Of a stretch of DNA of 64,000 bases, positions 1 to 64,000 are shown piece by piece. How positions within the stretch are numbered: position 1 is the stretch's first letter; every line of letters starts with the position of its first letter. Position numbers and translations under genes: made by a program. The notes beneath the pieces are model-generated. The model did not search any database and had not been told where the DNA came from. It worked only from the letters and a program-made list of their open reading frames with translations. The stretch is from the NCBI GenBank assembly GCA_002429485.1, contig DIZX01000015.1, positions 187,073-251,072 of the forward strand, in the 5' to 3' direction. This DNA is from Patescibacteria group bacterium UBA6017. GTDB taxonomy: Bacteria > Patescibacteriota > Saccharimonadia > UBA4664.

Positions 1-552
1 AATCCCGCATTCATCCCGAAAGCCCACCAGATTCACGCCGTCCATCGCCACGCACGAAAAAGCCCCTGTAAATAGAGGCCAAGCTGCTTCGATTGCGTCT
101 ACCATTGTCTTGCCGCTCTGCATATAACAAACAATACTCGCGGCCATCATATCCGAATCGTTCATACCGATCGTGGAAATACCGTGATCACCCAAAAATT
201 CTTCTAGCAAATCGGTTGTCGGCAGGTTGCCATTATGGGCAAAGGCAAAACCCGCCTCCGGGTGTACGATCGGCTGCAAATGAGCCCCATCACTATCGCC
301 GGAAGTAGCGTAACGGTTGTGGCCGAGCGACATCTTGCCCTTCAACCGAACCAAATCCGCTTCGTTATACACGTGAGCCACCAAGCCGGCTCCGGCGCGC
401 ACATGTATTCCCTGAGCATCAATACTAGCGATACCCGAACTCTCTTGACCGCGGTGCTGCAATGCCCATAACCCGTAATACGTCAGGCGGGCAGCGTCTG
501 GACTTGCCGTTACTACTCCGAACACCCCACACTTTTCACTGAGTTCTGGCAA
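1..552 (-). CDS. purF: amidophosphoribosyltransferase (PurF), N-terminal about 184 codons only; the 3' end runs off the window
   Basis: Minus-strand translation reads ...PELSEK-CGVFGVVTASPDAARLTYYGLWALQHRGQESSGIASID..., the Ntn class-II glutamine amidotransferase N-terminus with the catalytic Cys after a short propeptide (as in B. subtilis PurF). There is no in-frame ATG after the upstream stop; a TTG at 552 gives a 7-aa propeptide. Confidence 0.6.
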   Translation of the reverse strand, partial: MPELSEKCGVFGVVTASPDAARLTYYGLWALQHRGQESSGIASIDAQGIHVRAGAGLVAHVYNEADLVRLKGKMSLGHNRYATSGDSDGAHLQPIVHPEAGFAFAHNGNLPTTDLLEEFLGDHGISTIGMNDSDMMAASIVCYMQSGKTMVDAIEAAWPLFTGAFSCVAMDGVNLVGFRDECGI

Positions 553-722
553 AGCACTACTCTCTTAAGCTCTAATCTTAAAGTGCTTAGGTATAGAGTA
601 CAAGTTTTGTCACTCTCGATTAACCAATCTGAAAGCTCGACGCCGCCATCAAGCGCTCGGATTGGACTAGCCGGAGGGTATGAGCCCTCCGGCCGTACTG
701 GGTCCGGTCAGCAAGCCAGCGG

Positions 723-875
723 CTAGCGCTTTTTCTTCTTGCCGGTATCAATGTTTGCGTAGTCCTCCTCGGCCTTTTTCCTTTGCCGAGCAGTCATCGC
801 CGCGAGTTCATCGTCGGCTTGTTTTATCGCCCTTTTCAGGTCCTCGGGCAGACCTGCCTTGTTCTTATCGCTCAT
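723..875 (-). CDS. small Lys-rich hypothetical protein, 50 aa (MSDKNKAGLPEDLKRAIKQADDELAAMTARQRKKAEEDYANIDTGKKKKR)
   Basis: Not in the ORF track (under 60 aa). ATG at 875 is preceded by GGAGG with a 6-nt spacer; the reading frame is clean. Confidence 0.35.
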   Translation of the reverse strand: MSDKNKAGLPEDLKRAIKQADDELAAMTARQRKKAEEDYANIDTGKKKKR

Positions 876-1111
876 ATCAAACCTCCAGCAGATGGACTAT
901 TTGGAATCCGTAGGTTTTTTCTTCGACGAGGCCAATTCGTCGTAGCGAGCAACCGCCTTCCGTATCTGTTTCGGCGTGATGATTCGGGTGTACCGGTCTA
1001 ACTGCACATTTTTCTTCTCAGCTGACACTGGAGCTTTGCCTCGATTCGGTTGTATCGTGCGCTTCAAACTCCCGGTGGACTACAAACAAATGAACAGATC
1101 CATATAAACCT

Positions 1112-1141
1112 AAAAAGCGTACTATTTCAAGTACGCTTTTT
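1112..1141 (-). terminator. bidirectional intrinsic terminator hairpin (AAAAAGCGTACT-atttca-AGTACGCTTTTT) just downstream of the rpoD stop
   Basis: Perfect 12-bp stem flanked by an A-run and a T-run, 23 nt after the rpoD stop at 1164. Confidence 0.6.
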
Positions 1142-1163
1142 ATAGAGCTATTGCTTATCCGAC

Positions 1164-2270
1164 TTAGCGCAAGTAATCCTTGAGCTTCTTGCTCTCACGG
1201 TGCTTGCGCAACTTAGCGAGGGCTTTGGCCTCAATCTGACGAATGCGCTCACGCGTAACGCCAAATTCCTGACCTACCTCTTCAAGCGTGTGCGAGCGGC
1301 CGTCTTCGAGACCAAACCGCATGCGCAAGATCTTCTGCTCGCGAGGCGTCAGCAGTGCCAATACCTGATTCACGTGCTCCTTCAAGAGCTGGTGTGTAGC
1401 CGCCTCTTCAGGAGTCAGTGAATCCTCATCGGCAATGAAATCGCCCAGCTGAGAGTCCTCTTCCTCGCCCACCGGCGCCTCAAGACTCACGATATCCTGC
1501 TTAATCTTCAGGATGTGGTTGACCTTCTCCACATCCATTTCCATTTCAGCGGCAATTTCCTCCGGCAGCGGCTCGCGGCCTAATTCCTGCACCAAGCGGC
1601 GCTGAGTTCGAATCAGCTTGTTGATCGTCTCCACCATGTGTACCGGGATGCGAATCGTACGTGCCTGGTCGGCAATAGCACGGGTAATTGCCTGGCGAAT
1701 CCACCAGGTAGCGTAGGTCGAAAATTTATACCCCTTGGTATAGTCAAACTTCTCCACTGCCCGCAATAGTCCGGTGTTGCCCTCTTGGATGAGATCGAGC
1801 AGATCAAGCCCGCGGCCGATGTACTTCTTGGCAATCGACACCACCAGACGCATGTTGGCCTCAGCCATCGCGTCCTTAGCCGCTTTATCGCCAGATTCAA
1901 TCCGTTTGGCCAGCATTACTTCTTGCTCGCCGGTCAGCAGCGGAATTTTACCAATTTCGCGCAGATACAGCCGGACCGAGTCATCGGCAATATCTTTAAT
2001 GTAATCTTCGCTCGTATCAGGAGCATCCTCGTCTTCTTTGTCCCAAATCAATGAGTCCTTTTGGTCGGTGATCTCTACGCCCTGCTCAATCAAAGCCGCA
2101 TATAGCTCATCGAGCTCTTCGAGATTCTCTTCCGCTTCAGGTAGTACGCCGGCAATTTCCTGCTGCGTTACATAGCCCTGCTCTTTGCCTTTTGCAATCA
2201 GTCGCTCTACTTCGGGTGAGTAGCCGCCGGATCGTTCAAGTGTCTCTTCGTCAGCCGCCTTCTTCGCCAA
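1164..2270 (-). CDS. rpoD: RNA polymerase sigma-70 factor RpoD
   Basis: Region 2 to 4 motifs [61 protein letters not shown]; 368 aa. Confidence 0.95.
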
Positions 2271-2282
2271 AACTATTTTCTC

Positions 2283-4058
2283 CTAACCTTCTTCTTCGAT
2301 TACCGCCTGATATTGTTTCAACAGATTACTAACAAGCTGCACGTCGCCGTTCTTTTCGGCTTCGCGCAGTTTCCCGCTCAATATCTGTTTGATGTCTTTG
2401 TTCGATTGGATTTGCAGCCGTCTTGCCAGTCCGAATGCCTCGAAACTGCGGTCTGCGGGAGCTAGTTCAGTGAACTCCTGTTCGCCCCGTAACAGTAAGA
2501 TACTAATATAATCAGCCTGTTGTGTCAAAGCCTGAGCGATCACCGATGCCACCTCATTTCGGTTCTGCCGAATAGCCTCAAACACCTCCTGACGTTCGGG
2601 CGTCGTAAAGTCACGCGCTTCGAGATCATCGAGCGCCACTCTGGTCAACGGGTCCATCAGCGCCATCGCCAACAGCGACTCCTCAATTATCCGCCGTGCC
2701 GTCGGCTTTCCGCTCGACTGCACCACCGCCCGCCGCGTTATATCCCCGCTCCGATCCCTTTCCGCCGACCCACTGCCCGGTACAATCGCATCCGGCTTAT
2801 CGAGCTTGGCCTTCACGGCTTCTTCGCTCGTGCCGGTCTTGGCCGCCAACAGCTTCACGTAGTGATCCTGCTCCACCGGATCCCCCAGTCGTCTCAATGT
2901 CGACGCCAGCCTGTCCGTATACCCGCGCTTGCCCACGGCCGAATCCAGATCAAAATCGTGCGCAAATCTATCAAATAAATAATCCACGATGTATTTCGCC
3001 CCGTCGATAGCCTTCTTCCAGGCGTCCACGTCCTGTTGAATCAGCTCGTCCGCGTCCTTGATCCCCTCGGGCATCTCCACCATCCGCAGCGTCAGCCCCA
3101 ACTTCTGTCCGAGCTCAATCGCCCGTTCCGTCGCCGCCAACCCCGCCCGGTCCGCGTCAAATGCCAGCTTTATGTTCTTCGTGAGTTTCGAAAGAGTTCG
3201 CAGCTGCTCGAGCGTCAGCGCCGTCCCGCTAGCCGCCACCACCGCCTTCACCCCCGCTTGATGGCTCGCAACCACGTCCATATTGCCCTCGACCAGCACC
3301 ACTTCATCCCCCGCCCGAATCGCCTCTCGCGCCAATGCAAAGCCAAAAATCGCCTGCGACTTATCGTACAGCGCCGTCTGCGGAGTATTCAGATATTTCG
3401 GCAGGCTGTCATCGATCACTCGGCCCGTAAATCCCACCGGTCGGCCCTCGCGATCAGTAATCGTAAACATCACCCGTCCCCGAAACAGGTCGTAAATAGT
3501 GTTGCGGCCCTCTTTTTGACCCGCCAATCCCCCCTGCAATAATTCCTGCTGTGTGAACCCGTGCTTGGTCAAAAAATCCGTCAACGCATTCCACGAATCG
3601 GGCCCGTACCCTATCTGGAAATCCCGAATCGTTTCCCGCGTCAGCTTGCGCTTCTTGACCACGTATTCCAGCGCCTTCGGATTTTGCATCAACGACGCCT
3701 GAAAATACTTCACCGCCAACTCATGCGCCGCGTACAACCGGTCGCGCAGCCGACTCGCCTCTTTGTTATCGCCCTTCTTAGCCACCAGTTCCACCCCGGC
3801 TTTGCGCGCCAGCATCTCCAGGCACGTGCGAAAATCGACCCCCTCCATCTTCATCACAAAGCTAAAAATATCCCCGCCCTCACCACAGCCAAAACAGTGA
3901 TAAATCCCCTTCTCGGGACTCACCATAAAGCTCGCCGACTTCTCCTGATGAAACGGGCACGGCGCCTTCAGATTGCGCCCCGCCTGCTTCAACGGTACAT
4001 AGCCCCCGACCACTTCCGTGATCTCGAGCCGACTCTTTACCTCGGCAACCTCATCCAT
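2283..4058 (-). CDS. dnaG: DNA primase DnaG
   Basis: N-terminal CHC2 zinc finger CPFHQEKSASFMVSPEKGIYHCFGCGEGGD followed by TOPRIM-type regions; it lies immediately upstream of rpoD as in the classic rpsU-dnaG-rpoD arrangement. Confidence 0.95.
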   Translation of the reverse strand: MDEVAEVKSRLEITEVVGGYVPLKQAGRNLKAPCPFHQEKSASFMVSPEKGIYHCFGCGEGGDIFSFVMKMEGVDFRTCLEMLARKAGVELVAKKGDNKEASRLRDRLYAAHELAVKYFQASLMQNPKALEYVVKKRKLTRETIRDFQIGYGPDSWNALTDFLTKHGFTQQELLQGGLAGQKEGRNTIYDLFRGRVMFTITDREGRPVGFTGRVIDDSLPKYLNTPQTALYDKSQAIFGFALAREAIRAGDEVVLVEGNMDVVASHQAGVKAVVAASGTALTLEQLRTLSKLTKNIKLAFDADRAGLAATERAIELGQKLGLTLRMVEMPEGIKDADELIQQDVDAWKKAIDGAKYIVDYLFDRFAHDFDLDSAVGKRGYTDRLASTLRRLGDPVEQDHYVKLLAAKTGTSEEAVKAKLDKPDAIVPGSGSAERDRSGDITRRAVVQSSGKPTARRIIEESLLAMALMDPLTRVALDDLEARDFTTPERQEVFEAIRQNRNEVASVIAQALTQQADYISILLLRGEQEFTELAPADRSFEAFGLARRLQIQSNKDIKQILSGKLREAEKNGDVQLVSNLLKQYQAVIEEEG

Positions 4059-4099
4059 TCCTCTAGTATATACCAGTCACTACGAACAAAAGGCGAATA

Positions 4100-5098
4100 C
4101 TACGCCAAATTACTCCAGCTCAAGTCTGGCTTCACCCGTTCAATCAACTTAGCCGTCTGGCCGATACTCTTGCTCGCCACACTCTGGTCGTTCACAAAGT
4201 TCTCCATATCCTGCTCGCGGTGGCCATCGATCCCGTAGGTGGCAATACAGCCCGTGCGCTTCACCATCGCGCTCAAAGTCGGCTCCGCCCGTCGCGCCAT
4301 GCCGTTCATGGGGTTTCCCATCAGCTCCACGCCGTCAATCCGCCCGTCGCGCAGCATACCCTCGAGCATCTCGGCATCGATCTTGCGCGATGCCGTGTAC
4401 CAATGAGCCACAATCGCCACCCCGCCAGCCCCGCGGATTAACTTCACGGCACTATCGAGATCAATCGAATACAAATAATCCACATAAATCCCTGGAATAA
4501 ACGCATCATCGCTCAAAAATAATCGGTACGGATAATCGCTCGGCGGCCGCTCCATCATATGCGCGTAATCCATGGCCACCTTGGCGCTAGCCACCGCCGC
4601 CTTCTCCATTTCGGCCTTCATGACTTCAATAACTGCCGTATTTTCCACGTGAGAATTCAACGCCCGCACGATATGCGGCCGCCCGACCGTCTCGCCGCCC
4701 GAAGCCGCCAGGCAATCCGCAACGCTTATATTAAAACCAAGCCCCTTGAGATTGCCCACGATCCGCTCCATGCGTTCGATCCGCGCCGCTACCGCCTTGG
4801 TGCAATGTGCCAGTAACTCTGAATTAGTCGGATCCGTAAACAATCCCAGTATGTGCAAACTGCTCGTCACCCCGCCGCCCAATTCCACCGGCAACCCGCT
4901 CGAAATCTCGCATCCCAACAGCCACTTCACGGTGCCTTGATAGTCCTTCAAAATCTTCAGGTCAGCCGCGCTCGGCAGCGTATCGTGATCCGTAAACGCC
5001 ACCACGCTGACCTTATTGCGCCGCGCCGCCTCGAGCACTTCCAGATATGTTTGCGTACCATCCGAAGCAGTCGTGTGATTGTGTAATGATTCGTACAT
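4100..5098 (-). CDS. PHP-domain metal-dependent phosphoesterase
   Basis: N-terminus HNHTTASDGTQTYLEVLEAARRNKVSVVAFTDHD is a typical PHP (histidinol-phosphatase-like) signature. Confidence 0.75.
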   Translation of the reverse strand: MYESLHNHTTASDGTQTYLEVLEAARRNKVSVVAFTDHDTLPSAADLKILKDYQGTVKWLLGCEISSGLPVELGGGVTSSLHILGLFTDPTNSELLAHCTKAVAARIERMERIVGNLKGLGFNISVADCLAASGGETVGRPHIVRALNSHVENTAVIEVMKAEMEKAAVASAKVAMDYAHMMERPPSDYPYRLFLSDDAFIPGIYVDYLYSIDLDSAVKLIRGAGGVAIVAHWYTASRKIDAEMLEGMLRDGRIDGVELMGNPMNGMARRAEPTLSAMVKRTGCIATYGIDGHREQDMENFVNDQSVASKSIGQTAKLIERVKPDLSWSNLA

Positions 5099-5108
5099 GT
5101 GTGAGTTT

Positions 5109-5531
5109 CTACCGATCTTTTAGTCTGTAAACAAATTTCAGCCCCGACCAATCATTGGTCAGCGAGGCCACTTTAACGTCCACCAGCCCGGCTTTTAAAC
5201 CCAACTCGCGCACAATCCCCTCATTCAACCCGGTGTTCAGCCGCGAAGTCCGCTTAGCCCAGCTAATCCATAACATCCCGCTAGGCTCCAAATGTGAGGC
5301 CAAATTTGGCACCACCGCCCCGAGCTGTTCAAAGCTGGTGGCAAAGTATTGAATCACATCAAATCGGCCGCTCAGCCGGCTCGCGACATTGGCCCGCTCG
5401 CCAAGCTCCGGCATCAGCTCCATATACCCCTCGGGTGCGTGCATCACAATTAATCGGGCGCCAGATTTGACGCCCAACTTATCAATCACTTTTTGGTTCG
5501 GATTACCTGCCATCGCTGAGTATCTTATCAT
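5109..5531 (-). CDS. DUF3052-family protein
   Basis: C-terminal GMLWISWAKRTSRL...GLVDVKVASLTNDWSGLKFVYRLKDR matches my memory of DUF3052. The ORF track begins at 5639, but the N-terminal extension looks non-native; the likely start is the ATG at 5531 (MIRYSAMAGNPN...), with 5513 as an alternative. Confidence 0.55.
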   Translation of the reverse strand: MIRYSAMAGNPNQKVIDKLGVKSGARLIVMHAPEGYMELMPELGERANVASRLSGRFDVIQYFATSFEQLGAVVPNLASHLEPSGMLWISWAKRTSRLNTGLNEGIVRELGLKAGLVDVKVASLTNDWSGLKFVYRLKDR

Positions 5532-5557
5532 CTTGCCCGAGCAATCGTCGCATCCGC

Positions 5558-5875
5558 CTAGCCCTCGTTGGCGTACACCCGGGCATCTTCGCTCAATCCG
5601 CGCCAGTGACTTACGTGCACCGCCGGCACCCGCAGCCATTCCGGCAGAATCTGGCCGTTGCTCATCGCGTACGGCTCCGACCCTTTGAGCCCGCTCGCTT
5701 TATTAAATTCGAGGCTATCGAGCCGCACCACCAGATCGTCCTTCGAAAACCCAGCAAACGCTCGCCCCTGCGTGGTCAGCACCGACATCCCATACATCTT
5801 ACTCACCTTCACGTCCTCGCGGTGCGTCGTCACAAGGCGATTCACCAATTCCTGATACTGCTTTTTTGCCGACAC
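5558..5875 (-). CDS. TfoX N-terminal domain protein
   Basis: KMYGMSVLTTQGRAFAGFSKDDLVVRL...PEWLRVP resembles the TfoX/Sxy N-domain pattern (KMFGG...FA...LYLK). Confidence 0.5.
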   Translation of the reverse strand: MSAKKQYQELVNRLVTTHREDVKVSKMYGMSVLTTQGRAFAGFSKDDLVVRLDSLEFNKASGLKGSEPYAMSNGQILPEWLRVPAVHVSHWRGLSEDARVYANEG

Positions 5876-5890
5876 TATTTTGCTCCTTGG

Positions 5891-6283
5891 TTATTCTGCA
5901 CTGGTGTCGTTCTTCATCATCCCAAAAATGTTGCCTTCGGTGTCATGAAAATAGGCCAACCAGCCCACTCCCAGCACCGGCATTTTCGCCACCGCCTCGG
6001 TCCCGCCCGCCTTCAGCACCAACTCAATGGACTCATCCAGGTCATCCACCTGTATCGTGTTCACATAGCCCATCACCGGTGGCATATCGGAGGCCTTCGG
6101 GTTTTCGCCCATCCGCTTCACAATCGCGCCATCGATGCCGTCGTCATCCTCACCGGTCATCACCAGCCAATAATCCACGGGGCCATCCCACTTTTTAATT
6201 TCCCAATCAAATACGCTCTCGTAAAACATCGCTGCCCGCTCCGGATCGGCCGCGTTTATCTCGAAATGCACTACTCGTCCCAT
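5891..6283 (-). CDS. VOC-family (glyoxalase/bleomycin-resistance fold) protein
   Basis: 130 aa; VHFEINAADPERAAMFYESVFDWE...GGTEAVAKMPVLGVGWLAYFHDTEGNIFGM. Confidence 0.7.
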   Translation of the reverse strand: MGRVVHFEINAADPERAAMFYESVFDWEIKKWDGPVDYWLVMTGEDDDGIDGAIVKRMGENPKASDMPPVMGYVNTIQVDDLDESIELVLKAGGTEAVAKMPVLGVGWLAYFHDTEGNIFGMMKNDTSAE

Positions 6284-6292
6284 AAAAACCTC

Positions 6293-6601
6293 CTATTTAT
6301 GCACCAAACTATAAGAATGATCGATTAACTCTCGTACCAAATCATCAGGCAAGTCGCCATCCAGAGCAAGCGTATTCCAGTGAACTTTATTTAAATGGTA
6401 GCCTGAGGTAATTTCCGGATGTTCTTGCCGCAAGATTATTGCCCTAGTCGGCTCACATTTGAGACTAATGCTTTTCGGCGCGTCCACCGCCGGCATTATC
6501 GCGAATATCTTCCCGCCCACCTTCATCACCGTCACATCGGCCCCAAACGGATACGTTTCACGAGTGCCGGGCTTCTGCAGGCAATACTCTGCCACGTTCA
6601 T
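6293..6601 (-). CDS. MmcQ/YjbR-family DNA-binding protein
   Basis: 102 aa; [26 protein letters not shown]...LKCEP...[10 protein letters not shown]. Confidence 0.7.
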
Positions 6602-7035
6602 TTTCCGACCGTTTTAGGCGCAAAATCCAACGAGCACGAATTAATACAATACCTTTGACCCGTCTTTTCCGCCGGCCCATCTGGGAATACATGCCCCAAA
6701 TGCGCCCCGCAATTCGCACAGGTAGCCTCGGTGCGCACCATCCCAAAGCTCTTATCATCATGCAACTCCACCGTACCCGCTCTTGCCACATCATAAAAGC
6801 TCGGCCAGCCCGACCCGCTTTCAAACTTCATCTCGCTCGAGAATAGCTCCACGCCGCACGCCACGCATTTGTACGTACCGTCATCGTGATTATCTACATA
6901 TTCGCCCGTAAACGGCGCCTCAGTGCCTTTTTCCCGGACCACCCGATACTGCTCCGGCGTCAGCTTGGCCTTCCAATATTCATCCGGCTTATTCTTCAAA
7001 TCTTCTGCCATATTAGTACCTCTCATTATGCTCAC
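6598..7035 (-). CDS. msrB: peptide-methionine (R)-S-oxide reductase MsrB
   Basis: [28 protein letters not shown]...[16 protein letters not shown], the SelR zinc and catalytic motifs. Confidence 0.9.
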
Positions 7036-7066
7036 TCATCCCATTGGAAACACAATTTTACGCCCT

Positions 7067-7693
7067 TCAAAAATGATGAGCCAGTCGACGCCAGATACTG
7101 CTTAATCGATATCTCCACCCCCTCGGATAAGCGCTCAATACCGCTTCCAGAGCTGCCGGCAGCCGATCAATCGAGCTCGGGAAGCGATTTTTGCCCATAA
7201 AGTGCCCGCCCCCCATCACAATCACCTCCCGCGCCCTCAGCGCAATCGCCAACTGCTGACTTCGTTTGGGGGCAACCATGGGATCATTGTCCGAATAAAT
7301 CACTACTCGCGTTTTCGTCCGCTCAATAATCCGATCAAATTCCAGCGGCGGATCAAACAAAGCCCCGGGCTTATCCATAATCCCATCACCAAACCCCGCC
7401 ACCAGCACTAGTCCGGCAACTTTCACGTCCAACGGATAATCATTAATAAACCGCAGCGTCGTGGGCGTACCGAGAGAATAGCCCACCAAAGTCGTATTCC
7501 CGTCGAGCTCCCCCGCCGCGTCACTCAGAGTTTTTAGCCACAAGTCGAGCTTCGGCACCCGCGGGTTCGGCATAGCCGGAGTTATTACTTCAAACCCTCG
7601 CGCCTCAAGCTCGCCCGCCAACCAACTAATCCACAGATTTGCCGGGCTATCATTCCATCCGTGCGTAATTATTACTTTTCGTTTGGCTGCCAT
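7067..7693 (-). CDS. alpha/beta hydrolase, YdeN/RBBP9-like serine hydrolase
   Basis: VIITHGW...LVGYSLGT (GxSxG nucleophile elbow)...VIYSDNDPMV...GGHF. Confidence 0.65.
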   Translation of the reverse strand: MAAKRKVIITHGWNDSPANLWISWLAGELEARGFEVITPAMPNPRVPKLDLWLKTLSDAAGELDGNTTLVGYSLGTPTTLRFINDYPLDVKVAGLVLVAGFGDGIMDKPGALFDPPLEFDRIIERTKTRVVIYSDNDPMVAPKRSQQLAIALRAREVIVMGGGHFMGKNRFPSSIDRLPAALEAVLSAYPRGWRYRLSSIWRRLAHHF

Positions 7694-8239
7694 CTAATAA
7701 TTATATATGTACAACCGTGCCGCATGACTGGCGCTGCCCGCCAGCTCCATCTCTTTATCCGGCTTCCGGTTTGGTAACGGAAATTGCACGCTCACCACCC
7801 GCGCCCCTCGCGGCAGTTCAAGTTCGAACCTCGGCTCCAGCTCGGCCATCATTTTCGGCCCCAGATAGGCGAATACCCGCGTGGCCTCCTGAAGGTTCGC
7901 CTTCGAGATTTCGCCGCGTATCAGCCGAGCTTTCCCTCGTAGCCGCCGCACCGCCAGCCCCCAAACCACCCAATTGTTCTCAACGCCAATATACCGAGCC
8001 TTCGAATTACCGCTCCGCAATGCGGCAATCACCCTGCCGTCGCCGCAACCCAGATCGTAAACCACATCCCCGTCACGCACCCCAAGCTTCTCTGCCACCG
8101 TCATCGTCGCCCCGTCCGGCAGCACCACGTATGGCACTCTGTTTCGCAGCATAAAATAACCGTGAGCACCCATCACCGCCACAAACAGCGCAAGTACTAC
8201 AATCAACAATATCGTCCCGGTCGCAAGCAAAACGTTCAT
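7694..8239 (-). CDS. class I SAM-dependent methyltransferase with N-terminal TM anchor
   Basis: N-terminal hydrophobic helix, then VYDLGCGDGRV (motif I) and downstream MTase motifs. It abuts the hydrolase gene with a 0-nt gap. Confidence 0.7.
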   Translation of the reverse strand: MNVLLATGTILLIVVLALFVAVMGAHGYFMLRNRVPYVVLPDGATMTVAEKLGVRDGDVVYDLGCGDGRVIAALRSGNSKARYIGVENNWVVWGLAVRRLRGKARLIRGEISKANLQEATRVFAYLGPKMMAELEPRFELELPRGARVVSVQFPLPNRKPDKEMELAGSASHAARLYIYNY

Positions 8240-8373
8240 GCCTCTAGTGTAACTAAAAAACCAGCGCCTGGCCTGAAAATTTCAGAACAACCACAGGCAC
8301 TACAGCAAAAGTCGACCACACGTTACTAGGGGTTACTAATGTATACTCACCCTGAGGGAGTACCTCTTTTTTG

Positions 8374-9567
8374 ATGCTCAAGACCATGCCTCGTCCAACC
8401 CGTCCGAAGGAAGTGGTATCAGTGAGTGATTCCTACAGGCTCGATGGTGTGAACGTTGAAGCCGGTGACGACTTCTCGTCCCTCGTCGCGAAGGCAGCCG
8501 CTGTCACACACGGCAACTGCCCCTACCTCGAGGTCCTAGACCTCACCAGAGGAAATTTTCGCGGTCCCCGACCCTTCCGGGTTCGTGGCTTGCCGCTCGA
8601 TCAAGTTCTGTTCGACGCAGGACCAGATGGAGTAGGTACGAAGGTTCTTATGCACGATGCGCTGCTGTTGCACCGAAATGCTCCCCGTGATCTTCTCGCA
8701 ATGACATGCGGCGACATCACTCGGTTCGGTGGGCTGCCCGCGGCCTTCTGGAACGTCCTTGACGTTCGAAACCTCGGCGACCCTGGATCCGACAGCTTCA
8801 ATCTGTTTGCCGACATGCTCGGCGGACTCGTTGAGGCGGCGAATGAGCAGGGTCTCGTGATTCACAAGGGCGAAACGGCAGAACTCGGACCCTGCATTGG
8901 TTCCGACAATCCGAACCCCAGCGCTCCCTTCAACTGGGCAGGCGTGGCATTCGGCATCTTCCTGCAAGACAAGATCATCTACGGAGATCGTGTTCAACCC
9001 GGAGATACCGTTATCGCTCTCAGAGAGAACGGTTTCCGCAGCAACGGGATCAGTAGCGTTCGGAAGGCCTTCGCAATGCATTATGGCAAGGACTACTACG
9101 GCCCCGACGCACACGCGGATCTCCTTGCCGCCGCAACACCCTCAGTGCTCTACGACCGCTTCCTGGCCACCACCAACGGTTGGTACGAGGGAGACCTCCA
9201 GCCGTTAGTGGACGTTCGCCTCATCGCGCACATCACCGGAGGAGGCATCGGAAAGTTCGTTGAACTCCTCGCCCCGACTGGTCTGTCAGCTCGTCTCGAC
9301 GATCTCTTCGAACTCCCTCCAATCATGCGCAAGTGCGCCGACTGGCGCGGAATGACCGATGAAGAGGTCTATACCACCTGGAACGGTGGCCAGGGGGTCA
9401 TAGCGGTCATTTCTCCAGATGACACAACCCGATTCCTCAAGATGGCTGCTCGCTTCGGTATTGAGGCGAAAACCTGCGGAGAGATCATCAAGTCGCCCAA
9501 CACAACCGTCCAGGTCGAATCTATGTATAGAGGGGATGTTCTGACCTTCAACCACCACCAGCGTTAA
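8374..9567 (+). CDS. AIR-synthase-related (PurM-like) protein
   Basis: SYRLDGVNVEAGDDF...DAGPDGVGTKVLM plus a C-terminal HITGGGI region, the PurM/HypE/SelD superfamily signature. The ORF track starts at TTG 8371; ATG 8374 is preferred. Confidence 0.65.
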   Translation: MLKTMPRPTRPKEVVSVSDSYRLDGVNVEAGDDFSSLVAKAAAVTHGNCPYLEVLDLTRGNFRGPRPFRVRGLPLDQVLFDAGPDGVGTKVLMHDALLLHRNAPRDLLAMTCGDITRFGGLPAAFWNVLDVRNLGDPGSDSFNLFADMLGGLVEAANEQGLVIHKGETAELGPCIGSDNPNPSAPFNWAGVAFGIFLQDKIIYGDRVQPGDTVIALRENGFRSNGISSVRKAFAMHYGKDYYGPDAHADLLAAATPSVLYDRFLATTNGWYEGDLQPLVDVRLIAHITGGGIGKFVELLAPTGLSARLDDLFELPPIMRKCADWRGMTDEEVYTTWNGGQGVIAVISPDDTTRFLKMAARFGIEAKTCGEIIKSPNTTVQVESMYRGDVLTFNHHQR

Positions 9568-9596
9568 CCGGGTGTCACACCCCAACACGCAAATAC

Positions 9597-9640
9597 GGCC
9601 CTGTTGCGCACCAGTTGCGCAACAGGGCCCGCGTCTTTTC
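9597..9640 (+). terminator. intrinsic terminator (GGCCCTGTTGCGCA-ccagt-TGCGCAACAGGGCC followed by cgcgTCTTTTC)
   Basis: 14-bp perfect stem and a T-run, 30 nt after the stop of the PurM-like gene. Confidence 0.6.
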
Positions 9641-9669
9641 GTCCTAATCAATAAATTCTAAATAAATCC

Positions 9670-9759
<90 letters not shown>

Positions 9760-9849
9760 CGAACCGAGAACCTCGCCATTATACGGTGAAATGCCGCTCG
9801 AGAACAAGCTTCCGACAGATGAACTCCTTACCAGAGCAAAAAATACCCC

Positions 9850-9877
9850 TTGACATCCCGCGCAGATGTCCTATAGT
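9850..9877 (+). promoter_or_regulatory. near-consensus sigma-70 promoter, TTGACA-16 nt-TATAGT
   Basis: TTGACA at 9850-9855, 16-nt spacer, TATAGT at 9872-9877. No protein-coding gene follows before the terminator at 9941. Confidence 0.55.
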
Positions 9878-9883
9878 GGCCTT

Positions 9884-9968
9884 ACAACTAAATCAGCTAT
9901 GGTATCGAACGTCCTCCTGAACTGCATGGGTAAACCTAAAGCCCCGCAGCCGGGGGGCTTTTTGTTTT
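9884..9968 (+). ncRNA. candidate small RNA (about 85 nt) of unknown family
   Basis: Bounded by the consensus promoter and an intrinsic terminator (GCCCCGCAGCCGGGGGGC + TTTTTGTTTTT at 9941-9968). No ORF, no tRNA fold, and no SRP, 6S, tmRNA or RNase P signature recognised. Confidence 0.35.
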
Positions 9969-10124
9969 TATAGCGGCTTATCACCAGATTAGTTACCGTT
10001 CTTATCTCATGAATGTACTAGGCAGTCATGAGGTCACAACGCAAGTTTCACCTCAGGCTAGCATCCTAATGCTGGGTCGGCGACCCTTTCGCTAAGTTCT
10101 TTGACAGAAAGGTTGATCACGATC

Positions 10125-11141
10125 ATGTCCGGTTACGGAAGATCTGACGATTCAGGGCGCTCTCGCGCCTCCAGCAACATTGGAATGGCGGTCATCGCCC
10201 TCCTCGTGTTCGGCGCCATCTTCGGCATTGCCGCCTGGCTGCAATTCGACAAGACGGACGGCGGGCAGATCGCCGTTGTCCGCAACGGCGGTCCGTTCGA
10301 CAACAACAACATCCGCCAGGTCATCCAGCCCGCCTCCAGTCTCACCTGGACCGGTTGGTGGTCTTCCACCCACAAGTACCCTGCCCAGCAGCGGTTCTAC
10401 ACCATCACCGCCGACCCCAACGCCGGCGACAAGACCGGCGTGGACGTGGAGCAGATCCCGACCTCAGACGGCGTCGAGGTTGGTATCCAGGGCACCGTGT
10501 ACTTCACGCTCAACCGTGACCCTGCCACACTCAAGTCATTCGACAACAAGTATGGCACCCGGACCTACAAGGTCACGAGCGGTACCGGGGCAGACGCGAC
10601 AACGGAGTTCAAGACTGCCTGGGAAGACGAGGCCGGTTTCTCCGCGTTCCTCGATCAGATCATCCGGCCGGTCATCAGCAACGACCTCCGCCAACAGATC
10701 GGAAGCTTCCCTTGCGGCGAGCTCCAGGCCTCCTGCGCACTCGTGCAGAACGGAAACAACCCCCAGGCCGTCGCGGCCGTATCTGGAAAAAGCAACTTCA
10801 ACATTGCCAAGATCCAGAACTCGGTGAACAAATCTCTCCAGGATGACTTCAACACCACCCTGGGCGGGCCGTTCATCACCGATGTCCGTTTCAACCTGGC
10901 CAAGATCACCTTGCCCGACGCGGTGCAGACTGCGATCAACAAGGCCCAGGCCGCCTTCGCAGCAGTTGCGGAGTCGCGGGCAAAGGTGCAGCAAGCCTCG
11001 GCAGATGCCGCGGCCAACGCCCAGCGTCAGCTTGGCTACAAGAACTGCCCTGCCTGTGTCACCATCGACACGCTGAAGGCGATCCCGCCGAACGTCACCA
11101 CGTTCGCTCCGGGAGCCGGCTTCGGCATCACTTCGAAATGA
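10125..11141 (+). CDS. SPFH/band-7 (HflK/C-prohibitin-like) membrane protein
   Basis: N-terminal TM helix, GQIAVVRNGG, TSDGVEVGIQGTVYF, and a C-terminal Ala/Gln coiled-coil AAFAAVAESRAKVQQASADAAANAQRQ. The ORF track starts at TTG 10101; ATG 10125 has GAAAGG upstream. Confidence 0.75.
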   Translation: MSGYGRSDDSGRSRASSNIGMAVIALLVFGAIFGIAAWLQFDKTDGGQIAVVRNGGPFDNNNIRQVIQPASSLTWTGWWSSTHKYPAQQRFYTITADPNAGDKTGVDVEQIPTSDGVEVGIQGTVYFTLNRDPATLKSFDNKYGTRTYKVTSGTGADATTEFKTAWEDEAGFSAFLDQIIRPVISNDLRQQIGSFPCGELQASCALVQNGNNPQAVAAVSGKSNFNIAKIQNSVNKSLQDDFNTTLGGPFITDVRFNLAKITLPDAVQTAINKAQAAFAAVAESRAKVQQASADAAANAQRQLGYKNCPACVTIDTLKAIPPNVTTFAPGAGFGITSK

Positions 11142-11150
11142 GGTAAGCAG

Positions 11151-11486
11151 TTGAAAGAAATCGCTGGTTTGATCGTTGTCGCTTGCTTGGTCGGGGCGGT
11201 CTTCATGACGTTTCTCGTACTCACAAAGCGACTCGACTCCATGGTGCTCAGCCACCGGCTTCGGCGCACCAAGTGGCGCCGATACGAGTACGTCGACGAT
11301 GAGGGCGACACTCATGTCGTCCTTCGGCGCAGCGTCTACAACGGTGCCGAGGAAGTGTTCGCCGACCCAGACCGAGTGGTCTCCGTCATCTACGACCAAG
11401 ATCCGGAAGCCCGAAGAAAGCTTGCGGAAGCACGGCTCGAGGCCGACCTTCAGGTCAGCCAGACCAACTACCGCTTGCCGTCCTAG
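11151..11486 (+). CDS. small membrane-anchored hypothetical protein
   Basis: TTG start with GAGGT 7 nt upstream; one N-terminal TM helix; it immediately follows the SPFH gene. Confidence 0.4.
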   Translation: MKEIAGLIVVACLVGAVFMTFLVLTKRLDSMVLSHRLRRTKWRRYEYVDDEGDTHVVLRRSVYNGAEEVFADPDRVVSVIYDQDPEARRKLAEARLEADLQVSQTNYRLPS

Positions 11487-11638
11487 CCGAGCTAGACCAG
11501 CTCAGCCCAACCTTCCCTCATCGCGGAAGGTTGGGCACCAACCCGAGCGCTCAAATGCACTTGAGTCTTCAGGTTGAAAAGCTACCAAACCATAAGCGCT
11601 TCATGGCGTAAAACCCGCTCAAATGCTACTATTTAACA

Positions 11639-12388
11639 ATGAACGTAATCGAACTCAAGGACATCGGTATGGTCTTCACCGACCGATCCGAGCCCACCCT
11701 CGCCCTGAGCCACATCGACCTCGCTATAGGTAAAGGCGAATTCGTAGCCATTATCGGTCCTTCCGGCTCCGGCAAAAGCACCCTCATGAACGTCATCGGC
11801 CTGCTCGATACGCCTACCTCGGGCGAGTTCTATCTGGATGGCAATCTGGTGGCCAGCCTCAATGATTCCAGCCTCGCCAAGCTTCGCCGTGAGAAGATTG
11901 GCTTTGTCTTTCAGAGCTTCAATTTACTCCCGCGGCTCAGTGTGGTCCAAAACGTCGAGCTCCCGCTGGTTTACGGCGGCATACCGCCCAAGCAGCGCCG
12001 CGCCCGCGCCCTGGAGCTGCTCGGCCTCGTTGGCCTGCACGACCGCGCCAACTACAAGCCCCACCAGATCTCCGGCGGCCAAACCCAGCGCGTGGCTATC
12101 GCCCGAGCCCTCGCCAATCACCCCAGCCTCATTTTGGCCGACGAGCCCACCGGCAACCTGGACACCAAGGCCTCCAAGGCCATCATCGATGAACTCCGCC
12201 GTCTAAACCGCGACACCGGCGCCACCATCGTAATCGTCACCCACAACCCCGAAGTGGCCGTGCAGACCGATCGCACCGTGACCGTTCGCGATGGCGAAAT
12301 CGTCAACGACACCTCGCAAAAGGCCTCCAAGACTAAGTCAAAGTCCGCCCCGATCGCCGACTCACCCCACCGGAGGATAACCGTATGA
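11639..12388 (+). CDS. ABC transporter ATP-binding protein (MacB/LolD-type)
   Basis: Walker A GPSGSGKST, signature LSGGQTQRVAIARAL, Walker B ILADEPTGNLD. Confidence 0.9.
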   Translation: MNVIELKDIGMVFTDRSEPTLALSHIDLAIGKGEFVAIIGPSGSGKSTLMNVIGLLDTPTSGEFYLDGNLVASLNDSSLAKLRREKIGFVFQSFNLLPRLSVVQNVELPLVYGGIPPKQRRARALELLGLVGLHDRANYKPHQISGGQTQRVAIARALANHPSLILADEPTGNLDTKASKAIIDELRRLNRDTGATIVIVTHNPEVAVQTDRTVTVRDGEIVNDTSQKASKTKSKSAPIADSPHRRITV

Positions 12389-13608
12389 TGTTCTATGAAA
12401 ACTTCAAGATGGCTTTCGTCAGCCTCAGCAACGCGAAATTGCGCAGCTTCCTGACTATGCTGGGCATTATTATCGGTGTTGCAGCCGTCGTTTCAATCCT
12501 CGCCATCGGTGCCGGCGTCAAAAAAGCCGTCCAAGATCAGATCACCGGCGTGGTCAACGCCAACGCTATTGCCGTAGCTTCGGGTAAGATCAACCTCAAG
12601 AGTGGCGGGGGCGGCGGAGCCAGCTCAATCGGGGCTTCCACGCTCACCATCACCGACACCGATTATCTGTCCAAGCTCGATCACGTCCTAGCCGTGGCTC
12701 CCATGAGCCTCATTTCCGGTAATGTGTCCAACGGCAAAACTATCTCGAACAGTGAGCTCCTGATAGCCACCACTCCCCCGTTTAGTAAAACCCAGACCCT
12801 TAAATTCGCTTCGGGTAGGTTTATTAACGACTCCGACAAAGGCAAAGCCGTTGCAGTTCTAGGCGGCAATGCCAAACTTGATCTCTTCGGGACAGCGGAT
12901 GCCCTTGGTAAAACCATCAACATCCGCGGCACAACCTTCACCATCATCGGTTCGCTCAAAACTACCGACAGTGCCGCCTCCAGCTTTTCGGCCGGTCCCA
13001 GCCTCGAAAATGCCGTCTACCTGCCCTTCGATACTGCCACCAAAATAACCGGCAGCGTTCCTCCTATCGCCCGGCTCCTAGTTCAAGTCGATGAAGCCTC
13101 CAATGTAAACAGCGTTGCTGCAGCCATGAAATCAAAAATGATTAAGGGCCACGGCGGCCAAGAAGACTTCACCGTCCTCACCCAAAGCGATATTCTGTCG
13201 ACCGTCGACACCGTCCTTAGCCTGCTAACCACCTTTATTGTGGCCATTGCCAGCATCTCGCTTCTGGTCGGAGGCATCGGCATCATGAATATCATGCTCG
13301 TCTCCGTCACCGAACGCACCCGCGAGATCGGCCTGCGCAAAGCCATCGGCGCTTCGAGCTCCACCGTCCTGAGCCAGTTCCTGATCGAAGCGGTGGTAAT
13401 TAGCCTGGTCGGCGGAGGCATTGGCATTGCTGTAGCAATTGGGCTGGCCACTGGAGCCGGTAAACTCGCCAAAATCACTCCCGTCTTCACGCCCGAAGCC
13501 ATTGGTCTCGCCTTTGGCGTCTCCGCTGCCGTCGGAATTATCTTTGGTATTGCTCCGGCCATCAAAGCCGCCCGCAAGCGCCCCATCCAGGCCCTCAAAG
13601 CTATTTAA
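12385..13608 (+). CDS. ABC transporter permease, MacB-periplasmic-core plus FtsX domain
   Basis: N-terminal TM, large periplasmic domain, C-terminal FtsX-like 3-TM bundle. ATGA overlap with the upstream ATPase gene. Confidence 0.85.
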   Translation: MMFYENFKMAFVSLSNAKLRSFLTMLGIIIGVAAVVSILAIGAGVKKAVQDQITGVVNANAIAVASGKINLKSGGGGGASSIGASTLTITDTDYLSKLDHVLAVAPMSLISGNVSNGKTISNSELLIATTPPFSKTQTLKFASGRFINDSDKGKAVAVLGGNAKLDLFGTADALGKTINIRGTTFTIIGSLKTTDSAASSFSAGPSLENAVYLPFDTATKITGSVPPIARLLVQVDEASNVNSVAAAMKSKMIKGHGGQEDFTVLTQSDILSTVDTVLSLLTTFIVAIASISLLVGGIGIMNIMLVSVTERTREIGLRKAIGASSSTVLSQFLIEAVVISLVGGGIGIAVAIGLATGAGKLAKITPVFTPEAIGLAFGVSAAVGIIFGIAPAIKAARKRPIQALKAI

Positions 13609-13729
13609 CAAAGAAACAGCTCCCCTCGAAAATCGAGAAGAGCATGAGTGGGGGCCGAAACGGCCGGGTTCTCGACGAGAGTCGACCCCCACCACACTGT
13701 CGTGGAACCGCGCGGTTTGAGGCTTGGCC

Positions 13730-13975
13730 TCAGTCTGTTTCGGGCTGATGGGGCTTGGGAGGCTCGATCAGATCAGTCTTGTCCACGATCGTGGCACCCG
13801 CCTTTTCCAGCGCCGCCTTGTTTTTCCTGCCGTCATGAGCGCAGAAAAGCAACTCGGAACCGCCCCGGAATAGAGCCAGTACGTAGGCCCTGGCACCGCA
13901 GCCGGTGGTGTCGCAGCGGTCTGCAGCTTTGGGGAGCCATAGATCGCGGATATCGGTCGTTACGGTAGTGCTCAT
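13730..13975 (-). CDS. small Cys/His protein (MSTTVTTDIRDLWLPKAADRCDTTGCGARAYV...LLFCAHDGRK...), possibly zinc-binding; Actinobacteria-type DUF-like
   Basis: ATG at 13975 preceded by AGGAGG with a 6-nt spacer. The longer tracked ORF (to 14062) lacks an RBS. C-x4-C ... C-x-H spacing. Confidence 0.5.
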   Translation of the reverse strand: MSTTVTTDIRDLWLPKAADRCDTTGCGARAYVLALFRGGSELLFCAHDGRKNKAALEKAGATIVDKTDLIEPPKPHQPETD

Positions 13976-14234
13976 GGCAGTCCTCCTGGACATGGGCGCC
14001 GGCGAGTTCCGGACGAGCTGCTCTCGAAACCAATCGAGACCAAATCGCCCGAAACTTGCCAATCCATAGGCCCAGATACAAAAAAAGACGTACTCATTTC
14101 TAGCATTACGCTAGGAATAGAGTCGCCGCCCCTCAGGGTTTGCCCTTTTCTTTCCACGAACCAACTTGCTTAACACTTAAGGTACTAGAAATATAATGAC
14201 AGATGTAAGGCCAATGAGTCAAGCATAGCCGATA

Positions 14235-15017
14235 TTAGGCGATCGCTGGCTGAAAAAAGTGATGCGAAGCATGCAATTCTACCCTGGCATCATTGCGCAG
14301 AACCTGCCTCACTTCACCCCTCACCCGGGCCAACCCGCGGTGATTTATCTGCAGGTCCTTCGTGGCCTCGCGCGGCACCGAAATCTCCAGATGCCGATGG
14401 CCATGCTTAATCTCGGACAATGGTGGATAATAGCCCGTTTTAGCATCAATCGTCAGCAATGCTCCCTGCCATTCACCCACGAAATCATATCCCTTGAGAT
14501 CCTCCTCCACCGTGCCATATCGCACCGACCTGAGCTCAGGTAGACCCTGCAGTGCCGCGTGCAACGCCACCTCCGACGCTGCTCCGGTAATCTCCCCGCG
14601 CGCCCACTCGTCACGCCCCGAGCTGGCCGAAGCCAACCAATCCATCAAATCATCGCGCGAAAAATTATGCCCACACGATTCAATCAATCCGCGAAGCAAA
14701 TGATTGTAGCTGCATGCCTGATGGCGCAGCATTTCGTAATGGTGCCCTCGCTCCGTGAGCTCTTCATGATTCAATCCGCCGTGGTGCAGCGCCTCCCGAT
14801 CGTCATCGAGCATATCCTGAATCACCGCCTGCCGCCGAGCCAATGCCATCACCTCGCCCAATCGCTTCAATTCCGGATGATTCTCATCCTCCACAAATCG
14901 TTCCACCACTAGGTTTATAGCCTCGTGCAAGCCCAGCTTGCCGCGCTGAAGCTCAATGAGCAGGATGATGTCGTTCGCTCGTCGGGAAAAATCTTCAGCT
15001 GCCAAAGCTTTATTCAT
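14235..15017 (-). CDS. hypothetical protein (260 aa)
   Basis: Clean ORF downstream of the groEL terminator. Its C-terminal region GYDFVGEWQGALLTIDAKTG resembles a PD-(D/E)xK-like D...(D/E)xK spacing; this is weak. Confidence 0.5.
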   Translation of the reverse strand: MNKALAAEDFSRRANDIILLIELQRGKLGLHEAINLVVERFVEDENHPELKRLGEVMALARRQAVIQDMLDDDREALHHGGLNHEELTERGHHYEMLRHQACSYNHLLRGLIESCGHNFSRDDLMDWLASASSGRDEWARGEITGAASEVALHAALQGLPELRSVRYGTVEEDLKGYDFVGEWQGALLTIDAKTGYYPPLSEIKHGHRHLEISVPREATKDLQINHRGLARVRGEVRQVLRNDARVELHASHHFFQPAIA

Positions 15018-15056
15018 ACTCTAAGCCTAGCATTTTGAGCGTCACCGTACCAATTA

Positions 15057-15082
15057 AAAAGAGGCCCTAAGGCCTCTTTTTC
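15057..15082 (-). terminator. intrinsic terminator AAAAAGAGGCC-ctaa-GGCCTCTTTTT downstream of groEL
   Basis: Perfect hairpin with flanking A and T runs, 23 nt after the groEL stop. Confidence 0.65.
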
Positions 15083-15104
15083 TTGCGAGCTATTTGGGCC
15101 GGAC

Positions 15105-16775
15105 TTAGTAGTCCATGCCTCCCATACCCATGCCGCCAGGCATTCCGCCACCGCCGCCGGCTGAAGCACCCTTGTCTTCCGGAATGTCCACAATCAGCGA
15201 ACCCATCGTCATAGCAGTTCCAGCGATCGATACGGCGTTGGTGATCGCCTCACGAGTAACCTTGGCCGGGTCCACGATTCCCTTAAGCTTCATATCTACC
15301 AGTGCGTCGGGACTGTTTACATCAAAACCCTGGCCGCCCTTAGATGACAGTACTAATGGCAATTTCTCATCGGCGTTGAGGCCGGCGTTGCGCATCAATT
15401 CTCGAAAAGGCTGCACTAATGCGCGCTTGAGCACCAAGTGACCAGCCTCTTCGCTCGATCCGATCTTAGTCGGCTCAACCGTGAGTGTTTTAGACAGATC
15501 TACCAGCGTCACGCCGCCGCCAGGCACGATGCCCTCGGTCACAGCCGCTTTGGTGGCGTTCACGGCGTCATCCACGCGGAACTTCTTCTCCTCAATCTCA
15601 GTCTCGGTAGCTCCGCCGACTTTGATGACGGCCACTTTACCGGCCAAGGCGCTCAAGCGCTTCTCGAGATTCTCTTTGTCGTACTCACTCGTGGCGTTCT
15701 CGACCTGGGCGCGAATCTCATCAATCCTGCTAGCAACATCTTTTGTTTCGCCGTAGCCTTCAATAATCGTCGTACTATCTTTGCCGGCAATAATCTTGCG
15801 GGCGCCGCCGAGCATATCGAGGGTAGCATTCTCAAAGCTAAAGCCTTGCTCTTCGCTGATCACAGTTGCGCCGGTGAGAACCGCGATATCCTGCAGAGAA
15901 GCCTTGCGACGATCACCAAAGGCCGGAGCCTTGATGGCCAGGGTGCTAAACACTCCCTTGAGACGGTTCAAAATCAAGGTAGCCAGAGCCTCGCCCTCAA
16001 CGTCCTCAGCGATAATCACCAGCTCCTTCTTGCCGCCCTGAGCGATCTTCTCCAGCAACGGCAGAATGTCTTGAATGCTCGAAATCTTCTTATCGGTCAC
16101 CAAAATCAGCGGCTTCTCATAGCTAGCTTCCATCCGGGCAGTATCGGTCACCATGTATGGGCTCACGTAACCGCGATCAATCTTGAAGCCTTCCACAATC
16201 TCCGACTCAATGCCGAGAGTCTGACTTTGCTCCACCGTGACGGTCCCGTCGTTGCCGACCGCTTCGATTACATCGGCGATCAGCTCGCCAATTTCCGAAT
16301 CTCCCGCCGAAACTGTCGCCACTTGGGCAACTTTCTCGCGATTGCCGGCAATTTTCTCGGTCAATCCTTCCACGTGGTCGAGCACCTGCTTAGCCGCGTG
16401 ATCCAGACCCTTCTTGAGGTCCATTGGGTTGTGACCGGCCGCAATCAGGCGGTTGGCCTCATTAAGAATGTGATAAGTCAGCACAGTCGCGGTAGTGGTA
16501 CCGTCACCCACGGTGTCGTTGGTTTTGGAGGCGGCCTGCTTCACCAGCTCGGCACCCACACTGCGGCCCAGAGTTTCATCGTTGCGGTTCTCGATGTCCA
16601 CAGCCTTCGCTACCGTCACGCCGTCGTGAGTCACGGTCGGTCCGCCGTAGCTCTTGCTCAGCACCACGTTGCGGCCCTTAGGCCCCATCGTTACGCGCAC
16701 AGCTTCGTACAGCTCCCGCGCTCCGGCTAATACTCGCCCGCGGGCGTCATCGTCATAAAAAATCTTCTTTGCCAT
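15105..16775 (-). CDS. groL: chaperonin GroEL (60 kDa)
   Basis: AKKIFYDDDARGRVLAGAREL...GPKGRNVVL...C-terminal GGGMPGGMGMGGMDY tail. Confidence 0.97.
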   Translation of the reverse strand: MAKKIFYDDDARGRVLAGARELYEAVRVTMGPKGRNVVLSKSYGGPTVTHDGVTVAKAVDIENRNDETLGRSVGAELVKQAASKTNDTVGDGTTTATVLTYHILNEANRLIAAGHNPMDLKKGLDHAAKQVLDHVEGLTEKIAGNREKVAQVATVSAGDSEIGELIADVIEAVGNDGTVTVEQSQTLGIESEIVEGFKIDRGYVSPYMVTDTARMEASYEKPLILVTDKKISSIQDILPLLEKIAQGGKKELVIIAEDVEGEALATLILNRLKGVFSTLAIKAPAFGDRRKASLQDIAVLTGATVISEEQGFSFENATLDMLGGARKIIAGKDSTTIIEGYGETKDVASRIDEIRAQVENATSEYDKENLEKRLSALAGKVAVIKVGGATETEIEEKKFRVDDAVNATKAAVTEGIVPGGGVTLVDLSKTLTVEPTKIGSSEEAGHLVLKRALVQPFRELMRNAGLNADEKLPLVLSSKGGQGFDVNSPDALVDMKLKGIVDPAKVTREAITNAVSIAGTAMTMGSLIVDIPEDKGASAGGGGGMPGGMGMGGMDY

Positions 16776-16782
16776 AGCTGTC

Positions 16783-17046
16783 TTACCCCTTTACCACTGC
16801 GAGGACGTCTTCCTCTTTTACGATCAATAGCTCATCCGTGCCTTGCTTGAACCGGTTCGGGCCGTACTCGGTGTGCACGATTTTATCGCCCACTTTCACT
16901 TCCTTCACGTCCTTGCCCACGGCCAATACTTCGGCTATCTGCGTTTTTTCTTTGGCCTGATCCGGCAACAAAATTCCCGATGCAGTCTTAGACTCAGCTT
17001 CTACCGGTTTAGCCACGATGCGATCTGCCAATGGTTGTAGCGCCAT
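16783..17046 (-). CDS. groS: co-chaperonin GroES
   Basis: 87 aa; LQPLADRIVAKPVEAESKTASGILLPD...GDKIVHTEYG. Confidence 0.95.
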   Translation of the reverse strand: MALQPLADRIVAKPVEAESKTASGILLPDQAKEKTQIAEVLAVGKDVKEVKVGDKIVHTEYGPNRFKQGTDELLIVKEEDVLAVVKG

Positions 17047-17088
17047 GCTTTGCTCCTCATTTACGTTAAGTACACAATAAACTCTACT

Positions 17089-17115
17089 TTAGCACTCAAA
17101 GTATCCGAGTGCTAG
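17089..17115 (-). promoter_or_regulatory. CIRCE operator (HrcA-binding inverted repeat) upstream of groES
   Basis: TTAGCACTC-aaagtatcc-GAGTGCTAG, which matches TTAGCACTC-N9-GAGTGCTAA in 17 of 18 positions, 43 nt upstream of the groES start. Confidence 0.85.
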
Positions 17116-17132
17116 TATCGCACCCCTACTTA

Positions 17133-18671
17133 CTAAGAGCGCTCCATGCGCCGGAATATTCCATCCGGCTCCGCCAATGACAGCTCCACAATTTCATCGG
17201 CTCTAGCCTGCGAATCAGCCACACTATATATACGCAATTGAGGCGCATTCCCGGATGGGCGCAAATGCGCAACGTCGCCATTATCAAAATAGACTCTAAC
17301 TCCGTCGAGGGCATTAATTTCGGTCACTGAACCGAACTTAAGCTCAGCAGAAAAGAATTCTTCCAGTTCTTTACGAACTTCCGGAGTATCTTCACCAAAC
17401 TTCACCATAATTTCTTTGGACACAGCCACCGGAAAATTATCAATCAATCCTGCCTGCGAGAAGCGCTGCGGCAAACGACCAAATAGCTCCGATACCGGCA
17501 CGCCCGCCTCCAGCGCCGCGACCAGTGCCACCATTATTGGGAATGCCGCGTCACGGGTCGGCAGCGCCGTCAGCACCTTACCGCGAATTTCCATATCCGA
17601 GCCGGTCAAAAACCCGCCGTTGACCTCCCAGCCAACGACTCGTTTTGTACCTTCGGTCTCTTTCTCGGCCATCGCAGCAATCACATACGGCGAACCAATC
17701 TTCGTGTGGCTCCATCCCATACTTTTTTCGGTCAGATAACTATCAACCGCATCGCTCGTACTCACCGGATAGGCGGCAAAATCCACCTGCAGCCAATTAG
17801 CCACCACCGCACCCAGCACGTCGCCCCGATGAAACTCGCCAGTCTCATCAATCACAAATGGCCTATCGCTATCACCGTCGGTCGAAATAATCGCAAAAGC
17901 TCCCGGATTCTCCTTCGCCAACTTTCGAAAATACTCCGCATCGGACGGCTTCACGTTTTCACTGTCGATCGGCACGAATACCTCCGACCGACCCACCGGC
18001 ACCACTTCAGCACCTAGAGCTTCAAATAAAGTCAACAACAGATCGCGTCCCACCGCAGAATGCTGATATAACACCACCTTTTTGCCAGCCAGTACCCCCT
18101 CAAAAATACTCACGTATCGCTCGACGTACTCACTCGTTGCGGCAACCGCCACGTTGCCAAGCGCCGGAGACTGAACCAAAGCCCCGTCAGCATCGAATCC
18201 AGACTCACTAAACCCGGCTGAATTTTGCTGAGCTCTCACTGCGGCCACTGCCTGCTTGATAGCGCCTTCGTCGTTCTTCAGAATTTCGCCGTCGGTTTTG
18301 TAAAACTTAATCCCATTTCGATCAGCCGGAATGTGGCTGCCTGTCACCATTATGCCCGCTGCCTGTCGCTTCAGCGCATACGCCGCCAAGGCCGGAGTGG
18401 GAATTAACCCGCAGTACTCAACCCCGTACCCGCCATCAAGTATTGCCTTAGCAACGGCACCCAAAATACGAGGCGTGCTATCGCGGAGATCACCAGCCAA
18501 GTACACTTCGTCACCGGTCTTAATCTCACCGGCTTCAGCCAAAAATCGCAGAAATCCGGCTGCATTTATGTAGCATTCCAGGTCGGTCATGTCGGTGACC
18601 AACCCACGCAATCCTGATGTTCCAAAACTTAATTCTACCGGAGTGTACTTAAGCGACTGCAGTAAATTCAT
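17133..18671 (-). CDS. alpha-D-phosphohexomutase family protein (PGM/PMM-like)
   Basis: FGTSGLRG substrate loop and TGSHIPADRNGIKFY active-site Ser loop; 512 aa. Confidence 0.8.
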   Translation of the reverse strand: MNLLQSLKYTPVELSFGTSGLRGLVTDMTDLECYINAAGFLRFLAEAGEIKTGDEVYLAGDLRDSTPRILGAVAKAILDGGYGVEYCGLIPTPALAAYALKRQAAGIMVTGSHIPADRNGIKFYKTDGEILKNDEGAIKQAVAAVRAQQNSAGFSESGFDADGALVQSPALGNVAVAATSEYVERYVSIFEGVLAGKKVVLYQHSAVGRDLLLTLFEALGAEVVPVGRSEVFVPIDSENVKPSDAEYFRKLAKENPGAFAIISTDGDSDRPFVIDETGEFHRGDVLGAVVANWLQVDFAAYPVSTSDAVDSYLTEKSMGWSHTKIGSPYVIAAMAEKETEGTKRVVGWEVNGGFLTGSDMEIRGKVLTALPTRDAAFPIMVALVAALEAGVPVSELFGRLPQRFSQAGLIDNFPVAVSKEIMVKFGEDTPEVRKELEEFFSAELKFGSVTEINALDGVRVYFDNGDVAHLRPSGNAPQLRIYSVADSQARADEIVELSLAEPDGIFRRMERS

Positions 18672-18675
18672 CTAC

Positions 18676-20028
18676 CTACTCCTTGGATTCAATTATTCGG
18701 GTCAACTCCGCCAACTTCTCCTGCAGGACTGCTTCCGTATCAGCCTCAACGTTCAGTCGAACTAACGGCTCAGTATTACTCATTCGTACGTTAAACCACC
18801 AACCAGGGTAGTCCACCGTCAGCCCGTCGAGTTCATCCTGGGTGCCGTCCGAGTAAGCAACCTTGAGCTGCAAGACCTTGGCCTTGGCGTCCTCAACCTT
18901 GAAGTTCTGCTCCTCTGCAGTTGCGTATTTTTGGTACGGAATCACTAACTCGCTCAGCTTCTTGCCCGACTCTGCCAGCACGCTCACGATCGCCATCACA
19001 GCAATCAAACCCGAGTCGCTGAAGTAATTATCTTTAAAGTAATAGTGACCGGATAATTCAATCGCCAGCACCGCATCAAGTTCTCGCATCATACCCTTGA
19101 TCGCATCGCCGCCGACCTTGCTTCGTACCGCCTTACCGCCCGCGGCCTCGATCGTATCCTTCACGATGTGGCTCGTACGCACGTCGTACAAAATCGTTGC
19201 GCCCGGTTGAAGCTTCAAAAAATGCTCAGCTAAAATAGCTCCCATTATTGGCTCAGGCACGGGTACGCCCAGCTCGTCGATAATCCCGCCGCGGTCCCCA
19301 TCGCCATCAAACGCCAGCCCAAAATCGAGCTTTTTTTCGTCAATCAGCTTGCATATATCTACCAGTGTTTCAGTCAGGTGCGGATTCGCCACGTGGTTCG
19401 GAAATGTTCCGTCTAGCTCAAAGTACAGCCGGTCCACGCTAAACGGCAGCTTCTCTTCGAGCGCCGGGAATATAGCGCCCGCCATCCCGTTACCCGCATC
19501 CACTGCTATCCGTGAGGCCTCGAGCGCCGGCAAATTCACGAAAGTGAGAGTTTGCTCCACCCACTCGTTTACGATCGACCGTTGCTCTACCTTACCTATG
19601 CGATCGCTAGCCTTATAAGTGTCACTTACCACCGCCTGCTTAATATCCAGCAAACCGTTCGTCGCCCCCATCGGCACCGCGCCGCGGCCGCACAACTTAA
19701 TACCGTTATACTTACCCGGATTATGGCTGGCCGTTACCATCACCCCGCCAGCCAGCTCCTCGAATCTTCCGGCCGAAAAATACACCATATCTGTTGTAAC
19801 CAGACCAATATCCCAAACATCACGCCCTTGGCGAGTAAGCCCCAGAATTACTGCTTCTGCCAACTCAGCACTGTCGGTCCGCATGTCGCGCCCCACTACC
19901 ACGGGCCCATCTGTCGGCAAATAGTCTGCGACTGCCCGAGCGACTGCAAGCGCCACATCAGCGGTCAATTCTGTCCCGGAAATACCCCGGATATCGTACG
20001 CTTTGAAGATAGATTCTGTAATTTTCAT
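18676..20028 (-). CDS. phosphomannomutase/phosphoglucomutase (ManB/AlgC-type)
   Basis: FKAYDIRG...VTASHNPGKYNGIK. The ORF track begins at 20064, but the family N-terminus suggests ATG 20028 (MKITESIFKAYDIRG). Confidence 0.8.
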   Translation of the reverse strand: MKITESIFKAYDIRGISGTELTADVALAVARAVADYLPTDGPVVVGRDMRTDSAELAEAVILGLTRQGRDVWDIGLVTTDMVYFSAGRFEELAGGVMVTASHNPGKYNGIKLCGRGAVPMGATNGLLDIKQAVVSDTYKASDRIGKVEQRSIVNEWVEQTLTFVNLPALEASRIAVDAGNGMAGAIFPALEEKLPFSVDRLYFELDGTFPNHVANPHLTETLVDICKLIDEKKLDFGLAFDGDGDRGGIIDELGVPVPEPIMGAILAEHFLKLQPGATILYDVRTSHIVKDTIEAAGGKAVRSKVGGDAIKGMMRELDAVLAIELSGHYYFKDNYFSDSGLIAVMAIVSVLAESGKKLSELVIPYQKYATAEEQNFKVEDAKAKVLQLKVAYSDGTQDELDGLTVDYPGWWFNVRMSNTEPLVRLNVEADTEAVLQEKLAELTRIIESKE

Positions 20029-20094
20029 GCAAACATTGTAGCCCACCGACACCTGGGTAGCCAAACCGCCGAAGTTCTGCTAACTTTTTATACT

Positions 20095-20664
20095 ATGAGC
20101 AAGACAACCATCGCTATCTCCGGCATTGCCGGTTCATTCTCCGAAGAAGCCGCCCGCAAGTTTTTTCATGATGCAGCCATCGACGGCGAGATCATCTACG
20201 CCGTTACCGCCAAAGACACCTTCGAAGCCGTCGCCTCTGGTCGCACCAATTACGGCCTCATTCCGCTCGAAAACTCCAATGGCGGCATCGTACTCGAAAC
20301 CGTCCATGCTGCTGGCGACTACCTATATCACATCGAGAAAATTTTCGAAATCGACGTACACCAAAACCTTATCGTTATGCCGGGCACCAAGCGCGGCGAC
20401 ATCAAGAAGATCGTCTCGCATCAGCAAGCTCTGGCCCAATGTAAATTCTATCTGCGCCGCGAGTGGCCCAGCATCGACCACCTGGAGTACGCCGACACGG
20501 CCCTAGCCGCCAAAGACCTCGCCGAGGGCAAACTCGACCCCGACACCGCCGTCATCGCCTCGGTCGCAGCCGCCCAGATCTACCACCTCACCCTGCTCGA
20601 GCCATCAATTCAAGATCTCAAATTCAACTACACCTCGTTCATGGCCATCACCAAACATGTATAA
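20095..20664 (+). CDS. pheA: prephenate dehydratase, catalytic domain only (no ACT domain)
   Basis: IAISGIAGSFSEEAA...LIPLENSNGG...NYTSFMAI. The tracked ORF (19552..) has about 180 aa of antisense read-through before the real ATG at 20095. Confidence 0.75.
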   Translation: MSKTTIAISGIAGSFSEEAARKFFHDAAIDGEIIYAVTAKDTFEAVASGRTNYGLIPLENSNGGIVLETVHAAGDYLYHIEKIFEIDVHQNLIVMPGTKRGDIKKIVSHQQALAQCKFYLRREWPSIDHLEYADTALAAKDLAEGKLDPDTAVIASVAAAQIYHLTLLEPSIQDLKFNYTSFMAITKHV

Positions 20665-21457
20665 CCACAATCTGTTGATGTGCCGACCCGATTTTTTTCG
20701 GATCGCCTACCAGATCAACCCGTACATGGACATCTCGTTTCAACCGGACCCCGCCAAACTGGTTCCCGAATATGCCGCAATTACGTCCTCGCACGAGGCC
20801 GCTGGCCGCACCCTAAGCTTCATCGAGCCCGATCCTGCCTGGCCCGACATGGTTTATACCGCCAACGTCGCACTAGTACGCGGCAAACGAGCCGTGATGG
20901 CCAACCTGCCCAAAGAACGCGCCGGCGAGGTTAAGTTGGCCGGTGCTTGGCTGCGGGCTCATGGCTACGAGACCTTTGACTGCCCCGTAATGTTCAGCGG
21001 CCAAGGTGACGCCCTGCCGACCGGTACGGGAGCGGTGATCAAGGGCCGCGGCTGGCGCAGCCACCCCGACTCGGACCAATTCGTGGCCGACACGCTTGGC
21101 TATGAGGTTATTCCGGTCCAAAGCGTGAGCGCTGAATGGTACGACATCGATCTGTCGATTGGTATCATCAAGCCCGGCGTGATCGCAGTTTGCTTAGAAA
21201 CACTGGATCAAGCCAGCCAGGAACGCTTGTCCTCACGCTCCGATCTACGGATAATTCCCGTTAGCCTAAAAGAGGCCAGAAAAGCCGCCCTGAACCTGAT
21301 TTCAAACGGCACCACGGTAATGATCACGACGGGCGTACCAGATATGGCCGCAGCCTTGCGAGCCGAGGGCCTGATTGTAGTTGAGCTCTCAATTGAACAG
21401 TTATGGAAGGGTGGCGGCAGTATCCGCTGCAGCGCTCTGGCTCTCGACGCGAACTAA
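20657..21457 (+). CDS. amidinotransferase/DDAH-superfamily (guanidino-group modifying) enzyme
   Basis: 266 aa ending in the GGGSIRCSALAL catalytic Cys motif; fold-level call only. Confidence 0.6.
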   Translation: MYNHNLLMCRPDFFRIAYQINPYMDISFQPDPAKLVPEYAAITSSHEAAGRTLSFIEPDPAWPDMVYTANVALVRGKRAVMANLPKERAGEVKLAGAWLRAHGYETFDCPVMFSGQGDALPTGTGAVIKGRGWRSHPDSDQFVADTLGYEVIPVQSVSAEWYDIDLSIGIIKPGVIAVCLETLDQASQERLSSRSDLRIIPVSLKEARKAALNLISNGTTVMITTGVPDMAAALRAEGLIVVELSIEQLWKGGGSIRCSALALDAN

Positions 21458-22189
21458 ATCCGCCTCAATCTTGTCCAGATTCTGCGTAAATAGCTCCCGC
21501 ACCTGCGCCGCATACGGATTAAAATGCTGAATTGTCTCAAATAATTCCGGCGAATCACCCTGGACGATCCGCTTCACATCCAGCAGATGCTGATACGTCT
21601 TCGTTTTCAACGGAGTATCGGGAATATCAATTTCACCCAGCGCCTTACCCAGAAAAAAAGTTAATGCCTGCACGTATGCCATCTCCTGATCGTGCTCCTT
21701 CGGCGATATCACGCTCACTTCCAGTTCCAGCGTACCGGTCAAGAACTTCTGAATCCGATCCATCCGCGCGTCCCCTACCCGTACCGGCCACACCACCATC
21801 GGCAGCCCTTTGATCCCGCCGGACCCGCTTTGCGGGCCAAATAACGGATGCGTTGCCAAGATTTCGCACTCAGCAGGCAAAATCCGCTCCATCAGCTCCA
21901 CCGGAACCGTCTTCACACTCGATACGTCCACCACCAACGCTCCGGAGCGCAAATGCGGCACCATCCGTTCCAGCACCACCTCCAGGTTCTGTACCGGCAC
22001 ACTCGGCACCACGACCGGCTGAGACGCCGCTTCAGAAAAAGCTACCAACCTCGCGCCAGCCGCCTCCACCTCGTGCGGATTTGCCGTCCGACTGCTCACC
22101 ACCACTTCCGTGTACGGCGACAATTGCTCCGCCATAAACCGACCAAACACCCCAAATCCAATAATCCCGACTGGCCCAATACTAGCCAT
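21401..22189 (-). CDS. tyrA: prephenate (or arogenate) dehydrogenase
   Basis: Rossmann IGIIGFGVFG, THPLFGP, HDQEMAYVQALTFF. Confidence 0.8.
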   Translation of the reverse strand: MASIGPVGIIGFGVFGRFMAEQLSPYTEVVVSSRTANPHEVEAAGARLVAFSEAASQPVVVPSVPVQNLEVVLERMVPHLRSGALVVDVSSVKTVPVELMERILPAECEILATHPLFGPQSGSGGIKGLPMVVWPVRVGDARMDRIQKFLTGTLELEVSVISPKEHDQEMAYVQALTFFLGKALGEIDIPDTPLKTKTYQHLLDVKRIVQGDSPELFETIQHFNPYAAQVRELFTQNLDKIEADLVRVESQSAAADTAATLP

Positions 22190-23519
22190 GAGTTACCTGC
22201 CCGGCCGCCATCTTCATCCGTTCCCGTATCGCGGCCCGCGCACTGCCGTTCTCGTCCCACTCGTGCTCGCCATCAGCCCGCTCAATCGTCTTCTCGTGTC
22301 CTTTTCCCAGCAGCAGCACCGTGTCCCCAGCGTTGGCTTTGCCAATCGCGAACCGAATCGCCTCGGTGCGGTCATGCACCAAAAACAAATTATTATCCAC
22401 CTGCTTACCCGCACCAATCGCCCCACCCGCAATCTGCTGCATAATCATCTCACCATCGATATCCCGATCGTCTTCTTCCGTCACCACCACAATATCGGCC
22501 CACTTGCCGGCACTCGCACCCTGCTTGCCTCGCTTAGCCTCATCCCGCCGTCCGGCCGACCCAAACATCACAATCAACCTACCCTTGGCCATCGCGCGCA
22601 TTCCGCTCAATATTTTCTCAAAGCTGTCCGGCGTATGCGCAAAATCCACGATCACAGCAAAATCCTGACCCTCGTCGATCGCGTTCATCCGACCCTCAAC
22701 CGACTTCAACGCTCCCAGTCCCACCGCAATCTGATCACTATTCAAATCCAGCGCTCGCCCCACGCCCACGGCCGCCAGTGCATTAGATACATTAAAAATT
22801 CCCGGCAAATGAATCTGCACCGGATACTTCTCACCGCCCTCCACGTTCACCTCGAAATTACTGCCCGATCCAGCCCCTATTACCGTACTGGCCGTAATAT
22901 CGCCGTGTTCAAGGCTGTAAGTCAGAAAATTAGGCCCCATCACCTGCGCAAAAAACTCCGCACTCGGATCATCCGCATTAATAATCCCCCGAATCTGCAC
23001 CGTCCCAGCCGTATTCGCTACCGCGTGCTCAAACAGTAGACGCTTAGCTGCCCGATAATTCTCGAATGTACCGTGATAGTCCAGATGCTCATGCGTCACG
23101 TTCGTCATCACCGCCAGGCTATAGGGAATCCCCCACACTCGGTTCTGCGCCAGCGCGTGGCTTGTCGTCTCGAGCACCAGCCATTCAATCCCCTCAGCCC
23201 GCAGCTCCTTGATCCGCGCCAGCATCGCCCGCGTCGGCATCGTCGTCATATGCACGTGATTGTCGCGCCAGTGCTCCGGTGTCCCGTAGCCAATCGTGGT
23301 CATCAACCCAGTCTTAATACCGGCGTGATTCAACATGGTATAAATCATCGTCGAAGTCGTCGTCTTGCCATCAGTCCCGGTTACGCCGATCACCTTCATC
23401 CCCTTGGCCGGAAAGCCCATCACTACCTGCCACAATACCGACTCAGCCAAGTGCCCGTACGGCTCAATAGCCTTAAATAAACTCTTAGGGATCAACGATT
23501 TTACTAACTTACGAAACAT
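22182..23519 (-). CDS. Mur ligase family protein (MurE-like UDP-MurNAc-peptide ligase)
   Basis: P-loop GVTGTDGKTTTSTMI, TTSHAL...AVMTNVTHEHLDYHGTFENYRAAKRLLF. It is shorter than canonical MurE (445 aa), and the P-loop sits near the N-terminus. Confidence 0.7.
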   Translation of the reverse strand: MFRKLVKSLIPKSLFKAIEPYGHLAESVLWQVVMGFPAKGMKVIGVTGTDGKTTTSTMIYTMLNHAGIKTGLMTTIGYGTPEHWRDNHVHMTTMPTRAMLARIKELRAEGIEWLVLETTSHALAQNRVWGIPYSLAVMTNVTHEHLDYHGTFENYRAAKRLLFEHAVANTAGTVQIRGIINADDPSAEFFAQVMGPNFLTYSLEHGDITASTVIGAGSGSNFEVNVEGGEKYPVQIHLPGIFNVSNALAAVGVGRALDLNSDQIAVGLGALKSVEGRMNAIDEGQDFAVIVDFAHTPDSFEKILSGMRAMAKGRLIVMFGSAGRRDEAKRGKQGASAGKWADIVVVTEEDDRDIDGEMIMQQIAGGAIGAGKQVDNNLFLVHDRTEAIRFAIGKANAGDTVLLLGKGHEKTIERADGEHEWDENGSARAAIRERMKMAAGQVTHG

Positions 23520-23556
23520 AATTGCACCAACTTAATGCTTACGAGTATGCCACAAA

Positions 23557-24597
23557 CTAATACAAAAACTTTTCCGGCCTTCGGTTTGCCAGCCTCGCCG
23601 CCACACGTTCACCGGCCTTACGCCACAATTTGTACTTCAGTTCATTTAGCGGCAAATCCCATGCCCCCGCAAACTCAGTAATCTCAGGGTTAAACTTGCT
23701 CTTAAACGAGTACAATCCGTCCCGCGAATCGCCCGTGCCCACATCGGCACGGTTCGGCGTGCCCACCAAATCATATTTCGTAACACCATGCGCCATCAGC
23801 CAGCGCATCACCTCCCATTGAATCAGATATGAAGCGTTCAATTCGCGCTTCTTATCGAACGACCCGCCATCCTTGTACCAAGCTCGTTTTCCAATATACG
23901 TCGCAAACAGCCCCGCCAATACCTCACCCTCATGCCTCGCCAAAAATAATTGCGCCTGCCCAGCCACTATCTGCGACCGCCAATAGTCCAAAAAGTACGC
24001 CCGCGGCCGCAGCCCGTAATGCGCTCGCGCCTCGGTGGCCTTCATCAGTTCAAACATCACCTCGAGATTCTCGTCCGTAGACTCAGCCGCCTCCACGCTC
24101 ACCCCGCCAGCCTCGCTTTTGCGAATATTGCGCCGGGCGCTTTGATTAAACGACGCCAGCACCGTCTCCTCGCCGCCGCTCAAATCCACGAAAATCGTCG
24201 ATTTCGAACCGGGATCACGGTTCGCGCGCACCAACCCCAGTCCTATCAACTTGGCCCTATCAACCTCGTCCTCTAGGACTTCAGCCTCAAATCGTGCAAA
24301 AATCCCGGTCAAGTTGGCCGCTTTGGTCTGCCGTACAATCTCTTCCAGATCCTTCGGCGAACTCACCCCCGGCCCCTTCGGGCAATACCACATCTCTCCC
24401 TGGCCGCTTGCCTTGCGTACAAGCCACTGCACAGCCACCAACCCCGAAGCCGTCTGATACACGTATCGCACCGGCTGCCAGCCCCAACGGGCCTTAAAAT
24501 CGCCCCAGGCCAATGTCTGCAATGCGTTCCCGCCATCCGGATTAGCCACAATCAGCTCATCCCAACGGGTCAATTCTTCTTCAGTAGCCAGTCTCAT
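23557..24597 (-). CDS. FemAB-family aminoacyltransferase (peptidoglycan interpeptide-bridge formation)
   Basis: 346 aa; WDELIVANPDGGNALQTLAWGDFKA...; Fem/FemX-like length and motifs. Confidence 0.75.
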   Translation of the reverse strand: MRLATEEELTRWDELIVANPDGGNALQTLAWGDFKARWGWQPVRYVYQTASGLVAVQWLVRKASGQGEMWYCPKGPGVSSPKDLEEIVRQTKAANLTGIFARFEAEVLEDEVDRAKLIGLGLVRANRDPGSKSTIFVDLSGGEETVLASFNQSARRNIRKSEAGGVSVEAAESTDENLEVMFELMKATEARAHYGLRPRAYFLDYWRSQIVAGQAQLFLARHEGEVLAGLFATYIGKRAWYKDGGSFDKKRELNASYLIQWEVMRWLMAHGVTKYDLVGTPNRADVGTGDSRDGLYSFKSKFNPEITEFAGAWDLPLNELKYKLWRKAGERVAARLANRRPEKFLY

Positions 24598-24725
24598 GCC
24601 TGTAATTGTATGCCGAAAGACTTTTTTGAGCTAACGCTTATCATTGACGACTCGGCAATACTCACCCAGAATTATACAAATCCAGCCCCCGTGCTGGCGC
24701 TCCCCATGCCCAGAATTGAGAAATC

Positions 24726-25013
24726 ATGCCAAAGATTGAGATCGTCTACGCACGAATCGATATCGCCCGCGGCACCATCCTCCGGCTGCTCGATAACACG
24801 GTCCCGCCCGGCTGGTTCGCCGAATCTACCTTTGCCGCGCCATGGAATAGGCTCCCTCTGAACACCGAGCTTCGAGTCGGCACAGTACGCACAGGCAGAG
24901 AGGGTTTTGAGGACGATGCTGTTCTCGGCACCACCAAAGATCCTCTGGAAAACTTCGTACTGCCGTTGGAGTTCATCACCGCCGGACGCTTCCGACTCGT
25001 GTCAAACAGCTGA
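24726..25013 (+). CDS. hypothetical protein (95 aa)
   Basis: Clean ORF followed by a terminator hairpin at 25049-25090. Confidence 0.3.
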   Translation: MPKIEIVYARIDIARGTILRLLDNTVPPGWFAESTFAAPWNRLPLNTELRVGTVRTGREGFEDDAVLGTTKDPLENFVLPLEFITAGRFRLVSNS

Positions 25014-25048
25014 CCCAGTGGCCCTTCGACCCATCCGCCTCCGCGACA

Positions 25049-25090
25049 CCCCGCACCTACTTGTGCGGGGTCCCTCCGGGGGTTTAAGTT
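25049..25090 (+). terminator. intrinsic terminator (CCCCGCAC-ctactt-GTGCGGGG, then a second short GC stem and TTTAAGTTT)
   Basis: Perfect 8-bp GC stem followed by a T-rich tract. Confidence 0.5.
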
Positions 25091-25308
25091 TGCTCAACTC
25101 CGCAAGCGCAAAACCAACTTTTGAGTACGCACATTCGAGAACCTTTCTAGAGTTTAGAAACAACCATTACATTTGAGCGTGAATCATTAACAAAATTCTA
25201 AACCTTAGAACACTACTCAAAAAGTTACATCAACTTTTCGCAAACGGGGAACATCCCCTTAAAAGTAAAAAATTTAACCACCCCACAAAATTACGCTAAA
25301 CTAATCCC

Positions 25309-26106
25309 ATGAAGATCTACTCCTGGAACGTCAACGGCATCCGCGCAGTCATTCGCAAGGACGCCCTCAAACCATTCGTCCAATCCGAGCAACCCGACAT
25401 CCTTTGCCTCCAAGAAACTAAAGCCCAACCCGAAGAAATCGACCCAGGCCTGCCCGAATACCACGCCTACGTCAACTCGGCCGAGAAAAAGGGCTATTCC
25501 GGCACGGCTATTCTGTCCAAAACCGAGCCCATCACCACCAGCCACGGCCTGCCCGAAGACATTAAGCTGGGGTACGACATGACCGACAACGCCTACGGCG
25601 ACCCCAACACCGAGGGCCGCGTGCTCACAGCCGAATACGAGCAATTCTATCTCGTCACCGTCTACACCCCCAACGCCAAAGAAGACCTCAGCCGCATCCC
25701 CTTGCGCCGCGACCACTGGGACCCGGCCTTCCTCGAGTACTGCCAACTCCTCGAACTCACCAAGCCCGTCATTTTCTGCGGCGATCTCAACGTTGCCCAC
25801 ACCGAGCTTGATCTCGCCAATCCCAAGCCCAACCAAGGCAAAAAAGGCTTTACCCTCGAAGAGCGCGCCGGCTTCCAGCATTTCCTCGATGCCGGTTTCG
25901 TCGATACTTTCCGCATATTCACTCAGGGCAACGGCTTCTACACCTGGTGGAGCAACTTCGGCGGCGCCAGATCCCGCAACGTCGGTTGGCGCATCGACTA
26001 CTTCCTAGTCTCAGCCTCACTCAAGGATAAAATCACCGCCGCCGAGATCCACCCCGCCGTCATGGGCTCCGACCACTGCCCGGTAAGCATTACTCTCGAC
26101 ATATAA
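25309..26106 (+). CDS. xth: exodeoxyribonuclease III (AP endonuclease)
   Basis: MKIYSWNVNGIRA...ILCLQETK... and a C-terminal SDHCPV motif. Confidence 0.9.
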   Translation: MKIYSWNVNGIRAVIRKDALKPFVQSEQPDILCLQETKAQPEEIDPGLPEYHAYVNSAEKKGYSGTAILSKTEPITTSHGLPEDIKLGYDMTDNAYGDPNTEGRVLTAEYEQFYLVTVYTPNAKEDLSRIPLRRDHWDPAFLEYCQLLELTKPVIFCGDLNVAHTELDLANPKPNQGKKGFTLEERAGFQHFLDAGFVDTFRIFTQGNGFYTWWSNFGGARSRNVGWRIDYFLVSASLKDKITAAEIHPAVMGSDHCPVSITLDI

Positions 26107-26252
26107 ACCTCCACTTGAATCATTTCGCCGCAATATGGAATGTTGCAAAATATAGCATTACATGTTAGTCTATTTTTTATATTTGTCCCAAAACCCCATC
26201 AAGACAAGCACCTCAAAACCAGTCCACCCAACCAGTAGAAAGTGAGGCCGGC

Positions 26253-27017
26253 ATGACATTGCAAGAGCTACTTAAAGTCGCTTACGAGTCTGCCCAACAC
26301 AAGCTTCAAGCAGCCAGTGATGATAAAGACCGCGCAGTCATCGGGAAAAGCATGGAATTCAACATGCTGATTTCAACCAACCGCGCCAAGCTCGATCTTC
26401 TGGACGAGATCGAGCGCTGGCTGCGCGAACAACGGCTGATCGGCCGGAAGCCCCTCTGGTCCCGCGGTTCCTACGAACCTCACACCATGCTCTTTGAGCT
26501 GAGAAAGCCAAAAACCTACTCAAAGAGCCGGCTAACGAAAGACAGCCCTTGGGCGAAAGACCCTGATGTCAGTCTGGGCTTCAACGCAATCGGCACTTGG
26601 ATTCTTGAGCAATGTGATGCCGAACATCGGCATTGCTATAGTGGACTACTGTCCACCCTGGAAAGCCAGGAACTGCTCGCCGAGATACCGATCGAGATCA
26701 TTGTCACGGGTTTGGCCACCTACGCCGCCGAGCACAACCTCGGCGAACCGAACATCGACTTCGATCACATCACAGGAGGAAGTATGCCCGATTCCGGAAA
26801 CGAGAGTAGCTCGCCGATGGCACCCGCCGTCGAACGTGCCCCTGTCATCCCGGTTGTTGCCGTCGGCGCCGACCCCCAAGACTCGACCCGTGTTTCGGCA
26901 ACCTTCGAGATCATGGTATCAATCACCGCCAAAGATTCGGCAACCATCGATGGCCATCTTGCCGAGCTCAAGGCTATCGCCAAAGGCCTCGGATGGACTA
27001 TCCGGCCAACCAACTGA
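26253..27017 (+). CDS. hypothetical protein (254 aa)
   Basis: Clean ORF; AT-rich promoter-like region upstream (26110-26250); no recognisable domain. Confidence 0.5.
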   Translation: MTLQELLKVAYESAQHKLQAASDDKDRAVIGKSMEFNMLISTNRAKLDLLDEIERWLREQRLIGRKPLWSRGSYEPHTMLFELRKPKTYSKSRLTKDSPWAKDPDVSLGFNAIGTWILEQCDAEHRHCYSGLLSTLESQELLAEIPIEIIVTGLATYAAEHNLGEPNIDFDHITGGSMPDSGNESSSPMAPAVERAPVIPVVAVGADPQDSTRVSATFEIMVSITAKDSATIDGHLAELKAIAKGLGWTIRPTN

Positions 27018-27188
27018 CACCCGCCATCCCGGCACCCCGGCCCGGCTCCGCAACACCAGCGCAGAGCCGGGCCATCGTCATATCAAGAGGTACTAACTTC
27101 AATCCTAAGCTCGAGTTCTTTATATTGACAAGTACAGTCTTATGTCGTATAAAGAAATACCAGTCGTACCTTAAACCTAGGAGTAATA

Positions 27189-27962
27189 ATGTCAGACAGT
27201 GGCAGCTCGGCCGTCGGAACTTTTGTTGTCATGGGCGTCGCCTACTTGTTCGCTGAAGCACTCGCAACCATGTTGGTGATATCATTCATCGGCGCAGTCG
27301 TAGCAATCGCAGTTCTCGGCGTAGTTATAGTGGTCGCGATCGGCTCCTTCATTGGCAGTCTCGGCATGGCCATCGAAGAGCGCAACATACCATGGGTTCT
27401 TGACCATTTCCTAGCGCCCTTGGCCGGCGCGCTCGTAGCAACCATATTCTTTGGTCCGATACTACACTGGAGTACTGATCTCCTCGCCTCCATCAACGAG
27501 ATGGAGCATTCGAGCTTGATCGGAATCTTTGTGGGCCTGGCTTTGGGTATACTTGGCCTTGTGATCATCTTTGGAGCGCCGTGCATTGCCGTTCTGGCTT
27601 TGTACTCAGACTATGCAGTAGTGCGGCTACTCTCCTATGCGGGATTCATCGTTACGGGTGCGTACTGGGGGGATGATGGCCATCATGCTTTTCAGGTACC
27701 ACGGCTTGCCACCGATCGGCCTAGTTGTACCAGAATGCAACTGCATTCCGACCCCAAGCTAAGGTTCGTTCTACAACCCCAGTCATCCAGACACCCGCGC
27801 GTACCGTCGGTACATGCTCCCCTAGGTAAGACTGACGTACGACCGACCAACCGACCCGCACCTCTTCCGAGGGGTGCGGGTCCTTACTTTTTAAGCTCCT
27901 ACCTACCCCGCAGTCCCCGGCCAACCCGCTTGGCCACCGGCCACAAACTTTCCCAGAGCTGA
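27189..27962 (+). CDS. integral membrane protein (4 predicted TM helices); the C-terminal 90 codons are doubtful
   Basis: Residues 1-165 are hydrophobic and protein-like. The tail is Arg/Pro-rich, contains an intrinsic terminator (27853-27892), and overlaps the FemAB gene on the other strand. Confidence 0.4.
   Translation: MSDSGSSAVGTFVVMGVAYLFAEALATMLVISFIGAVVAIAVLGVVIVVAIGSFIGSLGMAIEERNIPWVLDHFLAPLAGALVATIFFGPILHWSTDLLASINEMEHSSLIGIFVGLALGILGLVIIFGAPCIAVLALYSDYAVVRLLSYAGFIVTGAYWGDDGHHAFQVPRLATDRPSCTRMQLHSDPKLRFVLQPQSSRHPRVPSVHAPLGKTDVRPTNRPAPLPRGAGPYFLSSYLPRSPRPTRLATGHKLSQS
27853..27892 (+). terminator. intrinsic terminator GACCCGCACC-tcttccgagg-GGTGCGGGTC + CTTACTTTTT
   Basis: 10-bp perfect stem plus T-run; it lies inside the 3' end of the tracked ORF 27189..27962. 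Confidence 0.55.
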
Positions 27963-28876
27963 TATCCCAACCGGTTCAAGGGAAAATCATACGTCCCGAT
28001 GTAATCGGTTTCATCCGGCCCGAAGCCGTCCTTAAACCGACTCACGCCTTCATTCAACCTTCCGTTGAAGTCATAAATTTCGTAACCCGCGGCCTTCATG
28101 GCTCGCATGGCCTCCCATTTCAAGATGTAGTTCGCCTTCATCTCCGCCCCCACCGCATTGACGCCGCCGTACAGCTCATACGCCGTCCTGCCCGCCGCCG
28201 CCAGCCACAAGAATGCTACCGGTTTACCCTCAAAATACGCGTAATACAGATAATTGCTGTCACCCAGTTCACGCTCCAGTGTCTCGTAGTATTCCTGGCT
28301 GTGAATGCCAAATCCGGCCCTCTTCGCCGTGTCGACGTACAGCTCATACATTGCCGCCGTCTCGCCCTTGCCCGCCCGAACCACGCTCACTCCGTCGCGC
28401 TCTGCCTTGCGAATGTACTGACGATGCTTGCGGCTCATCGGCTCCTGAATTTCCTCTTCGGTCTCGGTCAGATCAATCGTGTACGTGGCCGCCAGCTGCA
28501 AGCGGTTCTTAGAATGCACCCAACCACCAGGGGCGTGGCTCGTCCAAGCTGGCTCAATCCGCACATACAACCCGTTGTTTGCCCGCGCCCAGCGCGTGAG
28601 AGCATCCAGCAACTGCGCCGCCAACTCGCTCCCCGGCTCCACCACCGGCCCGCGCGGCGCATACACAATCCAGTACGACAGCCGCGGCAGCCGCCACAGC
28701 AGCACCTGCACCCCGGCTGCAATCTGGTCGCCGTCCATTAAAGCTAATCGGGTCGGAATCCACTCATTCCGGCTCTTGGTGTCGCCCCAGCCCCACAATT
28801 GCAAAGGGTGCCCCCAGGGGCTCTCCGACACAAACTTGTCCCACGCGGCTTTATCGGTAATTTCGACAAGTTCCAT
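27899..28876 (-). CDS. FemAB-family aminoacyltransferase, second paralog
   Basis: MELVEITDKAAWDKFVSESPWGHPLQLWGWGD... The tracked ORF starts at 28951, but the family N-terminus suggests ATG 28876. Confidence 0.75.
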   Translation of the reverse strand: MELVEITDKAAWDKFVSESPWGHPLQLWGWGDTKSRNEWIPTRLALMDGDQIAAGVQVLLWRLPRLSYWIVYAPRGPVVEPGSELAAQLLDALTRWARANNGLYVRIEPAWTSHAPGGWVHSKNRLQLAATYTIDLTETEEEIQEPMSRKHRQYIRKAERDGVSVVRAGKGETAAMYELYVDTAKRAGFGIHSQEYYETLERELGDSNYLYYAYFEGKPVAFLWLAAAGRTAYELYGGVNAVGAEMKANYILKWEAMRAMKAAGYEIYDFNGRLNEGVSRFKDGFGPDETDYIGTYDFPLNRLGYQLWESLWPVAKRVGRGLRGR

Positions 28877-28967
28877 ACGGGCATTGTATCTCAACTCCGT
28901 GCAAATGCGACCTTTTCGAGCGTGGTTGCACCAGCTGGACAATAAATCCACTAGACAAGCAAAATAT

Positions 28968-28981
28968 TAGGTATATACCTA
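28968..28981. promoter_or_regulatory. 14-bp perfect palindrome TAGGTATATACCTA in the divergent intergenic region (candidate operator)
   Basis: Self-complementary AT-rich palindrome between the FemAB paralog (minus) and the hypothetical gene at 29056 (plus). Confidence 0.3.
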
Positions 28982-29055
28982 TATCAGAGCAATTACAAAA
29001 AACGCTAGCACAATCCACTGTTTTATCTGGAGCTCGAGGGGAGCTGTCGTCAATA

Positions 29056-29418
29056 ATGTCCATTGAACCGCAAGCCGTAATGTGTACCGAACTGGAGCAG
29101 GTCGAGGAGCTCCCTCTTGGTCACGATGCAGTCATCGCTGGCTCCCCTCTCGATAGGTGGCTCAGGCGAACCTACACCGATAAAGGCAACGAGTGGCCGC
29201 CCATCATCTGGGTTGTCGACATCACTCGGCTCACCGAGACCGAGCTCACAACCCGATTCAAGAAAATCGGCTGGGACAAAAAGTTCGTCCTCGTTCCACT
29301 GACGAACCCCCACCTGAGAGACTACGCCCTGAACCTAGTCATGAGAGACCACCTCATGACTGTCCGTCGCCGTGGCGCACGTGTTGGCAAAGAGGCTCCT
29401 GTAGCCTCGGGCAGCTAA
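29056..29418 (+). CDS. hypothetical protein (120 aa)
   Basis: Clean ORF; no recognisable domain. Confidence 0.4.
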   Translation: MSIEPQAVMCTELEQVEELPLGHDAVIAGSPLDRWLRRTYTDKGNEWPPIIWVVDITRLTETELTTRFKKIGWDKKFVLVPLTNPHLRDYALNLVMRDHLMTVRRRGARVGKEAPVASGS

Positions 29419-29796
29419 CAACGCTCAACTCCAGCCCAATCCGTTGTTTCCTCTAGTTACAAAGGAGCAAGTCATAGACGAGCAAGACATCAGTCTGGAA
29501 CCGAACGCCGAACTGATGGCAGCAAATATGACCTGTTGGCCAAGCACCGGCTGCAAATGCGACATTTGTTGCCACAAGGGCACGCTTGAGATAAAAACGG
29601 TCCCCTCGAAGTAGATCGGACCCAACCCAACAACCCTCGCCTAGGGGCGGCCACAGATTCGAATAATGAATCGCCGGCCGCCCCACCGAGAGTCGGAATA
29701 CATCACTCTAACCGAGTCCACAAGACTCGAGCTTTACACCCTACGTGAAGCCCGAGTCTTTCGCATTTCTAGGCCAACTGAGGTAGAATCAACCAC

Positions 29797-30825
29797 ATGT
29801 TAATCCTCGGACTCGAAACATCCTGCGATGAAACCGCCGCCGCCGTGGTCAAAGACGGCCGGCACGTATTGTCGAATATCGTCGCCTCCCAAATCGATAT
29901 CCATGCGCAGTACGGCGGCGTAGTGCCCGAAATTGCCGCCCGCAGCCATATCGAGGTCATCCTGCCCGTCATCAACGAGGCCCTCTCGACCGCCGGCGTC
30001 ACTTGGGATGATATCGACGGCATCGCCGTCACGGCCGGTCCGGGACTCTTCGGCAGCCTGCTCATCGGCACCCTCACCGCCCGCACCATTGCCCACATTC
30101 GCCACAAGCCCCTCTACGCCGTCAATCACGTGGTAGCGCACACTTTCGCCAACATGCTCATCGATCCCCAACCCGAATTTCCCCTCCTGGCCCTGTCAGT
30201 ATCCGGTGGCCACTCCCACCTGCTATTATTCGAATCCCCGCTCAAATACCGCCTCCTCGGCCGCACCCGCGACGACGCCGGCGGCGAAGCCTTCGACAAG
30301 GTCGCCAAAATGATGGGCCTACCCTACCCGGGCGGCGTCAGCATCGATAAGCTTGCCCCAGAAGGCGACGACCGCGCCTACAAACTCCCCATCTCCCGCC
30401 TCGACGGTACCCTAGATTTCAGCTTCTCCGGACTCAAAACCGCCGTATTGCGCACCCTCCAAACCGAAATCGGCGGCGATTTCCGCACCCACTCCAGTGA
30501 ACTCCCCGGGCGCCTCACCGACACCCAAATCAAAAACATGGCCGCCAGCTTCCAGCGCACCATCTATGAGACTCTCGTCGGTCAGCTGCTTCGCGCCTAC
30601 AACCAATATCATCCCAAATCCGTTGTGATTGCCGGCGGCGTATCTGCCAGTCGTCGTCTCCGCGCCGAGGTCTCGCGCCAAATCCCCCTTGAAATGAACT
30701 ACGCCCCCATGCAACTGTGCACCGACAACGGTGCCATGATTGCCGCTATGGGCTACGAATTGGCCAAAGCCAAACTGACCACCAACCCCCTCGAACTCAA
30801 AACCGACCCCAGCCTGGCGATTTAG
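29797..30825 (+). CDS. tsaD: tRNA N6-adenosine threonylcarbamoyltransferase TsaD (Kae1/Gcp)
   Basis: MLILGLETSCDETAAAVV...GGVVPEIAARSH... Confidence 0.95.
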   Translation: MLILGLETSCDETAAAVVKDGRHVLSNIVASQIDIHAQYGGVVPEIAARSHIEVILPVINEALSTAGVTWDDIDGIAVTAGPGLFGSLLIGTLTARTIAHIRHKPLYAVNHVVAHTFANMLIDPQPEFPLLALSVSGGHSHLLLFESPLKYRLLGRTRDDAGGEAFDKVAKMMGLPYPGGVSIDKLAPEGDDRAYKLPISRLDGTLDFSFSGLKTAVLRTLQTEIGGDFRTHSSELPGRLTDTQIKNMAASFQRTIYETLVGQLLRAYNQYHPKSVVIAGGVSASRRLRAEVSRQIPLEMNYAPMQLCTDNGAMIAAMGYELAKAKLTTNPLELKTDPSLAI

Positions 30826-31392
30826 TTAGAGCTTCACCGCCCCTTGCCGATACACCGTAATCGCACCGTCATCCTCCACCCCGATGATCGTCGACGGCGC
30901 ACGTCCCGACAAATCACCTCCATCCACGTAGAAGTCCACCTTATTCTCGAAATAATCCTGGGCCTCACTCAGATTCACTGCCCCGGGCTCTCCCGGACGA
31001 TTTGCGCTCGTAGTCACCAATGGACCCGTTTGCTCCAATACCTTCCGTAATCCCTCATCCGCCACCACCCGAAAAGCCTGGCGGCCGGTATCCTGATGCA
31101 AATAACCCAGCTCATCCCCCAGCGGCATCTCCACGCTCAACGGACCCGGCCACCACTGCTCGACGCGACTCAAATACCGCTCCTGTAAGCCTAAATCTAA
31201 CAATTGCTGCACGCTGGCCGCAACCACCGTTCCCGGTTTGTGAGTACGCTGCTTTAAGCCGTAAAACCGCTCCACCGCCGCTTTATCCGCGGCGCGCGCC
31301 ACCAGCCCGTAGACCGTATCCGTCGGCATCACTCCCACCCCACCGTCTTGGAGGACAGTAATTACGTCATCGTAGCTATTCGAGGTCATCAT
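30826..31392 (-). CDS. tsaC: L-threonylcarbamoyladenylate synthase TsaC (YrdC/Sua5 domain)
   Basis: GGVGVMPTDTVYGLVARAADKAAVERFYGLKQR; convergent with tsaD, 0-nt gap. Confidence 0.85.
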   Translation of the reverse strand: MMTSNSYDDVITVLQDGGVGVMPTDTVYGLVARAADKAAVERFYGLKQRTHKPGTVVAASVQQLLDLGLQERYLSRVEQWWPGPLSVEMPLGDELGYLHQDTGRQAFRVVADEGLRKVLEQTGPLVTTSANRPGEPGAVNLSEAQDYFENKVDFYVDGGDLSGRAPSTIIGVEDDGAITVYRQGAVKL

Positions 31393-31579
31393 CGGCTCAG
31401 TATACGCTTGACCTAGGCTGCCGAAAAGCGTATTTTCCTCATATGCAACTGCAAAAAGTAATGATTATTGAGCTGATTATCCCCTCGCACTCCGCGCGGC
31501 TCTAGTTGTTGATCACAAAAACAAGCTCCAGCCCCGCGCCAATCGCGGGGCTTTCTAGTTCATAACGAAAGGATCTGCC

Positions 31580-32014
31580 ATGTCTACACCACACCCTCAA
31601 TCGCCCGCTCCTGAGACCGCTTACGGCCCCTACTCCCCCATTACCCGGGCGGGTGAACTTTTCTTCGTTTCAGGACAAGTTGGCATCGACCCTGCTAATA
31701 AAACCGCTCCACTTACTATCGAACAGCAAACAGCGCAGGCCATGGCTAATCTGAGCCAAGTTCTCGAAACCGCAGGCCTAACCCTTGATAATGTCGTAAA
31801 AACCACCGTCTTTCTTACCGACATGTCAGACTTTTCAGCTATGAATACCGAATATCTACGCCATTTCGATGTCCCGCGCCCTGCCCGCAGCACCGTCGGT
31901 GTTGCCGAGCTGCCCCGCCTCGGCGGCGACGTACCGTTGTTTGTCGAAATCGAAGCCATAGCCAGCACCACGGCCGCACCAAACCTCAACAGTCAGGACC
32001 TCCCCAATGCCTAG
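31580..32014 (+). CDS. ridA: RidA-family reactive-intermediate (enamine/imine) deaminase
   Basis: YjgF/chorismate-mutase-like pattern ...VKTTVFLTDMSDF...VGVAELPRLGGDVPLFVEIEAIA; overlaps ilvA by 8 nt. Confidence 0.85.
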   Translation: MSTPHPQSPAPETAYGPYSPITRAGELFFVSGQVGIDPANKTAPLTIEQQTAQAMANLSQVLETAGLTLDNVVKTTVFLTDMSDFSAMNTEYLRHFDVPRPARSTVGVAELPRLGGDVPLFVEIEAIASTTAAPNLNSQDLPNA

Positions 32015-33539
32015 CCATACCCACACCCTAGATCTGCAAAGCGCCGTCAGCGACACCCTTCTAGCCAACGTCTACGATGTCGCCATCAAAACCCCGCTCG
32101 AATCCGCCGGCAAACTCAGTGCGCGCCTAAATAGTCGGGTCTACCTCAAACGCGAAGATCTCCAACCGGTCCATTCCTTCAAGCTCCGCGGCGCCTACAA
32201 CAAAATAGTCCACCTATCAGACGAGGAGCGCGCCCGCGGCGTTATCACCGCCAGCGCCGGCAATCACGCCCAAGGAGTGGCTCTGGCAGGTCAGAAGCTC
32301 GGCCTCTCCGCCCTCATTGTCATGCCCCGCACCACCCCCGAAATCAAGATCGACGCCGTGCGCTCTTACGGTGCCGAAGTTGAGCTTGCCGGCGACAGCT
32401 ATTCCGACGCCGCCGCTCATAGCCACACCCGCGCCGTTCAAACTGGCCGCACCTACGTCCACCCCTTCGACGACCCGCTCGTCATCGCCGGCCAAGGCAC
32501 CATCGGGCGTGAGATTCTGGATCAACTGCCAAAAACTACCCACATCTTCGTCCCGGTTGGCGGCGGCGGCCTCATCTCCGGTATCGCCCAATACGTGAAG
32601 GCGCTGCGCCCAGACATCCAGATCATCGCCGTCGAACCCGAAGACAGTAACGTCCTCCAGGCCTCCCTCGATGCCGGCGAACGCGTCATCCTACCCCACG
32701 TCGGCATCTTTGCCGACGGCGTCGCCGTCAAGCAGCTCGGAACCACCACCTTCGACATCTGCCGCGAGCTGGTGGATGAGTGCCTCACCGTCTCCACCGA
32801 CGAACTCTGCGCCGCCATAAAGGCCGTCTACGAGGACACTCGCAGTATCGTGGAGCCCTCCGGCGCCCTGGCTGTCGCCGGTATCACCAAGTACGCCGCC
32901 GATCACGACCTGAAAGATGCGCGTCCTGTGGCCATCTGTTCCGGCGCCAATCTCACCTTCGAACGCCTGCAGTTCATCGCCGAACGCACCCTCCTAGGTA
33001 GTGGCAAAGAGGCCTTATTTACGGTCGAAATGCCAGAAAAACCCGGCGCCCTCCAGTATTTCTGCCAAGAAGTCGTCAACGGCCACAACATCACCCAGTT
33101 TGCCTACCGTCTCCACGACCGTGCCAAAGCTCACGTGTTCGTCGGCATCAATATCGCAGACGCCAAAGACAAAGCTGCCTTCATGGCCAAAATGACCAAA
33201 AACAGCTACAAATTCACTGACCTTTCCCTTGACGATGCCGCAAAAGAGCATCTACGCCACATGGTCGGCGGCCCAGCCCCAGAGGCCAAGTCTGAACTCC
33301 TTTACGAGATCAACTTCCCTGAAAGACCCGGCGCCCTCGGTGACTTCCTGGCCCACGTCAACAATGCCTACAACATCAGCCTCTTCCACTACCGTGGTAT
33401 GGGCGGCGACACCGGCCACGTACTCATCGGCTTCGAAACCGACGATGCCGCCATCCTCGAAGCCAAGCTCGCCCCATCCTACGACTTCACGCGCATCACG
33501 TCGCAAGCCGCCCAGGTGTTCCTGGGAATGCATAGCTAA
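32007..33539 (+). CDS. ilvA: biosynthetic threonine ammonia-lyase (threonine dehydratase) with tandem C-terminal regulatory domains
   Basis: PLP-Lys motif HSFKLRGAYNK, GGGGLISG; 510 aa. Confidence 0.9.
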   Translation: MPSHTHTLDLQSAVSDTLLANVYDVAIKTPLESAGKLSARLNSRVYLKREDLQPVHSFKLRGAYNKIVHLSDEERARGVITASAGNHAQGVALAGQKLGLSALIVMPRTTPEIKIDAVRSYGAEVELAGDSYSDAAAHSHTRAVQTGRTYVHPFDDPLVIAGQGTIGREILDQLPKTTHIFVPVGGGGLISGIAQYVKALRPDIQIIAVEPEDSNVLQASLDAGERVILPHVGIFADGVAVKQLGTTTFDICRELVDECLTVSTDELCAAIKAVYEDTRSIVEPSGALAVAGITKYAADHDLKDARPVAICSGANLTFERLQFIAERTLLGSGKEALFTVEMPEKPGALQYFCQEVVNGHNITQFAYRLHDRAKAHVFVGINIADAKDKAAFMAKMTKNSYKFTDLSLDDAAKEHLRHMVGGPAPEAKSELLYEINFPERPGALGDFLAHVNNAYNISLFHYRGMGGDTGHVLIGFETDDAAILEAKLAPSYDFTRITSQAAQVFLGMHS

Positions 33540-33710
33540 AGGCAATAGTTGACAAACACGACATTATAGCGTAGAGTATATAACCATGATTATCGATTTT
33601 TGATAATCTGAACACCCTTGAAATCTTGTGCTTCAAAAATCACCGGCTCAATGCTGGTGATTTCTCGCGAACACCCGTCCGCGAGCCACCACCACGCCCT
33701 GGAGGTCAGC

Positions 33711-34577
33711 ATGACGCTCTACGTAGCAGTCGATTGTGGCGGAACCAAGTTGGCCTTCGCGGCCTACCGCAGCCTCACCGACCAGATCCCCATCTGCCCC
33801 GGCTTTACTATCACGACCTCCGGCAACTACGCCGAAGACCTTGAGTCGCTCAAAACCGGCATCAAGCGTGCAGCGATCGAAGCCGGTTACTCACCCAAAG
33901 ACATCACCGCCATCGGCATCACCTTGCCGGGCCGCCTCAACGCAGCCCGGACGATGCTCGAAGCAGCTGGCAACGTCACGGAGTGGGTCGACAAGGAGAT
34001 CTTCCGCGATCTCCAGTCGGCCTTCGGGTGCCACATGATCCTCGGCAACGACGGCGAAGGCCAGGCCCTGGCCGAAGCCATCCTCAACCCCGAGCTCGCC
34101 GGTAAAGAGCTCCTGCTGGTTGCCCCCGGCACCGGCATTGCCATTGCTCGCATTCACGATGTGGACGGCAGAATGGTGTCCATGGCCACCGAAGGCGCCC
34201 ACCAGATCATCAACCCGCTTGGCTCCACGCCACGTATGTGCGGCTGCGGGCACAACAACTGCTGGGAAAGCTACGCGAGTGGCGACGGCATCGAGAAACG
34301 CTACGGCAAGCCCGCCTCCGAGCTCACGCTCGAAGAGTGGGACGAAGTCGCCTTCTGGATGGAAGTTGGCATCGCCAACTGCCTCAGTCTGCACATGGTT
34401 CCCATCGTGGTTCTGGGTGGCGGCGTCATCGCCGGCCAGACCCACCTAGTGGCCAATCTCGCCAAGCGTCTTGGCTCACGCCGCATGAACACACCCTCTC
34501 CAGACGTGATCCAGTCCGGATTCGGCGAACGAGCCGGCACCCTCGGTGCCCTCGCCATGTTGACGCTGGCGGCCTAG
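33711..34577 (+). CDS. ROK-family sugar kinase (glucokinase-like)
   Basis: VAVDCGGTK ATP motif, ROK zinc motif CGCGHNNCWESYASG. GGAGG lies 5 nt before ATG 33711; the tracked ORF begins earlier at 33618. Confidence 0.8.
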   Translation: MTLYVAVDCGGTKLAFAAYRSLTDQIPICPGFTITTSGNYAEDLESLKTGIKRAAIEAGYSPKDITAIGITLPGRLNAARTMLEAAGNVTEWVDKEIFRDLQSAFGCHMILGNDGEGQALAEAILNPELAGKELLLVAPGTGIAIARIHDVDGRMVSMATEGAHQIINPLGSTPRMCGCGHNNCWESYASGDGIEKRYGKPASELTLEEWDEVAFWMEVGIANCLSLHMVPIVVLGGGVIAGQTHLVANLAKRLGSRRMNTPSPDVIQSGFGERAGTLGALAMLTLAA

Positions 34578-34819
34578 TCACCAGAAGCATCACAAGAAGC
34601 ACAGTTCAAGGGCAGCGCGCGGGCAACCCCCGCGCGCTCCACCCCCTAGTTAATTAGCAAGAAAGTTAATTACCTGAGGAGCGGAAAAGCCAATTATTGC
34701 GCTTAACCTACCCAAACCGAGCCCAAACCGCTACACTTGGCCACATGATGCGCTTGCGTTTACCAAAACGCCGGCAAAATCTCTCACCACATAACGACAA
34801 CGTTTGAGAGGACAACCCT

Positions 34820-37414
34820 ATGAGCCGCGAGCTCGACAAAGCCTACGATCCATCCAAATACGAATCCGCCATTTACGCCAAGTGGGAGTCTTCCGGCGCC
34901 TTCAAGCCTAATCCCAAGGCTACCAAAGCCCCCTTTACCATCATCATGCCGCCCCCCAACGCCAACGGCGACCTCCACCTCGGCCACGCCATGTTCGTCA
35001 TCGAAGACATCATGACCCGGTACCGCCGTATGCAGGGCCACCCCACCCTCTGGCTCCCCGGCACCGACCACGCCGGTATTGAGACTCAGGTAGTCTTCGA
35101 GCGCCAGCTCGCCAAAGAGGGCAAGTCACGCTTCGACTTCACCCCTTCCGAGTTCTACGACGCCGTCATGAAGTACACCCGCGCCAACCAGCACAACATC
35201 ATCAACCAACTCCGCTCCCTCGGCTTCTCCGCCGACTGGTCCCGCCTCAAATTTACCCTCGACGACGATATCACGTCGATCGTCTATGACACCTTCATCC
35301 AGATGCACGCCGACGGCCTAGTCTACCGCGCCAACCGCATTGTCAACTGGTGCCCACGCTGCAACGCCGCCTTCGCGGACATCGAAATCAGGCACCGCGA
35401 CCAGATCGACCCACTATACTACATCAAGTACGGCCCCTTCGTGCTCGCCACCGTCCGCCCCGAAACCAAGTTCGGCGACACCGCCATCGCCGTCAATCCC
35501 AAAGACGTGCGCTACACCCAGTACGTTGGCAAGGCGATCGAGGCCGAAAGCGTCCTCGGCCACAAATTCCAGATCCAGGTCATCGCCGACAATCACGTCG
35601 ACCCCGCATTCGGCACCGGCGCAGTTAAAGTCACCCCTGCCCACGACCCCAACGACTGGGAAATGGGCCTACGCCACCACCTTCCGGTCGTACCCGTCAT
35701 AGGCACCGACGGCCGCCTCCTCGAAATCGCCGGCAAATACGCCGGCATGCCCGCCGCCGAAGCCCGCGTCGCCGTCGCCGCCGACATGGAAACCAAAGGC
35801 CTCATGGATCACATCGACCTAAGCTACTCCCACTCCATTGCCTACCATGACCGCTGCGGCACCCCCATCGAACCCCTCGTCACCGAACAATGGTGGCTAA
35901 GTGTCGATAAACTCAAAACCGCCGCCATTACGGCCGTCAAATCCAGCGAAATCAAGATTATCCCTGCTCGCTTCGAGAAAGTCTACATCGAATGGCTCGA
36001 AAACTTGCGTGACTGGAATATCTCCCGCCAAATCTGGTGGGGCATCCGCATTCCCGTGTACTACCGCGTAGGCAACTCAGCCGCCGGCAACGCCGACACC
36101 ACCAAAACCCCCTACCTCATTGCCAAGACCGAAGCCGAAGCCCGCGAATACTACGGTGAAGGCAACTACGAAGCCGAGACCGACACCTTCGACACCTGGT
36201 TCAGTTCCAGCCAATGGCCCTTTGCCACCCTCGGCTACCCCGACGGCCCCGATTTCCAGCAGTTCTACCCCACCACCGTCATGGAAACCGGCCGCGACAT
36301 CCTCTTCCAGTGGGTCTCCCGCATGGTCATGCTCGGCCTCTACCGCACCGGCCAAGTCCCCTTCCGCACCGTCTACCTCCACGGCATGATCAACGACGAA
36401 CACGGCAAGAAAATGAGCAAATCCAAGGGCAATGTAATCAACCCGCTCAAAATGACCGAGAAGTACGGCACCGACGCCCTGCGCCTGGCGCTCACCATCG
36501 GCATCACCCCCGGCAACGACGGCGCTCTCTCCGAAGCCAAAATCGAAGGCTACCGCAACTTCAACAACAAACTCTGGAACGTCGCGCGCTTCATCCTCGG
36601 CCAGCTCCCCGACGACTACTCCCCCGCCATCCCTGAGCTCCGCTCCCCCGCCGACCACTGGCTCATGTCGAGGCTAAATACCGCCGTTACCGACGTCACT
36701 GGGGCCATCAAAGACTACCGCTTCTCCGATGCCGGCCAACAGATCTACAGCCTGCTCTGGGACGACTTCGCCGACTGGTACCTCGAAGCCTCCAAGTCCT
36801 CCCCCAACCACGACCTCCTCGTGCATGCCCTAGAAACTATTCTCACGCTCGTCCACCCCATCGCCCCCTTCGTTTCCGAAGCTATCTGGGGCGAGCTCCC
36901 CGGCAGGTCCAGCCAGCTCATCACTACAGCCTGGCCCGTAGTAGACACTACAAGAACAAAAACTGTACTATCTGTTGATCAGATACGGGAATTTGATGAA
37001 GTCGTCGCCATTGTCCGCGAAATTCGCACTACCCGCGCCGAGCTGGGTCTCGACAAAGTTACCGCGGTCTACGCATCCGGTGACATGTGGAGCCTCAACG
37101 GCGATCTCATCGCTCGCTTAGCCCGCAATCTGACCATCGAATCCAGGAATGAATCGAACGGATTACTTATCCATAGCTCGTCGACCAAAGCTTGGCTCGA
37201 AGCCGACCAGAAGGCCATTGCCCAAACCATCCATCGGCTCCATAAACAGCTCGACGAAAAACGCGCCCACCTGGCCAGCCTCGAGGCCAAGCTCAGCAAC
37301 GCCAAGTACGTGCAGTCCGCCCCGGCCAAGCTAGTGGGGGAGACCCGTACTCTTCACGCCGAAACCGTAGCATCTATCACCAAGCTCGATGATCAGCTCG
37401 CCAAGCTCGGCTAA
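34820..37414 (+). CDS. valS: valine--tRNA ligase
   Basis: HIGH motif PPPNANGDLHLGHA, KMSKS motif KMSKSKGN, C-terminal coiled coil; 864 aa. Confidence 0.97.
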   Translation: MSRELDKAYDPSKYESAIYAKWESSGAFKPNPKATKAPFTIIMPPPNANGDLHLGHAMFVIEDIMTRYRRMQGHPTLWLPGTDHAGIETQVVFERQLAKEGKSRFDFTPSEFYDAVMKYTRANQHNIINQLRSLGFSADWSRLKFTLDDDITSIVYDTFIQMHADGLVYRANRIVNWCPRCNAAFADIEIRHRDQIDPLYYIKYGPFVLATVRPETKFGDTAIAVNPKDVRYTQYVGKAIEAESVLGHKFQIQVIADNHVDPAFGTGAVKVTPAHDPNDWEMGLRHHLPVVPVIGTDGRLLEIAGKYAGMPAAEARVAVAADMETKGLMDHIDLSYSHSIAYHDRCGTPIEPLVTEQWWLSVDKLKTAAITAVKSSEIKIIPARFEKVYIEWLENLRDWNISRQIWWGIRIPVYYRVGNSAAGNADTTKTPYLIAKTEAEAREYYGEGNYEAETDTFDTWFSSSQWPFATLGYPDGPDFQQFYPTTVMETGRDILFQWVSRMVMLGLYRTGQVPFRTVYLHGMINDEHGKKMSKSKGNVINPLKMTEKYGTDALRLALTIGITPGNDGALSEAKIEGYRNFNNKLWNVARFILGQLPDDYSPAIPELRSPADHWLMSRLNTAVTDVTGAIKDYRFSDAGQQIYSLLWDDFADWYLEASKSSPNHDLLVHALETILTLVHPIAPFVSEAIWGELPGRSSQLITTAWPVVDTTRTKTVLSVDQIREFDEVVAIVREIRTTRAELGLDKVTAVYASGDMWSLNGDLIARLARNLTIESRNESNGLLIHSSSTKAWLEADQKAIAQTIHRLHKQLDEKRAHLASLEAKLSNAKYVQSAPAKLVGETRTLHAETVASITKLDDQLAKLG

Positions 37415-38739
37415 TTTGGTCGCCTGAGCAGGATCGCCTGAGCATCGGCCGAAGTCACCGTCCAGCCATCAGCCTTCAGATCGCGCACAATTTCAGCGTG
37501 CTTGGGCCGAATCAATACACAGCCGATGTTGTACTGAGCAAAATCGCTATTTCGAGCCCGCACGTCGGTCAGATCTCTCATCCAATTCGCCAGATAATTC
37601 TCGCCCGCGTACTTCCAGGACGGCATGCGGCCGTCGATATAGATTTTTGTCTGCGGCAACTGCCAAATGAGATAGCCGCCAAAATCATAATCATTAAACA
37701 AATTCCCGTGGCAGGGCTGCTCGCGCAGTTGAGCCACCTGGGCGACGGGGGACTGATTGTCGGGATGTGAAATTATCGCCAATACCGGCATCGCCACCAC
37801 TACAAGCGCCAGCGTCGGCACCGCCAATGTTTGCAACCGCGATTTCAAGCTCAAATGACCCCGCAGCCGATCGTATCGCTCGCTCAGCAAGCCCAGGGCC
37901 GCTACTACAAATAGGGGAAACTGGCGCATCGAAGCCAGTGCTGTTATCAGCATCAAGCTCGGAAGTATAAATTTGCGTTGACGCCAGCCGGAAACCGAAC
38001 CAATCCCCAGATACATCACGATAAATAATCCGCTCAGCAGCCCCACCGTCATCGGCCGCCATTCCACTACATTTGTACGTAGATTTGCATCAGACAGCGT
38101 CCGCCATATTTCGACGTACACTCTCGGACCGTACGGATTCACGAATGTCGCCAGTACGCACGCAGCGAATACCCATCGGTACTTCCGGTCACGCACGGCG
38201 GCCGCCAGCAGCACCAACAAACCAATCACAAAACCCCCGTGCAAGTTCGCCCACAAGAGAAACAACGGCACCAGGGGCCAATAAATCTTCTTACTGACCG
38301 CCAGCAGTACCAGAGCAAAAAACAGCGCCGTCCATGCATTCGGCCGGGCCGTAATCGTATCCAGCACCGCCGCCACTCCCACCGCCAATACCGGCCAGCG
38401 GGCAGATCTGGACGCTACCGCCAGCGCCGCCGTCCAGATAGCCGCAAACATTACCGCCACGCCCGCGAATCCACCTACGCCGTACGCCCCCACGATAATA
38501 ATGTCGCTCAGCCATTCGTGGTTAATCCAGGGGAAACCTGCTGCCGTATAAGTGAAAATATCGTGAGCAGGTATACCGTGAGCCAAGATATCTCGCCCCG
38601 ACTGCAAATGCCAGCCAAAGTCAGGATCAAGCCGCACCCAAAACACCGTGAATATTATGCTAAACAGCCCAACGCACGGCAGCACCCAATGCGGTACCCG
38701 TCGCACCCGCACCCTCAAGCCACCCAAGAGTTTCTTCAT
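37411..38739 (-). CDS. polytopic integral membrane protein (about 11 TM), possibly a GT-C-type glycosyltransferase or O-antigen-ligase-like
   Basis: Strongly hydrophobic throughout. Its stop overlaps the valS stop convergently (CTAA). Confidence 0.6.
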   Translation of the reverse strand: MKKLLGGLRVRVRRVPHWVLPCVGLFSIIFTVFWVRLDPDFGWHLQSGRDILAHGIPAHDIFTYTAAGFPWINHEWLSDIIIVGAYGVGGFAGVAVMFAAIWTAALAVASRSARWPVLAVGVAAVLDTITARPNAWTALFFALVLLAVSKKIYWPLVPLFLLWANLHGGFVIGLLVLLAAAVRDRKYRWVFAACVLATFVNPYGPRVYVEIWRTLSDANLRTNVVEWRPMTVGLLSGLFIVMYLGIGSVSGWRQRKFILPSLMLITALASMRQFPLFVVAALGLLSERYDRLRGHLSLKSRLQTLAVPTLALVVVAMPVLAIISHPDNQSPVAQVAQLREQPCHGNLFNDYDFGGYLIWQLPQTKIYIDGRMPSWKYAGENYLANWMRDLTDVRARNSDFAQYNIGCVLIRPKHAEIVRDLKADGWTVTSADAQAILLRRPN

Positions 38740-38766
38740 CCTCTTATGCTACTATCAAATCAAATT

Positions 38767-39591
38767 ATGCACAGCTCACCAACCTCAAATACCAAGATTC
38801 TCGTCCTCGCCACAGTGGTGATTATTGCCTCTGCTGCAGCCTTAGCGGCTAGCTGGCCGGTTGCCGTAGTAGCCGCGCGCGCGCAAGCCGCCAGCCTAAT
38901 AGGGGAGGCGGGGAGTGCAAACTCAGCCGAAGCTGCCACCGATTATCAGCTCGCCACTCGGCTCGATCCATCTAACCCCGCTGGTTTCGTAGGCCTCGCC
39001 CACACGCAAATCCTCGCCGGGCACGCCGATGCTGCGCTCGTTACGCTCGATCGGGCAGGGGAGGGGAGTGAGGCGGGCAGATTGCGCCTGCGCACCCTCA
39101 TTGAGCTTGGCCGCACCAACGAAGCAGCCGACCGCGCCGCCTCATTCGCAGTTCACGGCCGCAGCGACTCCGACATCCTGCTCGCCGGCTTGGCCTACGC
39201 ATTGGCCGGCCGCACCACAGACATACCCGCACTGATACCGCTTGTGGGCTCACCAGAGGCCGCGCAGCGCCTTTCTCGGGCGTCATCCGGCGATCTACCC
39301 TTGGCCGCCGAACTCTACGCTAGCGGGCTTCCAGAGAGCTCGAGAACTTTGCTGATGAAGCAACCTACCTCATTTGAGCGTAACTTGCTCCTCGCTAAGA
39401 TCCTCTACGCCCGCCACTCGCAACCGGACCTCGCCTCTGCCGCCAATTATCTCAAAATCGCCGTCGCCCTCGATCCCAGCGGCATTGCGGCACGCCAATT
39501 GCTGGCAAGCGTGTATTCCGACAGCAGTCTCCATGCCGAAAGCGCCGCTCAAACCGTTTTAATTACCAAACTTCAGTCCGGTCGACCATAA
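38767..39591 (+). CDS. membrane-anchored TPR-like repeat protein
   Basis: The tracked ORF (38239..) is antisense read-through of the upstream gene. The real start is probably ATG 38767 (MHSSPTSNTKILVLATVVIIASAAALA...), followed by Ala/Leu-rich helical repeats. Confidence 0.55.
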   Translation: MHSSPTSNTKILVLATVVIIASAAALAASWPVAVVAARAQAASLIGEAGSANSAEAATDYQLATRLDPSNPAGFVGLAHTQILAGHADAALVTLDRAGEGSEAGRLRLRTLIELGRTNEAADRAASFAVHGRSDSDILLAGLAYALAGRTTDIPALIPLVGSPEAAQRLSRASSGDLPLAAELYASGLPESSRTLLMKQPTSFERNLLLAKILYARHSQPDLASAANYLKIAVALDPSGIAARQLLASVYSDSSLHAESAAQTVLITKLQSGRP

Positions 39592-39676
39592 GCGTTATCT
39601 GTTGAGCCGTACGGCCGCCGTACCTCAAAAATGAAAATAAGCGTTTTGAAGCAAGTTTTCATAATCGATTTAATGC

Positions 39677-39692
39677 GCTGGCGGAGAGGGAG
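39677..39692 (-). repeat. 15 to 16-nt direct repeat of the 3' end of tRNA-Ser(CGA) (TGGCGGAGAGGGAGAT on the plus strand)
   Basis: Matches 39806-39821 (the tRNA 3' end including CCA) over 15 consecutive nt, about 115 nt beyond the tRNA 3' end. Confidence 0.5.
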
Positions 39693-39771
39693 ATATCGTC
39701 GCTGCGCGACCTCCGCTCACTGCGTTCTCTACGCCGAACTAGCCTGAGTCCGAATCAACCTAGCGCCAAAG

Positions 39772-39803
39772 AAAAACCCCCAGCGCGAGGTTGGGGGTTT
39801 TTC
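39772..39803 (-). terminator. intrinsic terminator AAAAACCCCC-agcgcgaggtt-GGGGGTTTTT immediately 3' of tRNA-Ser(CGA)
   Basis: Perfect GC stem with flanking A and T runs; bidirectional geometry. Confidence 0.6.
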
Positions 39804-39805
39804 TT

Positions 39806-39895
39806 TGGCGGAGAGGGAGAGATTCGAACTCTCGGAAGCCTTGCGGCCTCACCGCATTTCGAGTGCGGCGCACTAGTCCACTATGCGACCTCTCC
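39806..39895 (-). tRNA. tRNA-Ser (anticodon CGA)
   Basis: Manual fold: acceptor GGAGAGG, anticodon loop CTCGAAA, long variable arm, T-arm GAGAG-TTCGAAT-CTCTC, CCA encoded. Confidence 0.9.
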
Positions 39896-40129
39896 AAATC
39901 CATTCCGCTTATGTTTTGGAATGAAAATAAATATAACCAACTTAAGGTAGCATATTTCACCTGATTTGTTGAGGCTAAGAAATTTGCAACAGCTCAAGCG
40001 CCGGGGTCGAATTATACTCACAACAAATTCGGTTTAGCTCAAGCGCCGGTCACACTGCCCAACCGAAATCAATTAAGACAGCCTATAAGGGGAAAATAAA
40101 AACCCCACTTTCACGTGAGGTGTTTATTT

Positions 40130-40205
40130 TGGTGCGCCCGGGAGGACTTGAACCTCCGACCCCCGCCACCGCAAGGCGATGCTCTATCCACTGAGCTACG
40201 AGCGC
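40130..40205 (-). tRNA. tRNA-Arg (anticodon read as GCG)
   Basis: 76 nt; acceptor GCGCTCG/CGGGCGC, D-arm GCTC-AGTGGATA-GAGC, anticodon arm TCGCC-TTGCGGT-GGCGG, T-arm GGAGG-TTCAAGT-CCTCC, CCA encoded. Confidence 0.8.
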
Positions 40206-40257
40206 ATGATCTGTTAGTACCGTCAGACTTTAGCACAGCTCACGGTCAAAATAAAGG

Positions 40258-40896
40258 CTAAAAGCGCACGTACCGCGTAATCCGCTCGATAACGTCGAGC
40301 GGGCGGTCTTCCCGGGGCAGGTGCAATTCGAGGTGCCCCACAATTTCATCAAAATCTACTGTGTCGAATAAAATCACCCTGCGCGGGCTCAATCGCTTTG
40401 TCGGCTCCAGGTCAATCGAATGCCATTCCTCGTCCGGGATCACGCCAAATGACCGAAACTCAGCAAACGGATACAGACTGCCGTCAATATGCACCCCCTG
40501 GTCGCTGAGTTCATACTGCATTACTCGCGGAGGCTTGTGTGCATACACCGCCAAAGCACCCCCCATGGCAATGAAAACGACTACCTCAAGCCATAAATGC
40601 AGCCAAGCGGCCAATCCGGCCAATACCGCCACGATAAGCCCGAGAGCACCATACCAGGCTTTCGATTTATGATTATGAACGTACTCGGAAGCTTGCCAGC
40701 TAAACGCCACTTCAGGCTCGGATTCAGCCGAGCTATCATCATCGGCTTCAACCGAGCCTTCATCACCCGCATCTAAGTCCGGGGCTTGTTCGTCCAGCTC
40801 AGTTACCTGAGCTGCTTCTACTTCGCTGTCATCGACGGCTTCGACCGGTTGCTGACTGAGCTCATCGCCCATAATGCTTATCCTCTTGCCAAACAT
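40258..40896 (-). CDS. hypothetical membrane protein with acidic N-terminal region
   Basis: An Asp/Glu-rich N-terminus, two TM helices, and a C-terminal domain of about 90 aa that may be a bacterial PH-like domain. An alternative start at 40872 has AAGAGGA upstream. Confidence 0.55.
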   Translation of the reverse strand: MFGKRISIMGDELSQQPVEAVDDSEVEAAQVTELDEQAPDLDAGDEGSVEADDDSSAESEPEVAFSWQASEYVHNHKSKAWYGALGLIVAVLAGLAAWLHLWLEVVVFIAMGGALAVYAHKPPRVMQYELSDQGVHIDGSLYPFAEFRSFGVIPDEEWHSIDLEPTKRLSPRRVILFDTVDFDEIVGHLELHLPREDRPLDVIERITRYVRF

Positions 40897-40943
40897 TATG
40901 GCGCAAGCAGCGCCCAGTGTACAATATGCGTGTCAGCCTACCT

Positions 40944-41031
40944 GGAGGGGTCGCATAGCGGCCGAGTGCACCGGTCTTGAAAACCGGAGACCTTCACGGG
41001 TCCGTGGGTTCGAATCCCACCCCCTCCGCCA
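40944..41031 (+). tRNA. tRNA-Ser (anticodon TGA)
   Basis: GGAGGGG-TC-GCA-TAGCGGCCGAG-TGC-A-CCGGT-CTTGAAA-ACCGG, long variable arm, TGGGTTCGAATCCCA, CCA encoded. Confidence 0.9.
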
Positions 41032-41102
41032 AGTAGCTCGACCGCGGATTCGAACGTCGCCGGTTCGGTCGACGCCCGAAAGGGCAAGAGTGGCACAGCC
41101 AC

Positions 41103-41122
41103 AATCCCACCCCCTCCGCCAA
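41103..41122 (+). repeat. 20-nt direct repeat of the 3' end of tRNA-Ser(TGA) (AATCCCACCCCCTCCGCCAA), a candidate att-site scar
   Basis: Identical to 41013-41032. The 70-nt spacer contains a T-arm-like fragment GCGGATTCGAAC. Confidence 0.6.
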
Positions 41123-41151
41123 TTTATGCACTAAACATCGAGATCACCAGT

Positions 41152-41805
41152 ATGAGCCCAGAAAATCTATCAGAAGATCAGCAACCTGATTCAGAGGAAA
41201 TACAGCGGCACGCCGACCTCACGAATGATCTGCTCAACATTCGAGCCGAGGCCGCCCAAGAAGCCGACTATGACCCCCAGCCTATGCCGGAAGCTGGCCC
41301 CGAAGCAGGGCCGGAGAGAGATCAAATCTTCGAACAGGCCAGCGCCGAACGCGGCGGCTTTCTCCGAGACACCCTCACCTCCTCGCTAGTCAGCAACGGC
41401 CTCGACCTCGTTCCGTTCGTGGGCGGCGGCAAAATGCTCGTCGAATCAATCGCCGGCCAAACACTCAACGGAGAAGAGATGACCGGCAAAAACCGGATTA
41501 TTCACGCCGCCATGGGCGCCGGCAGCCTCGGGCTGGACCTCACTGGTATCGGCGAGGCCAGGGAGAGCGCGATGCTCGCGGGTAAAAGCGTAGGCCTAGT
41601 CGGTAAACTCGCAGCCAAACTAACCGAACGCGGAGCCGTCAAATCTGGCCGAATTTTCGAGATATCGGCCGCCTTTATGGCCGCTCACCCGGATCTGACC
41701 GCAGAAGCCGAACGTGCGGCGGAATCTCAGATCAAACATCAAATTAGCAACATCAAATCCTACCGCCTGCGTAACCAGCCGCTAGACAATGCCGAGGCAG
41801 CCTAG
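41152..41805 (+). CDS. hypothetical protein (217 aa), acidic N-terminus with a Gly/Ala-rich core
   Basis: Clean ORF with no recognisable domain. Confidence 0.5.
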   Translation: MSPENLSEDQQPDSEEIQRHADLTNDLLNIRAEAAQEADYDPQPMPEAGPEAGPERDQIFEQASAERGGFLRDTLTSSLVSNGLDLVPFVGGGKMLVESIAGQTLNGEEMTGKNRIIHAAMGAGSLGLDLTGIGEARESAMLAGKSVGLVGKLAAKLTERGAVKSGRIFEISAAFMAAHPDLTAEAERAAESQIKHQISNIKSYRLRNQPLDNAEAA

Positions 41806-41985
41806 ATGACTAAACCCGAACTCGCCCAAATCATCAACCAGCTAGTCTCGCTCGGCGAAGACCAGGCTGAGCTCAATATTTGGCTGGAAATATTCGACTA
41901 CTTAGAGCCAGCGCAACAAACCGAGCTCGAATTAAACCTATCCCAAGAACTCGAGGCCCTCAAATCATCACCGCCAACCGCCTAA
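41806..41985 (+). CDS. small hypothetical protein (59 aa, MTKPELAQIINQLVSLGEDQAELNIWLEIFDYLEP...)
   Basis: Not in the ORF track (59 aa). The ATG abuts the stop of the upstream gene (TAG-ATG), and the frame is protein-like. It overlaps the 5' half of tracked ORF 41880..42236. Confidence 0.3.
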   Translation: MTKPELAQIINQLVSLGEDQAELNIWLEIFDYLEPAQQTELELNLSQELEALKSSPPTA

Positions 41986-42236
41986 AACTACCTCCGTTTA
42001 CCCTCCGCCTCAAGCTTGGCCTCGGCCTAATCTACCTTGCCGGCCTGGGCTGGGGCGCCGAATTCATCATCCCCTTCACGCACATCAGCCATAAATTCGT
42101 AATCTGGATAATCGTCCTCGTTGCGGCCGAGATCTGTTTTGTCGCCGGAGTCGCCATCCTCGGCAAGGCTCTCTACCGAGAACTCAAAACTCGCCTCAGC
42201 GCCATACTGATCTCTCGCCAACCCCCTCAAAACTAA
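41880..42236 (+). CDS. small membrane protein (2 TM in the C-terminal 80 aa); the 5' limit is unclear
   Basis: The C-terminal part is LGLGLIYLAGLGWGAEFIIPF...IWIIVLVAAEICFVAGVAILG. The N-terminal 35 codons look like off-frame translation of the 59-aa ORF, so a frameshift is possible. Confidence 0.3.
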   Translation: MAGNIRLLRASATNRARIKPIPRTRGPQIITANRLKLPPFTLRLKLGLGLIYLAGLGWGAEFIIPFTHISHKFVIWIIVLVAAEICFVAGVAILGKALYRELKTRLSAILISRQPPQN

Positions 42237-42285
42237 CCGCCTCATAGAAAAACCCCGCGGCAATCATGCCTACGGGGCTTTTCTA

Positions 42286-42378
42286 TGGCGGAGAGGGAGA
42301 GATTCGAACTCTCGCGGGGGATTACTCCCCCCTACAGGTTTAGCAAACCCGCCCCTTCAGCCACTTGGGTACCTCTCC
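42286..42378 (-). tRNA. tRNA-Ser (anticodon GCT)
   Basis: Acceptor GGAGAGG, anticodon arm CGGGT-TTGCTAA-ACCTG, long variable arm, T-arm GAGAG-TTCGAAT-CTCTC, CCA encoded. A terminator-like hairpin lies at 42250-42282. Confidence 0.9.
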
Positions 42379-42488
42379 GTGCTAGCTGAACCTGGATACT
42401 ATACCGCGCAGAAAGCTTTCACTCAAGACCCGTACGACTTTTATGTATACTAAAATCTAAGCGCGAAAAGTTAAGCCGGAGAAAGAAA

Positions 42489-43115
42489 ATGGGCGAATAC
42501 GGACCATCCAATCAAGATCCAAACCCAAATCAAGCCATAAAGTTTATTGAGTCACTCGATGACACAGAAGATGGCAACGAAATGTCCCTGAAGCGTTGGC
42601 CGAGCATCGATACATTGCATGAAGCCGAAACCTTAGCCGATAGAATCAGCCGACAATTCTTCAGAATGGATTCCGTAATGGGAATCGCCCTCAATAAATT
42701 AAGGCAGTCGGGTAAAGTTAATTTCAAGCTCGTACAAGACTCCCTTAGCGGCCAAGATGACCCCAATGGCCTCGTCCATCCGCTAATCGAAGGCACCGAA
42801 ACCGAGCGTGAAGCGGCAGCCAAGAGTATTGAAGCATTCCTTGAGCAAAATGATGAAATAATTGAAGGCTTGACCCTTCAAGACGATGGCTTCGCCAAAG
42901 CCGAAGAGCTCGAATCCGACGAAAAACTACCCTATGGCTACTCTCAACGGCTACGCGCCAGCTCCATCAAGGCTGATATAAAGTATTTCGAGGACAGCAA
43001 TCAAGGCGACAAAGCCGCGGCGGCCAAAGCTCAAATTGACCAGCTTATCGCCGAAGGATTTAGTCCATTAACCAACGAAGAAATTGCCGAATTAATCGAC
43101 GTCACAGCGATTTAG
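42489..43115 (+). CDS. hypothetical acidic protein (208 aa)
   Basis: Clean ORF in a lower-GC stretch; no recognisable domain. Confidence 0.55.
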   Translation: MGEYGPSNQDPNPNQAIKFIESLDDTEDGNEMSLKRWPSIDTLHEAETLADRISRQFFRMDSVMGIALNKLRQSGKVNFKLVQDSLSGQDDPNGLVHPLIEGTETEREAAAKSIEAFLEQNDEIIEGLTLQDDGFAKAEELESDEKLPYGYSQRLRASSIKADIKYFEDSNQGDKAAAAKAQIDQLIAEGFSPLTNEEIAELIDVTAI

Positions 43116-43176
43116 GCCTCCAACTGACCCCCCCAAAAAAATACCTACCTCCCCGTATTCTCGGTATACTAACCTT

Positions 43177-44601
43177 ATGGATTCTGAACGATCAACACCT
43201 GGCTCAAGCCCAGACTCAACCTTCAACACCGAACTATCGGACAAACTACTGAGCGCGTCCCAGCTCGATGATGCCCTGGAGCTCGCGCAGCCCCTTGTTG
43301 GCACCGACTCGCGGGAGTCACCGGAAGTAATAGACCTGGTGACCCAGACCATTACCACTGCCTCAAACCCTCTCGAACTCTCCAGACTCTTCGTCCAGAC
43401 AGCAGGCAGTCTATCCGAGCACGACATCGAGCCGGGCTCCATGGACATGCCATCGTTTGCACGCCTAACTCGCCTCATCAAAGACACGGCAGGGGACGAG
43501 CACCAAACCGCGGAAATTGAACGCTTCTGCGCCAACTGGAAAATCAATCACGAGTACGCACAGGCCTACGAACGCTACGTTGCCCCCGTCGCCGAATCCG
43601 GACCAATAAGCTCAATAAAACCCCAGCTCGAGCCCCGTCTAGAGGATGTACCCTCACTGCAGGAGGCCCTATCCAGAGCCGGCTTGTCGCCCGATGTGGC
43701 CAAGGATATTTTCGCTACCTGGAACAGCTATCCAGCGCTGTCGGCCGACCCTAGCCGACTAGGTGATCCATCGAATTCAAGCGTAAGCCCGCAGGATGTC
43801 GAAGAGGCCACCCTCAAACAACGCGCCATGATCTCAAGCCAAGTCGAGGCCTTAATCGGGTACGCTGATGAATATGGCAAAGACGAACTCGCGAGCATTA
43901 TCACCACCTTCGGCATCCATAACTTCAGCCGCTACCGACCCGGGCAGCTCCATCAACAGCTCATGGACTGGAACGATCCATCTAAGTCATTCGAAAACGT
44001 AATCGTCTCCGCGGTCGCAGACTGGAATGGCACGCTCAGCCGAGCTGGTTCTCAACTCATGAGCCAAAAGAGCGACTCGTCGATCTACTTCGAAGCCGGA
44101 GGTCCCACATCGCTCGCCAAAGACCTTGTAGCCATCGGTGACCGAGATAGAGCCTATGGCCGCGATCCGCTCAAGGACAGCTCCGTGAAAAACGTTATTA
44201 TTTACGGTCACTCAAATAGCGACATCATCCAGCTCGGCGTGAACGGCGAAGGCATTACTGTTTCTGATTATGTTGAAGTTCCCGGCAACAAGACCGGCAT
44301 CAAGACCGGCATCAAAAGTCGTCTGAATGACTACCGACGCCATCTAGGCAACGATTTCCGCCTCATCCTCAAGTCATGCTCTACTACCGGCTCGCCATCC
44401 GGCGTACGCAACATCGCTGAGACCCTTAGCGATGAACACGGGGTCAAAGTCGCCGGCTCACCCCTGCCCACTACCGGCGAAATTATCATAAATCCAGACG
44501 GCGAAGTATTTTTTCAGGTCAATAAGCAGCCCGAAAACAGCAAATCAGAAGCTGAAATTATCCCTGCCGTAGTCTACGACGGTCGAAAATTAGCAGCCTA
44601 A
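43177..44601 (+). CDS. hypothetical protein (474 aa) with a possible Cys/His-containing hydrolase-like C-terminal domain
   Basis: Clean ORF. The C-terminal 150 aa contain VIIYGHSNSD and LILKSCSTTGSPSG. No confident family assignment. Confidence 0.6.
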   Translation: MDSERSTPGSSPDSTFNTELSDKLLSASQLDDALELAQPLVGTDSRESPEVIDLVTQTITTASNPLELSRLFVQTAGSLSEHDIEPGSMDMPSFARLTRLIKDTAGDEHQTAEIERFCANWKINHEYAQAYERYVAPVAESGPISSIKPQLEPRLEDVPSLQEALSRAGLSPDVAKDIFATWNSYPALSADPSRLGDPSNSSVSPQDVEEATLKQRAMISSQVEALIGYADEYGKDELASIITTFGIHNFSRYRPGQLHQQLMDWNDPSKSFENVIVSAVADWNGTLSRAGSQLMSQKSDSSIYFEAGGPTSLAKDLVAIGDRDRAYGRDPLKDSSVKNVIIYGHSNSDIIQLGVNGEGITVSDYVEVPGNKTGIKTGIKSRLNDYRRHLGNDFRLILKSCSTTGSPSGVRNIAETLSDEHGVKVAGSPLPTTGEIIINPDGEVFFQVNKQPENSKSEAEIIPAVVYDGRKLAA

Positions 44602-44605
44602 CCTA

Positions 44606-45268
44606 CTAGTGCCGCGCTACTGCCACCGCCCACACTGATCCGGCTCCGGCAGAGCGCAGCGCATCAGCACAGGCCGACAATGTAGCGCCAGTAGTTACCA
44701 CGTCGTCCACCAGAAGCACTTTCTGGCCCTCTAAGGCGCGAATCGCATAAAAAGCTCCACTTGCCTGCTCTAGACGGTTGCGCCTGTCTAAACCGATCTG
44801 ATGAGTCGCAGTGAGCCTCCCGAGCAGAGGTTGGTAGGGGAGGCCGGCTCGCAGCGCCACCGCCTTGGCCAGTAACTCCGATTGATTGTATCCGCGCTCG
44901 CGGTGTCTCGAGGCAGCCACCGGCACACTCGTCACCAGTTGGACCTCCGGCCAGTCCTGAGCAGTCCGTAGCAGAAGCTTCGCAGCCGTTTCGGTAGCCG
45001 CCCGCAAACGATGGAATTTTAGCCTCAAAATCAGCTCCTTCACGACACCGTCATAGCGAGCCGCCACACTGACCCCCGCCAGAACAGTGCCTCGCAGACA
45101 CACCTCACAGGTACGTCCCCGCAAATTAGTCCGGCCGCAGGCATAACAAGATGTCCGGTCCGGCAGGCTCAAGGCGTCCAGGCACGTTGTACAAATTACA
45201 TCACCTTCGAATCCGCATCCCAAGCAATTAATGGGCGCAAAAATCTCCAAAATTCGGCTAAAAATCAC
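44606..45268 (-). CDS. comFC: ComF-family protein (ComFC; double zinc ribbon plus phosphoribosyltransferase domain)
   Basis: CLGCGFEGDVICTTCLDAL...CYACGR...CEVC, and the PRTase motif VLLVDDVVTTGATL. Confidence 0.8.
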   Translation of the reverse strand: MIFSRILEIFAPINCLGCGFEGDVICTTCLDALSLPDRTSCYACGRTNLRGRTCEVCLRGTVLAGVSVAARYDGVVKELILRLKFHRLRAATETAAKLLLRTAQDWPEVQLVTSVPVAASRHRERGYNQSELLAKAVALRAGLPYQPLLGRLTATHQIGLDRRNRLEQASGAFYAIRALEGQKVLLVDDVVTTGATLSACADALRSAGAGSVWAVAVARH

Positions 45269-45354
45269 CCGCTTGCTTGCCTTTCAACTCAACGTTTGGC
45301 TATAATAGGGAAAACTTACCTGCATCGCAAATTACAAAGCAGGCCTGTAAAATC

Positions 45355-45822
45355 ATGAAGTCATTAACGCGGAGGCTCACCTGCATGCCGGGCAAGAAAA
45401 ACGCTCCCCTCAACGATCAAGAAAACGTATTACAAGATGACTTCCTAGACACCTCCGTCGAGGGTGAGGAAGACTGGATGGCCGAGGCCGAAGGGCAGCT
45501 AGCCGTCGACGTCTATCAGACCAAAGAAAACGTCGTCATCAAGGCTCCCATCGCCGGAGTTACGCCGGACAAGATTGATATCGAAGTCGCCGAAGACGTC
45601 GTTACCATCCGCGGCGAGCGTATCGAAGAAAAAGAAGTCGATCGCGAGCACTACTACGTGCAGGAATGCTACTGGGGTTCATTCTCCCGCTCAGTCATTC
45701 TGCCGACCTCGACTATCGCCGAGAAGGCTGCCGCCTCCCTCAAGGACGGCGTACTTACCGTTACCATACCCAAGGTAGCTCAGGACAAGGTAAAGAAGAT
45801 CAAGGTCAAGCCGGTAGTCTAA
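45355..45822 (+). CDS. Hsp20/alpha-crystallin-family small heat-shock protein
   Basis: Alpha-crystallin domain LAVDVYQTKENVVIKAPIAGVTPDKIDIEVAEDVVTIRGER...DGVLTVTIPK. Candidate promoter TTGCCT-18-TATAAT at 45277-45306. Alternative starts at 45277 or 45385. Confidence 0.8.
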   Translation: MKSLTRRLTCMPGKKNAPLNDQENVLQDDFLDTSVEGEEDWMAEAEGQLAVDVYQTKENVVIKAPIAGVTPDKIDIEVAEDVVTIRGERIEEKEVDREHYYVQECYWGSFSRSVILPTSTIAEKAAASLKDGVLTVTIPKVAQDKVKKIKVKPVV

Positions 45823-45844
45823 GCCAGCCCCCTTTAGATCCCGA

Positions 45845-45876
45845 GAAACACCGCCTCACCGGCGGTGTTTCTATTT
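45845..45876 (+). terminator. intrinsic terminator GAAACACCGCC-tcacc-GGCGGTGTTTC + TATTT after hsp20
   Basis: 11-bp perfect stem 23 nt after the stop. Confidence 0.6.
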
Positions 45877-45897
45877 GAGGACGGCAATCCGGACAAT

Positions 45898-45926
45898 AAA
45901 AAAGGACCCTTGCGGGTCCTTTTTTG
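45898..45926 (-). terminator. bidirectional terminator AAAAAGGACCC-ttgc-GGGTCCTTTTT 3' of the pilin-like operon
   Basis: Perfect stem with flanking A and T runs, 12 nt downstream of the stop at 45939. Confidence 0.6.
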
Positions 45927-45938
45927 GTCGGAGGGTGA

Positions 45939-46388
45939 TTAGTTGGCTTTGGATAAAGCATTAATCACGAACTGGACGAGGGCGAAGGATATCACCGCCA
46001 CCACTATACCGACAATGGCATAAAGGATTGTGTCTTTGGCGGCCGTAACGTTCTTGGAGTCACCGTTCGAGACCACGTAGCGCAAGCCGCCGATGATCAA
46101 GTAGATCACCGAGATAGCACCGACGAGGAAGATCAAGGTGTTGGCAATCACGGTGAAAATACCGCCCTGTCCGAACAAGTTATCCTTCTGGCTGCCACCC
46201 TGAGAGCATGAAGCGCCAGCGGTCAGCGGATCAGTAGCGTTGCCACTCGCGTCACAGTTTGATGCAGCTCCGAAGGCCGGGGAGGCCGAAATCATCACAC
46301 CCGCAACGGATGCGGATCCTACTCCCAGCACCAGGACGAGCGCCTGGAGCGAGAGCGCAACTTTCTTTAATAATCTCTCTATACCCAT
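45939..46388 (-). CDS. T4SS pilin-like protein, paralog 1 (VirB2/TrbC-like: signal peptide plus two C-terminal hydrophobic helices)
   Basis: N-terminal signal peptide, a Cys pair (NCDAS...ASCSQ), then IFLVGAISVIYLIIGGLRYVVSNGDSKNVTAAKDTILYAIVGIVVAVISFAL. It has its own promoter (TTGCTA-17-TAATGT at 46427-46455) and an AAGGAG RBS. Confidence 0.6.
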   Translation of the reverse strand: MGIERLLKKVALSLQALVLVLGVGSASVAGVMISASPAFGAASNCDASGNATDPLTAGASCSQGGSQKDNLFGQGGIFTVIANTLIFLVGAISVIYLIIGGLRYVVSNGDSKNVTAAKDTILYAIVGIVVAVISFALVQFVINALSKAN

Positions 46389-46456
46389 TAGAATCTAATC
46401 TCCTTAATAAAATTCAATTTGATGTGACATTAGCATAAGCGTTAACGACTAGCAAT

Positions 46457-46780
46457 CTACTTTCCTATAGTAGTCGTCACGAACTGCACTATCGCATACG
46501 CTACGATTGCTACGATTACACCTATGATAGCGTACATGATGGTGTCCTTGGCGGCCGTCACGTTCTTCGAATCACCGTTGGAGGTCACGTAACGCAACCC
46601 GCCGAGAATAATCATAATGACAGATAGGGCACCGATAAGTATCGTCAAAAAGTTGGCGACATTTGCAAAGATATGAGCCAAGCTCACATTGTTGCAATTA
46701 GCCCCACTCGCACAAGCCTGATTTGCTCCGGCCGTAATATTACTCGCTGCTGTTCCCAGTAAAACAACCAAACTACTCAT
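46457..46780 (-). CDS. T4SS pilin-like protein, paralog 2
   Basis: Signal peptide, Cys pair (CASGANC), and the shared core LGGLRYVTSNGDSKNVTAAKDTIMYAIIGVIVAIVAYAI. AGGAGA lies 6 nt before the ATG. Confidence 0.6.
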   Translation of the reverse strand: MSSLVVLLGTAASNITAGANQACASGANCNNVSLAHIFANVANFLTILIGALSVIMIILGGLRYVTSNGDSKNVTAAKDTIMYAIIGVIVAIVAYAIVQFVTTTIGK

Positions 46781-46800
46781 TTACATTCTCCTAAATTATG

Positions 46801-47106
46801 CTATTTCCCGAGCGCCGCAGCGATTCCGTCCACGATCGCGTAAGCCATGATCGCCAGTATCACCCCAGCAATTGCATATTGGAGCGAATCCCGCCCCTGC
46901 TGATACCGCTTGGCATCACCAGCCGATAAAGTGATTTGCAGCCCTCCTACAATCACGAATATTACCGCCAGCATGCCAATTATTATTATAAGCGTATGCG
47001 CAATACTTGCGAACCCCGTACTCAAATTTGTAGCGGAACTCGGGCAATTGTTGATCGTTTTGCACGAAATACCGTATAGCACCGCGACCAACCAACCGCC
47101 CATCAT
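46801..47106 (-). CDS. T4SS pilin-like protein, paralog 3
   Basis: Cys pair CKTINNC; core VGGLQITLSAGDAKRYQQGRDSLQYAIAGVILAIMAYAI. Its start abuts the stop of paralog 4. Confidence 0.55.
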   Translation of the reverse strand: MMGGWLVAVLYGISCKTINNCPSSATNLSTGFASIAHTLIIIIGMLAVIFVIVGGLQITLSAGDAKRYQQGRDSLQYAIAGVILAIMAYAIVDGIAAALGK

Positions 47107-47451
47107 CTAAAAGTTCCCCGAAATAAACGTAACTGCGGCATACGACATAATAATTAATATTAGGCCCGTTACCGTATTGATGAGGATTTCTTTCGCCCGT
47201 TTCACCCTGGACGGATCTCCTGTCGAGGTAATGTAGTAAATTGCCGCCACTAATATTGCAATGATCGCCAGCGAACCGGATATCGCAATCAAAATTCGCA
47301 TTATGTTCCCGATAATCTTTGCAACCTCTGTCAGTGAGGAAATCTGAATTTCATTCTTCGAATTACACAGGCCGTCGTAAAGACTCGGAAGCACCCCGTG
47401 CGTGGTACCGCAGTCCGCGGCGGCCATATGAAATAGCTGCAAAAAGATCAT
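47107..47451 (-). CDS. T4SS pilin-like protein, paralog 4
   Basis: Cys pair (ADCG...GLCNS); core IYYITSTGDPSRVKRAKEILINTVTGLILIIMSYAAV. Its start abuts the stop of paralog 5. Confidence 0.55.
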   Translation of the reverse strand: MIFLQLFHMAAADCGTTHGVLPSLYDGLCNSKNEIQISSLTEVAKIIGNIMRILIAISGSLAIIAILVAAIYYITSTGDPSRVKRAKEILINTVTGLILIIMSYAAVTFISGNF

Positions 47452-47928
47452 CTACAGCAACCCTCCGGGTACCAGGAAGTTCAAGATCGCCACCATCATC
47501 AAGTAGAGTACCAGCGCGGTAACGGCGTTCATTATTCGTCCCTTAGCGTTCTTCACGTTCGACGGATCGCCGCCCGAAACAATGTACTGAACACCCGCGA
47601 TCACCAGGACCAATATAATTATCCCGCCAATCAGGCTGTTTACCAGAAAAAGTATCTGCTTAAGGTAAAAAATGATTGCTCCGCCGGTCTTGGGATCGTT
47701 CGGAACCTCCACCTGACCCGACTTGCATGATCCCTGAGATCCACCGGCTGCGATCGGCAGCGCTAAACAGACCGGACCGCCGCCCCCGGTAATATCGGCC
47801 GGCGCCTTTGCTGCGGCGCCCACTTCAGCTGGCACCACATACGCTTGGCTACCCAAAACAACAACGTCCAGTGGCGCCGATACAACAGCCGCAAACGCAA
47901 CAAACAGGAATAAACTTAAGCGCTTCAT
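47452..47928 (-). CDS. T4SS pilin-like protein, paralog 5 (first gene of the pilin operon)
   Basis: Signal peptide, Cys pair (PVCLAL...GSCKSG); core VQYIVSGGDPSNVKNAKGRIMNAVTALVLYLMMVAIL. Confidence 0.55.
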   Translation of the reverse strand: MKRLSLFLFVAFAAVVSAPLDVVVLGSQAYVVPAEVGAAAKAPADITGGGGPVCLALPIAAGGSQGSCKSGQVEVPNDPKTGGAIIFYLKQILFLVNSLIGGIIILVLVIAGVQYIVSGGDPSNVKNAKGRIMNAVTALVLYLMMVAILNFLVPGGLL

Positions 47929-47935
47929 TAGGTGT

Positions 47936-47965
47936 ATTGTACCGACCCGCCCACCTAAAAGTCAA
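47936..47965 (-). promoter_or_regulatory. promoter for the pilin operon: TTGACT-18 nt-TACAAT with the -10 ending 7 nt before the ATG (probably leaderless)
   Basis: On the minus strand: TTGACT tttaggtgggcgggtcgg TACAAT acaccta ATG. Confidence 0.5.
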
Positions 47966-48002
47966 AAACTCTAATGCTTTGAACGCGGAGGTTATTTAAG
48001 AT

Positions 48003-48037
48003 TTGACTTCATTTATATAGCATAAGCGTTGTACAAT
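48003..48037 (+). promoter_or_regulatory. promoter for the T4SS structural operon: extended -10 TGTACAAT ending 7 nt before ATG 48045 (probably leaderless); weak -35
   Basis: TTGACT at 48003-48008 (23-nt spacer, so a weak -35) and TGTACAAT at 48030-48037. The 13-nt motif TAGCATAAGCGTT at 48018-48030 is also present at 46431-46443. Confidence 0.45.
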
Positions 48038-48044
48038 ATGACAC

Positions 48045-51000
48045 ATGAGACGTAGGTGGTTCGGAATATTCCTCATGGCGTGGGCGTTTATGTCCCCACT
48101 GTTTGCGTTCGCCCCGGCGGCAGAAGCCGCCCCGCCCTCCGAGTGCCACTGGACTGACCCAAACCACATCGTTTGTGATGGCACCAGCACCTACACCAAG
48201 ACTGCATTCCAAAATACAACCATCTACCGATCGGATATAAGCCACTTTATTGCAAATATCAACGCCGCCCATACGGCTGGAACATTCACCGAAATCACCC
48301 AATCGCCCCAGACGGCCAATACATACCCGATGGCGCTTGGCAGCCCGGCTAATGCCACAACTACACCCAAAAATCCGCCGTCTACCTCCCTTGCCTGCTC
48401 CTGGACAGACAAAACACTCATTCAGTGCGGCACCGAACAATTTAAATTTATTCATATAGCAGCGCAAAACCAAGATCGCTGGGTCAATAGTGCCACCAGC
48501 TTCATTGCCAACGTATCGGCCAACAAGACCGCCGCCACCCATTACACCATGCTTCAATCGGGATTGCCCGGACCTACCAATCCGGTCACCCTTAGCAATC
48601 CGGCCAACGCCACCAAAAACCCAGCTGCTCCTGGCGGAGGTCCAACCGCCGATAAACCCGTCAACTGTGAAGCAGGCGCCTTCACTTGGCTCGTCTGCGG
48701 CAGCATCAAAATCCTCGTCGGTGTCGTCGACACCATTACTAACGATGTTATCGTTCCGTTCCTCAAAGAACCCCCGCTCGACAAAAACCAAAAAGAATTT
48801 GCCCCAGTCTATGCCATCTGGTCAGCATTTCGAAACGTTGCCAGCGTCTTCTTCATCCTCGTCTTCTTCCTGGTGATTATCGGCACCGCCCTCGGCTTCG
48901 ACAACTACACCATTAAGAAGGTTCTCCCGCACCTGGTAGCAGGCGCCATTTTGATGCCGTTCTCGTGGTATCTATGTGCCTTTTTGGTCGATATCGGCAA
49001 TGTGCTTGGCCAAGGCATCGTCGTACTCATGACTAATATTATTATTATCGGCACGCCCAAAGTAGATCTCACCTCGAATTTCACCACCTTATTCCTCGGT
49101 GTCGGCGGGGGAGTAGGCACTTTCGCATTAATCGGTGCCGCAACCATCCTGGGGTTCTGCGCCATAATCTCGCTGCTAATTGCCTTCGCCGGCGTATTTC
49201 TGACCCTGGTATTCCGCAAAATATTAATTCTGTTTCTGATCATCATCAGCCCGTTTGCCCTCCTGGCCTGGGTCCTGCCCAACACCGAGAAGTGGTTCAA
49301 AGAATGGTGGCAAAACTTCCTCAAGCTCGTTATGCTCTATCCCATCATCATGATGCTGATCGAGGTTGGCCGTCTGTTCTCCGCCACTGCCACCGCCGCC
49401 TCCCCCGGCGCCATCTGTGCCGCCGGCGATACGGCCTGTCAGGCGACAGCCTGGGTAGCACCATTCTTCGCCATCGCCGGACTCACCGTCCCGCTCTTTA
49501 TCATCCCGTTTGCCTTCAAGTTTGCCGGCAAGGGTCTCGCGGCGGGCAGCGGCGCCATCAACAAGCTTGGCGGCGGCATCGACAAGAAATACGGAAAGGA
49601 CAGCGCCCTCGCCAAGGACCTCGCCGAAGGGCGCCAGCGCAAGAATGTGGCAGCTGCCAAGATTGCCGAAAGCAACGCCAAGAGCGCTCATGGCCTTCAC
49701 AAGACCGCCCTGAACCGCAAAGCCGCCATGAACTGGCGCCGAGCCGGGTTGGCGGGCAGTACCGGCAGCGCCAAGCTGAGGCGCGGTGAGGCCGTCGGCA
49801 AAGCTGATAAAGAATTAAGTACGATTGATGCCGATAACCGTATGTCCAAAGAAGCAGATCCGGAAGACTTCCGGCAGCGCCGCCTCTCCACCACGCAGAG
49901 CATCCTCGACGAGAAGGCTGCCAACCGCGGTGCCCGCCAAGGTGTATTAGAAGGTTACAATGGCGCGGGCGCTCCAGGCGCACGAGACAAGCAGCACCAG
50001 GCTCGCATCAACTCCCGCGACAATTATCTGGCTGCAGCCGGAAAAGCCAAGGGCGAGATCGAAGACGACGCTCTCAACGAACGCGAACGAGTCAATCGCA
50101 CCGGCAATTACGTCAGCCCATCCATGAAAATGGCCGCCGCTCACGATACAGCCGCCCTTTCGGCCTCGGATGCTCGCGGAACAGCCAGAGGCATCGTTGA
50201 GGGCGGGGCTGAGGCTGAGCGTATCATTCAAAGTCAAACCGGCTTAAACGCCGCTGATGCCCGCGATCTTCGGCTCCGTAATGTAGCTAAAGCCAAAAGC
50301 AACATCCAAAGCGCTTCGGCAGTCACGACCCAACAAACTGCTAACACCAATGTAACCGCCAATGCCGAGCTCGATCGCCAGCAGATCGCAGCCGCCGGCG
50401 GCCATATGTCCCCCCAGCAAGCCCGCAGTCTACGTATGCAGAACCTATCCGCCGCCACTCACTCTCAAGAGCGTGAAAAGATTGGTGCCGCCGAAGGTCA
50501 GATCGATGCCCGAAATGCCATCACCGCCTCCGCCGGCCAGGAAAACATGGGCCGCCTGGTAACTGGTGAGCGGATGGCCGCCCGCGAGCAGCTCTCCAGC
50601 GCCCGGACCTTGCGCGAAGCCCGCGCCGACTTCCAAGCCACTCCCGAAGGCTATATGTCGACCGCTGACTCACTCAAGGCCAGCCGTTTGGAAGCCAACA
50701 AGCGTATAGGTGCCAGCATAGGCGCCCAAAAACAAGAGATCGCCCAGGAGCAGGAAGATATCGCCAAAGCCCTGCGCGACGGTAACCCTGCCCCCAGACT
50801 GGCCGACCACGTAATCGCCGGCACCGAAGCCGCCAAATCTAAGACCGCTCAAGACTCCGCCCAGCGCCTGGCCGCCGTCAACGCCGTCCGTACCGGCACC
50901 GCTGCCAGCACCAGACAGCACACCGACGCCGCCGTCTATACGGCCGAGCGCAGCACCGCCATCGCCGACGCCGCCGTCAAAGCCACCGCCAGCGCCGTTA

Positions 51001-52586
51001 ACGCCCAAATCGCCGCCGTTGCCGGGGAGAAGGGCTTATCTACAGCCGCCGCCGCCCAAGCCGTCCGCACCGATAATCTCAAAGTCGCTGCGCGCGCCAA
51101 AGAAATAACTACGAACGCAGAATTTGCTACTACTCCCGCAAAAGACAGAGGCGTCATCAAGGCGTATGAAGCCGCCATCGAACAGGCCCGAGAAGCCCCC
51201 CTCCGAAAAGCCAAGGTAGCAGCCTTTGAGCGTGCCGATGAAAATGCCCGCACCGACACCTATGAACAGTCCTATCAAATCGCAAAAGCCGCCAAAATGA
51301 CGGACAAGGCAGGCAAGATCGTGAAAGACGCCGCAGGCAACGAGGTTCTCAAGTTCACCGAAGGCGAAGCCCGAGACTATGCCGCAAAAGCCAGAGATAC
51401 GCTCGGCGCCGAAAGGGGCCAAAAAGCTGGTCGCGAGGCAGCCGACAAAATCACAGCCGTAGGCAAGTTGAATTCCGCAGATGCCGAACGAGCCGTGATC
51501 GCATCCTCCGCAACAGCCGCAGAAGAATTAGCCATGCGCACAGAAGCCTCCTCGCAAGCCCAAACTGCCGCCCTCAATCAGGCCGTTGAATCGTCTGCCA
51601 CAAAACTCGATGCTAGAGAGCGCCTAGCCGTCCAGACCGAAGGTTCCGTTGCAACACTAGCTGCCGAATCTGGAGCCGCCAGAGCCCGCTACGACCTTAC
51701 TCGTCCCGGACAATCGTTAAACCAATCCTATCAAGCTGCCGAAGACCACGTAGTAAAGTCCGAACGGCTAAAAATAATAGGTGATCGCGTCGAAAAAGCC
51801 GGCAATGAAGACTTTACCTTTATGGGCAAAGACGGAGTGCCACACTCCGACAGTGTCAAAAACGCCGACTTAGGCCCAGACGGCGTCAAAGCCCAGGACG
51901 ATGAAATCAGGAGGTTGCTCAAAGATGGTTACCAAGACCCCGAAAACGAAGATCGCGCCCTCGCGCTCGTAGGCAGACTGTCGTTAACGGGCAGCGGCAG
52001 AGAAAGAGTTCGCGCAATTCAACGTGACCTATTTGGAAGAACTGAAGACCAATTGATCGATCCCACCAGATTTAAGGGCCGGGCCAGTGAGCTCTGGGAG
52101 ATCGTGCAGTCAAAAAACAAATCTGATGTATCCAAGGACTTCTTCATGCCCGAACCTGCCGCCTATGACGGCTACAGCTCATCCGAGTTTGGTCGCTCTG
52201 GTTGGGGAGAAAAGAAAAATTACTTCGAATTCGCCAAAAGAGTAGACAAAGATAATATTTACGACGAATCTACTCGAAATATCCAACAAGCCCTAACCAA
52301 CGCTCAAGTTACAAAGGAACTGAATTCCGATGACTACGCTCAAATGTGGATCTATATGCAAGACCCCAAGGCCCTAACTGCTCTGGCCACACGAGACACA
52401 GACGCAGGGAAAGGCAAAACAGGCCTCGACATCGTAAAGAAGATATATGCGTCAGGTGGCGCGGCTGAAGCCGAAAAGAGATGGTTAGAAAAACAAGGCG
52501 GCGACCCAAGCAGGAATATTCTCAAACAATACGCAGATTCTGGCTTCACTGTTTTACCGCCAGTGCCACCCCCTCCGACCCCCTAG
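48045..52586 (+). CDS. VirB6/TrbL-like T4SS inner-membrane protein with an N-terminal Cys-pair repeat domain and an about 1000-aa Ala/Lys/Glu-rich C-terminal extension
   Basis: 1513 aa. It has a signal peptide; three C-x9-C motifs (CHWTDPNHIVCDG, CSWTDKTLIQCGT, CEAGAFTWLVCGS); a polytopic core of about 8 TM helices between residues 230 and 500; then a low-complexity Ala-rich helical tail. Confidence 0.7.
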   Translation: MRRRWFGIFLMAWAFMSPLFAFAPAAEAAPPSECHWTDPNHIVCDGTSTYTKTAFQNTTIYRSDISHFIANINAAHTAGTFTEITQSPQTANTYPMALGSPANATTTPKNPPSTSLACSWTDKTLIQCGTEQFKFIHIAAQNQDRWVNSATSFIANVSANKTAATHYTMLQSGLPGPTNPVTLSNPANATKNPAAPGGGPTADKPVNCEAGAFTWLVCGSIKILVGVVDTITNDVIVPFLKEPPLDKNQKEFAPVYAIWSAFRNVASVFFILVFFLVIIGTALGFDNYTIKKVLPHLVAGAILMPFSWYLCAFLVDIGNVLGQGIVVLMTNIIIIGTPKVDLTSNFTTLFLGVGGGVGTFALIGAATILGFCAIISLLIAFAGVFLTLVFRKILILFLIIISPFALLAWVLPNTEKWFKEWWQNFLKLVMLYPIIMMLIEVGRLFSATATAASPGAICAAGDTACQATAWVAPFFAIAGLTVPLFIIPFAFKFAGKGLAAGSGAINKLGGGIDKKYGKDSALAKDLAEGRQRKNVAAAKIAESNAKSAHGLHKTALNRKAAMNWRRAGLAGSTGSAKLRRGEAVGKADKELSTIDADNRMSKEADPEDFRQRRLSTTQSILDEKAANRGARQGVLEGYNGAGAPGARDKQHQARINSRDNYLAAAGKAKGEIEDDALNERERVNRTGNYVSPSMKMAAAHDTAALSASDARGTARGIVEGGAEAERIIQSQTGLNAADARDLRLRNVAKAKSNIQSASAVTTQQTANTNVTANAELDRQQIAAAGGHMSPQQARSLRMQNLSAATHSQEREKIGAAEGQIDARNAITASAGQENMGRLVTGERMAAREQLSSARTLREARADFQATPEGYMSTADSLKASRLEANKRIGASIGAQKQEIAQEQEDIAKALRDGNPAPRLADHVIAGTEAAKSKTAQDSAQRLAAVNAVRTGTAASTRQHTDAAVYTAERSTAIADAAVKATASAVNAQIAAVAGEKGLSTAAAAQAVRTDNLKVAARAKEITTNAEFATTPAKDRGVIKAYEAAIEQAREAPLRKAKVAAFERADENARTDTYEQSYQIAKAAKMTDKAGKIVKDAAGNEVLKFTEGEARDYAAKARDTLGAERGQKAGREAADKITAVGKLNSADAERAVIASSATAAEELAMRTEASSQAQTAALNQAVESSATKLDARERLAVQTEGSVATLAAESGAARARYDLTRPGQSLNQSYQAAEDHVVKSERLKIIGDRVEKAGNEDFTFMGKDGVPHSDSVKNADLGPDGVKAQDDEIRRLLKDGYQDPENEDRALALVGRLSLTGSGRERVRAIQRDLFGRTEDQLIDPTRFKGRASELWEIVQSKNKSDVSKDFFMPEPAAYDGYSSSEFGRSGWGEKKNYFEFAKRVDKDNIYDESTRNIQQALTNAQVTKELNSDDYAQMWIYMQDPKALTALATRDTDAGKGKTGLDIVKKIYASGGAAEAEKRWLEKQGGDPSRNILKQYADSGFTVLPPVPPPPTP

Positions 52587-52659
52587 CCCTCTAGCCCTCT
52601 AGCCCGCCGACCCATATTAGCGTAAGCTTAATGTGAGATAGAGGTGGAGTTCCCGAAAC

Positions 52660-53469
52660 ATGGGCCAGTATAAGGTGCCGCAAAACGTAGAGGCCGAGGA
52701 CAAGATTCTTGGCCCGTTAACTTTCAAGGAGTTTATCTACTTCTTGATGGGTTTTGGTTGGGCCGCGCTGAGCTTTGCCATCTTCCGTCAAATTCCCGTC
52801 CTCATGGTCGTCATCGGCTTTCCGCCCACCACGCTATTGCTGCTGCTGGCCTTCTACAACCGCGACGGCCAAAGCTTTGAGCAGCTCCTGGTAGCCATGG
52901 TGGGTTTCTTTGCCACCTCCCGCCGCCGCGCCTGGTCCAAAGATGACATCATCGAAACCTTCCACGTGGAGGCCACCGTCATCGCCGCCGAGGCCACCCA
53001 GCGCAATTCGGCCGAAGTCCGCGGTGAGCTCGAAAAACTCGCCAACCTCATCGATTCCCGCGGCTGGAACCACCCCCAGGAGCCCGAACCCTCACAGATC
53101 ATGCCATCTATCGCCCACACCGACCGCATCGTGCCCACGCCGCCGCCAACCCCCGGTGAAGTACCCACCGATATCCTCGACCTGCAGCAAAGTCCGCTGG
53201 CCCAAAACCTTGCCGAGCTACTACGCGCGGCAGCCGAAGACGTTCGCGAAGAGGCTATCCAGCAAATGGCCGGCAAGCCAGTCCGGCCCGTAAAAGGCGC
53301 TCCAGCCCCCACAAGCATAAGCGGCGTGACAGCCGCGTCGCCGAACGATATACTTCAATTAGCAACGCAGAGTGATGAGTTAAGTGTGACGCAGATTGCC
53401 GCCCAGGCCACCCGCCGGGTTGCGCTGCCAAACGGACAAACCTTGGAGATTCCCGTCAATGGCAGCTAA
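52660..53469 (+). CDS. PrgI-family (VirB3-like) T4SS membrane protein
   Basis: N-terminus KVPQNVEAEDKILGPLTFKEFIYFLMGFGWAALSFAIF matches the PrgI-family pattern (VPKDI..YEEK..GLT.RQ), followed by two TM helices. It overlaps the next gene by 11 nt. Confidence 0.65.
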   Translation: MGQYKVPQNVEAEDKILGPLTFKEFIYFLMGFGWAALSFAIFRQIPVLMVVIGFPPTTLLLLLAFYNRDGQSFEQLLVAMVGFFATSRRRAWSKDDIIETFHVEATVIAAEATQRNSAEVRGELEKLANLIDSRGWNHPQEPEPSQIMPSIAHTDRIVPTPPPTPGEVPTDILDLQQSPLAQNLAELLRAAAEDVREEAIQQMAGKPVRPVKGAPAPTSISGVTAASPNDILQLATQSDELSVTQIAAQATRRVALPNGQTLEIPVNGS

Positions 53470-54193
53470 CGCCAATACACATTCCGGTAAAAGCGCCCAA
53501 GATACCCTCCTGATCGCCGAGATCAAGGATGGCATCGTGGTCATGAAAGATGGCTCCCTCCGAGGCGTTATTCTCAGCAGCGCCATCAACTTCGACCTCA
53601 TGAGTCCCAGCGAGCAAGAGGCCGTCGAATCAGCCTATCAGGGCTTCCTCAACTCGCTGCATTTCCCCGTACAAATCTCCATTAAGAGCCAAAAAATCGA
53701 TATCACCGGCTACCTCGAGAAGCTCGATGCGCTCCGTGCTGAGCAACCCAATGAGCTCCTTGGCGTCCTGATGGACGACTACATCGCCAACATTCGCGCC
53801 CTCGTGGAAGAGGTCAATATTATGGACAAGCAGTTCTACGTGGTCATCCCGTATTTCCCCCCGTCCGCCGTTCAAAAAAGCAACAGCCTGATCGATAAGC
53901 TCAAAGGCGCCTTTGAATCCACCCCGATGATTACCGTCAGCGAGGAAGATTTCAAGAAGAACAAAACCGAGCTCTCGCAAAGAATGGCTCTGGCCGCCAA
54001 CGGCATGACCCAAATGGGCGTCCGCGCCATCTCGCTCGGCACCCAAGAGTTGGTTGACCTTTACTATTCCTGGTACAACCCCGACGTCGCCGTCAACCAA
54101 AAACTCATCGACACCTCACAGCTCGGCACGCCAGCCGTCACCAAGGGAGTCGGCTCCGCGCCGCGCGGCCCGCTACCGGGAGCACCACTGTAA
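53459..54193 (+). CDS. VirB4 N-terminal domain protein (split VirB4, part 1)
   Basis: IAEIKDGIVVMKDGSLRGVILSSAINFDLMSPSEQEAVESAYQGFLNSLHFPVQISIKSQKID is a typical VirB4/TraE N-domain. It ends at TAATG, which overlaps the next ATG. Confidence 0.7.
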   Translation: MAANANTHSGKSAQDTLLIAEIKDGIVVMKDGSLRGVILSSAINFDLMSPSEQEAVESAYQGFLNSLHFPVQISIKSQKIDITGYLEKLDALRAEQPNELLGVLMDDYIANIRALVEEVNIMDKQFYVVIPYFPPSAVQKSNSLIDKLKGAFESTPMITVSEEDFKKNKTELSQRMALAANGMTQMGVRAISLGTQELVDLYYSWYNPDVAVNQKLIDTSQLGTPAVTKGVGSAPRGPLPGAPL

Positions 54194-56064
54194 TGGGACT
54201 ATTTGGGAAAAAACCTGCTGCCACCGTCGACCAAGCTCAACTCGAACAGATGCAAAAATCGATGGAGTCTCGCGAAGCTGAGCTCATTTACCGTCAAGGT
54301 ATCGTCACCATGCGCGACCTCATCGCGCCGCCCTCAATCGAGGTGGAATCGGCCTATCTTCGCCTTGGCAAGCGCTACTGCAAGACTATCTATGTTTATG
54401 GCTACCCCCGCCAAGTTTTCACGGGCTGGTTATCGCCCATTATTAACCTCGACGAACTCGTCGATCTCTCGCTCTTTATCTACCCAGTCGAGAGCCAAGT
54501 GGTACTCACCAACCTCCGCCGCAAAATGGGCCAGCTCGAGGCCAGCTACAGTATCAACCAAGAAAAAGGCCTCGTTCGCGACCCTGGCCTAGAGGCCGCC
54601 ATTCAAGATGCCGAAGAACTCCGCGACAAGCTGCAAGTAGGGGAGGAGCGCTTCTTCCGTTTTGGACTTTACCTCACCATGTACGCTGACACGCTGGACA
54701 ACCTCAACCAAACCACGCGCAAGATTGAAGGTATCTTCGGTCAGTCACTGGTCTATACCAAACCCACCACTATGCAGATGGAACAGGGCTTCAACTCCAC
54801 CACCCCGCTCGGAACCGATCAGATGCAGATCAGCCGCAACATGAACACCGGCGCGCTCTCCACGAGCTTCCCCTTTACCTCCTCCGAACTCTCCCGCAAT
54901 GAAGGCATCCTTTATGGCCTCAACCGGCACAACAACGGCCTGGTACTCTTCGACCGGTTCAGCCTCGAAAACGCCAACATGGTGGTGTTCGCCAAGTCCG
55001 GCGCCGGTAAATCCTTCGCCATCAAGCTGGAGGCCCTGCGTAGCCTCATGATGGGCGTCGAATGCATCATTATTGACCCGGAAGACGAGTACAAGCCCCT
55101 CTGTGAGGCCGTCGGTGGAACCTACCTGCGCCTCAGCCTGGCCTCCAAGACTCGCATCAATCCCTTCGACCTTCCGCGCGTGTTCGACCAAGACGAGGCC
55201 GATAACGCTCTGCAGGCCAACATCATCTCGCTCCACGGCCTCCTGCGCCTCATGATGGGCGGCGCCACCGTCAATACCTCTACCGGCGCCACGCTGTCCT
55301 CGCCGCTTTCACCCGGCGAAGAAGCCGATCTGGATGCCGCCATCATCAACACCTACGCCCGCGCCGGCATCACCCGCGACCCGCTCACCCACAGCGCCAC
55401 CCCGCCCACCATGAACGACCTCTACAACACCCTCGCCTCCATGACCGGCACCGGCCCCGGCCTCGCCCAGCGCCTCCGCCAGTACACCACTGGCACCTTC
55501 TCTGGCATCTTCTCCGAACAATCCAACGTTGAGCTCGACAACCCCTTCCTGGTCTTCAACATCCGCGATCTCGAAGACGCCCTCCGCCCCGTCGGCATGT
55601 ACATTGTCCTCAACTACATCTGGAATAAAGTTAAATCCGACCGCCGCAAGCGCCTGCTCATTATTGACGAGGCCTGGCAGCTCATGAAGTACGACGATTC
55701 TGCCAACTTCATGTTCTCGCTCGCCAAACGCGCCCGCAAATACTACCTCGGCCTCACCACCATCTCGCAGGACGTCGAAGACTTCCTCGGCAGCAAGATG
55801 GGCCGCGCCGTGGTGGCCAACTCCTCCCTCCAGCTGCTGCTCAAGCAGGCCCCCAGCGCCACCGACATCATCGCCGAAACTTTCAAGCTCACCCAAGAAG
55901 AAAAGAACCGCCTCAGCCAATTCCCGGTGGGCGAGGGCCTATTCTTTGCCGGCCTCAACCATGTCATCATCCGCATCTTAGCGTCCGATACCGAGACCCA
56001 GCTCATATCAACTAATCCCGGCGGTACCAAAACCCCTCCGCCGACCGGAGGTGAGGCTCAATAA
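54193..56064 (+). CDS. VirB4-family T4SS ATPase (CagE/TrbE/VirB domain; split VirB4, part 2)
   Basis: Walker A VVFAKSGAGKSF, Walker B LLIIDEAWQLM, and the central motif YVYGYPRQVFTGWLSPII...DLSLFIYPV. Confidence 0.9.
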   Translation: MGLFGKKPAATVDQAQLEQMQKSMESREAELIYRQGIVTMRDLIAPPSIEVESAYLRLGKRYCKTIYVYGYPRQVFTGWLSPIINLDELVDLSLFIYPVESQVVLTNLRRKMGQLEASYSINQEKGLVRDPGLEAAIQDAEELRDKLQVGEERFFRFGLYLTMYADTLDNLNQTTRKIEGIFGQSLVYTKPTTMQMEQGFNSTTPLGTDQMQISRNMNTGALSTSFPFTSSELSRNEGILYGLNRHNNGLVLFDRFSLENANMVVFAKSGAGKSFAIKLEALRSLMMGVECIIIDPEDEYKPLCEAVGGTYLRLSLASKTRINPFDLPRVFDQDEADNALQANIISLHGLLRLMMGGATVNTSTGATLSSPLSPGEEADLDAAIINTYARAGITRDPLTHSATPPTMNDLYNTLASMTGTGPGLAQRLRQYTTGTFSGIFSEQSNVELDNPFLVFNIRDLEDALRPVGMYIVLNYIWNKVKSDRRKRLLIIDEAWQLMKYDDSANFMFSLAKRARKYYLGLTTISQDVEDFLGSKMGRAVVANSSLQLLLKQAPSATDIIAETFKLTQEEKNRLSQFPVGEGLFFAGLNHVIIRILASDTETQLISTNPGGTKTPPPTGGEAQ

Positions 56065-58547
56065 TGGCTACTGGTTTTAAATCTTACCGGACTAAACCTA
56101 CCGACGGTTCTGACGAACCTATAAGCAACAGTCCGCAGATGAATGACGACAACCTAACAAATGGTCCGATAGTCCCAGCCCAGCCCGACGGCGCCCCTCT
56201 CACCCCCCACGAGCAAGCCACCATTGATCAAATGGAGGCCGGTTTTGACACCGACAGCATCCCGGAGCCAGAGCAGCCAGCACAGTCCGGCTCCGAGCCG
56301 GCTTCTTCGGCCGGCCAACCCTCGGGCCAATCCGCAGCCAACCACGCTCCTCGCTCCGATGCCAAGGCCCAGCCCGACGCCAACCCGGAAAATACCGACA
56401 CCCCTAGCGCGGAAGATAAGAAACAAGCCGCCGAAGATGAGGCTGCCGACGAAAAAAAGTCCATGGCCAAACAAGCCTCCAAGGATACCGCCAGGCGAAC
56501 CGCCCTCTACGCCGGCGCCGAAATCGGTAAAGAGATCGTCAAAGACGCCGCCAAGGATGTTGCGCATGGAGCGGCCCAAAACGCCGCCAAACATGAAGCC
56601 AAAAAAGTCACGGGCGCCATGATCAAGGGCGCCGCTAAATCCGGTGTCAAAAAGGCCGCCAAGAAAACTCTCAAGCGGGCGATCTTCAAGTACATTTTTG
56701 GGTTTGGCATCCCCACGCTCGGCATTATCGGGATTCTCTTCTTCCTCCTCTTATTCAAGAGCGTCCACATCCGCAATATCTATATCGATTACGAATTCGC
56801 CAAATTCGACCGCGCCTTTAGCCGCCGCCTCCAAAAGGCCGCCAAAGAAGCTCAAGCCAAGGGCACGCCCACGACCGAAGTCGCCGCCGATGCCACCCCC
56901 GAGGAACAGCTCAAAGGCGCCAACAAGGATGCCATCGATCAGATCAAAAATGATCCGGCGGCGATGGAAAAAGAAGCTAAGGCCGGCACCGATTTTGAGC
57001 AAACCAAGGCCGGCGTCGGTGGCGAGACGGATCTAGAATTCGGCATTAAACGCAGCGTGGCTCCGGAGGACGAAACCGACCCCAGGAAAGCTCAAACCGC
57101 CGTGGAAACTGAAATTAAAGACGAAATCAGGGGTCCCAAAGGTACTACAGGTGATCCGGGGCCGTTGAAAAATGCCGTCGACGAAGCCAACAAGCAAGCC
57201 GACGCGGGAGCTACCCCCGAAGAGATCAGGGCCGGCGCCATTAAAAACGTCGGCAGCCTGCTGTCGGGTGTCACCGGTAAGGCCGCCGCCGCCCTTTTCA
57301 TCGCCACCATGGGCTGTATTGCCCGCGATATCTATGTCACAAGCGTCGACTTATTTTCCCAAATTAAACTCAGCGCTTTGGCTCGTACTGCCGCCTCCAT
57401 CGCCAAGCACGCCGACTGCCATCGCGAAGTCGACAACCATTGCGGCCTCGCCAGTGAAGCGGCCGTTTCCCAGATGTTCGATTCCGCCACCGAATCATTC
57501 ATCAATACTGCCGGCTACCAACGCGCCACCAACCAACCCGTCAGCTACGCCAAGTCCAACCGTGACCTCGATCCGGCCATGGAACCAGTAAATCATGGTA
57601 CCGGGCTCGCCGGCGAGCTTATGGGTATCATCAATAGCGTCAATAGCGTCGCCAACTTTCCCGGCCTAGGCTCGGTCTGCACCATAGTGCTAACCCCGGC
57701 CTTCCAGATCACCGCCACCATCTCCCTCGTCCTCGCCCAGGTCGCCCTGGCCATTAGTGGTGTTGCCGACTTTGGCCTCAGCGATGTTGTTCTAGCTGCC
57801 GTTACTACTGCAGCCCAAATCCTCGCCACCAAGGCGGGCACTGCCCTCGCCGTCGATGCCGTCCTTCATTATTCGGGCCTCATTTTCCGCGGCCCCTTCA
57901 CGCCCACCCAAATGGGCAACATGATGGATGCCGGCTCCAAGGTCATGAGCTCCGACGCCTGCATGCGCAGCGGCTGCCACCAGCTCACCCCCGCCCAAAA
58001 CCAGCAGCTCTCCGACTCCATCCACCACGACCAGGTCGAGTACGCCCAGCGCCAAGGCATAGCCTACCGCCTCTTCAGCCCCGAAAACCCCAACTCGGTC
58101 CTTGGTCTCGTCGCCGACCGTGTTCCTTCCCACGTCGGCAGCGCCGTCACCATGGTCCAAACCGCCATCATCAACAACGCCGTACCCGGCCGATGGCTCA
58201 AGATGCTTGGCCAGCTGGCCGCTGCCAGCCCCACCACGGCCTATGCCGCCACGGCCGAATACCAAACCTACAACCTGCCGGATTGGGGCGTCCCGGACAG
58301 CGAAGCTGACAAATACGGCGTTATCGAAAACAGCCGCTGGGTAGAGGCCAATATCGATGCCGCTACCAAGACCAAATTCGAAGACTGCTTCAATACCCCG
58401 ATGAACAAAATGCTTACCAAACCCGGACTGACTGACCTTGCCTTCTGCAACGACATTACCGAACCTATTACTCGCTACCGCATCTTCAAGCTCGATCAGC
58501 GCGCCTCCCACGCCCTTGTAGTTCTCAATAATAATCAGGCCAAATAA
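56064..58547 (+). CDS. T4SS-embedded membrane protein of unknown function (827 aa)
   Basis: An about 200-aa disordered Pro/Gln/Ala/Lys-rich N-terminal region, a TM helix (IFGFGIPTLGIIGILFFLLLF), then a large Cys-containing domain with further hydrophobic segments. TAATG overlap with the VirB4 gene. Confidence 0.5.
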   Translation: MATGFKSYRTKPTDGSDEPISNSPQMNDDNLTNGPIVPAQPDGAPLTPHEQATIDQMEAGFDTDSIPEPEQPAQSGSEPASSAGQPSGQSAANHAPRSDAKAQPDANPENTDTPSAEDKKQAAEDEAADEKKSMAKQASKDTARRTALYAGAEIGKEIVKDAAKDVAHGAAQNAAKHEAKKVTGAMIKGAAKSGVKKAAKKTLKRAIFKYIFGFGIPTLGIIGILFFLLLFKSVHIRNIYIDYEFAKFDRAFSRRLQKAAKEAQAKGTPTTEVAADATPEEQLKGANKDAIDQIKNDPAAMEKEAKAGTDFEQTKAGVGGETDLEFGIKRSVAPEDETDPRKAQTAVETEIKDEIRGPKGTTGDPGPLKNAVDEANKQADAGATPEEIRAGAIKNVGSLLSGVTGKAAAALFIATMGCIARDIYVTSVDLFSQIKLSALARTAASIAKHADCHREVDNHCGLASEAAVSQMFDSATESFINTAGYQRATNQPVSYAKSNRDLDPAMEPVNHGTGLAGELMGIINSVNSVANFPGLGSVCTIVLTPAFQITATISLVLAQVALAISGVADFGLSDVVLAAVTTAAQILATKAGTALAVDAVLHYSGLIFRGPFTPTQMGNMMDAGSKVMSSDACMRSGCHQLTPAQNQQLSDSIHHDQVEYAQRQGIAYRLFSPENPNSVLGLVADRVPSHVGSAVTMVQTAIINNAVPGRWLKMLGQLAAASPTTAYAATAEYQTYNLPDWGVPDSEADKYGVIENSRWVEANIDAATKTKFEDCFNTPMNKMLTKPGLTDLAFCNDITEPITRYRIFKLDQRASHALVVLNNNQAK

Positions 58548-58549
58548 CA

Positions 58550-59842
58550 ATGCGACGCTTACTACTCATCCTTTCCCTCGCCCTTGTTCCGTTTCAGGCG
58601 CTAGCCGTCACGCCCGCCACCAGCCATATCCTCAACTATCAATCTACCTTCTACGACCCCGCCGACACTGGCCAAACTTGCGGCAGCCCCACGAGCGGTG
58701 GCGCTCCCGCTGGCAGCGGCAACCCCAGCGGTACGCAAGTTCAACACGCTCAATCCATCATCGGTATTGCGAAAACCTTAAACATGGGCAAGCAAGGCGC
58801 TCTCATTGGGCTTATGGTTGCCCTAGCCGAATCCAGTCTTCAAAATTACGCCAATGACGGCTCATTTCAACCCAGCTATGCACCTTTAAAGGCAATTTCT
58901 GAAGCCCTTCCGCACGACGCCGTCGGCAGAGATCATGACTCCGTCGGCTTGTTTCAGCAGCGCGCGGTTGATGGCAGCTGGGGGCCAGTGAGCCCCTCCA
59001 AGGACCTGGCCGGAAACGTTAAATGGCTCATGACCCCAACCTATTCCGCCGAGGCCTTCTTTGCCATGCCGGCCGGGAAAGGTGACACCAAAGCCCTGAC
59101 GAACGTCTCTGGGTGGCAGACCATGGACCCTGCAGTCGCTGCCCAAAAAGTCCAGGCGTCAGGCGACCCTAGTGGCGGCAACTACCGACGTCAGCAGTCC
59201 GCCGCCGAAGCCCTATTAACTAAATACTATGACTCTTCGCCCGCCATAGCGCTCCCAGTACCATTGGCTAAGGGTGGCGGCGGTGGCGGTGGCGGCAACG
59301 GGGGATCGAGCGGAGGGACTGCGAACAGCTCATGCCCCGATACCTCAGCTCCTACCACCGGAGGCCCGATCTCGGGCTGCACCAACCCCATCACCGATCA
59401 TCGCTGGCAGCCCGCCCGAACAGATCAGGGCGTCGACTACGTCGAGAACGCCAACATCCCCGTCCGTGCCATCTGCGACGGCACCATAGTGGAAACCGAT
59501 GGCGGCGGCTGGCCGGGCGGATACTTTGTAATCATAAAAATGTCGGCCGGCCCTTACATAGGAAAATGCACCTTTGTTGCCGAACATCTCAGTAATGTAT
59601 TGCCCAAGGGCACAAAAGTGAAAGCCGGACAACAAATTGCCACCACCCTGCCGGGTTACCCCTGGACTGAATGGGGCTGGGCCGCCGGACCTCAGACCCC
59701 TAGCACGACGTATAATGGCGCCGCAGATGGGTCCTCTATGCCGGGAGGAAAAGCCTTTGCCCGTTTCCTCCGCCACCTCGGAGCCAAAACCCAACAAGAC
59801 CCCGGTCCTGGCCCCGAATACGCCGGCAGCAATTGTAATTAA
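58550..59842 (+). CDS. secreted two-domain cell-wall hydrolase (SLT/lysozyme-like N-domain, poly-Gly linker, M23/LytM-like C-domain); functional analogue of VirB1/PrgK/TcpG
   Basis: Signal peptide; ALAESSLQNYANDG...DHDSVGLFQQR (E-S...GLxQ transglycosylase-like); G8-NGGSSGG linker; C-domain DQGVDYV...GKCTFVAEHLSNV...KAGQQIATT (M23-like, but the canonical HxH is not obvious). Confidence 0.6.
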   Translation: MRRLLLILSLALVPFQALAVTPATSHILNYQSTFYDPADTGQTCGSPTSGGAPAGSGNPSGTQVQHAQSIIGIAKTLNMGKQGALIGLMVALAESSLQNYANDGSFQPSYAPLKAISEALPHDAVGRDHDSVGLFQQRAVDGSWGPVSPSKDLAGNVKWLMTPTYSAEAFFAMPAGKGDTKALTNVSGWQTMDPAVAAQKVQASGDPSGGNYRRQQSAAEALLTKYYDSSPAIALPVPLAKGGGGGGGGNGGSSGGTANSSCPDTSAPTTGGPISGCTNPITDHRWQPARTDQGVDYVENANIPVRAICDGTIVETDGGGWPGGYFVIIKMSAGPYIGKCTFVAEHLSNVLPKGTKVKAGQQIATTLPGYPWTEWGWAAGPQTPSTTYNGAADGSSMPGGKAFARFLRHLGAKTQQDPGPGPEYAGSNCN

Positions 59843-59879
59843 CGTTTACTAATTTTCATTACGGAAAGGCCACAACACC

Positions 59880-60554
59880 ATGAATCCAGACTTCCCAGAC
59901 CAAACCAGCCCAGATCCAATGAAGCCAGCTTCAAGCCGCAAAAAAATAATCATCCTTGTAGCCCTCGGGGTAATCTGTCTAATCGGCCTATTAACCTTCA
60001 CGCAAAATCGATCCAAAAAAGTCTCTCAAACCTCGACAAGCCCACAACCGTCCAGCGTCGCTCACGCCACCTCCACCCCGCTTCCCGACCCTCATCCCGC
60101 TCGAGACGTTATTGCCTTAGTCACCAACTACGTACAAGCCCGAGAGAATTCCGTAGGAGCAGATCAGGCGACTCCGAATTCCTGGCTGGCCTCGGTTAAA
60201 CCAATTTCAACAACGGCCTGGTTTGCCGAGCTCCAACCCGGACAAAAAGGATCCGCCGGAAGCGCAACTGCCGAATTTAACCTGGCACACAACAACGACT
60301 ACATTGTCTCGGCCAATCTTAGTAAATGTATCTGGAATTTTAAGCTCGGCCTTCCCACCCCCAACGCCGGCGATATCTATTGCGAGCTCACCGACAGCAC
60401 CCTCTCCCGTTCCACGCAAGCCGTCATACCCGACGAGTCCCTACCGTTTGGCTGGAGCCACAACGGCGCACAAGCAGCGGTAACCCTCAAATTAATCAAA
60501 CAAAATGGCACTTGGCTCATCAACGACGACACTAGTGGCGCCGATCAGGATTAA
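59880..60554 (+). CDS. bitopic membrane protein, possible VirB8/PrgL-like (NTF2-fold) T4SS component
   Basis: Short cytoplasmic N-terminus, one TM helix, Ser/Pro linker, and an about 150-aa C-terminal domain. Both its position (last gene, after the hydrolase) and its topology match PrgL/TcpC. No sequence motif was recognised. Confidence 0.35.
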   Translation: MNPDFPDQTSPDPMKPASSRKKIIILVALGVICLIGLLTFTQNRSKKVSQTSTSPQPSSVAHATSTPLPDPHPARDVIALVTNYVQARENSVGADQATPNSWLASVKPISTTAWFAELQPGQKGSAGSATAEFNLAHNNDYIVSANLSKCIWNFKLGLPTPNAGDIYCELTDSTLSRSTQAVIPDESLPFGWSHNGAQAAVTLKLIKQNGTWLINDDTSGADQD

Positions 60555-60558
60555 CTTT

Positions 60559-60834
60559 CTACCCTCGCAGCTGTCCGATACTGATTGCCAGCCGCTTCGG
60601 CCGCTCACCAGCCAAATTCTCTACAAGGTTTAGCAGTTCCACCTGCCGCATCCGCAGCTCTCCCGCCACCCCCGCGCTGGGCGTCTCCAGCCGCAGTGTT
60701 CCCTGGTGCAGCTGCCGGGCCCGCACCTTCTGTGGGTACCAGTCGTCCAACACCTTTTGGATCCCCACCAGCACATCCTCACGGTCCATCCCCAGCTTCG
60801 CCCTCAAGCGTGCAAAATAATCCGGCTCAAGCAT
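60559..60834 (-). CDS. DUF721 (DciA-like) protein
   Basis: About 92 aa; LVGIQKVLDDWYPQKVRARQL...LRLETPSAGVAGELRMRQVELLNLVENLAGERPKRLAISIG. It overlaps recF (ATGCTTGA). The tracked ORF extends to 60897. Confidence 0.55.
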   Translation of the reverse strand: MLEPDYFARLRAKLGMDREDVLVGIQKVLDDWYPQKVRARQLHQGTLRLETPSAGVAGELRMRQVELLNLVENLAGERPKRLAISIGQLRG

Positions 60835-61894
60835 GTGCTGCCTCCGTAGAAATAATTTTGTGAGCGGTCTTAAACTCCCGTGCGATAGCGTCAGCATCGG
60901 TCGTCGTCACCATCGTCTGATAACCTTCCAGCCGGTTGAGCAGGTACCCGCGCCGATATTTATCGAGCTCGCTAAACACATCGTCGAGCAATAGTAGGGG
61001 ACGCACCCCCGTGTGCTCCTCGGCATACCCCAGCTCCGCCAGCTTCATCGCCAGCACCAACGTGCGAGTCTCACCCCGTGAGGCCACCTTGGTAATGTCA
61101 TTATTTTTAAAGTAAATCCGAAAATCTTCCCGGTGTGGCCCAATCGTGGTAAATCCCGCCCCCAAATCCCGCGTGAGATTACGCGCCAATGCCTCCAGAA
61201 ATTCATCTTCATACACCCCCTGAACGCTTGGAATATACTCAAACCCCACCTCCACCGTCTCACCTGCAATATCCCGGTAGAGCAGGGGAGTGGCCCCCGA
61301 CAGTACCCGCAGCAGCTCTTGACGCTGACGGTATATTTCCACCGCCAATTCAGCCAACTTAATGTCCCAGGTAAATATTTGCTGCCGAATCCGCTCCATG
61401 TCGAAACCGTCCAGCAATGCGTTGCGTTGCTTCAGTACCCGCCGGTATTGCTGCAAAGTCGTCAAATAAGTCCGATCCGTTTGACTCAATAAAAAGTCCA
61501 GATACCGCCGCCGGGCCTCGGGCGCGCCCGCTACCAACTCCAAGTCGGTCGGTTCAAACAGTGTCACCTGGATCTGGCCTACGTGCCCCACCAGAGTACG
61601 TTTCACCCCGTCGTGAGTAATCTTTTTTTCAGTTGTTTCGCCGGCCGCGTAGCCAATCGCATACTCCGTGACGTCGGTATGAGCCACCACCCGAAAATGA
61701 TCCTGCCCGTGCCGCACCAGATCACGGTCCTTGGCTCGAAAGCTCTTCGTCGAGGCCAGCACGTACAAACTCTCCAGTAAATTGGTCTTGCCGCTGGCAT
61801 TCGGGCCCACCACTAACGTCACATCCGGATGCAGCTCAAACTGAGCCGTGTCGTACGAGCGAAAATTTGTCAGCTCCAAGCTCTGTATCCTCAT
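60827..61894 (-). CDS. recF: DNA replication and repair protein RecF
   Basis: MRIQSLELTNFRSYD...VGPNASGKTNLLESL (Walker A) and a C-terminal signature and Walker B region. Confidence 0.95.
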   Translation of the reverse strand: MRIQSLELTNFRSYDTAQFELHPDVTLVVGPNASGKTNLLESLYVLASTKSFRAKDRDLVRHGQDHFRVVAHTDVTEYAIGYAAGETTEKKITHDGVKRTLVGHVGQIQVTLFEPTDLELVAGAPEARRRYLDFLLSQTDRTYLTTLQQYRRVLKQRNALLDGFDMERIRQQIFTWDIKLAELAVEIYRQRQELLRVLSGATPLLYRDIAGETVEVGFEYIPSVQGVYEDEFLEALARNLTRDLGAGFTTIGPHREDFRIYFKNNDITKVASRGETRTLVLAMKLAELGYAEEHTGVRPLLLLDDVFSELDKYRRGYLLNRLEGYQTMVTTTDADAIAREFKTAHKIISTEAAHA

Positions 61895-62054
61895 AGACTC
61901 ATTGTATCTGATTCAGATTTGTTTACCTCCCCAAGCATAACCTTGACAGAATTGTACATTTAAACTATTATATAACTTGAACGAGCGTGCGCCGGTACGC
62001 CATTCGTTATCTCACCCGAGATTGACAACCCAGTTCCCATTGGAGGGAAGAATC

Positions 62055-62672
62055 ATGACGCTCAGGTCGTTTTTTCGCACTCTGAAGCTTGTTGCAGCGA
62101 TCGGCGTCATCGCGACGCTAGCTGCTGCTTGTGCATCAGGTACCACCAAGTCTGTCGCGCCCTCACCGGCGCGATCAACTTCGGCTGCATCCGCCGAACC
62201 AGCTGCGTCGATTCCCAACCTCGCCCAGCTCCCGACGGATCGCGAGTGCCGCTTCATCTCCCAAGATGATGCAGCCAAGGCCCTCGGATACAACCCAGGA
62301 CTCCCGCACATCGACAAGTCTGGGGTCATCTCAGGCACCGCCAAACGGTGTGCGTTCGGGTCTCCGGCGTACTTCAACCCCAGGCCGTACCTCGACATCA
62401 GCTTCATGAAGTTCGCCTCACCGATGGTTGCCAACCTGACCCTCGGCCTGATTCGCGAAAATCTGATCGCGACCTACGTTCCCGGTACCGTCAAAGATGT
62501 CGCAATCGGAGATTCCTCCGTGTACATGCCCTTCACCGATGGTGGTACCAGCTACGTCTCCAGCCACGGCATGATCGTCATGATCCTGTACTACCGACGC
62601 GGCACTACCGCCGAAGGTAACAAGACCGTGCTCAACGACCTCGCACGAGCGGTGGTACGCCATCTCTCATAG
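62055..62672 (+). CDS. lipoprotein (DUF3558-like, Actinobacteria-type)
   Basis: GGAGGG lies 6 nt before ATG 62055. Signal peptide plus lipobox LAAAC-ASG, two conserved-looking Cys (DRECRF, AKRCAF). Clearly GC-richer than the flanking genes. The tracked ORF starts earlier at 61977. Confidence 0.6.
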   Translation: MTLRSFFRTLKLVAAIGVIATLAAACASGTTKSVAPSPARSTSAASAEPAASIPNLAQLPTDRECRFISQDDAAKALGYNPGLPHIDKSGVISGTAKRCAFGSPAYFNPRPYLDISFMKFASPMVANLTLGLIRENLIATYVPGTVKDVAIGDSSVYMPFTDGGTSYVSSHGMIVMILYYRRGTTAEGNKTVLNDLARAVVRHLS

Positions 62673-62775
62673 CTCCAACTACGCCCCCGACGGGGCCCCC
62701 ACCCATCACAAGAAAGTGAGGCCACGTCGGGGGCCTCACCATGTCAACGCAATTATTTCGAATATTTAGTGGGTT

Positions 62776-63885
62776 TTAAGTCCGCAACGGCATCACAATG
62801 TGAAGATAATCATCCGTCGCATTTTCACCGGCCGGCGATATCACGCACGGGCTCAGCTTGCCGCTGATTGCCACCGTCACCATCGGGCTCTTCACCGCCG
62901 CCAACGCGTCCGTGAGGTATCGGGCATTCAGCGAAATTTCGCCGTCCTCACCATTAACTTCACATTCGGCCGACGACTTATTGCCGCCCACCTCGGAATC
63001 ATTCGACACCACACTCACTTCGCCCTCAGATTTGATTTCCAACCGAATACTGCCGGCGCTTTCCCTGGCAAATAAACTTGCCACCTTGGTAATTCGTGCC
63101 AGCTCTGCCGTGGCAATATCGAACGATGTCTCGGCGCTCTCGGGGATAATTCTCCGGTAAGGGGGAAACTGCCCCTCGATCAATCTCGACACTACCTCGA
63201 CGTCAGCGATTCTAAACATCACCTGGTTCTCATCCACGTAAACTTCCACGTCACCCTCTGCGTCGCCTAGAAGCTTCACCAGCTCTTGCATCGTGCGAGC
63301 TGGCACGAGGACTGAAAACTCCTTAGGAGCACCCTGGGGCAGCTCTATGCGCTTCTCAGCTAAGCGGTAAGAGTCGGTTGCCACAATAAACAATGATTCA
63401 TCTTCGATATACATATACACCCCGGCCAATACCGGCCTGGCCTCGTCCGCCGATGCCGCCACCACTACCTGGGCCAGCGCATCCCGAAATATCACCGCAT
63501 CCAGTGTCAGCGCGGGGTCGCTCGTGAGTGTCGGGATCAAGGGAAACTCTTCCGCCGAGATCCCGTTGATCTTCGACTCGTAATGAGGGCTCTTGACCGT
63601 CAATACGCTATCCAGCCCATGCAACTCAATATTGCCGTGGGGGAGACTTGATACAAACTCCGCGAATAGGCGAGCAGGCACGGTCAATGATCCCTGCTCC
63701 TCCACCTTCGAACCAATCCAATAATTAATCCCGATCTCGAGATTGGTCGCCGACAATCTCAATCGATTGCCGTCAGTAGCCAATAAAACATTCGCGAGTA
63801 CCGGTAGGCTAGCTCTGGTTGACACTACCCGACCAACGCTGGCGAGAGCTCGAGAGAGATTCTCCTGGGTTAAACTGAGTCTCAA
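62776..63885 (-). CDS. dnaN: DNA polymerase III beta sliding clamp
   Basis: MRLSLTQENLSRALASVGRVVSTRASLPVLANVLLATDGNRLRLSATNLEIGI...; 369 aa. An AT-rich region lies upstream (63886-64000). Confidence 0.95.
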   Translation of the reverse strand: MRLSLTQENLSRALASVGRVVSTRASLPVLANVLLATDGNRLRLSATNLEIGINYWIGSKVEEQGSLTVPARLFAEFVSSLPHGNIELHGLDSVLTVKSPHYESKINGISAEEFPLIPTLTSDPALTLDAVIFRDALAQVVVAASADEARPVLAGVYMYIEDESLFIVATDSYRLAEKRIELPQGAPKEFSVLVPARTMQELVKLLGDAEGDVEVYVDENQVMFRIADVEVVSRLIEGQFPPYRRIIPESAETSFDIATAELARITKVASLFARESAGSIRLEIKSEGEVSVVSNDSEVGGNKSSAECEVNGEDGEISLNARYLTDALAAVKSPMVTVAISGKLSPCVISPAGENATDDYLHIVMPLRT

Positions 63886-64000
63886 AACTTTTCCTCCCCT
63901 TACGAGCTTTTCTTCATTATACAGATATTAATTAAAAGTAATCGTAGTAATCATAAGGGCTGTGGAAGATGGGTATAAGTCAGTTTATGGCTTACTGCTG

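Follow-up and report, generated by a model that had tools for sequence, protein, structure and literature searches.

The question raised by this locus is whether the short interval between a serine tRNA gene and an SPFH-domain gene in a genome of the Saccharimonadia contains a small RNA in its own right, as the initial annotation proposed, or only the 5' leader of the gene that follows. We considered this question for the whole stretch of 64,000 nucleotides (hereafter the window) and for the related loci that could be set beside it.

Promoter, terminator and neighbours of the candidate RNA

A sigma-70-type promoter, TTGACA-16-TATAGT, is located on the plus strand at 9850-9877 and matches at 11 of 12 positions, with the -35 box at 9850-9855, a spacer of 16 nt, and the -10 box at 9872-9877. 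When both strands of the whole 64-kb window were scanned, three sites of 11/12 and none of 12/12 were obtained, so the earlier description of this promoter as one of the best in the window is correct. From the geometry of the promoter, transcription would be expected to start at the A of a conserved ACA(U/A)CU at 9884, which is 7 nt past the -10 box. This geometry is kept in five variants of the element, and across lineages the conserved start ACA(U/A)CU(G/A)AA lies 7-8 nt past the -10 box. The predicted RNA of ~86 nt would thus occupy 9884-9969 on the plus strand, and a covariance model of the family (R1, introduced below) matches the window at exactly 9884-9969, with 57.3 bits and an E-value of 1.5e-11.

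At the 3' end of the predicted RNA, the short hairpin GCCCC..GGGGGC that had been annotated as its terminator is present within 9938-9961 and is followed by the U-tract UUUUUGUUUUU (9959-9969, plus strand). The hairpin that is conserved, however, is a longer one at 9913-9957, and all variants have a U-tract after it. It had also been stated that no ORF or tRNA lies between promoter and terminator. For tRNAs this holds, but there are mechanical short ORFs of 35 aa (9866-9973, plus strand, starting inside the promoter) and 37 aa (9871-9984, minus strand), neither of which is conserved.

On its upstream side the candidate faces a gene for tRNA-Ser(GGA) at 9670-9759 on the minus strand, which was identified with ARAGORN and scores 53.5 bits with the Rfam tRNA model. 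The probable -10 box of this tRNA gene, TATAAT, can be read from the sequence at 9778-9783 (minus strand). The corresponding region, CATTATACG, is kept in relatives, and a scan recovered the equivalent minus-strand tRNA promoter at two other loci (11/12 in L019 and 10/12 in L006). The promoters of the small RNA and of tRNA-Ser(GGA) stand back-to-back. On the downstream side, also on the plus strand, a structured leader at 10003-10124, which is conserved before two unrelated SPFH-domain genes, precedes the SPFH/Band_7 gene at 10125-11141 (Pfam PF01145, E=2.1e-16). Although this leader does not belong to the family of the small RNA, any read-through transcript would pass through it. A promoter scan of 8500-11500 returned the small RNA promoter as the only promoter-like site (shuffles average 0.7), leaving the SPFH gene with no recognisable promoter of its own in that interval.

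The exact SPFH protein sequence is also present in the MAG GCA_002413465.1, and homologues with less than 73% identity are actinobacterial. For MsrB, whose gene lies 3 kb upstream, the best homologues with a named source come from Saccharimonadia, Saccharimonadales, and Patescibacteria. The actinobacterial affinity is limited to the closest outside relatives of the SPFH gene, and the host belongs to the Saccharimonadia/Patescibacteria. The suggestion that the RNA sits at the edge of a compositionally distinct islet is only weakly borne out: the SPFH gene has a GC content of 0.616 and a GC3 of 0.81 against a GC content of 0.558 for the window, but the GC3 of the neighbouring ABC ATPase gene is also 0.78.

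Distribution, conservation and structure

Related loci were collected in three ways. Loci anchored on the SPFH protein (L006-L012; 84-90% amino acid identity to the SPFH protein of the window) keep the -35 and -10 boxes, the block AGCTATGGTATCGAAC, the AACCTAA loop atop a hairpin, and then a T-run, while the remaining spacer is barely alignable. Upstream regions of the actinobacterial SPFH homologues (L013-L017) are without the RNA, and an actinobacterial origin of the small RNA was rejected. An exact-pattern scan covered one genome per GTDB species, plus metagenomes. Among the genomes it matched 'Patescibacteria group bacterium UBA5147' and 'Candidatus Saccharimonadia bacterium', and the pattern scans together added L018 (of the L006 type), L019, and a metagenome lineage represented by L021, L022, and L024. 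Two more pattern matches, L020 and L023, were read as chance because their score is low (13.8 bits) and neither a promoter, a terminator, nor a tRNA is close by. Finally, MsrB was used as an unbiased anchor, through which five loci were fetched. The RNA is present in one of these five relatives (L026/L027) and absent beside tRNA-Ser(GGA) in the other four (L025, L028, L030, and L031). Since exact patterns would miss diverged homologues, the distribution should be taken as a lower bound.

In all, seven sequence variants of two types were found, in at least four lineages of Saccharimonadia. The window type comprises the window, L012, L011, and L026, and the second type L006, L019, and L021. Five of these variants came from searches that made no use of the RNA sequence; the SPFH anchor yielded L006, L012, and L011, and the MsrB anchor L026/L027. 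The model R1 recovers exactly one copy per carrier locus (42-78 bits), finds no second copy in the window, and has no match in L025, L028, L030, or L031; phage and plasmid collections and IMG/VR held no meaningful match to the element.

The promoter scores 10-12/12 in all variants (12/12 in L026; 11/12 each in the window, L019, L006, and L021) and is kept at 11-12/12 in four further lineages despite differing spacer sequence. The small RNA itself is the best-conserved intergenic segment, with 71-94% identity between lineages. The spacer between tRNA and promoter has 28-79% identity, and the 83 nt downstream have 53-61%, which is roughly background. A divergent tRNA-Ser(GGA) adjoins every homologue and is the sole constant neighbour. 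An analysis of conservation and covariation across related genomes, which the initial annotation had recommended, found promoter, sequence, and structure to be conserved across several lineages. Judged from these sequences, the recurrence of the unit in relatives is more than chance, and the unit is real, patchy, and lineage-restricted to certain Saccharimonadia (CPR/Patescibacteria).

Within the RNA, the first 27 nt are unpaired and contain the invariant segment GCUAUGGUAUCGAAC at 9896-9910 (plus strand), a 15-mer that begins ~12 nt after the RNA start. No other part of the RNA is conserved as a pairing partner for it, and it is a candidate seed or protein-binding site. It occurs once in the window, even with 3 mismatches allowed. 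The segment is identical in 7/7 variants, including those found by protein synteny (L006, L012, L011, and L026); for L019 and L021 the identity at the 14-mer and the loop is circular, because the search pattern required both. Outside the pattern, and yet present in L019 and L021, are the promoter, the ACAUCUGAA start, the hairpin, the U-tract, and the tRNA-Ser linkage.

The long terminator hairpin (9913-9957, plus strand) is the minimum free energy structure of the window RNA and is supported by covariation. It consists of three stems, S1 (9913-9919 with 9951-9957), S2 (9922-9925 with 9946-9949), and S3 (9928-9931 with 9941-9944), and is closed by the apical loop AAACCUAAA at 9932-9940, which contains AACCUAA at 9933-9939; over the variants this loop measures 9-12 nt. 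No variant departs from AACCUAA, even as the flanking S3 switches from GGGU/GCCC in one type to CCGG/CCGG in the other. A compensatory change is also seen in S2 of L011, which has CUGU/ACAG versus CUGC/GCAG in the other window-type variants.

For the structural comparison a hand-built alignment padded with N (A5) was used, because MAFFT on the raw sequences misplaced the two sequence types and RNAalifold then gave a poor consensus. The covariance model R1 was built on A5. Across this alignment of seven sequences, which was fitted to the structure by hand, 95.9% of the cells in the hairpin are standard pairs. Double-sided changes occur in 10 of the 17 pairs of the same hand-fitted set, and 0 of 500 shuffles came up to any of the measures. 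Sliding the 3' partner by 1-3 columns either way gave 38-64% pairing and 0-1 pairs with double changes. Folded singly, the sequences do not exceed shuffles in stability (z -0.1 to -1.9). A kept stem is what would be expected of any terminator.

A pseudoknot between GCUAUGGUAUCGAAC and the apical loop was also considered and rejected, since inspection of the sequences allows ~3 bp at most. That both segments are invariant and unable to pair with each other beyond this length argues for partners outside the RNA. The GCUAUGGUAUCGAAC region and the loop have a loose direct repeat, GGTA..AAC(C), in common.

Coding potential and known RNA families

Six-frame translations of five variants revealed no conserved reading frame. 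There is, however, an AUG at 9899 inside the invariant block, which opens the codons AUG GUA UCG AAC (MVSN), and MVSN ORFs occur in all variants. If translated, they would make the transcript a leader-peptide attenuator or the mRNA of a small protein, a reading with which a weak match to Phe_leader (RF01859; 19 bits, E=1.5; gathering score 55) would agree. We regard it as very improbable. No Shine-Dalgarno sequence was found upstream of this AUG; the ORFs have lengths of 12, 12, 13, 24, and >30 aa with stops in differing registers, and neither length, frame, nor sequence beyond codon 4 is conserved. Moreover, the third-codon positions of the first four codons are invariant, as are the 4 nt before the AUG, which is not a coding pattern. 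A run of regulatory codons is missing, and the far sub-threshold Phe_leader match does not recur in L006 or L019. By these features, the small RNA is non-coding.

The RNA had been described as matching no known family. In agreement with this, a search of the window with Rfam 15 (4227 covariance models) at the gathering threshold returned 5 tRNAs only, and eight related loci gave tRNA-Ser only at gathering score. With the limit relaxed to E<=10 over 9600-10200, the candidate is overlapped only by Phe_leader and by rimP (18.7 versus a gathering score of 47), both far below threshold and none at E<1, and the L006 and L019 homologues showed no recurring Rfam family even at E<=10. The description thus holds at gathering score for the window and, as regards recurring matches, at E<=10 for three variants.

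Small SRP RNA often adjoins tRNA-Ser in Gram-positive bacteria, including many Actinobacteria, and here too a tRNA-Ser adjoins the element. A highly diverged known RNA was considered in this light, in the form of a small SRP RNA, a tRNA-like remnant on the opposite strand, or a minimal T-box; this is the least probable of all the readings. In three variants, searches of both strands at E<=10 gave no SRP, tRNA, or T-box match. Besides lacking a cmscan match to the 4.5S SRP RNA (RF00169), the small RNA has an unpaired 5' end, no GNRA tetraloop, and no motif of the GGAAGCAGC type. The tRNA-like form could point to the reverse complement of GCUAUGGUAUCGAAC, which holds the T-loop-like GUUCGAUACC. 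Of the 5 T-stem pairs, however, the flanks of this sequence allow only 2-3, so that the putative T-stem cannot pair, and neither ARAGORN nor the Rfam tRNA model finds anything in 9884-9969 on either strand. The likeness of the reverse complement to the T-arm of the cognate tRNA-Ser is suggestive in the window and in L006, and it was treated as chance because it is absent in L021. As to the T-box (RF00230), UGGUA recalls the T-box bulge, but there is no cmscan match, no Stem I fits the 27-nt 5' region, a specifier is lacking, and the downstream genes have no connection with amino acids. The absence of the element from close relatives in addition rules out an essential housekeeping RNA.

A new RNA family outside those catalogued is, on the evidence of its sequences, real and reasonably well supported. 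The proposal of a discrete novel small RNA stands in so far as the unit is ~86 nt long, non-coding, outside Rfam 15, and conserved; a generic role as leader or attenuator is also plausible.

Downstream genes, possible roles and known systems

The gene behind the terminator differs between lineages. In the window, L012, L011, and L006 it encodes an HflC-like SPFH protein in the same orientation, whereas L019 has a second Band_7 protein without BLASTP similarity to the HflC-like one, L021 a lipoprotein, and L026 a single-pass membrane protein of 171 aa that is followed by a lipoprotein. A leader of the 10003-10124 type stands before the SPFH genes of the window, L012, L011, and L006 and before that of L019, and is absent from L021 and L026. 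The initial annotation had allowed that the region might turn out to serve the downstream SPFH gene as its 5' leader or attenuator. Because the RNA also precedes a lipoprotein gene (L021), the gene for the 171-aa protein (L026), and an unrelated SPFH gene (L019), a leader specific to SPFH is ruled out.

A purely cis-acting attenuator without such specificity is the main rival. According to this explanation, the 86-nt RNA would be the premature-termination product of a 5' leader, and a factor that recognises the 15-mer and AACCUAA, be it a protein, an RNA, or a ligand, would set the level of read-through into the envelope-protein gene behind it, the whole being a portable cassette of promoter and attenuator. 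We assign it a sizeable minority chance. A co-oriented gene always follows, and in the window, L019, L021, L026, and L006 the stretch from the terminator to this gene has no promoter of at least 10/12, that of L006 having two weak 9/12 sites only. In L021 a Shine-Dalgarno sequence and start codon lie ~25-40 nt past the U-run, and in L019 the conserved SPFH leader directly abuts the U-run. Given the lack of a good promoter of their own, and a start codon in L021 ~40 nt past the U-run, read-through of the terminator probably supplies the mRNA of the downstream genes. Their products are all membrane-anchored proteins or lipoproteins. The succession of promoter, RNA, and promoter-less co-oriented gene is the order classically seen in cis-acting leaders.

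In window-type variants the shorter GCCCC/GGGGC hairpin is nearly isoenergetic with the long one, which would permit some conformational switching. Both of these competing hairpins would terminate, however, since they use the same 3' strand and U-tract, and no conserved antiterminator or alternative pairing was found. Nor do the invariant blocks form a pseudoknot, and the weak z-scores offer no sign of an aptamer-like fold. The downstream genes are unrelated in sequence, whereas the genes under a riboswitch or attenuator family normally form a functionally coherent set, and a 12/12 promoter would be unusually strong for the leader of an accessory gene.

The conserved blocks could also act at the level of DNA. 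The 15-mer and the loop would then be sites for a regulator or recombinase bordering a variable islet, with the hairpin as a terminator or insulator. This fits with the gene content between tRNA-Ser and a MacB-type ABC transporter, which differs in every relative with the element at the tRNA-Ser edge, with the patchy distribution, and with the loose direct repeat noted above. We nevertheless consider it improbable. No integrase or recombinase gene is nearby, the 15-mer is not palindromic, and no matches exist in the phage and plasmid collections or IMG/VR. The loop is kept at the tip of a co-varying stem, which indicates constraint on the RNA, and the promoter, conserved start, and U-tract likewise point to a transcript.

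The reading to which we lean, with a confidence a little short of even, is that of an abundant terminated RNA of ~86 nt which acts through its 15-mer and loop, while read-through feeds an accessory envelope gene. The near-consensus sigma-70 promoter, placed back-to-back with that of tRNA-Ser(GGA), would start the RNA at ~9884, and the intrinsic terminator at ~9969 would stop most transcripts, so that the ~86-nt non-coding RNA accumulates. Its functional surfaces would be the unpaired invariant GCUAUGGUAUCGAAC and the AACCUAA displayed atop the terminator hairpin, and these would act in trans, through base pairs with target RNAs or through contact with a protein. Transcripts that escape termination, a minority, would be the mRNA source for whichever accessory envelope gene stands behind the terminator.

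Complementarity scans over ~300 kb (the window and the related loci) gave noise-level matches plus a single lead. In L006, the translation-initiation region of the PGI gene holds UGCCAUAGGAG, a complement of CUAUGGUA that overlaps the Shine-Dalgarno sequence, and two non-carriers are without this site. With n=1, the complementarity may well be due to chance.

A full-text literature search returned no described small RNA in Saccharibacteria or Patescibacteria, and a 2024 perspective on the biology of Patescibacteria names riboswitches solely as engineering tools of the future and has no sRNA terms (PMC11665869). Regulatory RNAs of the Patescibacteria are essentially unexplored, and a conserved, strongly promoted small RNA would offer an entry point to post-transcriptional control in these ultrasmall epibionts. 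The cassette of near-consensus promoter and terminator might in addition be put to use as an expression part now that a genetics of Saccharibacteria is emerging. The element is limited to few environmental lineages. A more far-reaching proposal would be that this is the first family of conserved regulatory small RNAs to be recognised in Patescibacteria/CPR, with a dual nature as an RNA acting in trans and as a portable promoter/attenuator cassette beside tRNA-Ser(GGA) that drives whichever envelope gene has been recombined in behind it; we judge this full version to be on the unlikely side.

How does the element compare with known systems? The C-rich-loop sRNAs 6C (Actinobacteria) and RsaE/RoxS (Firmicutes), each of which has a family in Rfam, are small, highly conserved, and strongly expressed RNAs of Gram-positive bacteria. 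Like them, the present RNA is small and carries a short conserved motif in a hairpin loop, but its loop is AACCUAA without a C-run, it has a single long hairpin, and it lacks an Rfam match to them at E<=10. In common with Phe_leader it has a short transcript containing both an AUG and a terminator; it differs from Phe_leader in falling well below the gathering score of that family, in having no conserved ORF or regulatory-codon run, and in the non-biosynthetic nature of the downstream genes.

The Listeria RNAs SreA and SreB are riboswitch-derived, prematurely terminated leader RNAs that also act in trans. The order of promoter, short structured RNA, intrinsic terminator, and promoter-less co-oriented gene is the same here, and a dual role in cis and in trans is plausible. 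What sets the present element apart from SreA/SreB is that it contains no known aptamer, that no antiterminator was found, and that its downstream genes are mutually unrelated.

The enterobacterial RNAs RybB, MicA, and OmrA/B are trans-acting sRNAs of the seed type, in which the 5' end is conserved and the terminator intrinsic. The element differs from them in its occurrence in Saccharimonadia, an altogether different phylum, in lacking similarity at the sequence or Rfam level, and in having no evident A/U-rich site of the Hfq type. It also has a second invariant block in the apical loop of the terminator and always a promoter-less gene behind it. Similar to these sRNAs, it is ~80-90 nt long with a strong promoter of its own, its most conserved segment is 5'-proximal and has no conserved pairing partner, and it ends in a GC-rich 3' hairpin with a U-run, the stem of which drifts by compensatory change. 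An own promoter and terminator, as expected of a trans-acting sRNA, are both present at the sequence level, with hairpin and U-tract conserved in five lineages. In its layout the element comes closest to the seed-type trans-acting sRNAs, with a further likeness to terminated RNAs that derive from leaders and are active in cis as well as in trans.

Variable islet and neighboring tRNA genes

When the locus was compared among relatives, the interval from tRNA-Ser(GGA) (window 9670-9759, - strand) to the conserved MacB-type ABC transporter was found to be a variable islet, the gene content of which is different in every relative. It spans window 9760-11640 and, among the related loci that carry the predicted small RNA (window 9884-9969, + strand), L006 9550-12490 and L026 2650-4430; in the loci that have the tRNA without the small RNA it corresponds to L025 3100-4710, L031 3370-3810, and L030 5850-5840, where it is empty. 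In carriers, the small RNA marks the tRNA side of this islet.

The tRNA-Ser(GGA) gene is intact in the window, unlike in a public MAG of the same locus (GCA_002413465.1, contig DHWZ01000049.1; L001 9449-9629), in which it is unreadable because a run of N exactly covers most of the gene. Four more tRNA genes (Ser-CGA, Arg-GCG, Ser-TGA, and Ser-GCT) are clustered at window 39806-42378, which, counting Ser-GGA at 9670, brings the tRNA-Ser isoacceptors to four within 33 kb.

Origin of the SPFH gene

The SPFH gene of the window (10125-11141, + strand), which belongs to a Saccharimonadia genome, encodes a protein with 57-73% identity to Actinomycetota proteins (Kineosporiaceae, Motilibacter, Streptacidiphilus), and its GC3 is 0.81, versus 0.54-0.65 in several neighboring genes. 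Together, this identity and GC3 suggest that the gene was acquired from Actinomycetota, the phylum that serves as hosts of Saccharibacteria.

Sites complementary to the small RNA

In the carrier genome of L006, the PGI translation-initiation region (15500-15540, - strand) contains UGCCAUAGGAG, a putative target site in this one genome that is complementary to CUAUGGUA of the small RNA and overlaps the Shine-Dalgarno sequence. This site is missing from two non-carrier relatives. At window 1105-1140 (- strand), ∼25 nt past the 3' end of an rpoD-like gene, the U-tract following a terminator hairpin (GCGTACT..AGTACGC) contains UUUUUAGGUUUAUAUGG, which has 10 nt of complementarity to the apical loop of window-type variants, UAAACCUAAA; this complementarity is probably due to chance.

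A structured leader of SPFH genes

A structured 5' leader of ∼120 nt is kept upstream of two SPFH/Band_7 genes that have no BLASTP similarity to each other: the SPFH gene of the window (leader at 10003-10124, + strand), L006 (9815-9940), L012 (328-452), and L011 (109-232), and the second Band_7 gene in L019 (7011-7122). The leader is not present in L021 and L026, where a lipoprotein gene and a 171-aa membrane protein gene, respectively, follow the small RNA. In L026, the 230-nt spacer after the small RNA terminator holds a perfect 12-bp hairpin (CATTGCCGGGTC...ACCCGGCAATG; 4130-4215, - strand) and further hairpins, all unrelated to the SPFH leader.

Four hairpins are predicted in the SPFH leader, among them CUAGCAU-CCUA-AUGCUGG and GGCGA-loop-UCGCC. 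No Rfam match was found for this leader; it may represent a new cis-regulatory motif of SPFH genes, distinct from the small RNA. Its 3' end, UUCUUUGACAGAAAG, is invariant and includes a CUUU that could pair with AAAG of the Shine-Dalgarno region, in a manner similar to that of a fourU thermometer.

Follow-up and report, generated by a model that had tools for sequence, protein, structure and literature searches.

Williams, writing in Nucleic Acids Res in 2002, is said to have distinguished sublocation classes of the att sites in tRNA genes, among them a T-loop crossover class. The attC sites of integrons and the attP(+) site of the CTX phage are folded single-stranded recombination sites, while IS200/IS605-type elements insert just 3' of a specific sequence without duplicating it. 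CIMEs are decayed ICEs or IMEs in which attL and attR persist but the genes for integration and transfer are gone (PMC5704250). Annotation of prokaryotic tRNAs also flags tRNA gene fragments (PMC9897764).

The window analysed here, the whole stretch of 64,000 nucleotides, has five tRNA genes, as originally predicted, and all were recovered by both ARAGORN and the Rfam tRNA model. The serine isoacceptors are complete, and three of the Ser genes lie with the Arg gene inside 2.6 kb. Two of the genes are followed by a copy of their own 3' end, and this copy belongs, as its 3' arm, to a short non-coding element designated X in this report.

9670-9759, minus strand: tRNA-Ser(GGA), the fourth isoacceptor, no element downstream
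39806-39895, minus strand: tRNA-Ser(CGA), target gene of X(CGA)
40130-40205, minus strand: tRNA-Arg(GCG), without an element in the window, X present behind the gene in 8 relatives
40944-41031, plus strand: tRNA-Ser(TGA), 58.4 bits with the Rfam model, target gene of X(TGA)
42286-42378, minus strand: tRNA-Ser(GCT), without an element in the window, X present behind the gene in 7 relatives
42243-42287: terminator hairpin at tRNA-Ser(GCT)

The sequence AATCCCACCCCCTCCGCCAA occurs exactly twice in the 64 kb, at 41013-41032 and, as had been predicted, at 41103-41122; the two 20 nt copies are identical and 70 nt apart, and 100 shuffles gave no match even when two mismatches were allowed. The 3' end of tRNA-Ser(CGA), ATCTCTCCCTCTCCGCCA (39806-39823), has a second copy on the minus strand that matches at 17 of 18 positions, 15 nt of them exact, with a spacing of 109 nt. 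The original prediction was right that this second repeat is real but placed it 2-4 nt off, at 39677-39692 instead of 39679-39696. Elsewhere in the window ATCTCTCCCTCTCCGCCA matches only at the 3' termini of the genes for tRNA-Ser(GCT) and tRNA-Ser(GGA), and shuffled sequences had a mean of 0.01 matches. There is virtually no likelihood that C/T-rich sequence produced the repeats as chance matches: X(CGA) has only 15 exact bases and a fold no better than shuffles, but no shuffle reached the observed number of matches and the arrangement recurs in relatives with different tRNA sequences, which refutes the idea. Both tRNA-Ser 3'-end repeats are thus confirmed as not due to chance, and the view of them as att-like held, in that they are direct repeats of a tRNA 3' end that begin in the T loop (position 58/59) and extend to the end of CCA.

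The DNA between the repeats was resolved into the following features.

41032-41122, plus strand: X(TGA), a short form that begins immediately 3' of the tRNA CCA, without a terminator between
41044-41048, plus strand: remnant 5' arm GCGGA, predicted to pair with UCCGC of the 3' arm as helix P1
41052-41055 and 41062-41066, plus strand: helix P2, GAAC, a loop and GGTTC, then GG
41090-41102, plus strand: helix P4, hairpin GTGGC-ACA-GCCAC, 0-3 nt upstream of the tRNA-end copy
41103-41122, plus strand: 3' arm, exact copy of tRNA-Ser(TGA) positions 58-76 and one further base
39679-39768, minus strand: X(CGA), a short form, with motifs common to the element at the related locus L102 and to the long forms
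39764-39768, minus strand: start of X(CGA), TGGCG
39736-39751, minus strand: P2 of X(CGA), GGACT/AGTTC, then GGCGTAG, then GAGCGGAGG
39698-39710, minus strand: P4 of X(CGA), GTCGC-GCA-GCGAC, then GAT, then the 3' arm
39679-39696, minus strand: 3' arm of X(CGA), copy of tRNA-Ser(CGA) positions 59-76
39764-39810, no strand assigned: 19-bp perfect hairpin with A/T runs on its flanks, bidirectional terminator-like (repeat search, terminator scan and fold), overlapping the CCA end of tRNA-Ser(CGA) and the first 5 nt of X(CGA)

X(TGA) is homologous both to the 95-nt insertion at L102, with which it shares GGATTCGAACnTCGCCGGTTCG, and to longer members of the family, and its minimum free energy had z-scores of -2.2 (RNA parameters) and -3.0 (DNA parameters). 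The nhmmer profile of the core recovered X(CGA) weakly (E=0.18). The predicted free energy of this copy was no better than that of shuffled sequences (z 0.0 with RNA and -1.3 with DNA parameters), so it may be decaying.

About 28 copies of X were found behind tRNA-Arg(GCG) and tRNA-Ser(GCT), (TGA) and (CGA) at about 20 of 64 related loci. The element, which recurs in many Saccharimonadia (candidate phyla radiation), is gene-less and rich in hairpins, about 90 nt long in the window and 70-190 nt in the relatives. In 42 genome loci, the 3' end of 14 tRNA genes is repeated downstream on the same strand as an exact copy of 18-19 nt, which ends at 166-193 nt, compared with 90 and 127 nt for the copies in the window; about 13 further copies of tRNA ends are decayed and have the identical set of internal motifs. 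Read along the tRNA strand, the tRNA and an optional terminator hairpin are followed by a left arm that begins with TGG, an inverted and often degenerate copy of tRNA positions ~50-76 (17-25 nt in the long forms). The core then runs in the order GAAC-loop-GTTC, GGCG.AG, variable hairpins flanked by ..GCGCAG/CGAGCA.. and a purine run, and a small hairpin. At the right end this hairpin is followed by G(A/C)T or AAT and by an 18-19-nt direct copy of positions 58/59-76 of the tRNA, with a closing CCA; the right part as a whole corresponds to positions 52-57 plus 58/59-76 of the neighbouring tRNA. A profile of the core, run over about 1.4 Mb of DNA, matched only X copies downstream of tRNAs, and among 63 unrelated loci with the same tRNA-Ser 3' end X was present only in a viral contig, L167. 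These results demonstrate that X is a family and that, within the DNA searched, it is limited to the site just downstream of tRNA-Arg and tRNA-Ser genes. The DNA between the window repeats is an intact member of this conserved, structured, non-coding family of 70-190 nt, and not, as first proposed, what is left of a phage or ICE.

Three comparisons bear on the movement of X. 1) The loci L101 and L102, both metagenome assemblies and the only filled/empty pair found at the strain level, are 99% identical over 7.6 kb; immediately after tRNA-Ser(CGA), L102 has a single 95-nt X that L101 lacks and that is homologous to both copies in the window, so the claim that the repeats flank inserted DNA was borne out. 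The repeats that flank the L102 insertion differ at 3 of 28 nt, compared with 1% divergence between the strains, and therefore the element carried its own tRNA-like end. 2) In L039, 167-nt units with a single-nucleotide difference lie behind Ser(GCT) and Ser(TGA), with limits exactly at both CCA ends, and the copy behind Ser(TGA) retains a T-stem base of Ser(GCT). 3) In L167, two tandem 188-nt units follow a prophage attR-like tRNA fragment. These comparisons show that X is an insertion/deletion polymorphism between near-identical strains, that it has been copied between two tRNAs within one genome, that it can build tandem arrays, and that the flanking repeats came with the element and not by target duplication.

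It is very unlikely that the repeats are attL/attR scars of larger, integrase-encoding prophages or islands that were later almost fully deleted. The repeat coincides exactly with the T-loop-to-CCA block that tRNA att sites typically use, strain-specific genes make the region a hot spot, and a real prophage end abuts such a site in L167. However, the same covarying core of 70-150 nt lies behind four tRNAs in about 20 genomes, which would not be expected from independent deletions, and X arrives whole, as a unit of 95 or 167 nt. The remnants of integrases that the original prediction suggested looking for were not found: integrase, phage and transposase families were absent from the called genes of the window (1-24 kb and 30-64 kb) and from 20 ORFs in the variable segments of relatives, and no integrase, phage gene or island lay between the window repeats. 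X also had no similarity to sequences in phage and plasmid collections. The recurrence of the core, the lack of integrase remnants and the arrival of X as a whole unit largely refute the scar interpretation, and X appears to be very small mobile DNA of a type not described before, and not what is left of a prophage.

Folding was compared with that of shuffled sequences. The long forms fold better (z -3.3 to -4.8 with RNA and -2.2 to -3.4 with DNA parameters). The P2 pairing GAAC/GTTC was present in 25 family members, with C-G as the fifth base pair in 12 and T-A in 8. A hairpin at the P4 position was present in 17 members with 10 different stems, and, for helices that were picked by eye, 98% of the pairs were canonical as against 60% when the partner strands were shuffled. 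The orthologous pair L033/L037 has two compensatory double changes and one A-U to G-U change that is tolerated on the tRNA strand only. The hairpins of X thus covary.

These folds could also mean that X functions as RNA. Read-through from the promoter of the tRNA would then produce either a structured non-coding RNA or a cis-acting segment of the tRNA transcript, with a left arm antisense to the tRNA 3' end and a right arm that mimics it. Such an RNA might guide processing, serve as a decoy that draws off enzymes attacking the 3' ends of tRNAs, or regulate a downstream gene, and the spread of X between tRNAs would be secondary. We consider a role of this kind rather unlikely. The covarying hairpins, the motifs kept over deep divergence and the strand-restricted G-U change in L033/L037 are in its favour, as are slightly better folding on the plus strand than on the minus (17 of 24 copies, p=0.05), a 3' arm that stays exact while the left arm decays, and the downstream terminators that several copies have of their own. 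There is no terminator between tRNA and X in L026 or at X(TGA), which fits co-transcription and a possible role as RNA, and the gene for a 217-aa protein starts 30 nt past X(TGA) on the same strand. On the other hand, X has no room for its own promoter, a strong terminator precedes most copies, and G-U pairs in the predicted helices number 76 on one strand and 79 on the other; this absence of strand bias fits hairpins at the DNA level. Moreover, many copies are clearly decayed or truncated, occupancy is patchy among close relatives and among the four tRNAs, X is missing from thirteen strains belonging to two related species, the Rfam families gave no match even at a permissive E-value, and X(CGA) is no more stable than shuffles.

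The best explanation, which we hold with modest confidence, is that X is probably a miniature, non-autonomous, non-coding insertion element that homes to tRNA 3' ends, and that the repeats are its right-hand ends. The unit, composed of leader/terminator, left arm, core and tRNA-end copy, would enter and leave through one Campbell-type crossover, in which its tRNA-like right end recombines with the identical 3' end of a tRNA gene, a step that would leave the tRNA intact. The inverted left arm would pair with the right arm, such that one strand could rebuild a double-stranded replica of the target site; for this reason a folded single-stranded DNA intermediate is favoured, worked on by a putative recombinase supplied in trans. 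The copies in the window are short forms, X(CGA) perhaps already decaying. The left arm pairs better with its own 3' arm than with those that belong to the other tRNA type (-12.8 versus -7.4 kcal/mol, p=0.005). However, of the 15 copies whose 3' arm is exact, 6 had left-arm pairing no better than that of shuffled sequence, and consequently the idea of a hairpin att site can apply at most to recent copies. The surroundings of the X copies examined yielded no recombinase, transposase or reverse transcriptase, and a search for an autonomous, ORF-bearing version found none.

X might instead arise locally, without dedicated machinery: at tRNA genes under heavy transcription, replication might switch templates or a hairpin might form, with inverted and direct duplication of the tRNA 3' end as the product. 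X would then spread from strain to strain by natural transformation and by homology-facilitated recombination with the conserved tRNA sequence as its anchor. The origin of both arms from the adjacent tRNA, the left part as reverse complement of positions ~47-76, agrees with such an event, as does the right junction at L102, which lies inside an 8-nt microhomology, TTTATTCC; competence genes are present in these bacteria and comF adjoins the tRNA cluster. The 60-90-nt core between the tRNA-derived pieces, however, is not derived from the local tRNA and is homologous between elements at Arg and Ser tRNAs, which points to one origin followed by spread and not to repeated local creation. Local origin is thus unlikely, although it overlaps with the homing-element explanation in that recombination-based transfer may be the mode of movement.

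Taken as a homing element, X resembles several described systems in part. Like tyrosine-integrase att sites in tRNAs, its repeat runs from the T loop (58/59) through CCA and leaves the tRNA intact, and it is present or absent between strains and accretes in tandem; unlike them, it is 70-190 nt long without a gene or integrase, has a conserved hairpin-rich core and repeats the att block in inverted form at the opposite end. With CIMEs it shares non-autonomy, att-type repeats at a tRNA 3' end and possible tandem placement, but CIMEs are kilobase-sized with a recognisable parent (PMC5704250), whereas X measures about 100 nt, bears no sign of a parent and, in many genomes, has a conserved structure of its own. 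The tRNA fragments flagged in annotation (PMC9897764) are similar in that X contains a partial, non-functional tRNA piece adjoining a genuine tRNA gene; in X the fragment, undetected by the tRNA covariance model on either strand, forms a single module within a larger, conserved element.

The attC and CTX attP(+) sites have the same general size (60-150 nt), imperfect inverted arms with bulges, no target duplication, a variable and sometimes branched centre and, for X by prediction, one strand able to rebuild the duplex site. The arms of X differ in that they copy the target tRNA end and have no R''/R' (RYYYAAC/GTTRRRY) or dif-like cores, and, in contrast to integrons, no integron integrase or cassette array was seen with X. 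Like MITEs and the palindrome-associated derivatives of IS200/IS605, X is small and non-coding with terminal or subterminal hairpins and a trans-supplied enzyme, putative for X; with the IS200/IS605 type it also has in common a position just 3' of a specific sequence that is not duplicated. Unlike them, it is not dispersed but lies only behind tRNAs, no parent IS was found, it carries an 18-28-nt flanking repeat, and its arms match a particular tRNA.

The genes around the cluster are of two kinds, core and accessory.

40258-40896, minus strand: 212-aa conserved membrane protein, core anchor of the tRNA cluster
41152-42236, plus strand: accessory genes between convergent tRNA 3' ends, outside the repeat pairs
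42489-44601, plus strand: accessory genes for 208-aa and 474-aa proteins between tRNA-Ser(GCT) and comF, slightly lower GC

The 212-aa protein had no match in Pfam, NCBIfam or PHROG but has 140 homologues, every named one from CPR/Saccharimonadia, and its gene has the same location in 42 genomes. The original prediction had set a history of integration against chance repeats in a core, syntenic setting; the tRNA cluster and the 212-aa gene did prove core and syntenic in 42 of 42 Saccharimonadia relatives, yet the repeats recur among relatives within the same element. The genes at 41152-42236 encode proteins of 217 aa (weak PT-TG pre-toxin match), 59 aa and 118 aa (transporter-suffix domain) according to Pfam and NCBIfam, and homologues were absent from the syntenic loci of 42 relatives, as was any homologue of the 208-aa protein. 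The 208-aa and 474-aa proteins matched no family in Pfam, NCBIfam or PHROG. Both these blocks, the second given as 42400-44600, had been proposed as leftovers of integrated elements; the genes are indeed accessory, but they lie outside the repeat pairs and no tRNA-end copy brackets any of them. The 474-aa protein has a homologue in one relative only, L035, between Ser(GCT) and Ser(TGA). The lower GC claimed for 42400-44600 was present but modest, with 0.508 for 42001-43000 in the GC profile as against about 0.55-0.57 nearby.

ARAGORN placed the five tRNA genes where the original prediction had claimed them, with the Rfam model confirming four, and the repeats of the serine tRNA 3' ends were also present; comparison with shuffled sequences placed these repeats far from chance. 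The genes and the sequences associated with them are as follows.

9670-9759, minus strand: tRNA-Ser(GGA) (ARAGORN)
39679-39768, minus strand: element X(CGA), behind tRNA-Ser(CGA)
39806-39895, minus strand: tRNA-Ser(CGA) (ARAGORN, Rfam tRNA model)
40130-40205, minus strand: tRNA-Arg(GCG) (ARAGORN, Rfam tRNA model)
40944-41031, plus strand: tRNA-Ser(TGA) (ARAGORN, Rfam tRNA model)
41032-41122, plus strand: element X(TGA), behind tRNA-Ser(TGA)
41152-42236, between convergent tRNA 3' ends: three-gene strain-specific cassette (217 aa, 59 aa and 118 aa)
42286-42378, minus strand: tRNA-Ser(GCT) (ARAGORN, Rfam tRNA model)

The 20-mer AATCCCACCCCCTCCGCCAA had two exact occurrences in the window, at 41013-41032 and 41103-41122, and shuffled sequences gave no match to it with two mismatches allowed. 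The last 18 nt of tRNA-Ser(CGA) had a 17/18 copy at 39679-39696 on the minus strand; the other matches to this end in the 64 kb were the gene ends of tRNA-Ser(GCT) and tRNA-Ser(GGA) only, and the shuffled mean was 0.01 matches. The gap between the repeat copies was 70 nt behind tRNA-Ser(TGA) and 109 nt behind tRNA-Ser(CGA), and no open reading frame was found between them.

Each tRNA in 42 related Saccharimonadia loci (L005-L046) was checked for a downstream copy of its own last 16 nt; the compared sequences were metagenome assemblies throughout. Twelve further cases were found in relatives, behind Arg(GCG), Ser(GCT), Ser(TGA) and Ser(CGA). In all twelve, the copy lay on the tRNA strand, comprised 18-19 exact bases and ended 166-193 nt past the tRNA. 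The sequences between tRNA and copy were homologous to one another and to both window segments. Scans for motifs and near-copies added about 13 members in which the 3' copy was decayed or truncated, giving about 28 copies of the element, designated X, in about 20 of 64 loci (Arg, 8; Ser(GCT), 7; Ser(TGA), at least 7; Ser(CGA), 6). When about 1.4 Mb of DNA, the window among it, was searched with a profile built from the core alone, with the arms left out, the only matches were copies downstream of tRNAs. As a control, 63 viral-contig loci with the same tRNA-Ser 3' end were inspected, and an X-like sequence followed that end in 1 of the 63 (L167).

The copies share the following order of parts.

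Part 1: an optional terminator hairpin, then the left arm, an inverted tRNA 3' end beginning TGG
Part 2: GAT(T/G)NGAAC(C/T), a loop or hairpin, (G/A)GTTC
Part 3: GG(C/T)G(G/A/T)AG
Part 4: one or two variable hairpins between ..AGCGCAG and CGAGC(A/G)
Part 5: a purine run, GGAGG, GGAAGA or AAGGAG
Part 6: a small hairpin, P4, then G(A/C)T or AAT, then the tRNA copy

The left part of X is the reverse complement of positions ~47/52-76 of the neighboring tRNA, and the right part consists of tRNA positions 52-57 (GGTTCG), a core of 60-90 nt and positions 58/59-76. The left arm was perfect over 25 nt in L027 and diverged in the other loci; when the terminator is present, the arm is not at the element boundary. 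Two helices join tRNA-derived parts: in P1, one copy of positions 59-76 is paired with the other, and in P2 (GAAC/GTTC) the 5' strand of the T-stem is paired with its second copy.

Evidence for mobility came from two metagenomes, in which loci L101 and L102 were 99% identical over 7.6 kb and differed by one 95-nt insertion, present in L102 directly behind tRNA-Ser(CGA); this strain-level comparison of an empty and a filled site is one pair and concerns a family member, not the window copies. The insertion is a short form of X. Its left half matched window positions 41047-41068 and its right half the reverse complement of 39698-39720, so X(TGA) and X(CGA) are homologous to the L102 element and to each other. 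In L039, units of 167 nt behind Ser(GCT) and Ser(TGA) differed by one base, started right after one CCA and stopped at the next, and had unrelated outer flanks. The analysis shows that X is a discrete non-coding unit with its own tRNA-like end, which lands precisely behind a tRNA and leaves the tRNA intact. Occupancy was patchy among relatives and among the four tRNAs. Both window copies were present in three contigs of the same species and are fixed there, and further homologue look-ups for strain polymorphisms, which gave contigs of two related species, showed X in 0 of 13.

Target-site duplication was considered and rejected. The L039 unit behind Ser(TGA) retains the T-stem base of its donor, Ser(GCT), and the repeats flanking the L102 insertion (tRNA 58-76 plus a 9-nt trailer) differed at 3 of 28 positions, more than a recent duplication would show at a strain divergence of 1%.

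The single viral contig with X-like sequence, L167 (IMGVR_UViG_3300009148_000537), ended, at 1957-2359, with a tail-fibre gene, a 23-nt tRNA-Ser fragment and two tandem X-like units of 188 nt each with perfect 13-nt inverted arms. The fragment begins in the T loop and is a typical attR; prophages also use this tRNA-Ser end. The match of the tail-fibre protein was limited to a cyanophage, at 40% identity. The units show that the family extends past the loci that were fetched via a Saccharimonadia protein.

No recombination enzyme was found to accompany the element. The called genes in window 1-24 kb and 30-64 kb included no integrase, transposase or reverse transcriptase family, and no recombinase family was found in 20 open reading frames from the variable segments of relatives. 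When the repeat-flanked segments were compared by BLAST with phage and plasmid collections, nothing matched beyond the tRNA part. An Rfam search over ten X-bearing loci gave gathering scores for genuine tRNAs only, and Rfam 15 at E<=5-10 returned tRNAs and terminator-like noise and nothing credible over X, which matches no Rfam family. Full-text searching of the literature found no description of X-like elements.

Several identities for X were rejected. It is not a tRNA pseudogene, as neither ARAGORN nor the covariance model matched either strand and the tRNA likeness is confined to the arms. A ribozyme-bounded, retrozyme-like repeat was discarded since there was no Rfam hammerhead, twister, HDV or similar match; a hammerhead built from GAUGAG lacks the GAAA core and has instead GGCG after GAUGAGAAC and a helix. 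Scans of viral contigs with P4 and arm patterns gave nothing, and the core-pattern matches proved to be either chance hits in coding sequence or genuine phage tRNA-Ser genes read in reverse complement; in these genes the T arm, the long variable arm and the anticodon stem together imitate GATTCGAACC..GGTTCGGCG and produce false matches. Many phage tRNA-Ser genes in viral contigs L053-L090 had an identical variable arm and anticodon stem (GGAACC-TTTC-GGTTCGGCGGA, reverse complement), which mimics the X motif GAACC..GGTTCGGCGGA. This hints that an inverted class-II tRNA may be the ancestor of the X core, although X escapes the tRNA covariance model.

Comparison with known systems showed that X works like a tRNA-targeting integrative element that has been cut down to its att region. 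As in integrase-mediated prophages, ICEs and islands, it is flanked by a direct repeat corresponding to the 3' portion of the target tRNA and, for a family member, filled and empty sites exist (L102 and L101). However, there is no integrase gene beside the att site and no kilobase-scale phage or transfer cargo, only 70 and 109 nt between the copies. The att-like reading in the original prediction was right in spirit, but what the repeats mark is two small elements, intact or in slow decay, that belong to an undescribed family; they are not the remains of prophages. A CIME is defined as an element that has kept attL and attR, lacks integration and transfer genes and has decayed from a recognizable ICE or IME (PMC5704250). 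X likewise has attL and attR without such genes, but it has no recognizable ICE or IME parent, and its approximately 28 copies share a conserved core and are not random remnants. That the copies are scars of larger elements is largely excluded by this core and by the arrival of X as a complete unit. Unlike MITEs, X makes no target-site duplication. Within the ~1.4 Mb, X was found only behind tRNAs and not dispersed. Its arms may correspond to the terminal inverted repeats of MITEs in some copies, in which they pair strongly, but in 6 of 15 copies they pair no better than shuffled sequences.

In form X resembles the folded single-stranded sites of integrons (attC) and of CTX-type phages, which also have imperfect inverted arms, a bulged hairpin fold and a variable center (z -2.2 to -3.4 for X, DNA parameters). 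The cognate integrase is IntI for attC and XerCD for a CTX-type site. The arms of X, however, are tRNA ends and not RYYYAAC/GTTRRRY (R''/R') or dif-like cores, and no IntI was found near X.

The folding of X was examined relative to dinucleotide shuffles. Long copies had z-scores of -3.3 to -4.8 with RNA parameters and -2.2 to -3.4 with DNA parameters. The corresponding values were -2.2 and -3.0 for X(TGA), and 0.0 and -1.3 for X(CGA), which suggests that the latter copy may be decaying. Alignment of whole elements by MAFFT and RNAalifold was spoiled by the variable hairpins and recovered only P4 and part of P1, so helices were counted by hand. Seventeen members had P4 in the same position; its 10 different stems were 98% canonical, compared with 60% when partner strands were shuffled (0 of 2000 shuffles reached the observed value); the helices were chosen by eye, which inflates this contrast. 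In the similarly eye-picked P2, the fifth pair was C-G in 12 members and T-A in 8. Between the orthologous copies behind Ser(GCT) in L033 and L037 there were two double changes that preserve pairing and a single change from A-U to G-U. Pairing of the left arm was more stable with its own 3' arm (-12.8 kcal/mol) than with 3' arms belonging to the other tRNA type (-7.4 kcal/mol; p=0.005), and arm pairing was strong in L167, L015, L037-Arg and L034.

G-U pairs in the predicted helices showed no strand bias (76 on one strand, 79 on the other), while the tRNA strand folded slightly better (17/24, p=0.05), so the structure may act as DNA or RNA. A less likely alternative to a mobile DNA element is that X functions as an RNA, either mimicking and masking tRNA 3' ends or acting within the read-through transcript. 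The copies that have their own terminator, or no terminator after the tRNA, favor this explanation, as does the strand-specific G-U change between L033 and L037. If X is an RNA, it would represent a new tRNA-linked RNA family.

At the DNA level, X would most likely enter by a single crossover between its right arm and an identical tRNA 3' end, which would explain the order of tRNA, leader, left arm, core and copy, as well as the tandem arrays. Through the inverted left arm, a single strand of X would be able to restore the target site in double-stranded form, as integron attC and CTX attP do. This property, together with the small size of X and the absence of strand bias, makes a folded single-stranded DNA intermediate attractive; competence genes are present in these bacteria, and DNA taken up would be single-stranded. 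Resident copies with a decayed left arm fit elements that have stopped moving, and the exactness of the right arm may reflect selection, gene conversion or recurrent recombination with the tRNA. Taken to its full extent, this scheme would make X a self-targeting cassette of about 100 nt, a tRNA-programmed "portable att site" that is rebuilt from a folded single strand, analogous to attC or CTX attP, and inserted by a housekeeping (Xer-type) or other recombinase. We consider this specific proposal unlikely. Insertion would plausibly be from the single-stranded DNA of natural transformation, with the arms re-written to follow the tRNA. A rival and less likely explanation of X is its local creation by template switching, followed by spread through transformation.

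Candidate-phyla-radiation bacteria have tiny genomes and very few recognized mobile elements. A family of about 100 nt that homes precisely to tRNA 3' ends and leaves the tRNA undamaged would add a minimal type of site-specific mobile DNA to those known and, if the portable att site is real, the first cassette-like mobile element of these bacteria. If the hairpin is the att site, recombination sites folded from single strands would extend past integrons and CTX-type phages to a target-programmed site. In annotation, the tRNA-end fragments of X should not be taken for prophage scars. X would also give a handle on the accumulation of accessory genes around the tRNA cluster.

The window is ordinary chromosome, with dnaG, groES/EL, valS, a type IV secretion cluster and recF. 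Around the tRNA cluster, 42 species-level genomes shared a backbone of Hsp20, ComF, Ser(GCT), Ser(TGA), a 212-aa gene, Arg(GCG), Ser(CGA), a TPR protein, a membrane protein and ValRS, and this recurrence indicates that the cluster is ancient and core. Among the 42 loci the orientation of tRNA-Ser(TGA), tRNA-Ser(GCT) and tRNA-Arg flips, and the tRNAs are separated by as little as 12 nt or as much as 5 kb. The cluster is a recombination hot spot without an integrase. Spacer cargo in the relatives was unrelated and included ABC and MFS transporters, a ricin-type lectin, a GH130 enzyme, a PIN/Phd toxin-antitoxin pair and spermine synthase.

The hypothetical genes near the repeats, thought in the original prediction to be possible leftovers of integrated elements, are accessory, but the repeats tie none of them to an integration event: they sit outside the repeat pairs and are not bracketed by tRNA-end copies. 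The genes at 41152-42236 and 42489-43115 had no homologue in any of the 42 syntenic loci, the 474-aa protein of the gene at 43177 had one in L035 alone, and the neighboring accessory genes had no PHROG (phage-family) match. In the cassette at 41152-42236, the 217-aa protein gave a weak PT-TG pre-toxin match (E=2.7e-4, under the Pfam cut-off) and the 118-aa membrane protein contained a "transporter suffix" domain (NF033684, E=1e-14). A polymorphic toxin-immunity pair may be encoded here. Contig L004 is nearly identical, but its version of the 217-aa gene was broken into pieces of 77 aa and 144 aa.

The 212-aa protein (40258-40896) defines a family without a match in Pfam, NCBIfam or PHROG. Its N-terminus is acidic and of low complexity, two membrane helices are predicted, and the C-terminal domain is conserved, with invariant residues that include W67, S70, E71, K77, W81, Y82, H159 and D162. 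The gene was also present on JGI metagenome contigs and in GCA_002413465.1; there were 140 homologues of the protein, and every named one was from Saccharimonadia or Patescibacteria.

A type IV secretion cluster typical of Saccharibacteria occupies 45939-59842, with five tandem T4SS-pilin paralogues followed by TrbL-like (1513 aa), PrgI, TraC-like, VirB4-like and M23 peptidase genes and no relaxase among the Pfam matches. The location of recF, dnaN, dnaA, rnpA and yidC at or just past the 3' end (window and L092), with dnaN and dnaA just outside it, indicates that the window reaches the replication origin. GC skew was negative over 1-64000.

Other structures were observed close to the tRNA genes. 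In the closest relatives of the window, L005 (880-972) and L013, a different structure lies behind tRNA-Ser(TGA) on the minus strand, with an inverted tRNA-end-like arm (GGTGGAAGGGGCGGGATTTTTGAACCC) and then a small hairpin enclosed by a perfect palindrome, AGTTCGAATC...GATTCGAACT; its junction CTGACCTAGCTAAA also occurs in L016, in the truncated X. The terminator hairpins behind tRNA-Ser(CGA) (39764-39810, a perfect 19 bp) and tRNA-Ser(GCT) (42243-42287) contain the CGCCA end of the tRNA itself in their stems and, with A and T runs on either side, look bidirectional. Between tRNA-Arg and tRNA-Ser(CGA), the motif ..AGCTCAAGCGCCGG (CCGGCGCTTGAGCT on the tRNA strand) occurs as two direct copies at 39977-40004 and 40022-40049. 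The doubled motif was found at the same position in L005/L006 and L012 and may be a promoter or operator of tRNA-Ser(CGA).

Follow-up and report, generated by a model that had tools for sequence, protein, structure and literature searches.

All five tandem genes at positions 45939-47928 of the window, by which we mean the whole 64,000-nucleotide stretch of DNA that was analysed, encode proteins of the PF18895 family, and these are probably VirB2-like subunits of a chromosomal, origin-proximal saccharibacterial T4SS, hairpin pilins that would be stacked into a pilus or conduit. The array is real, had been read correctly from the letters alone and is already known, having been in the literature since 2018 (McLean 2018; Wang 2023; Quinonero-Coronel 2025), and the interpretation of such proteins as VirB2-like pilins is likewise in print (PMC12102498; PMC10633639; PMC12857230; bioRxiv 10.1101/258137). 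What the window adds is one clean example together with a comparative result, namely, that the paralogs are of ancient origin, keep their order, and have become specialised. This result speaks for subunits that divide structural tasks among themselves rather than for the antigenic variation that published work has suggested; it opens no new question and narrows the experiments that are worthwhile.

The array consists of five minus-strand open reading frames for small membrane proteins, all of them complete, which are arranged in two transcription units and linked to one another either through translational coupling or by Shine-Dalgarno sites. The first gene of the operon, P5 (47452-47928, 158 aa), is followed by P4 (47107-47451, 114 aa), P3 (46801-47106, 101 aa), P2 (46457-46780, 107 aa), and the distal P1 (45939-46388, 149 aa); P1 and P2 fall into class A, and P3, P4, and P5 into classes D, E, and F, respectively. 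At the P5/P4 and P4/P3 junctions the start codon directly abuts the stop codon (TAGATG), and the 20-nt gap between P3 and P2 contains a GGAG located 8 nt upstream of the P2 ATG, in line with the abutting or Shine-Dalgarno-coupled junctions that the sequence-only reading had described for P5 through P2. A promoter-like site for this operon (47936-47965, minus strand; TTGACT-N18-TACAAT) scored 10 of 12 matches in a consensus scan and is conserved in the related genomes L001, L003, L009, and L019. It ends 7 nt before the P5 ATG, suggesting a leaderless transcript. P1, which is separated from P2 by 68 nt, had been credited with a promoter of its own. A promoter-like footprint does precede it (46427-46455, minus strand), comprising TTGCTA, a 17-nt spacer ending in TG-n, and TAATGT; this footprint was not called in the consensus promoter scan, so that its putative promoter activity is read from the conserved arrangement TTGCnn-N17-TGnTAATGT, which is kept upstream of the P1-type gene in five related genomes (L001, L003, L008, L009, and L019). 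A Shine-Dalgarno sequence, AAGGAG (46400-46405, minus strand), lies 3′ of the footprint. Furthermore, a strong intrinsic terminator hairpin is predicted 3′ of P1 (45898-45925, minus strand; -20.5 kcal/mol, z -5.5), and none of 200 shuffled sequences folded as well. With an A-run on one side and a T-run on the other, this hairpin is probably bidirectional, serving the convergent hsp20 gene too.

Membership of PF18895 (T4SS_pilin) was judged by the curated gathering score of 26.6 bits. P1 to P5 scored 29.7, 45.4, 33.9, 34.3, and 35.8 bits, respectively, indicating a similarity far beyond chance, and a database search found 876 relatives, with PF18895 carried by all among the matches listed. The core peptides quoted in the sequence-only reading were found in all five open reading frames, and the two-helix core was confirmed by alignment and hydropathy. 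Each protein has two C-terminal hydrophobic segments; the loops between them are short and, as read from the sequences, of net positive charge, and an S-x-G-D loop is invariant in the alignment of the five proteins. The AF2 model of P1 shows a confident helical hairpin, with helices at residues 77-106 and 111-148 and a pLDDT of about 90. Among NCBIfam models, NF045849 (Mbov_0395) was the best match for all five proteins, yet at 19.8-31.8 bits against a cut-off of 40, indicating that P1 to P5 are related to the Mbov_0395 family but are not members of it. None of the five matched PF04956 (TrbC/VirB2) at E <= 1 in the Pfam scan, and a PDB sequence search with the five-protein profile gave chance matches only (E of at least 0.1). 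The earlier view that these are VirB2-like pilin paralogs is supported by PF18895 for all five proteins together with the T4SS genes beside them.

The array lies head-to-head with a VirB6/TrbL-like gene, 6-8 kb from virB4 and near recF and dnaN. This divergent gene (48045-52586, plus strand) encodes an extended polytopic membrane protein of 1513 aa, in which hydropathy analysis indicates a signal peptide, an ectodomain of ~180 aa, ~8 hydrophobic segments, and a hydrophilic tail of ~1000 aa. A precomputed PF19590 (TrbL_3) match exists for the identical gene; it was not reproduced in our own Pfam scan, which gave only a faint PF04610 signal (E 0.82), and PDB sequence searches and extra Pfam scans of the 1513-aa protein and an 827-aa neighbour returned no matches. 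The 1513-aa protein is presumed to be the assembly platform for the pilins. Further along the plus strand are genes for a PrgI/VirB3-family protein (52660-53469, 269 aa; PF12666, E 4e-12), a VirB4-like ATPase (54193-56064, 623 aa; PF19044, E 2e-26, plus AAA_10), and a secreted M23 peptidase (58550-59842, 430 aa; PF01551) with a signal-like N terminus, which probably serves the system as its cell-wall hydrolase, a function comparable to that of VirB1. No Pfam family of relaxases or coupling proteins was found in any long open reading frame within the 64-kb window.

The N termini bore out one earlier claim in full and another in part. Each protein has exactly two Cys residues, both ahead of the first hydrophobic helix (P1 Cys45-Cys61, P2 Cys23-Cys29, P3 Cys15-Cys21, P4 Cys14-Cys29, and P5 Cys54-Cys68), so that the single Cys pair per protein held throughout. 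A signal peptide, which had been claimed for every gene, is predicted in its classical form for P1 and P5, each having a basic n-region, a long hydrophobic h-region, and an AxA-like site, whereas in P2 to P4 the first Cys is preceded by just 12-14 hydrophobic residues without charge, a noncanonical N terminus that is kept in their orthologs. P5 has the longest ectodomain of the array. The N-terminal motif GAxxACGxSCN of P2 is conserved in its orthologs, which supports the long start of this gene. P3 was also considered as a lipoprotein modified at Cys15, and this was rejected: the residues preceding the Cys are unlike a lipobox, and the P3 orthologs in L003, L008, and L019 contain no Cys.

To compare the array across related genomes, VirB4 was used as an anchor. 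It has 513 relatives in genome contigs, and 80 of the 513 loci were fetched, nearly all of them titled as Saccharimonadia/Saccharibacteria or as an unclassified bacterium. PF18895 genes occupied the same divergent position in every VirB4-anchored locus with enough flank. Complete arrays were available for 29 related genomes among the 80 fetched loci; they contain 4-8 genes in a fixed order. The pilins of the window and its close relatives are 1:1 positional orthologs, and the nearest relative lay in another genome for 160 of 163 pilins. The class order is colinear: this clade has A-A-D-E-F, other genomes have A(3-6) and then two proximal classes, and class A varies from 2 to 6 copies between genomes. 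P1-type proteins gave the highest family HMM scores in the 29 arrays and were always distal, and P5-type proteins hold the VirB4-proximal position in the related arrays. The nearest VirB4 in the genome collection shares 95% identity and the best P1 match 93%. Compared with L001, VirB4 is 94.5% identical, and VirB4, recF, and dnaN range over 94-98%, versus 63-80% for the pilins.

The sequence-only reading had linked the paralogs to antigenic or functional diversification, and of the two, functional diversification fits these data whereas classical antigenic variation does not. Under the latter, the paralogs would be alternative versions of a single filament subunit, and exchanging them or expressing them differentially would help the cell to escape host defence or to adapt to different host strains. 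A role of this kind, in antigenic or host-range variation, has been suggested for VirB2 paralogs in Bartonella and Anaplasma. The idea has also been raised in PMC12102498, and it draws support from the low pilin identity to L001, from the changing number of class A copies, and from the Cys loop of P1-type proteins, which has an entropy of 1.7 bits versus 0.5 in the hairpin and is thus about three times more variable. The hypervariable exposed regions described earlier do apply to this loop, but not to the ectodomain of P4-type proteins, in which the motif CGTxxGxLPSLYD is conserved. Moreover, all five genes are complete and lie in two transcription units with no silent cassettes, and the array contains no direct or inverted repeats of at least 20 nt. 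Core identity between paralogs is 20-66% at the protein level and 43-67% at the DNA level, the latter being too low for homologous recombination; the DNA identity of about 80% that had been given for P1 and P2 across the core was recovered over the quoted 90 nt only (79%), and the 65-71-codon hairpin is 66-67% identical. Both the fixed gene order and the greater closeness of orthologs across genomes than of paralogs within a genome also run against this explanation. The dN/dS between the window and L001 was at most about 0.16 where computable, although with pS at 0.6-0.77 the synonymous sites are saturated and these ratios are only rough upper-level indications. In addition, Wang 2023 reported the pilin genes of the orthologous cluster to be essential in S. 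epibionticum (PMC10633639). Taken together, we regard exchangeable surface variants as unlikely. A pilE/pilS-like cassette locus was rejected, as there are no silent or partial copies and no repeats of at least 20 nt, and the copies within a genome are not more alike than orthologs between genomes.

The five copies are instead old, non-interchangeable specialised paralogs and not spare antigenic copies, as follows from the 160 of 163 pilins with their nearest relative in another genome and from the lack of repeats of at least 20 nt, which together argue against a cassette-type system of antigenic variation. P1 is most likely the abundant shaft (major) subunit, a role suggested by promoter-like motifs and conservation: its sequence is the best conserved, and it has a conserved putative promoter of its own, a strong Shine-Dalgarno sequence, and a terminator. 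The translationally coupled genes P5, P4, P3, and P2 probably encode low-copy specialised subunits for priming, the base, or the tip. The fixed order and 1:1 orthology could reflect a heteromeric T4SS pilus of non-redundant VirB2-like subunits, and the arrays are laid out with expandable A copies in the distal part, under their own putative promoter, and two or three divergent classes beside the VirB6-like gene. We tentatively consider, as one possibility among several, that A-type subunits make up the shaft of such a pilus and that the proximal classes take the part of the missing VirB5, serving as primer, base, or tip. To our knowledge, such a division of labour among subunits has so far been shown for no T4SS pilus. 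If true, it would provide a concrete model of the essential conduit between epibiont and host.

Each pilin would insert as a membrane hairpin, its short S-x-G-D...K loop, which is positively charged, facing the cytoplasm and both the N-terminal Cys-loop part and the C terminus lying outside. Assembly would then follow the example of VirB2 and PrgF(B2): driven by the VirB4 ATPase, the subunits would be pulled out of the membrane and added in a stack to the VirB6/TrbL-like platform, and the M23 hydrolase would clear the way through the wall. The outcome would be a short pilus or conduit directed at the host bacterium.

An alternative is that the proteins are membrane-resident channel or accessory subunits of the T4SS that never polymerise outside the cell, "pilin" being only a family label. 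We know of no pilus of these proteins observed in any Patescibacterium, and monoderm T4SSs have long been considered pilus-free; the fold searches were uninformative, and the short N termini of P2 to P4 offer very little exposed mass. However, the charged-loop hairpin and the conserved linkage to VirB6-like and VirB4 genes match the requirements of pilus-forming VirB2-type proteins, the paired-Cys ectodomain evolves fast, which suggests exposure to the outside, and the analogous Gram-positive protein PrgF(B2), when labelled, behaves like a pilus that encloses a lumen (bioRxiv 10.64898/2025.12.18.695078). Permanent residence in the membrane is therefore judged improbable. Still further down, and very improbable, is the explanation that the genes just happen to be located beside a T4SS and encode Sec-secreted effector peptides or else small membrane proteins of an unrelated kind (holins, bacteriocin or immunity proteins): the proteins are indeed small and hydrophobic, and neighbouring small signal-peptide proteins were treated as putative effectors in earlier TM7x papers (bioRxiv 10.1101/2022.03.25.485537), but two C-terminal transmembrane helices would retain them in the membrane, all five belong to PF18895, synteny with VirB4 is kept in all related loci with enough flank, and the PHROGs scan, bearing on the phage or holin origin that had been named as the counter-case, gave no match at E <= 0.01 and no holin family, with P1, P2, and P5 unmatched and P3 and P4 reaching only E 0.03-0.1 against families of unknown function and one "membrane protein" family.

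Among known systems, the stacked hairpin pilins proposed here share with diderm VirB2/TrbC/TraA proteins (PF04956) a topology of signal peptide, two hydrophobic helices, and charged loop, as well as gene linkage to VirB3, VirB4, and VirB6; multiple VirB2 paralogs also occur in Bartonella and Anaplasma. Unlike those proteins, P1 to P5 do not match PF04956, belong to a monoderm envelope, and have a Cys-pair N-terminal ectodomain, three of the five lack a canonical signal peptide, and the system has no VirB5 and no outer-membrane core genes. The Mbov_0395 pilin-like conjugal transfer protein of the Mycoplasma ICE (NF045849) resembles them over the hairpin region. PrgF(B2) of the Enterococcus faecalis plasmid pCF10 (MPF-FATA) is likewise a small protein with two transmembrane segments and a short charged loop, encoded in a monoderm with PrgI/VirB3, VirB4, and a VirB6-like protein, and it has been proposed to stack on a VirB6 pentamer; the likeness is an analogy of architecture and PrgI-type context. 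Conjugation depends on PrgF(B2), for which a pilus is supported by labelling (bioRxiv 10.64898/2025.12.18.695078). In contrast to the array, pCF10 is a conjugative plasmid with a single pilin gene, a relaxase, and a coupling protein, the last two not being found in the 64-kb window, and no Cys-loop ectodomain has been described for PrgF(B2).

The published saccharibacterial arrays resemble the present one in most respects. Those of Nanosynbacter lyticus TM7x and Southlakia epibionticum ML1 (in the latter within the T4SS cluster SEML1_0006-0019) are likewise tandem small PF18895/VirB2-like genes, and the published arrays also form part of, or adjoin, a VirB4-VirB6-VirB3 cluster close to the origin of replication, with no recognisable relaxase or coupling protein and with paralogs alike in structure and divergent in sequence. 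Quinonero-Coronel 2025 described 441 arrays of 2-11 pilin genes, common in Saccharimonadia, with an average within-array identity of 25% and a maximum of 54% (PMC12102498), compared with 21-53% here. The window differs in representing another, environmental lineage of Saccharimonadia, known here from its DNA, and in having five pilin genes versus six in ML1. The function of the saccharibacterial T4SS has been described as completely unknown (PMC11665869). The system is essential for life on host bacteria, and the pilin array is what distinguishes it from other monoderm T4SSs.

Five consecutive tandem ORFs were found on the minus strand at 45939-47928, namely P1 (45939-46388, 149 aa), P2 (46457-46780, 107 aa), P3 (46801-47106, 101 aa), P4 (47107-47451, 114 aa) and P5 (47452-47928, 158 aa), transcribed in the direction P5 to P1. 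All five exceeded the Pfam gathering score for PF18895 (T4SS_pilin), and their top NCBIfam match, under its cut-off, was the Mycoplasma ICE 'pilin-like conjugal transfer protein'; the classical TrbC/VirB2 model gave no match to P1-P5 at E <= 1, and no phage family was matched by them. As shown by alignment, they share a C-terminal unit of two hydrophobic stretches separated by an S-x-G-D...K loop with invariant S, G and D, and each contains exactly two Cys, both N-terminal to the first hydrophobic helix. Pairwise protein identity was 21-53% in local alignments and 20-66% over the 65-residue hairpin. The roughly 80% DNA identity previously claimed for P1 and P2 held for the 90 nt quoted (79%) but fell to 66-67% over the whole hairpin. 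AlphaFold2, run on P1 with 70 homologs, predicted a signal helix, a Cys-loop region of low confidence and a hairpin modelled confidently (helices 77-106 and 111-148, pLDDT about 90). Because the loops are net positive and the N-terminal parts net negative, as read off the five sequences, the charge pattern is consistent with an N-out, loop-in, C-out topology, like that of VirB2-type proteins (bioRxiv 10.64898/2025.12.18.695078).

A signal peptide had been ascribed to every gene. P1 and P5 indeed have classical ones, in which basic residues are followed by a long hydrophobic stretch and then by small residues ahead of the mature part, but in P2, P3 and P4 the first Cys is preceded by no more than 12-14 hydrophobic, uncharged residues. 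Stop codons upstream make a longer N-terminus impossible for P3 and P4, and the short N-termini of P2, P3 and P4 are retained by their orthologs in six to seven related genomes and are thus a real class feature. At locus L081, a public gene call cuts the same genes as P3 (3955-4128) and P2 (4242-4472) to 57 and 76 aa, respectively, via internal starts. Three observations support the longer forms: orthologs conserve the N-terminal residues that contain the Cys, GGAG precedes the P2 ATG, and the P3 start abuts the P4 stop; therefore, public annotations of arrays may miss the exposed parts of such pilins.

Stop abuts start (TAGATG) at both the P5/P4 and P4/P3 junctions, the 20-nt P3-P2 gap contains GGAG, and the P2-P1 gap is 68 nt, with AAGGAG preceding the P1 ATG. 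Upstream of P1 lie TTGCTA, a 17-nt spacer ending in TG-n, and TAATGT. Since five related genomes preserve this arrangement although their flanks diverge, the separate P1 promoter proposed earlier is supported, even though a simple consensus scan missed it. A strong hairpin terminator follows P1. Between the convergent hsp20 and P1 (45840-45935) two hairpins occur; the first, a GGACCC-GCAA-GGGTCC stem flanked by an A-run and a T-run, is probably a bidirectional terminator, and the second is a GC-rich inverted repeat located by eye at about 45850-45876.

Upstream of P5, TTGACT-N18-TACAAT ends 7 nt from the ATG with conserved spacing. In the intergenic region 47929-48044, this -10-like TACAAT ends exactly 7 nt before each divergent ATG, at 47941-47936 (minus) for P5 (ATG at 47928) and at 48032-48037 (plus) for the VirB6-like gene (ATG at 48045), and no Shine-Dalgarno site precedes either ATG. 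The spacing before P5 recurs in the related loci L001, L003, L009 and L019, and that before the VirB6-like gene in L001 and L019 (by eye), L003 having TATACT plus 6 nt. These features suggest that both divergent operons begin with leaderless mRNAs. An exact 13-mer, AACGCTTATGCTA, occurs twice on the minus strand, at 46431-46443 (P1 promoter spacer/-10) and at 48018-48030 (divergent intergenic region); if up to 2 mismatches are allowed, the window should contain about one match by chance. In L001 the divergent region carries the 13-mer unchanged, and the P1 promoter carries a version with 1 mismatch, AGCGCTTATGCTA. The core, GCTTATGC, is nearly palindromic, and the 13-mer might represent either a site for a common regulator or merely a promoter element.

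Head-to-head with P5 lies the plus-strand VirB6-like gene (48045-52586), whose 1513-aa product combines a signal peptide with about eight hydrophobic segments and a hydrophilic tail of roughly 1000 residues; an identical gene bears a precomputed TrbL_3 hit, whereas our Pfam scan gave only a faint TrbL match. In L083 (JGI 3300013758, a 4559-bp contig), two ORFs of 609 and 380+ aa precede an identical P5 gene in place of a single ORF of about 1500 aa, so the VirB6-like gene may be frameshifted or misassembled in that sample. Downstream of the VirB6-like gene, family matches identified a PrgI/VirB3 family protein (52660-53469, plus), a VirB4-like ATPase (54193-56064, plus), a secreted M23 peptidase (58550-59842, plus; signal-like N-terminus) and a DciA-like protein, recF, a DUF3558 protein and dnaN (60559-63885); a 265-aa protein (53396-54193) was assigned no family, and hydropathy indicated an 827-aa membrane protein (56064-58547) and a 224-aa bitopic protein (59880-60554). 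Together with PF18895 membership, this type IV secretion system (T4SS) context supports the sequence-only reading of a real VirB2-like pilin array.

The remaining genes are housekeeping (rpoD, dnaG, groEL, a Mur ligase, FemAB, valS and others). Two FemAB-family genes (23557-24597 and 27899-28951) near the Mur ligase (22182-23519) point to cell-wall peptide cross-bridge synthesis in a reduced-genome organism. Just upstream of the T4SS locus, 41152-44601 encodes a 217-aa protein with a weak sub-threshold Pre-toxin TG domain match (PF14449, E 3e-4, 21.3 bits vs a cut-off of 23.5), followed by ORFs of 118, 208 and 474 aa with no family match, and may be a polymorphic-toxin or immunity-like region.

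Of 513 VirB4 relatives found (best genome match, 95% identity), 80 were kept; their titles were mostly Saccharibacteria/Saccharimonadia, with many unclassified 'bacterium' and a few binned under other names, which by this protein places the window in Saccharimonadia. ORFs in these 80 VirB4-anchored loci (10 kb flank) were searched with an HMM built from P1-P5. Every locus with enough upstream sequence carried a tandem PF18895 array at the same divergent position, and complete arrays had 4-8 genes each. Each window paralog best matched the same-position gene in the closest relatives (L001, L003 and L008), and 160 of the 163 pilins in 29 complete arrays had their nearest relative in another genome. 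Clustering into similarity classes showed colinear order between genomes: A-A-D-E-F (distal to VirB4-proximal) in the window's clade, and A(3-6) followed by B-C, H-J or G-I in other clades, with class A alone changing in copy number. No direct or inverted repeats >= 20 nt were found within the array. Many but not all family members have the Cys pair: of 150 analysed, 82 carry exactly two Cys ahead of the first helix, 29 carry none (for the most part the short P3-like class) and the others carry 3-10.

Compared with L001, protein identity was 98% for dnaN, 99% for hsp20, 94.5% for VirB4 and 94% for recF, and 63-80% for the pilins, 72% for the VirB6-like protein and 69% for the 827-aa protein; only fragments of the M23 peptidase aligned. 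Predicted surface-exposed T4SS parts, namely the first ~200 VirB6-like residues (48045-48650), the 827-aa protein and the peptidase, diverged far faster than VirB4, PrgI and the 265-aa protein, so rapid evolution seems to affect the machine's entire outer face and not the pilins alone. Pilin dN was 0.15-0.31 versus 0.01-0.03 for housekeeping genes; dN/dS was at most about 0.16 where computable, with dS saturated, so this comparison does not demonstrate positive selection. The exposed regions, described earlier as variable, are so in the Cys loop of P1-type proteins (n=64; mean column entropy 1.7 bits vs 0.5 bits in each helix and the loop between them), but not in all classes, because the P4 ectodomain keeps the motif CGTxxGxLPSLYD.

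Whereas family membership, hairpin, gene context, orthology, gene order and variability pattern were computed here, the mechanism is drawn by analogy with VirB2 and PrgF(B2) of pCF10 (bioRxiv 10.64898/2025.12.18.695078). The pilins would sit in the membrane as hairpins, be extracted and then stacked on the VirB6-like platform by means of VirB4, and make a tube reaching the host cell, its lumen lined by the charged loop. Neither a coupling protein nor a relaxase was found within the 64-kb window, which argues against conjugation, as argued before (PMC10633639, PMC12102498). Given that the paralogs are old, keep their order and are each conserved, we favour a division of labour, in which P1 (class A), which has a promoter of its own, would be the main building block and the translationally coupled P5-P2 specialised low-copy subunits.

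[quoted passage not shown] The biology is important, the observation not new. That survey suggested antigenic variation or host adaptation; to this picture our data add modestly, since the fixed gene order and the orthology across genomes disfavour cassette-type antigenic variation and point to specialised subunits.
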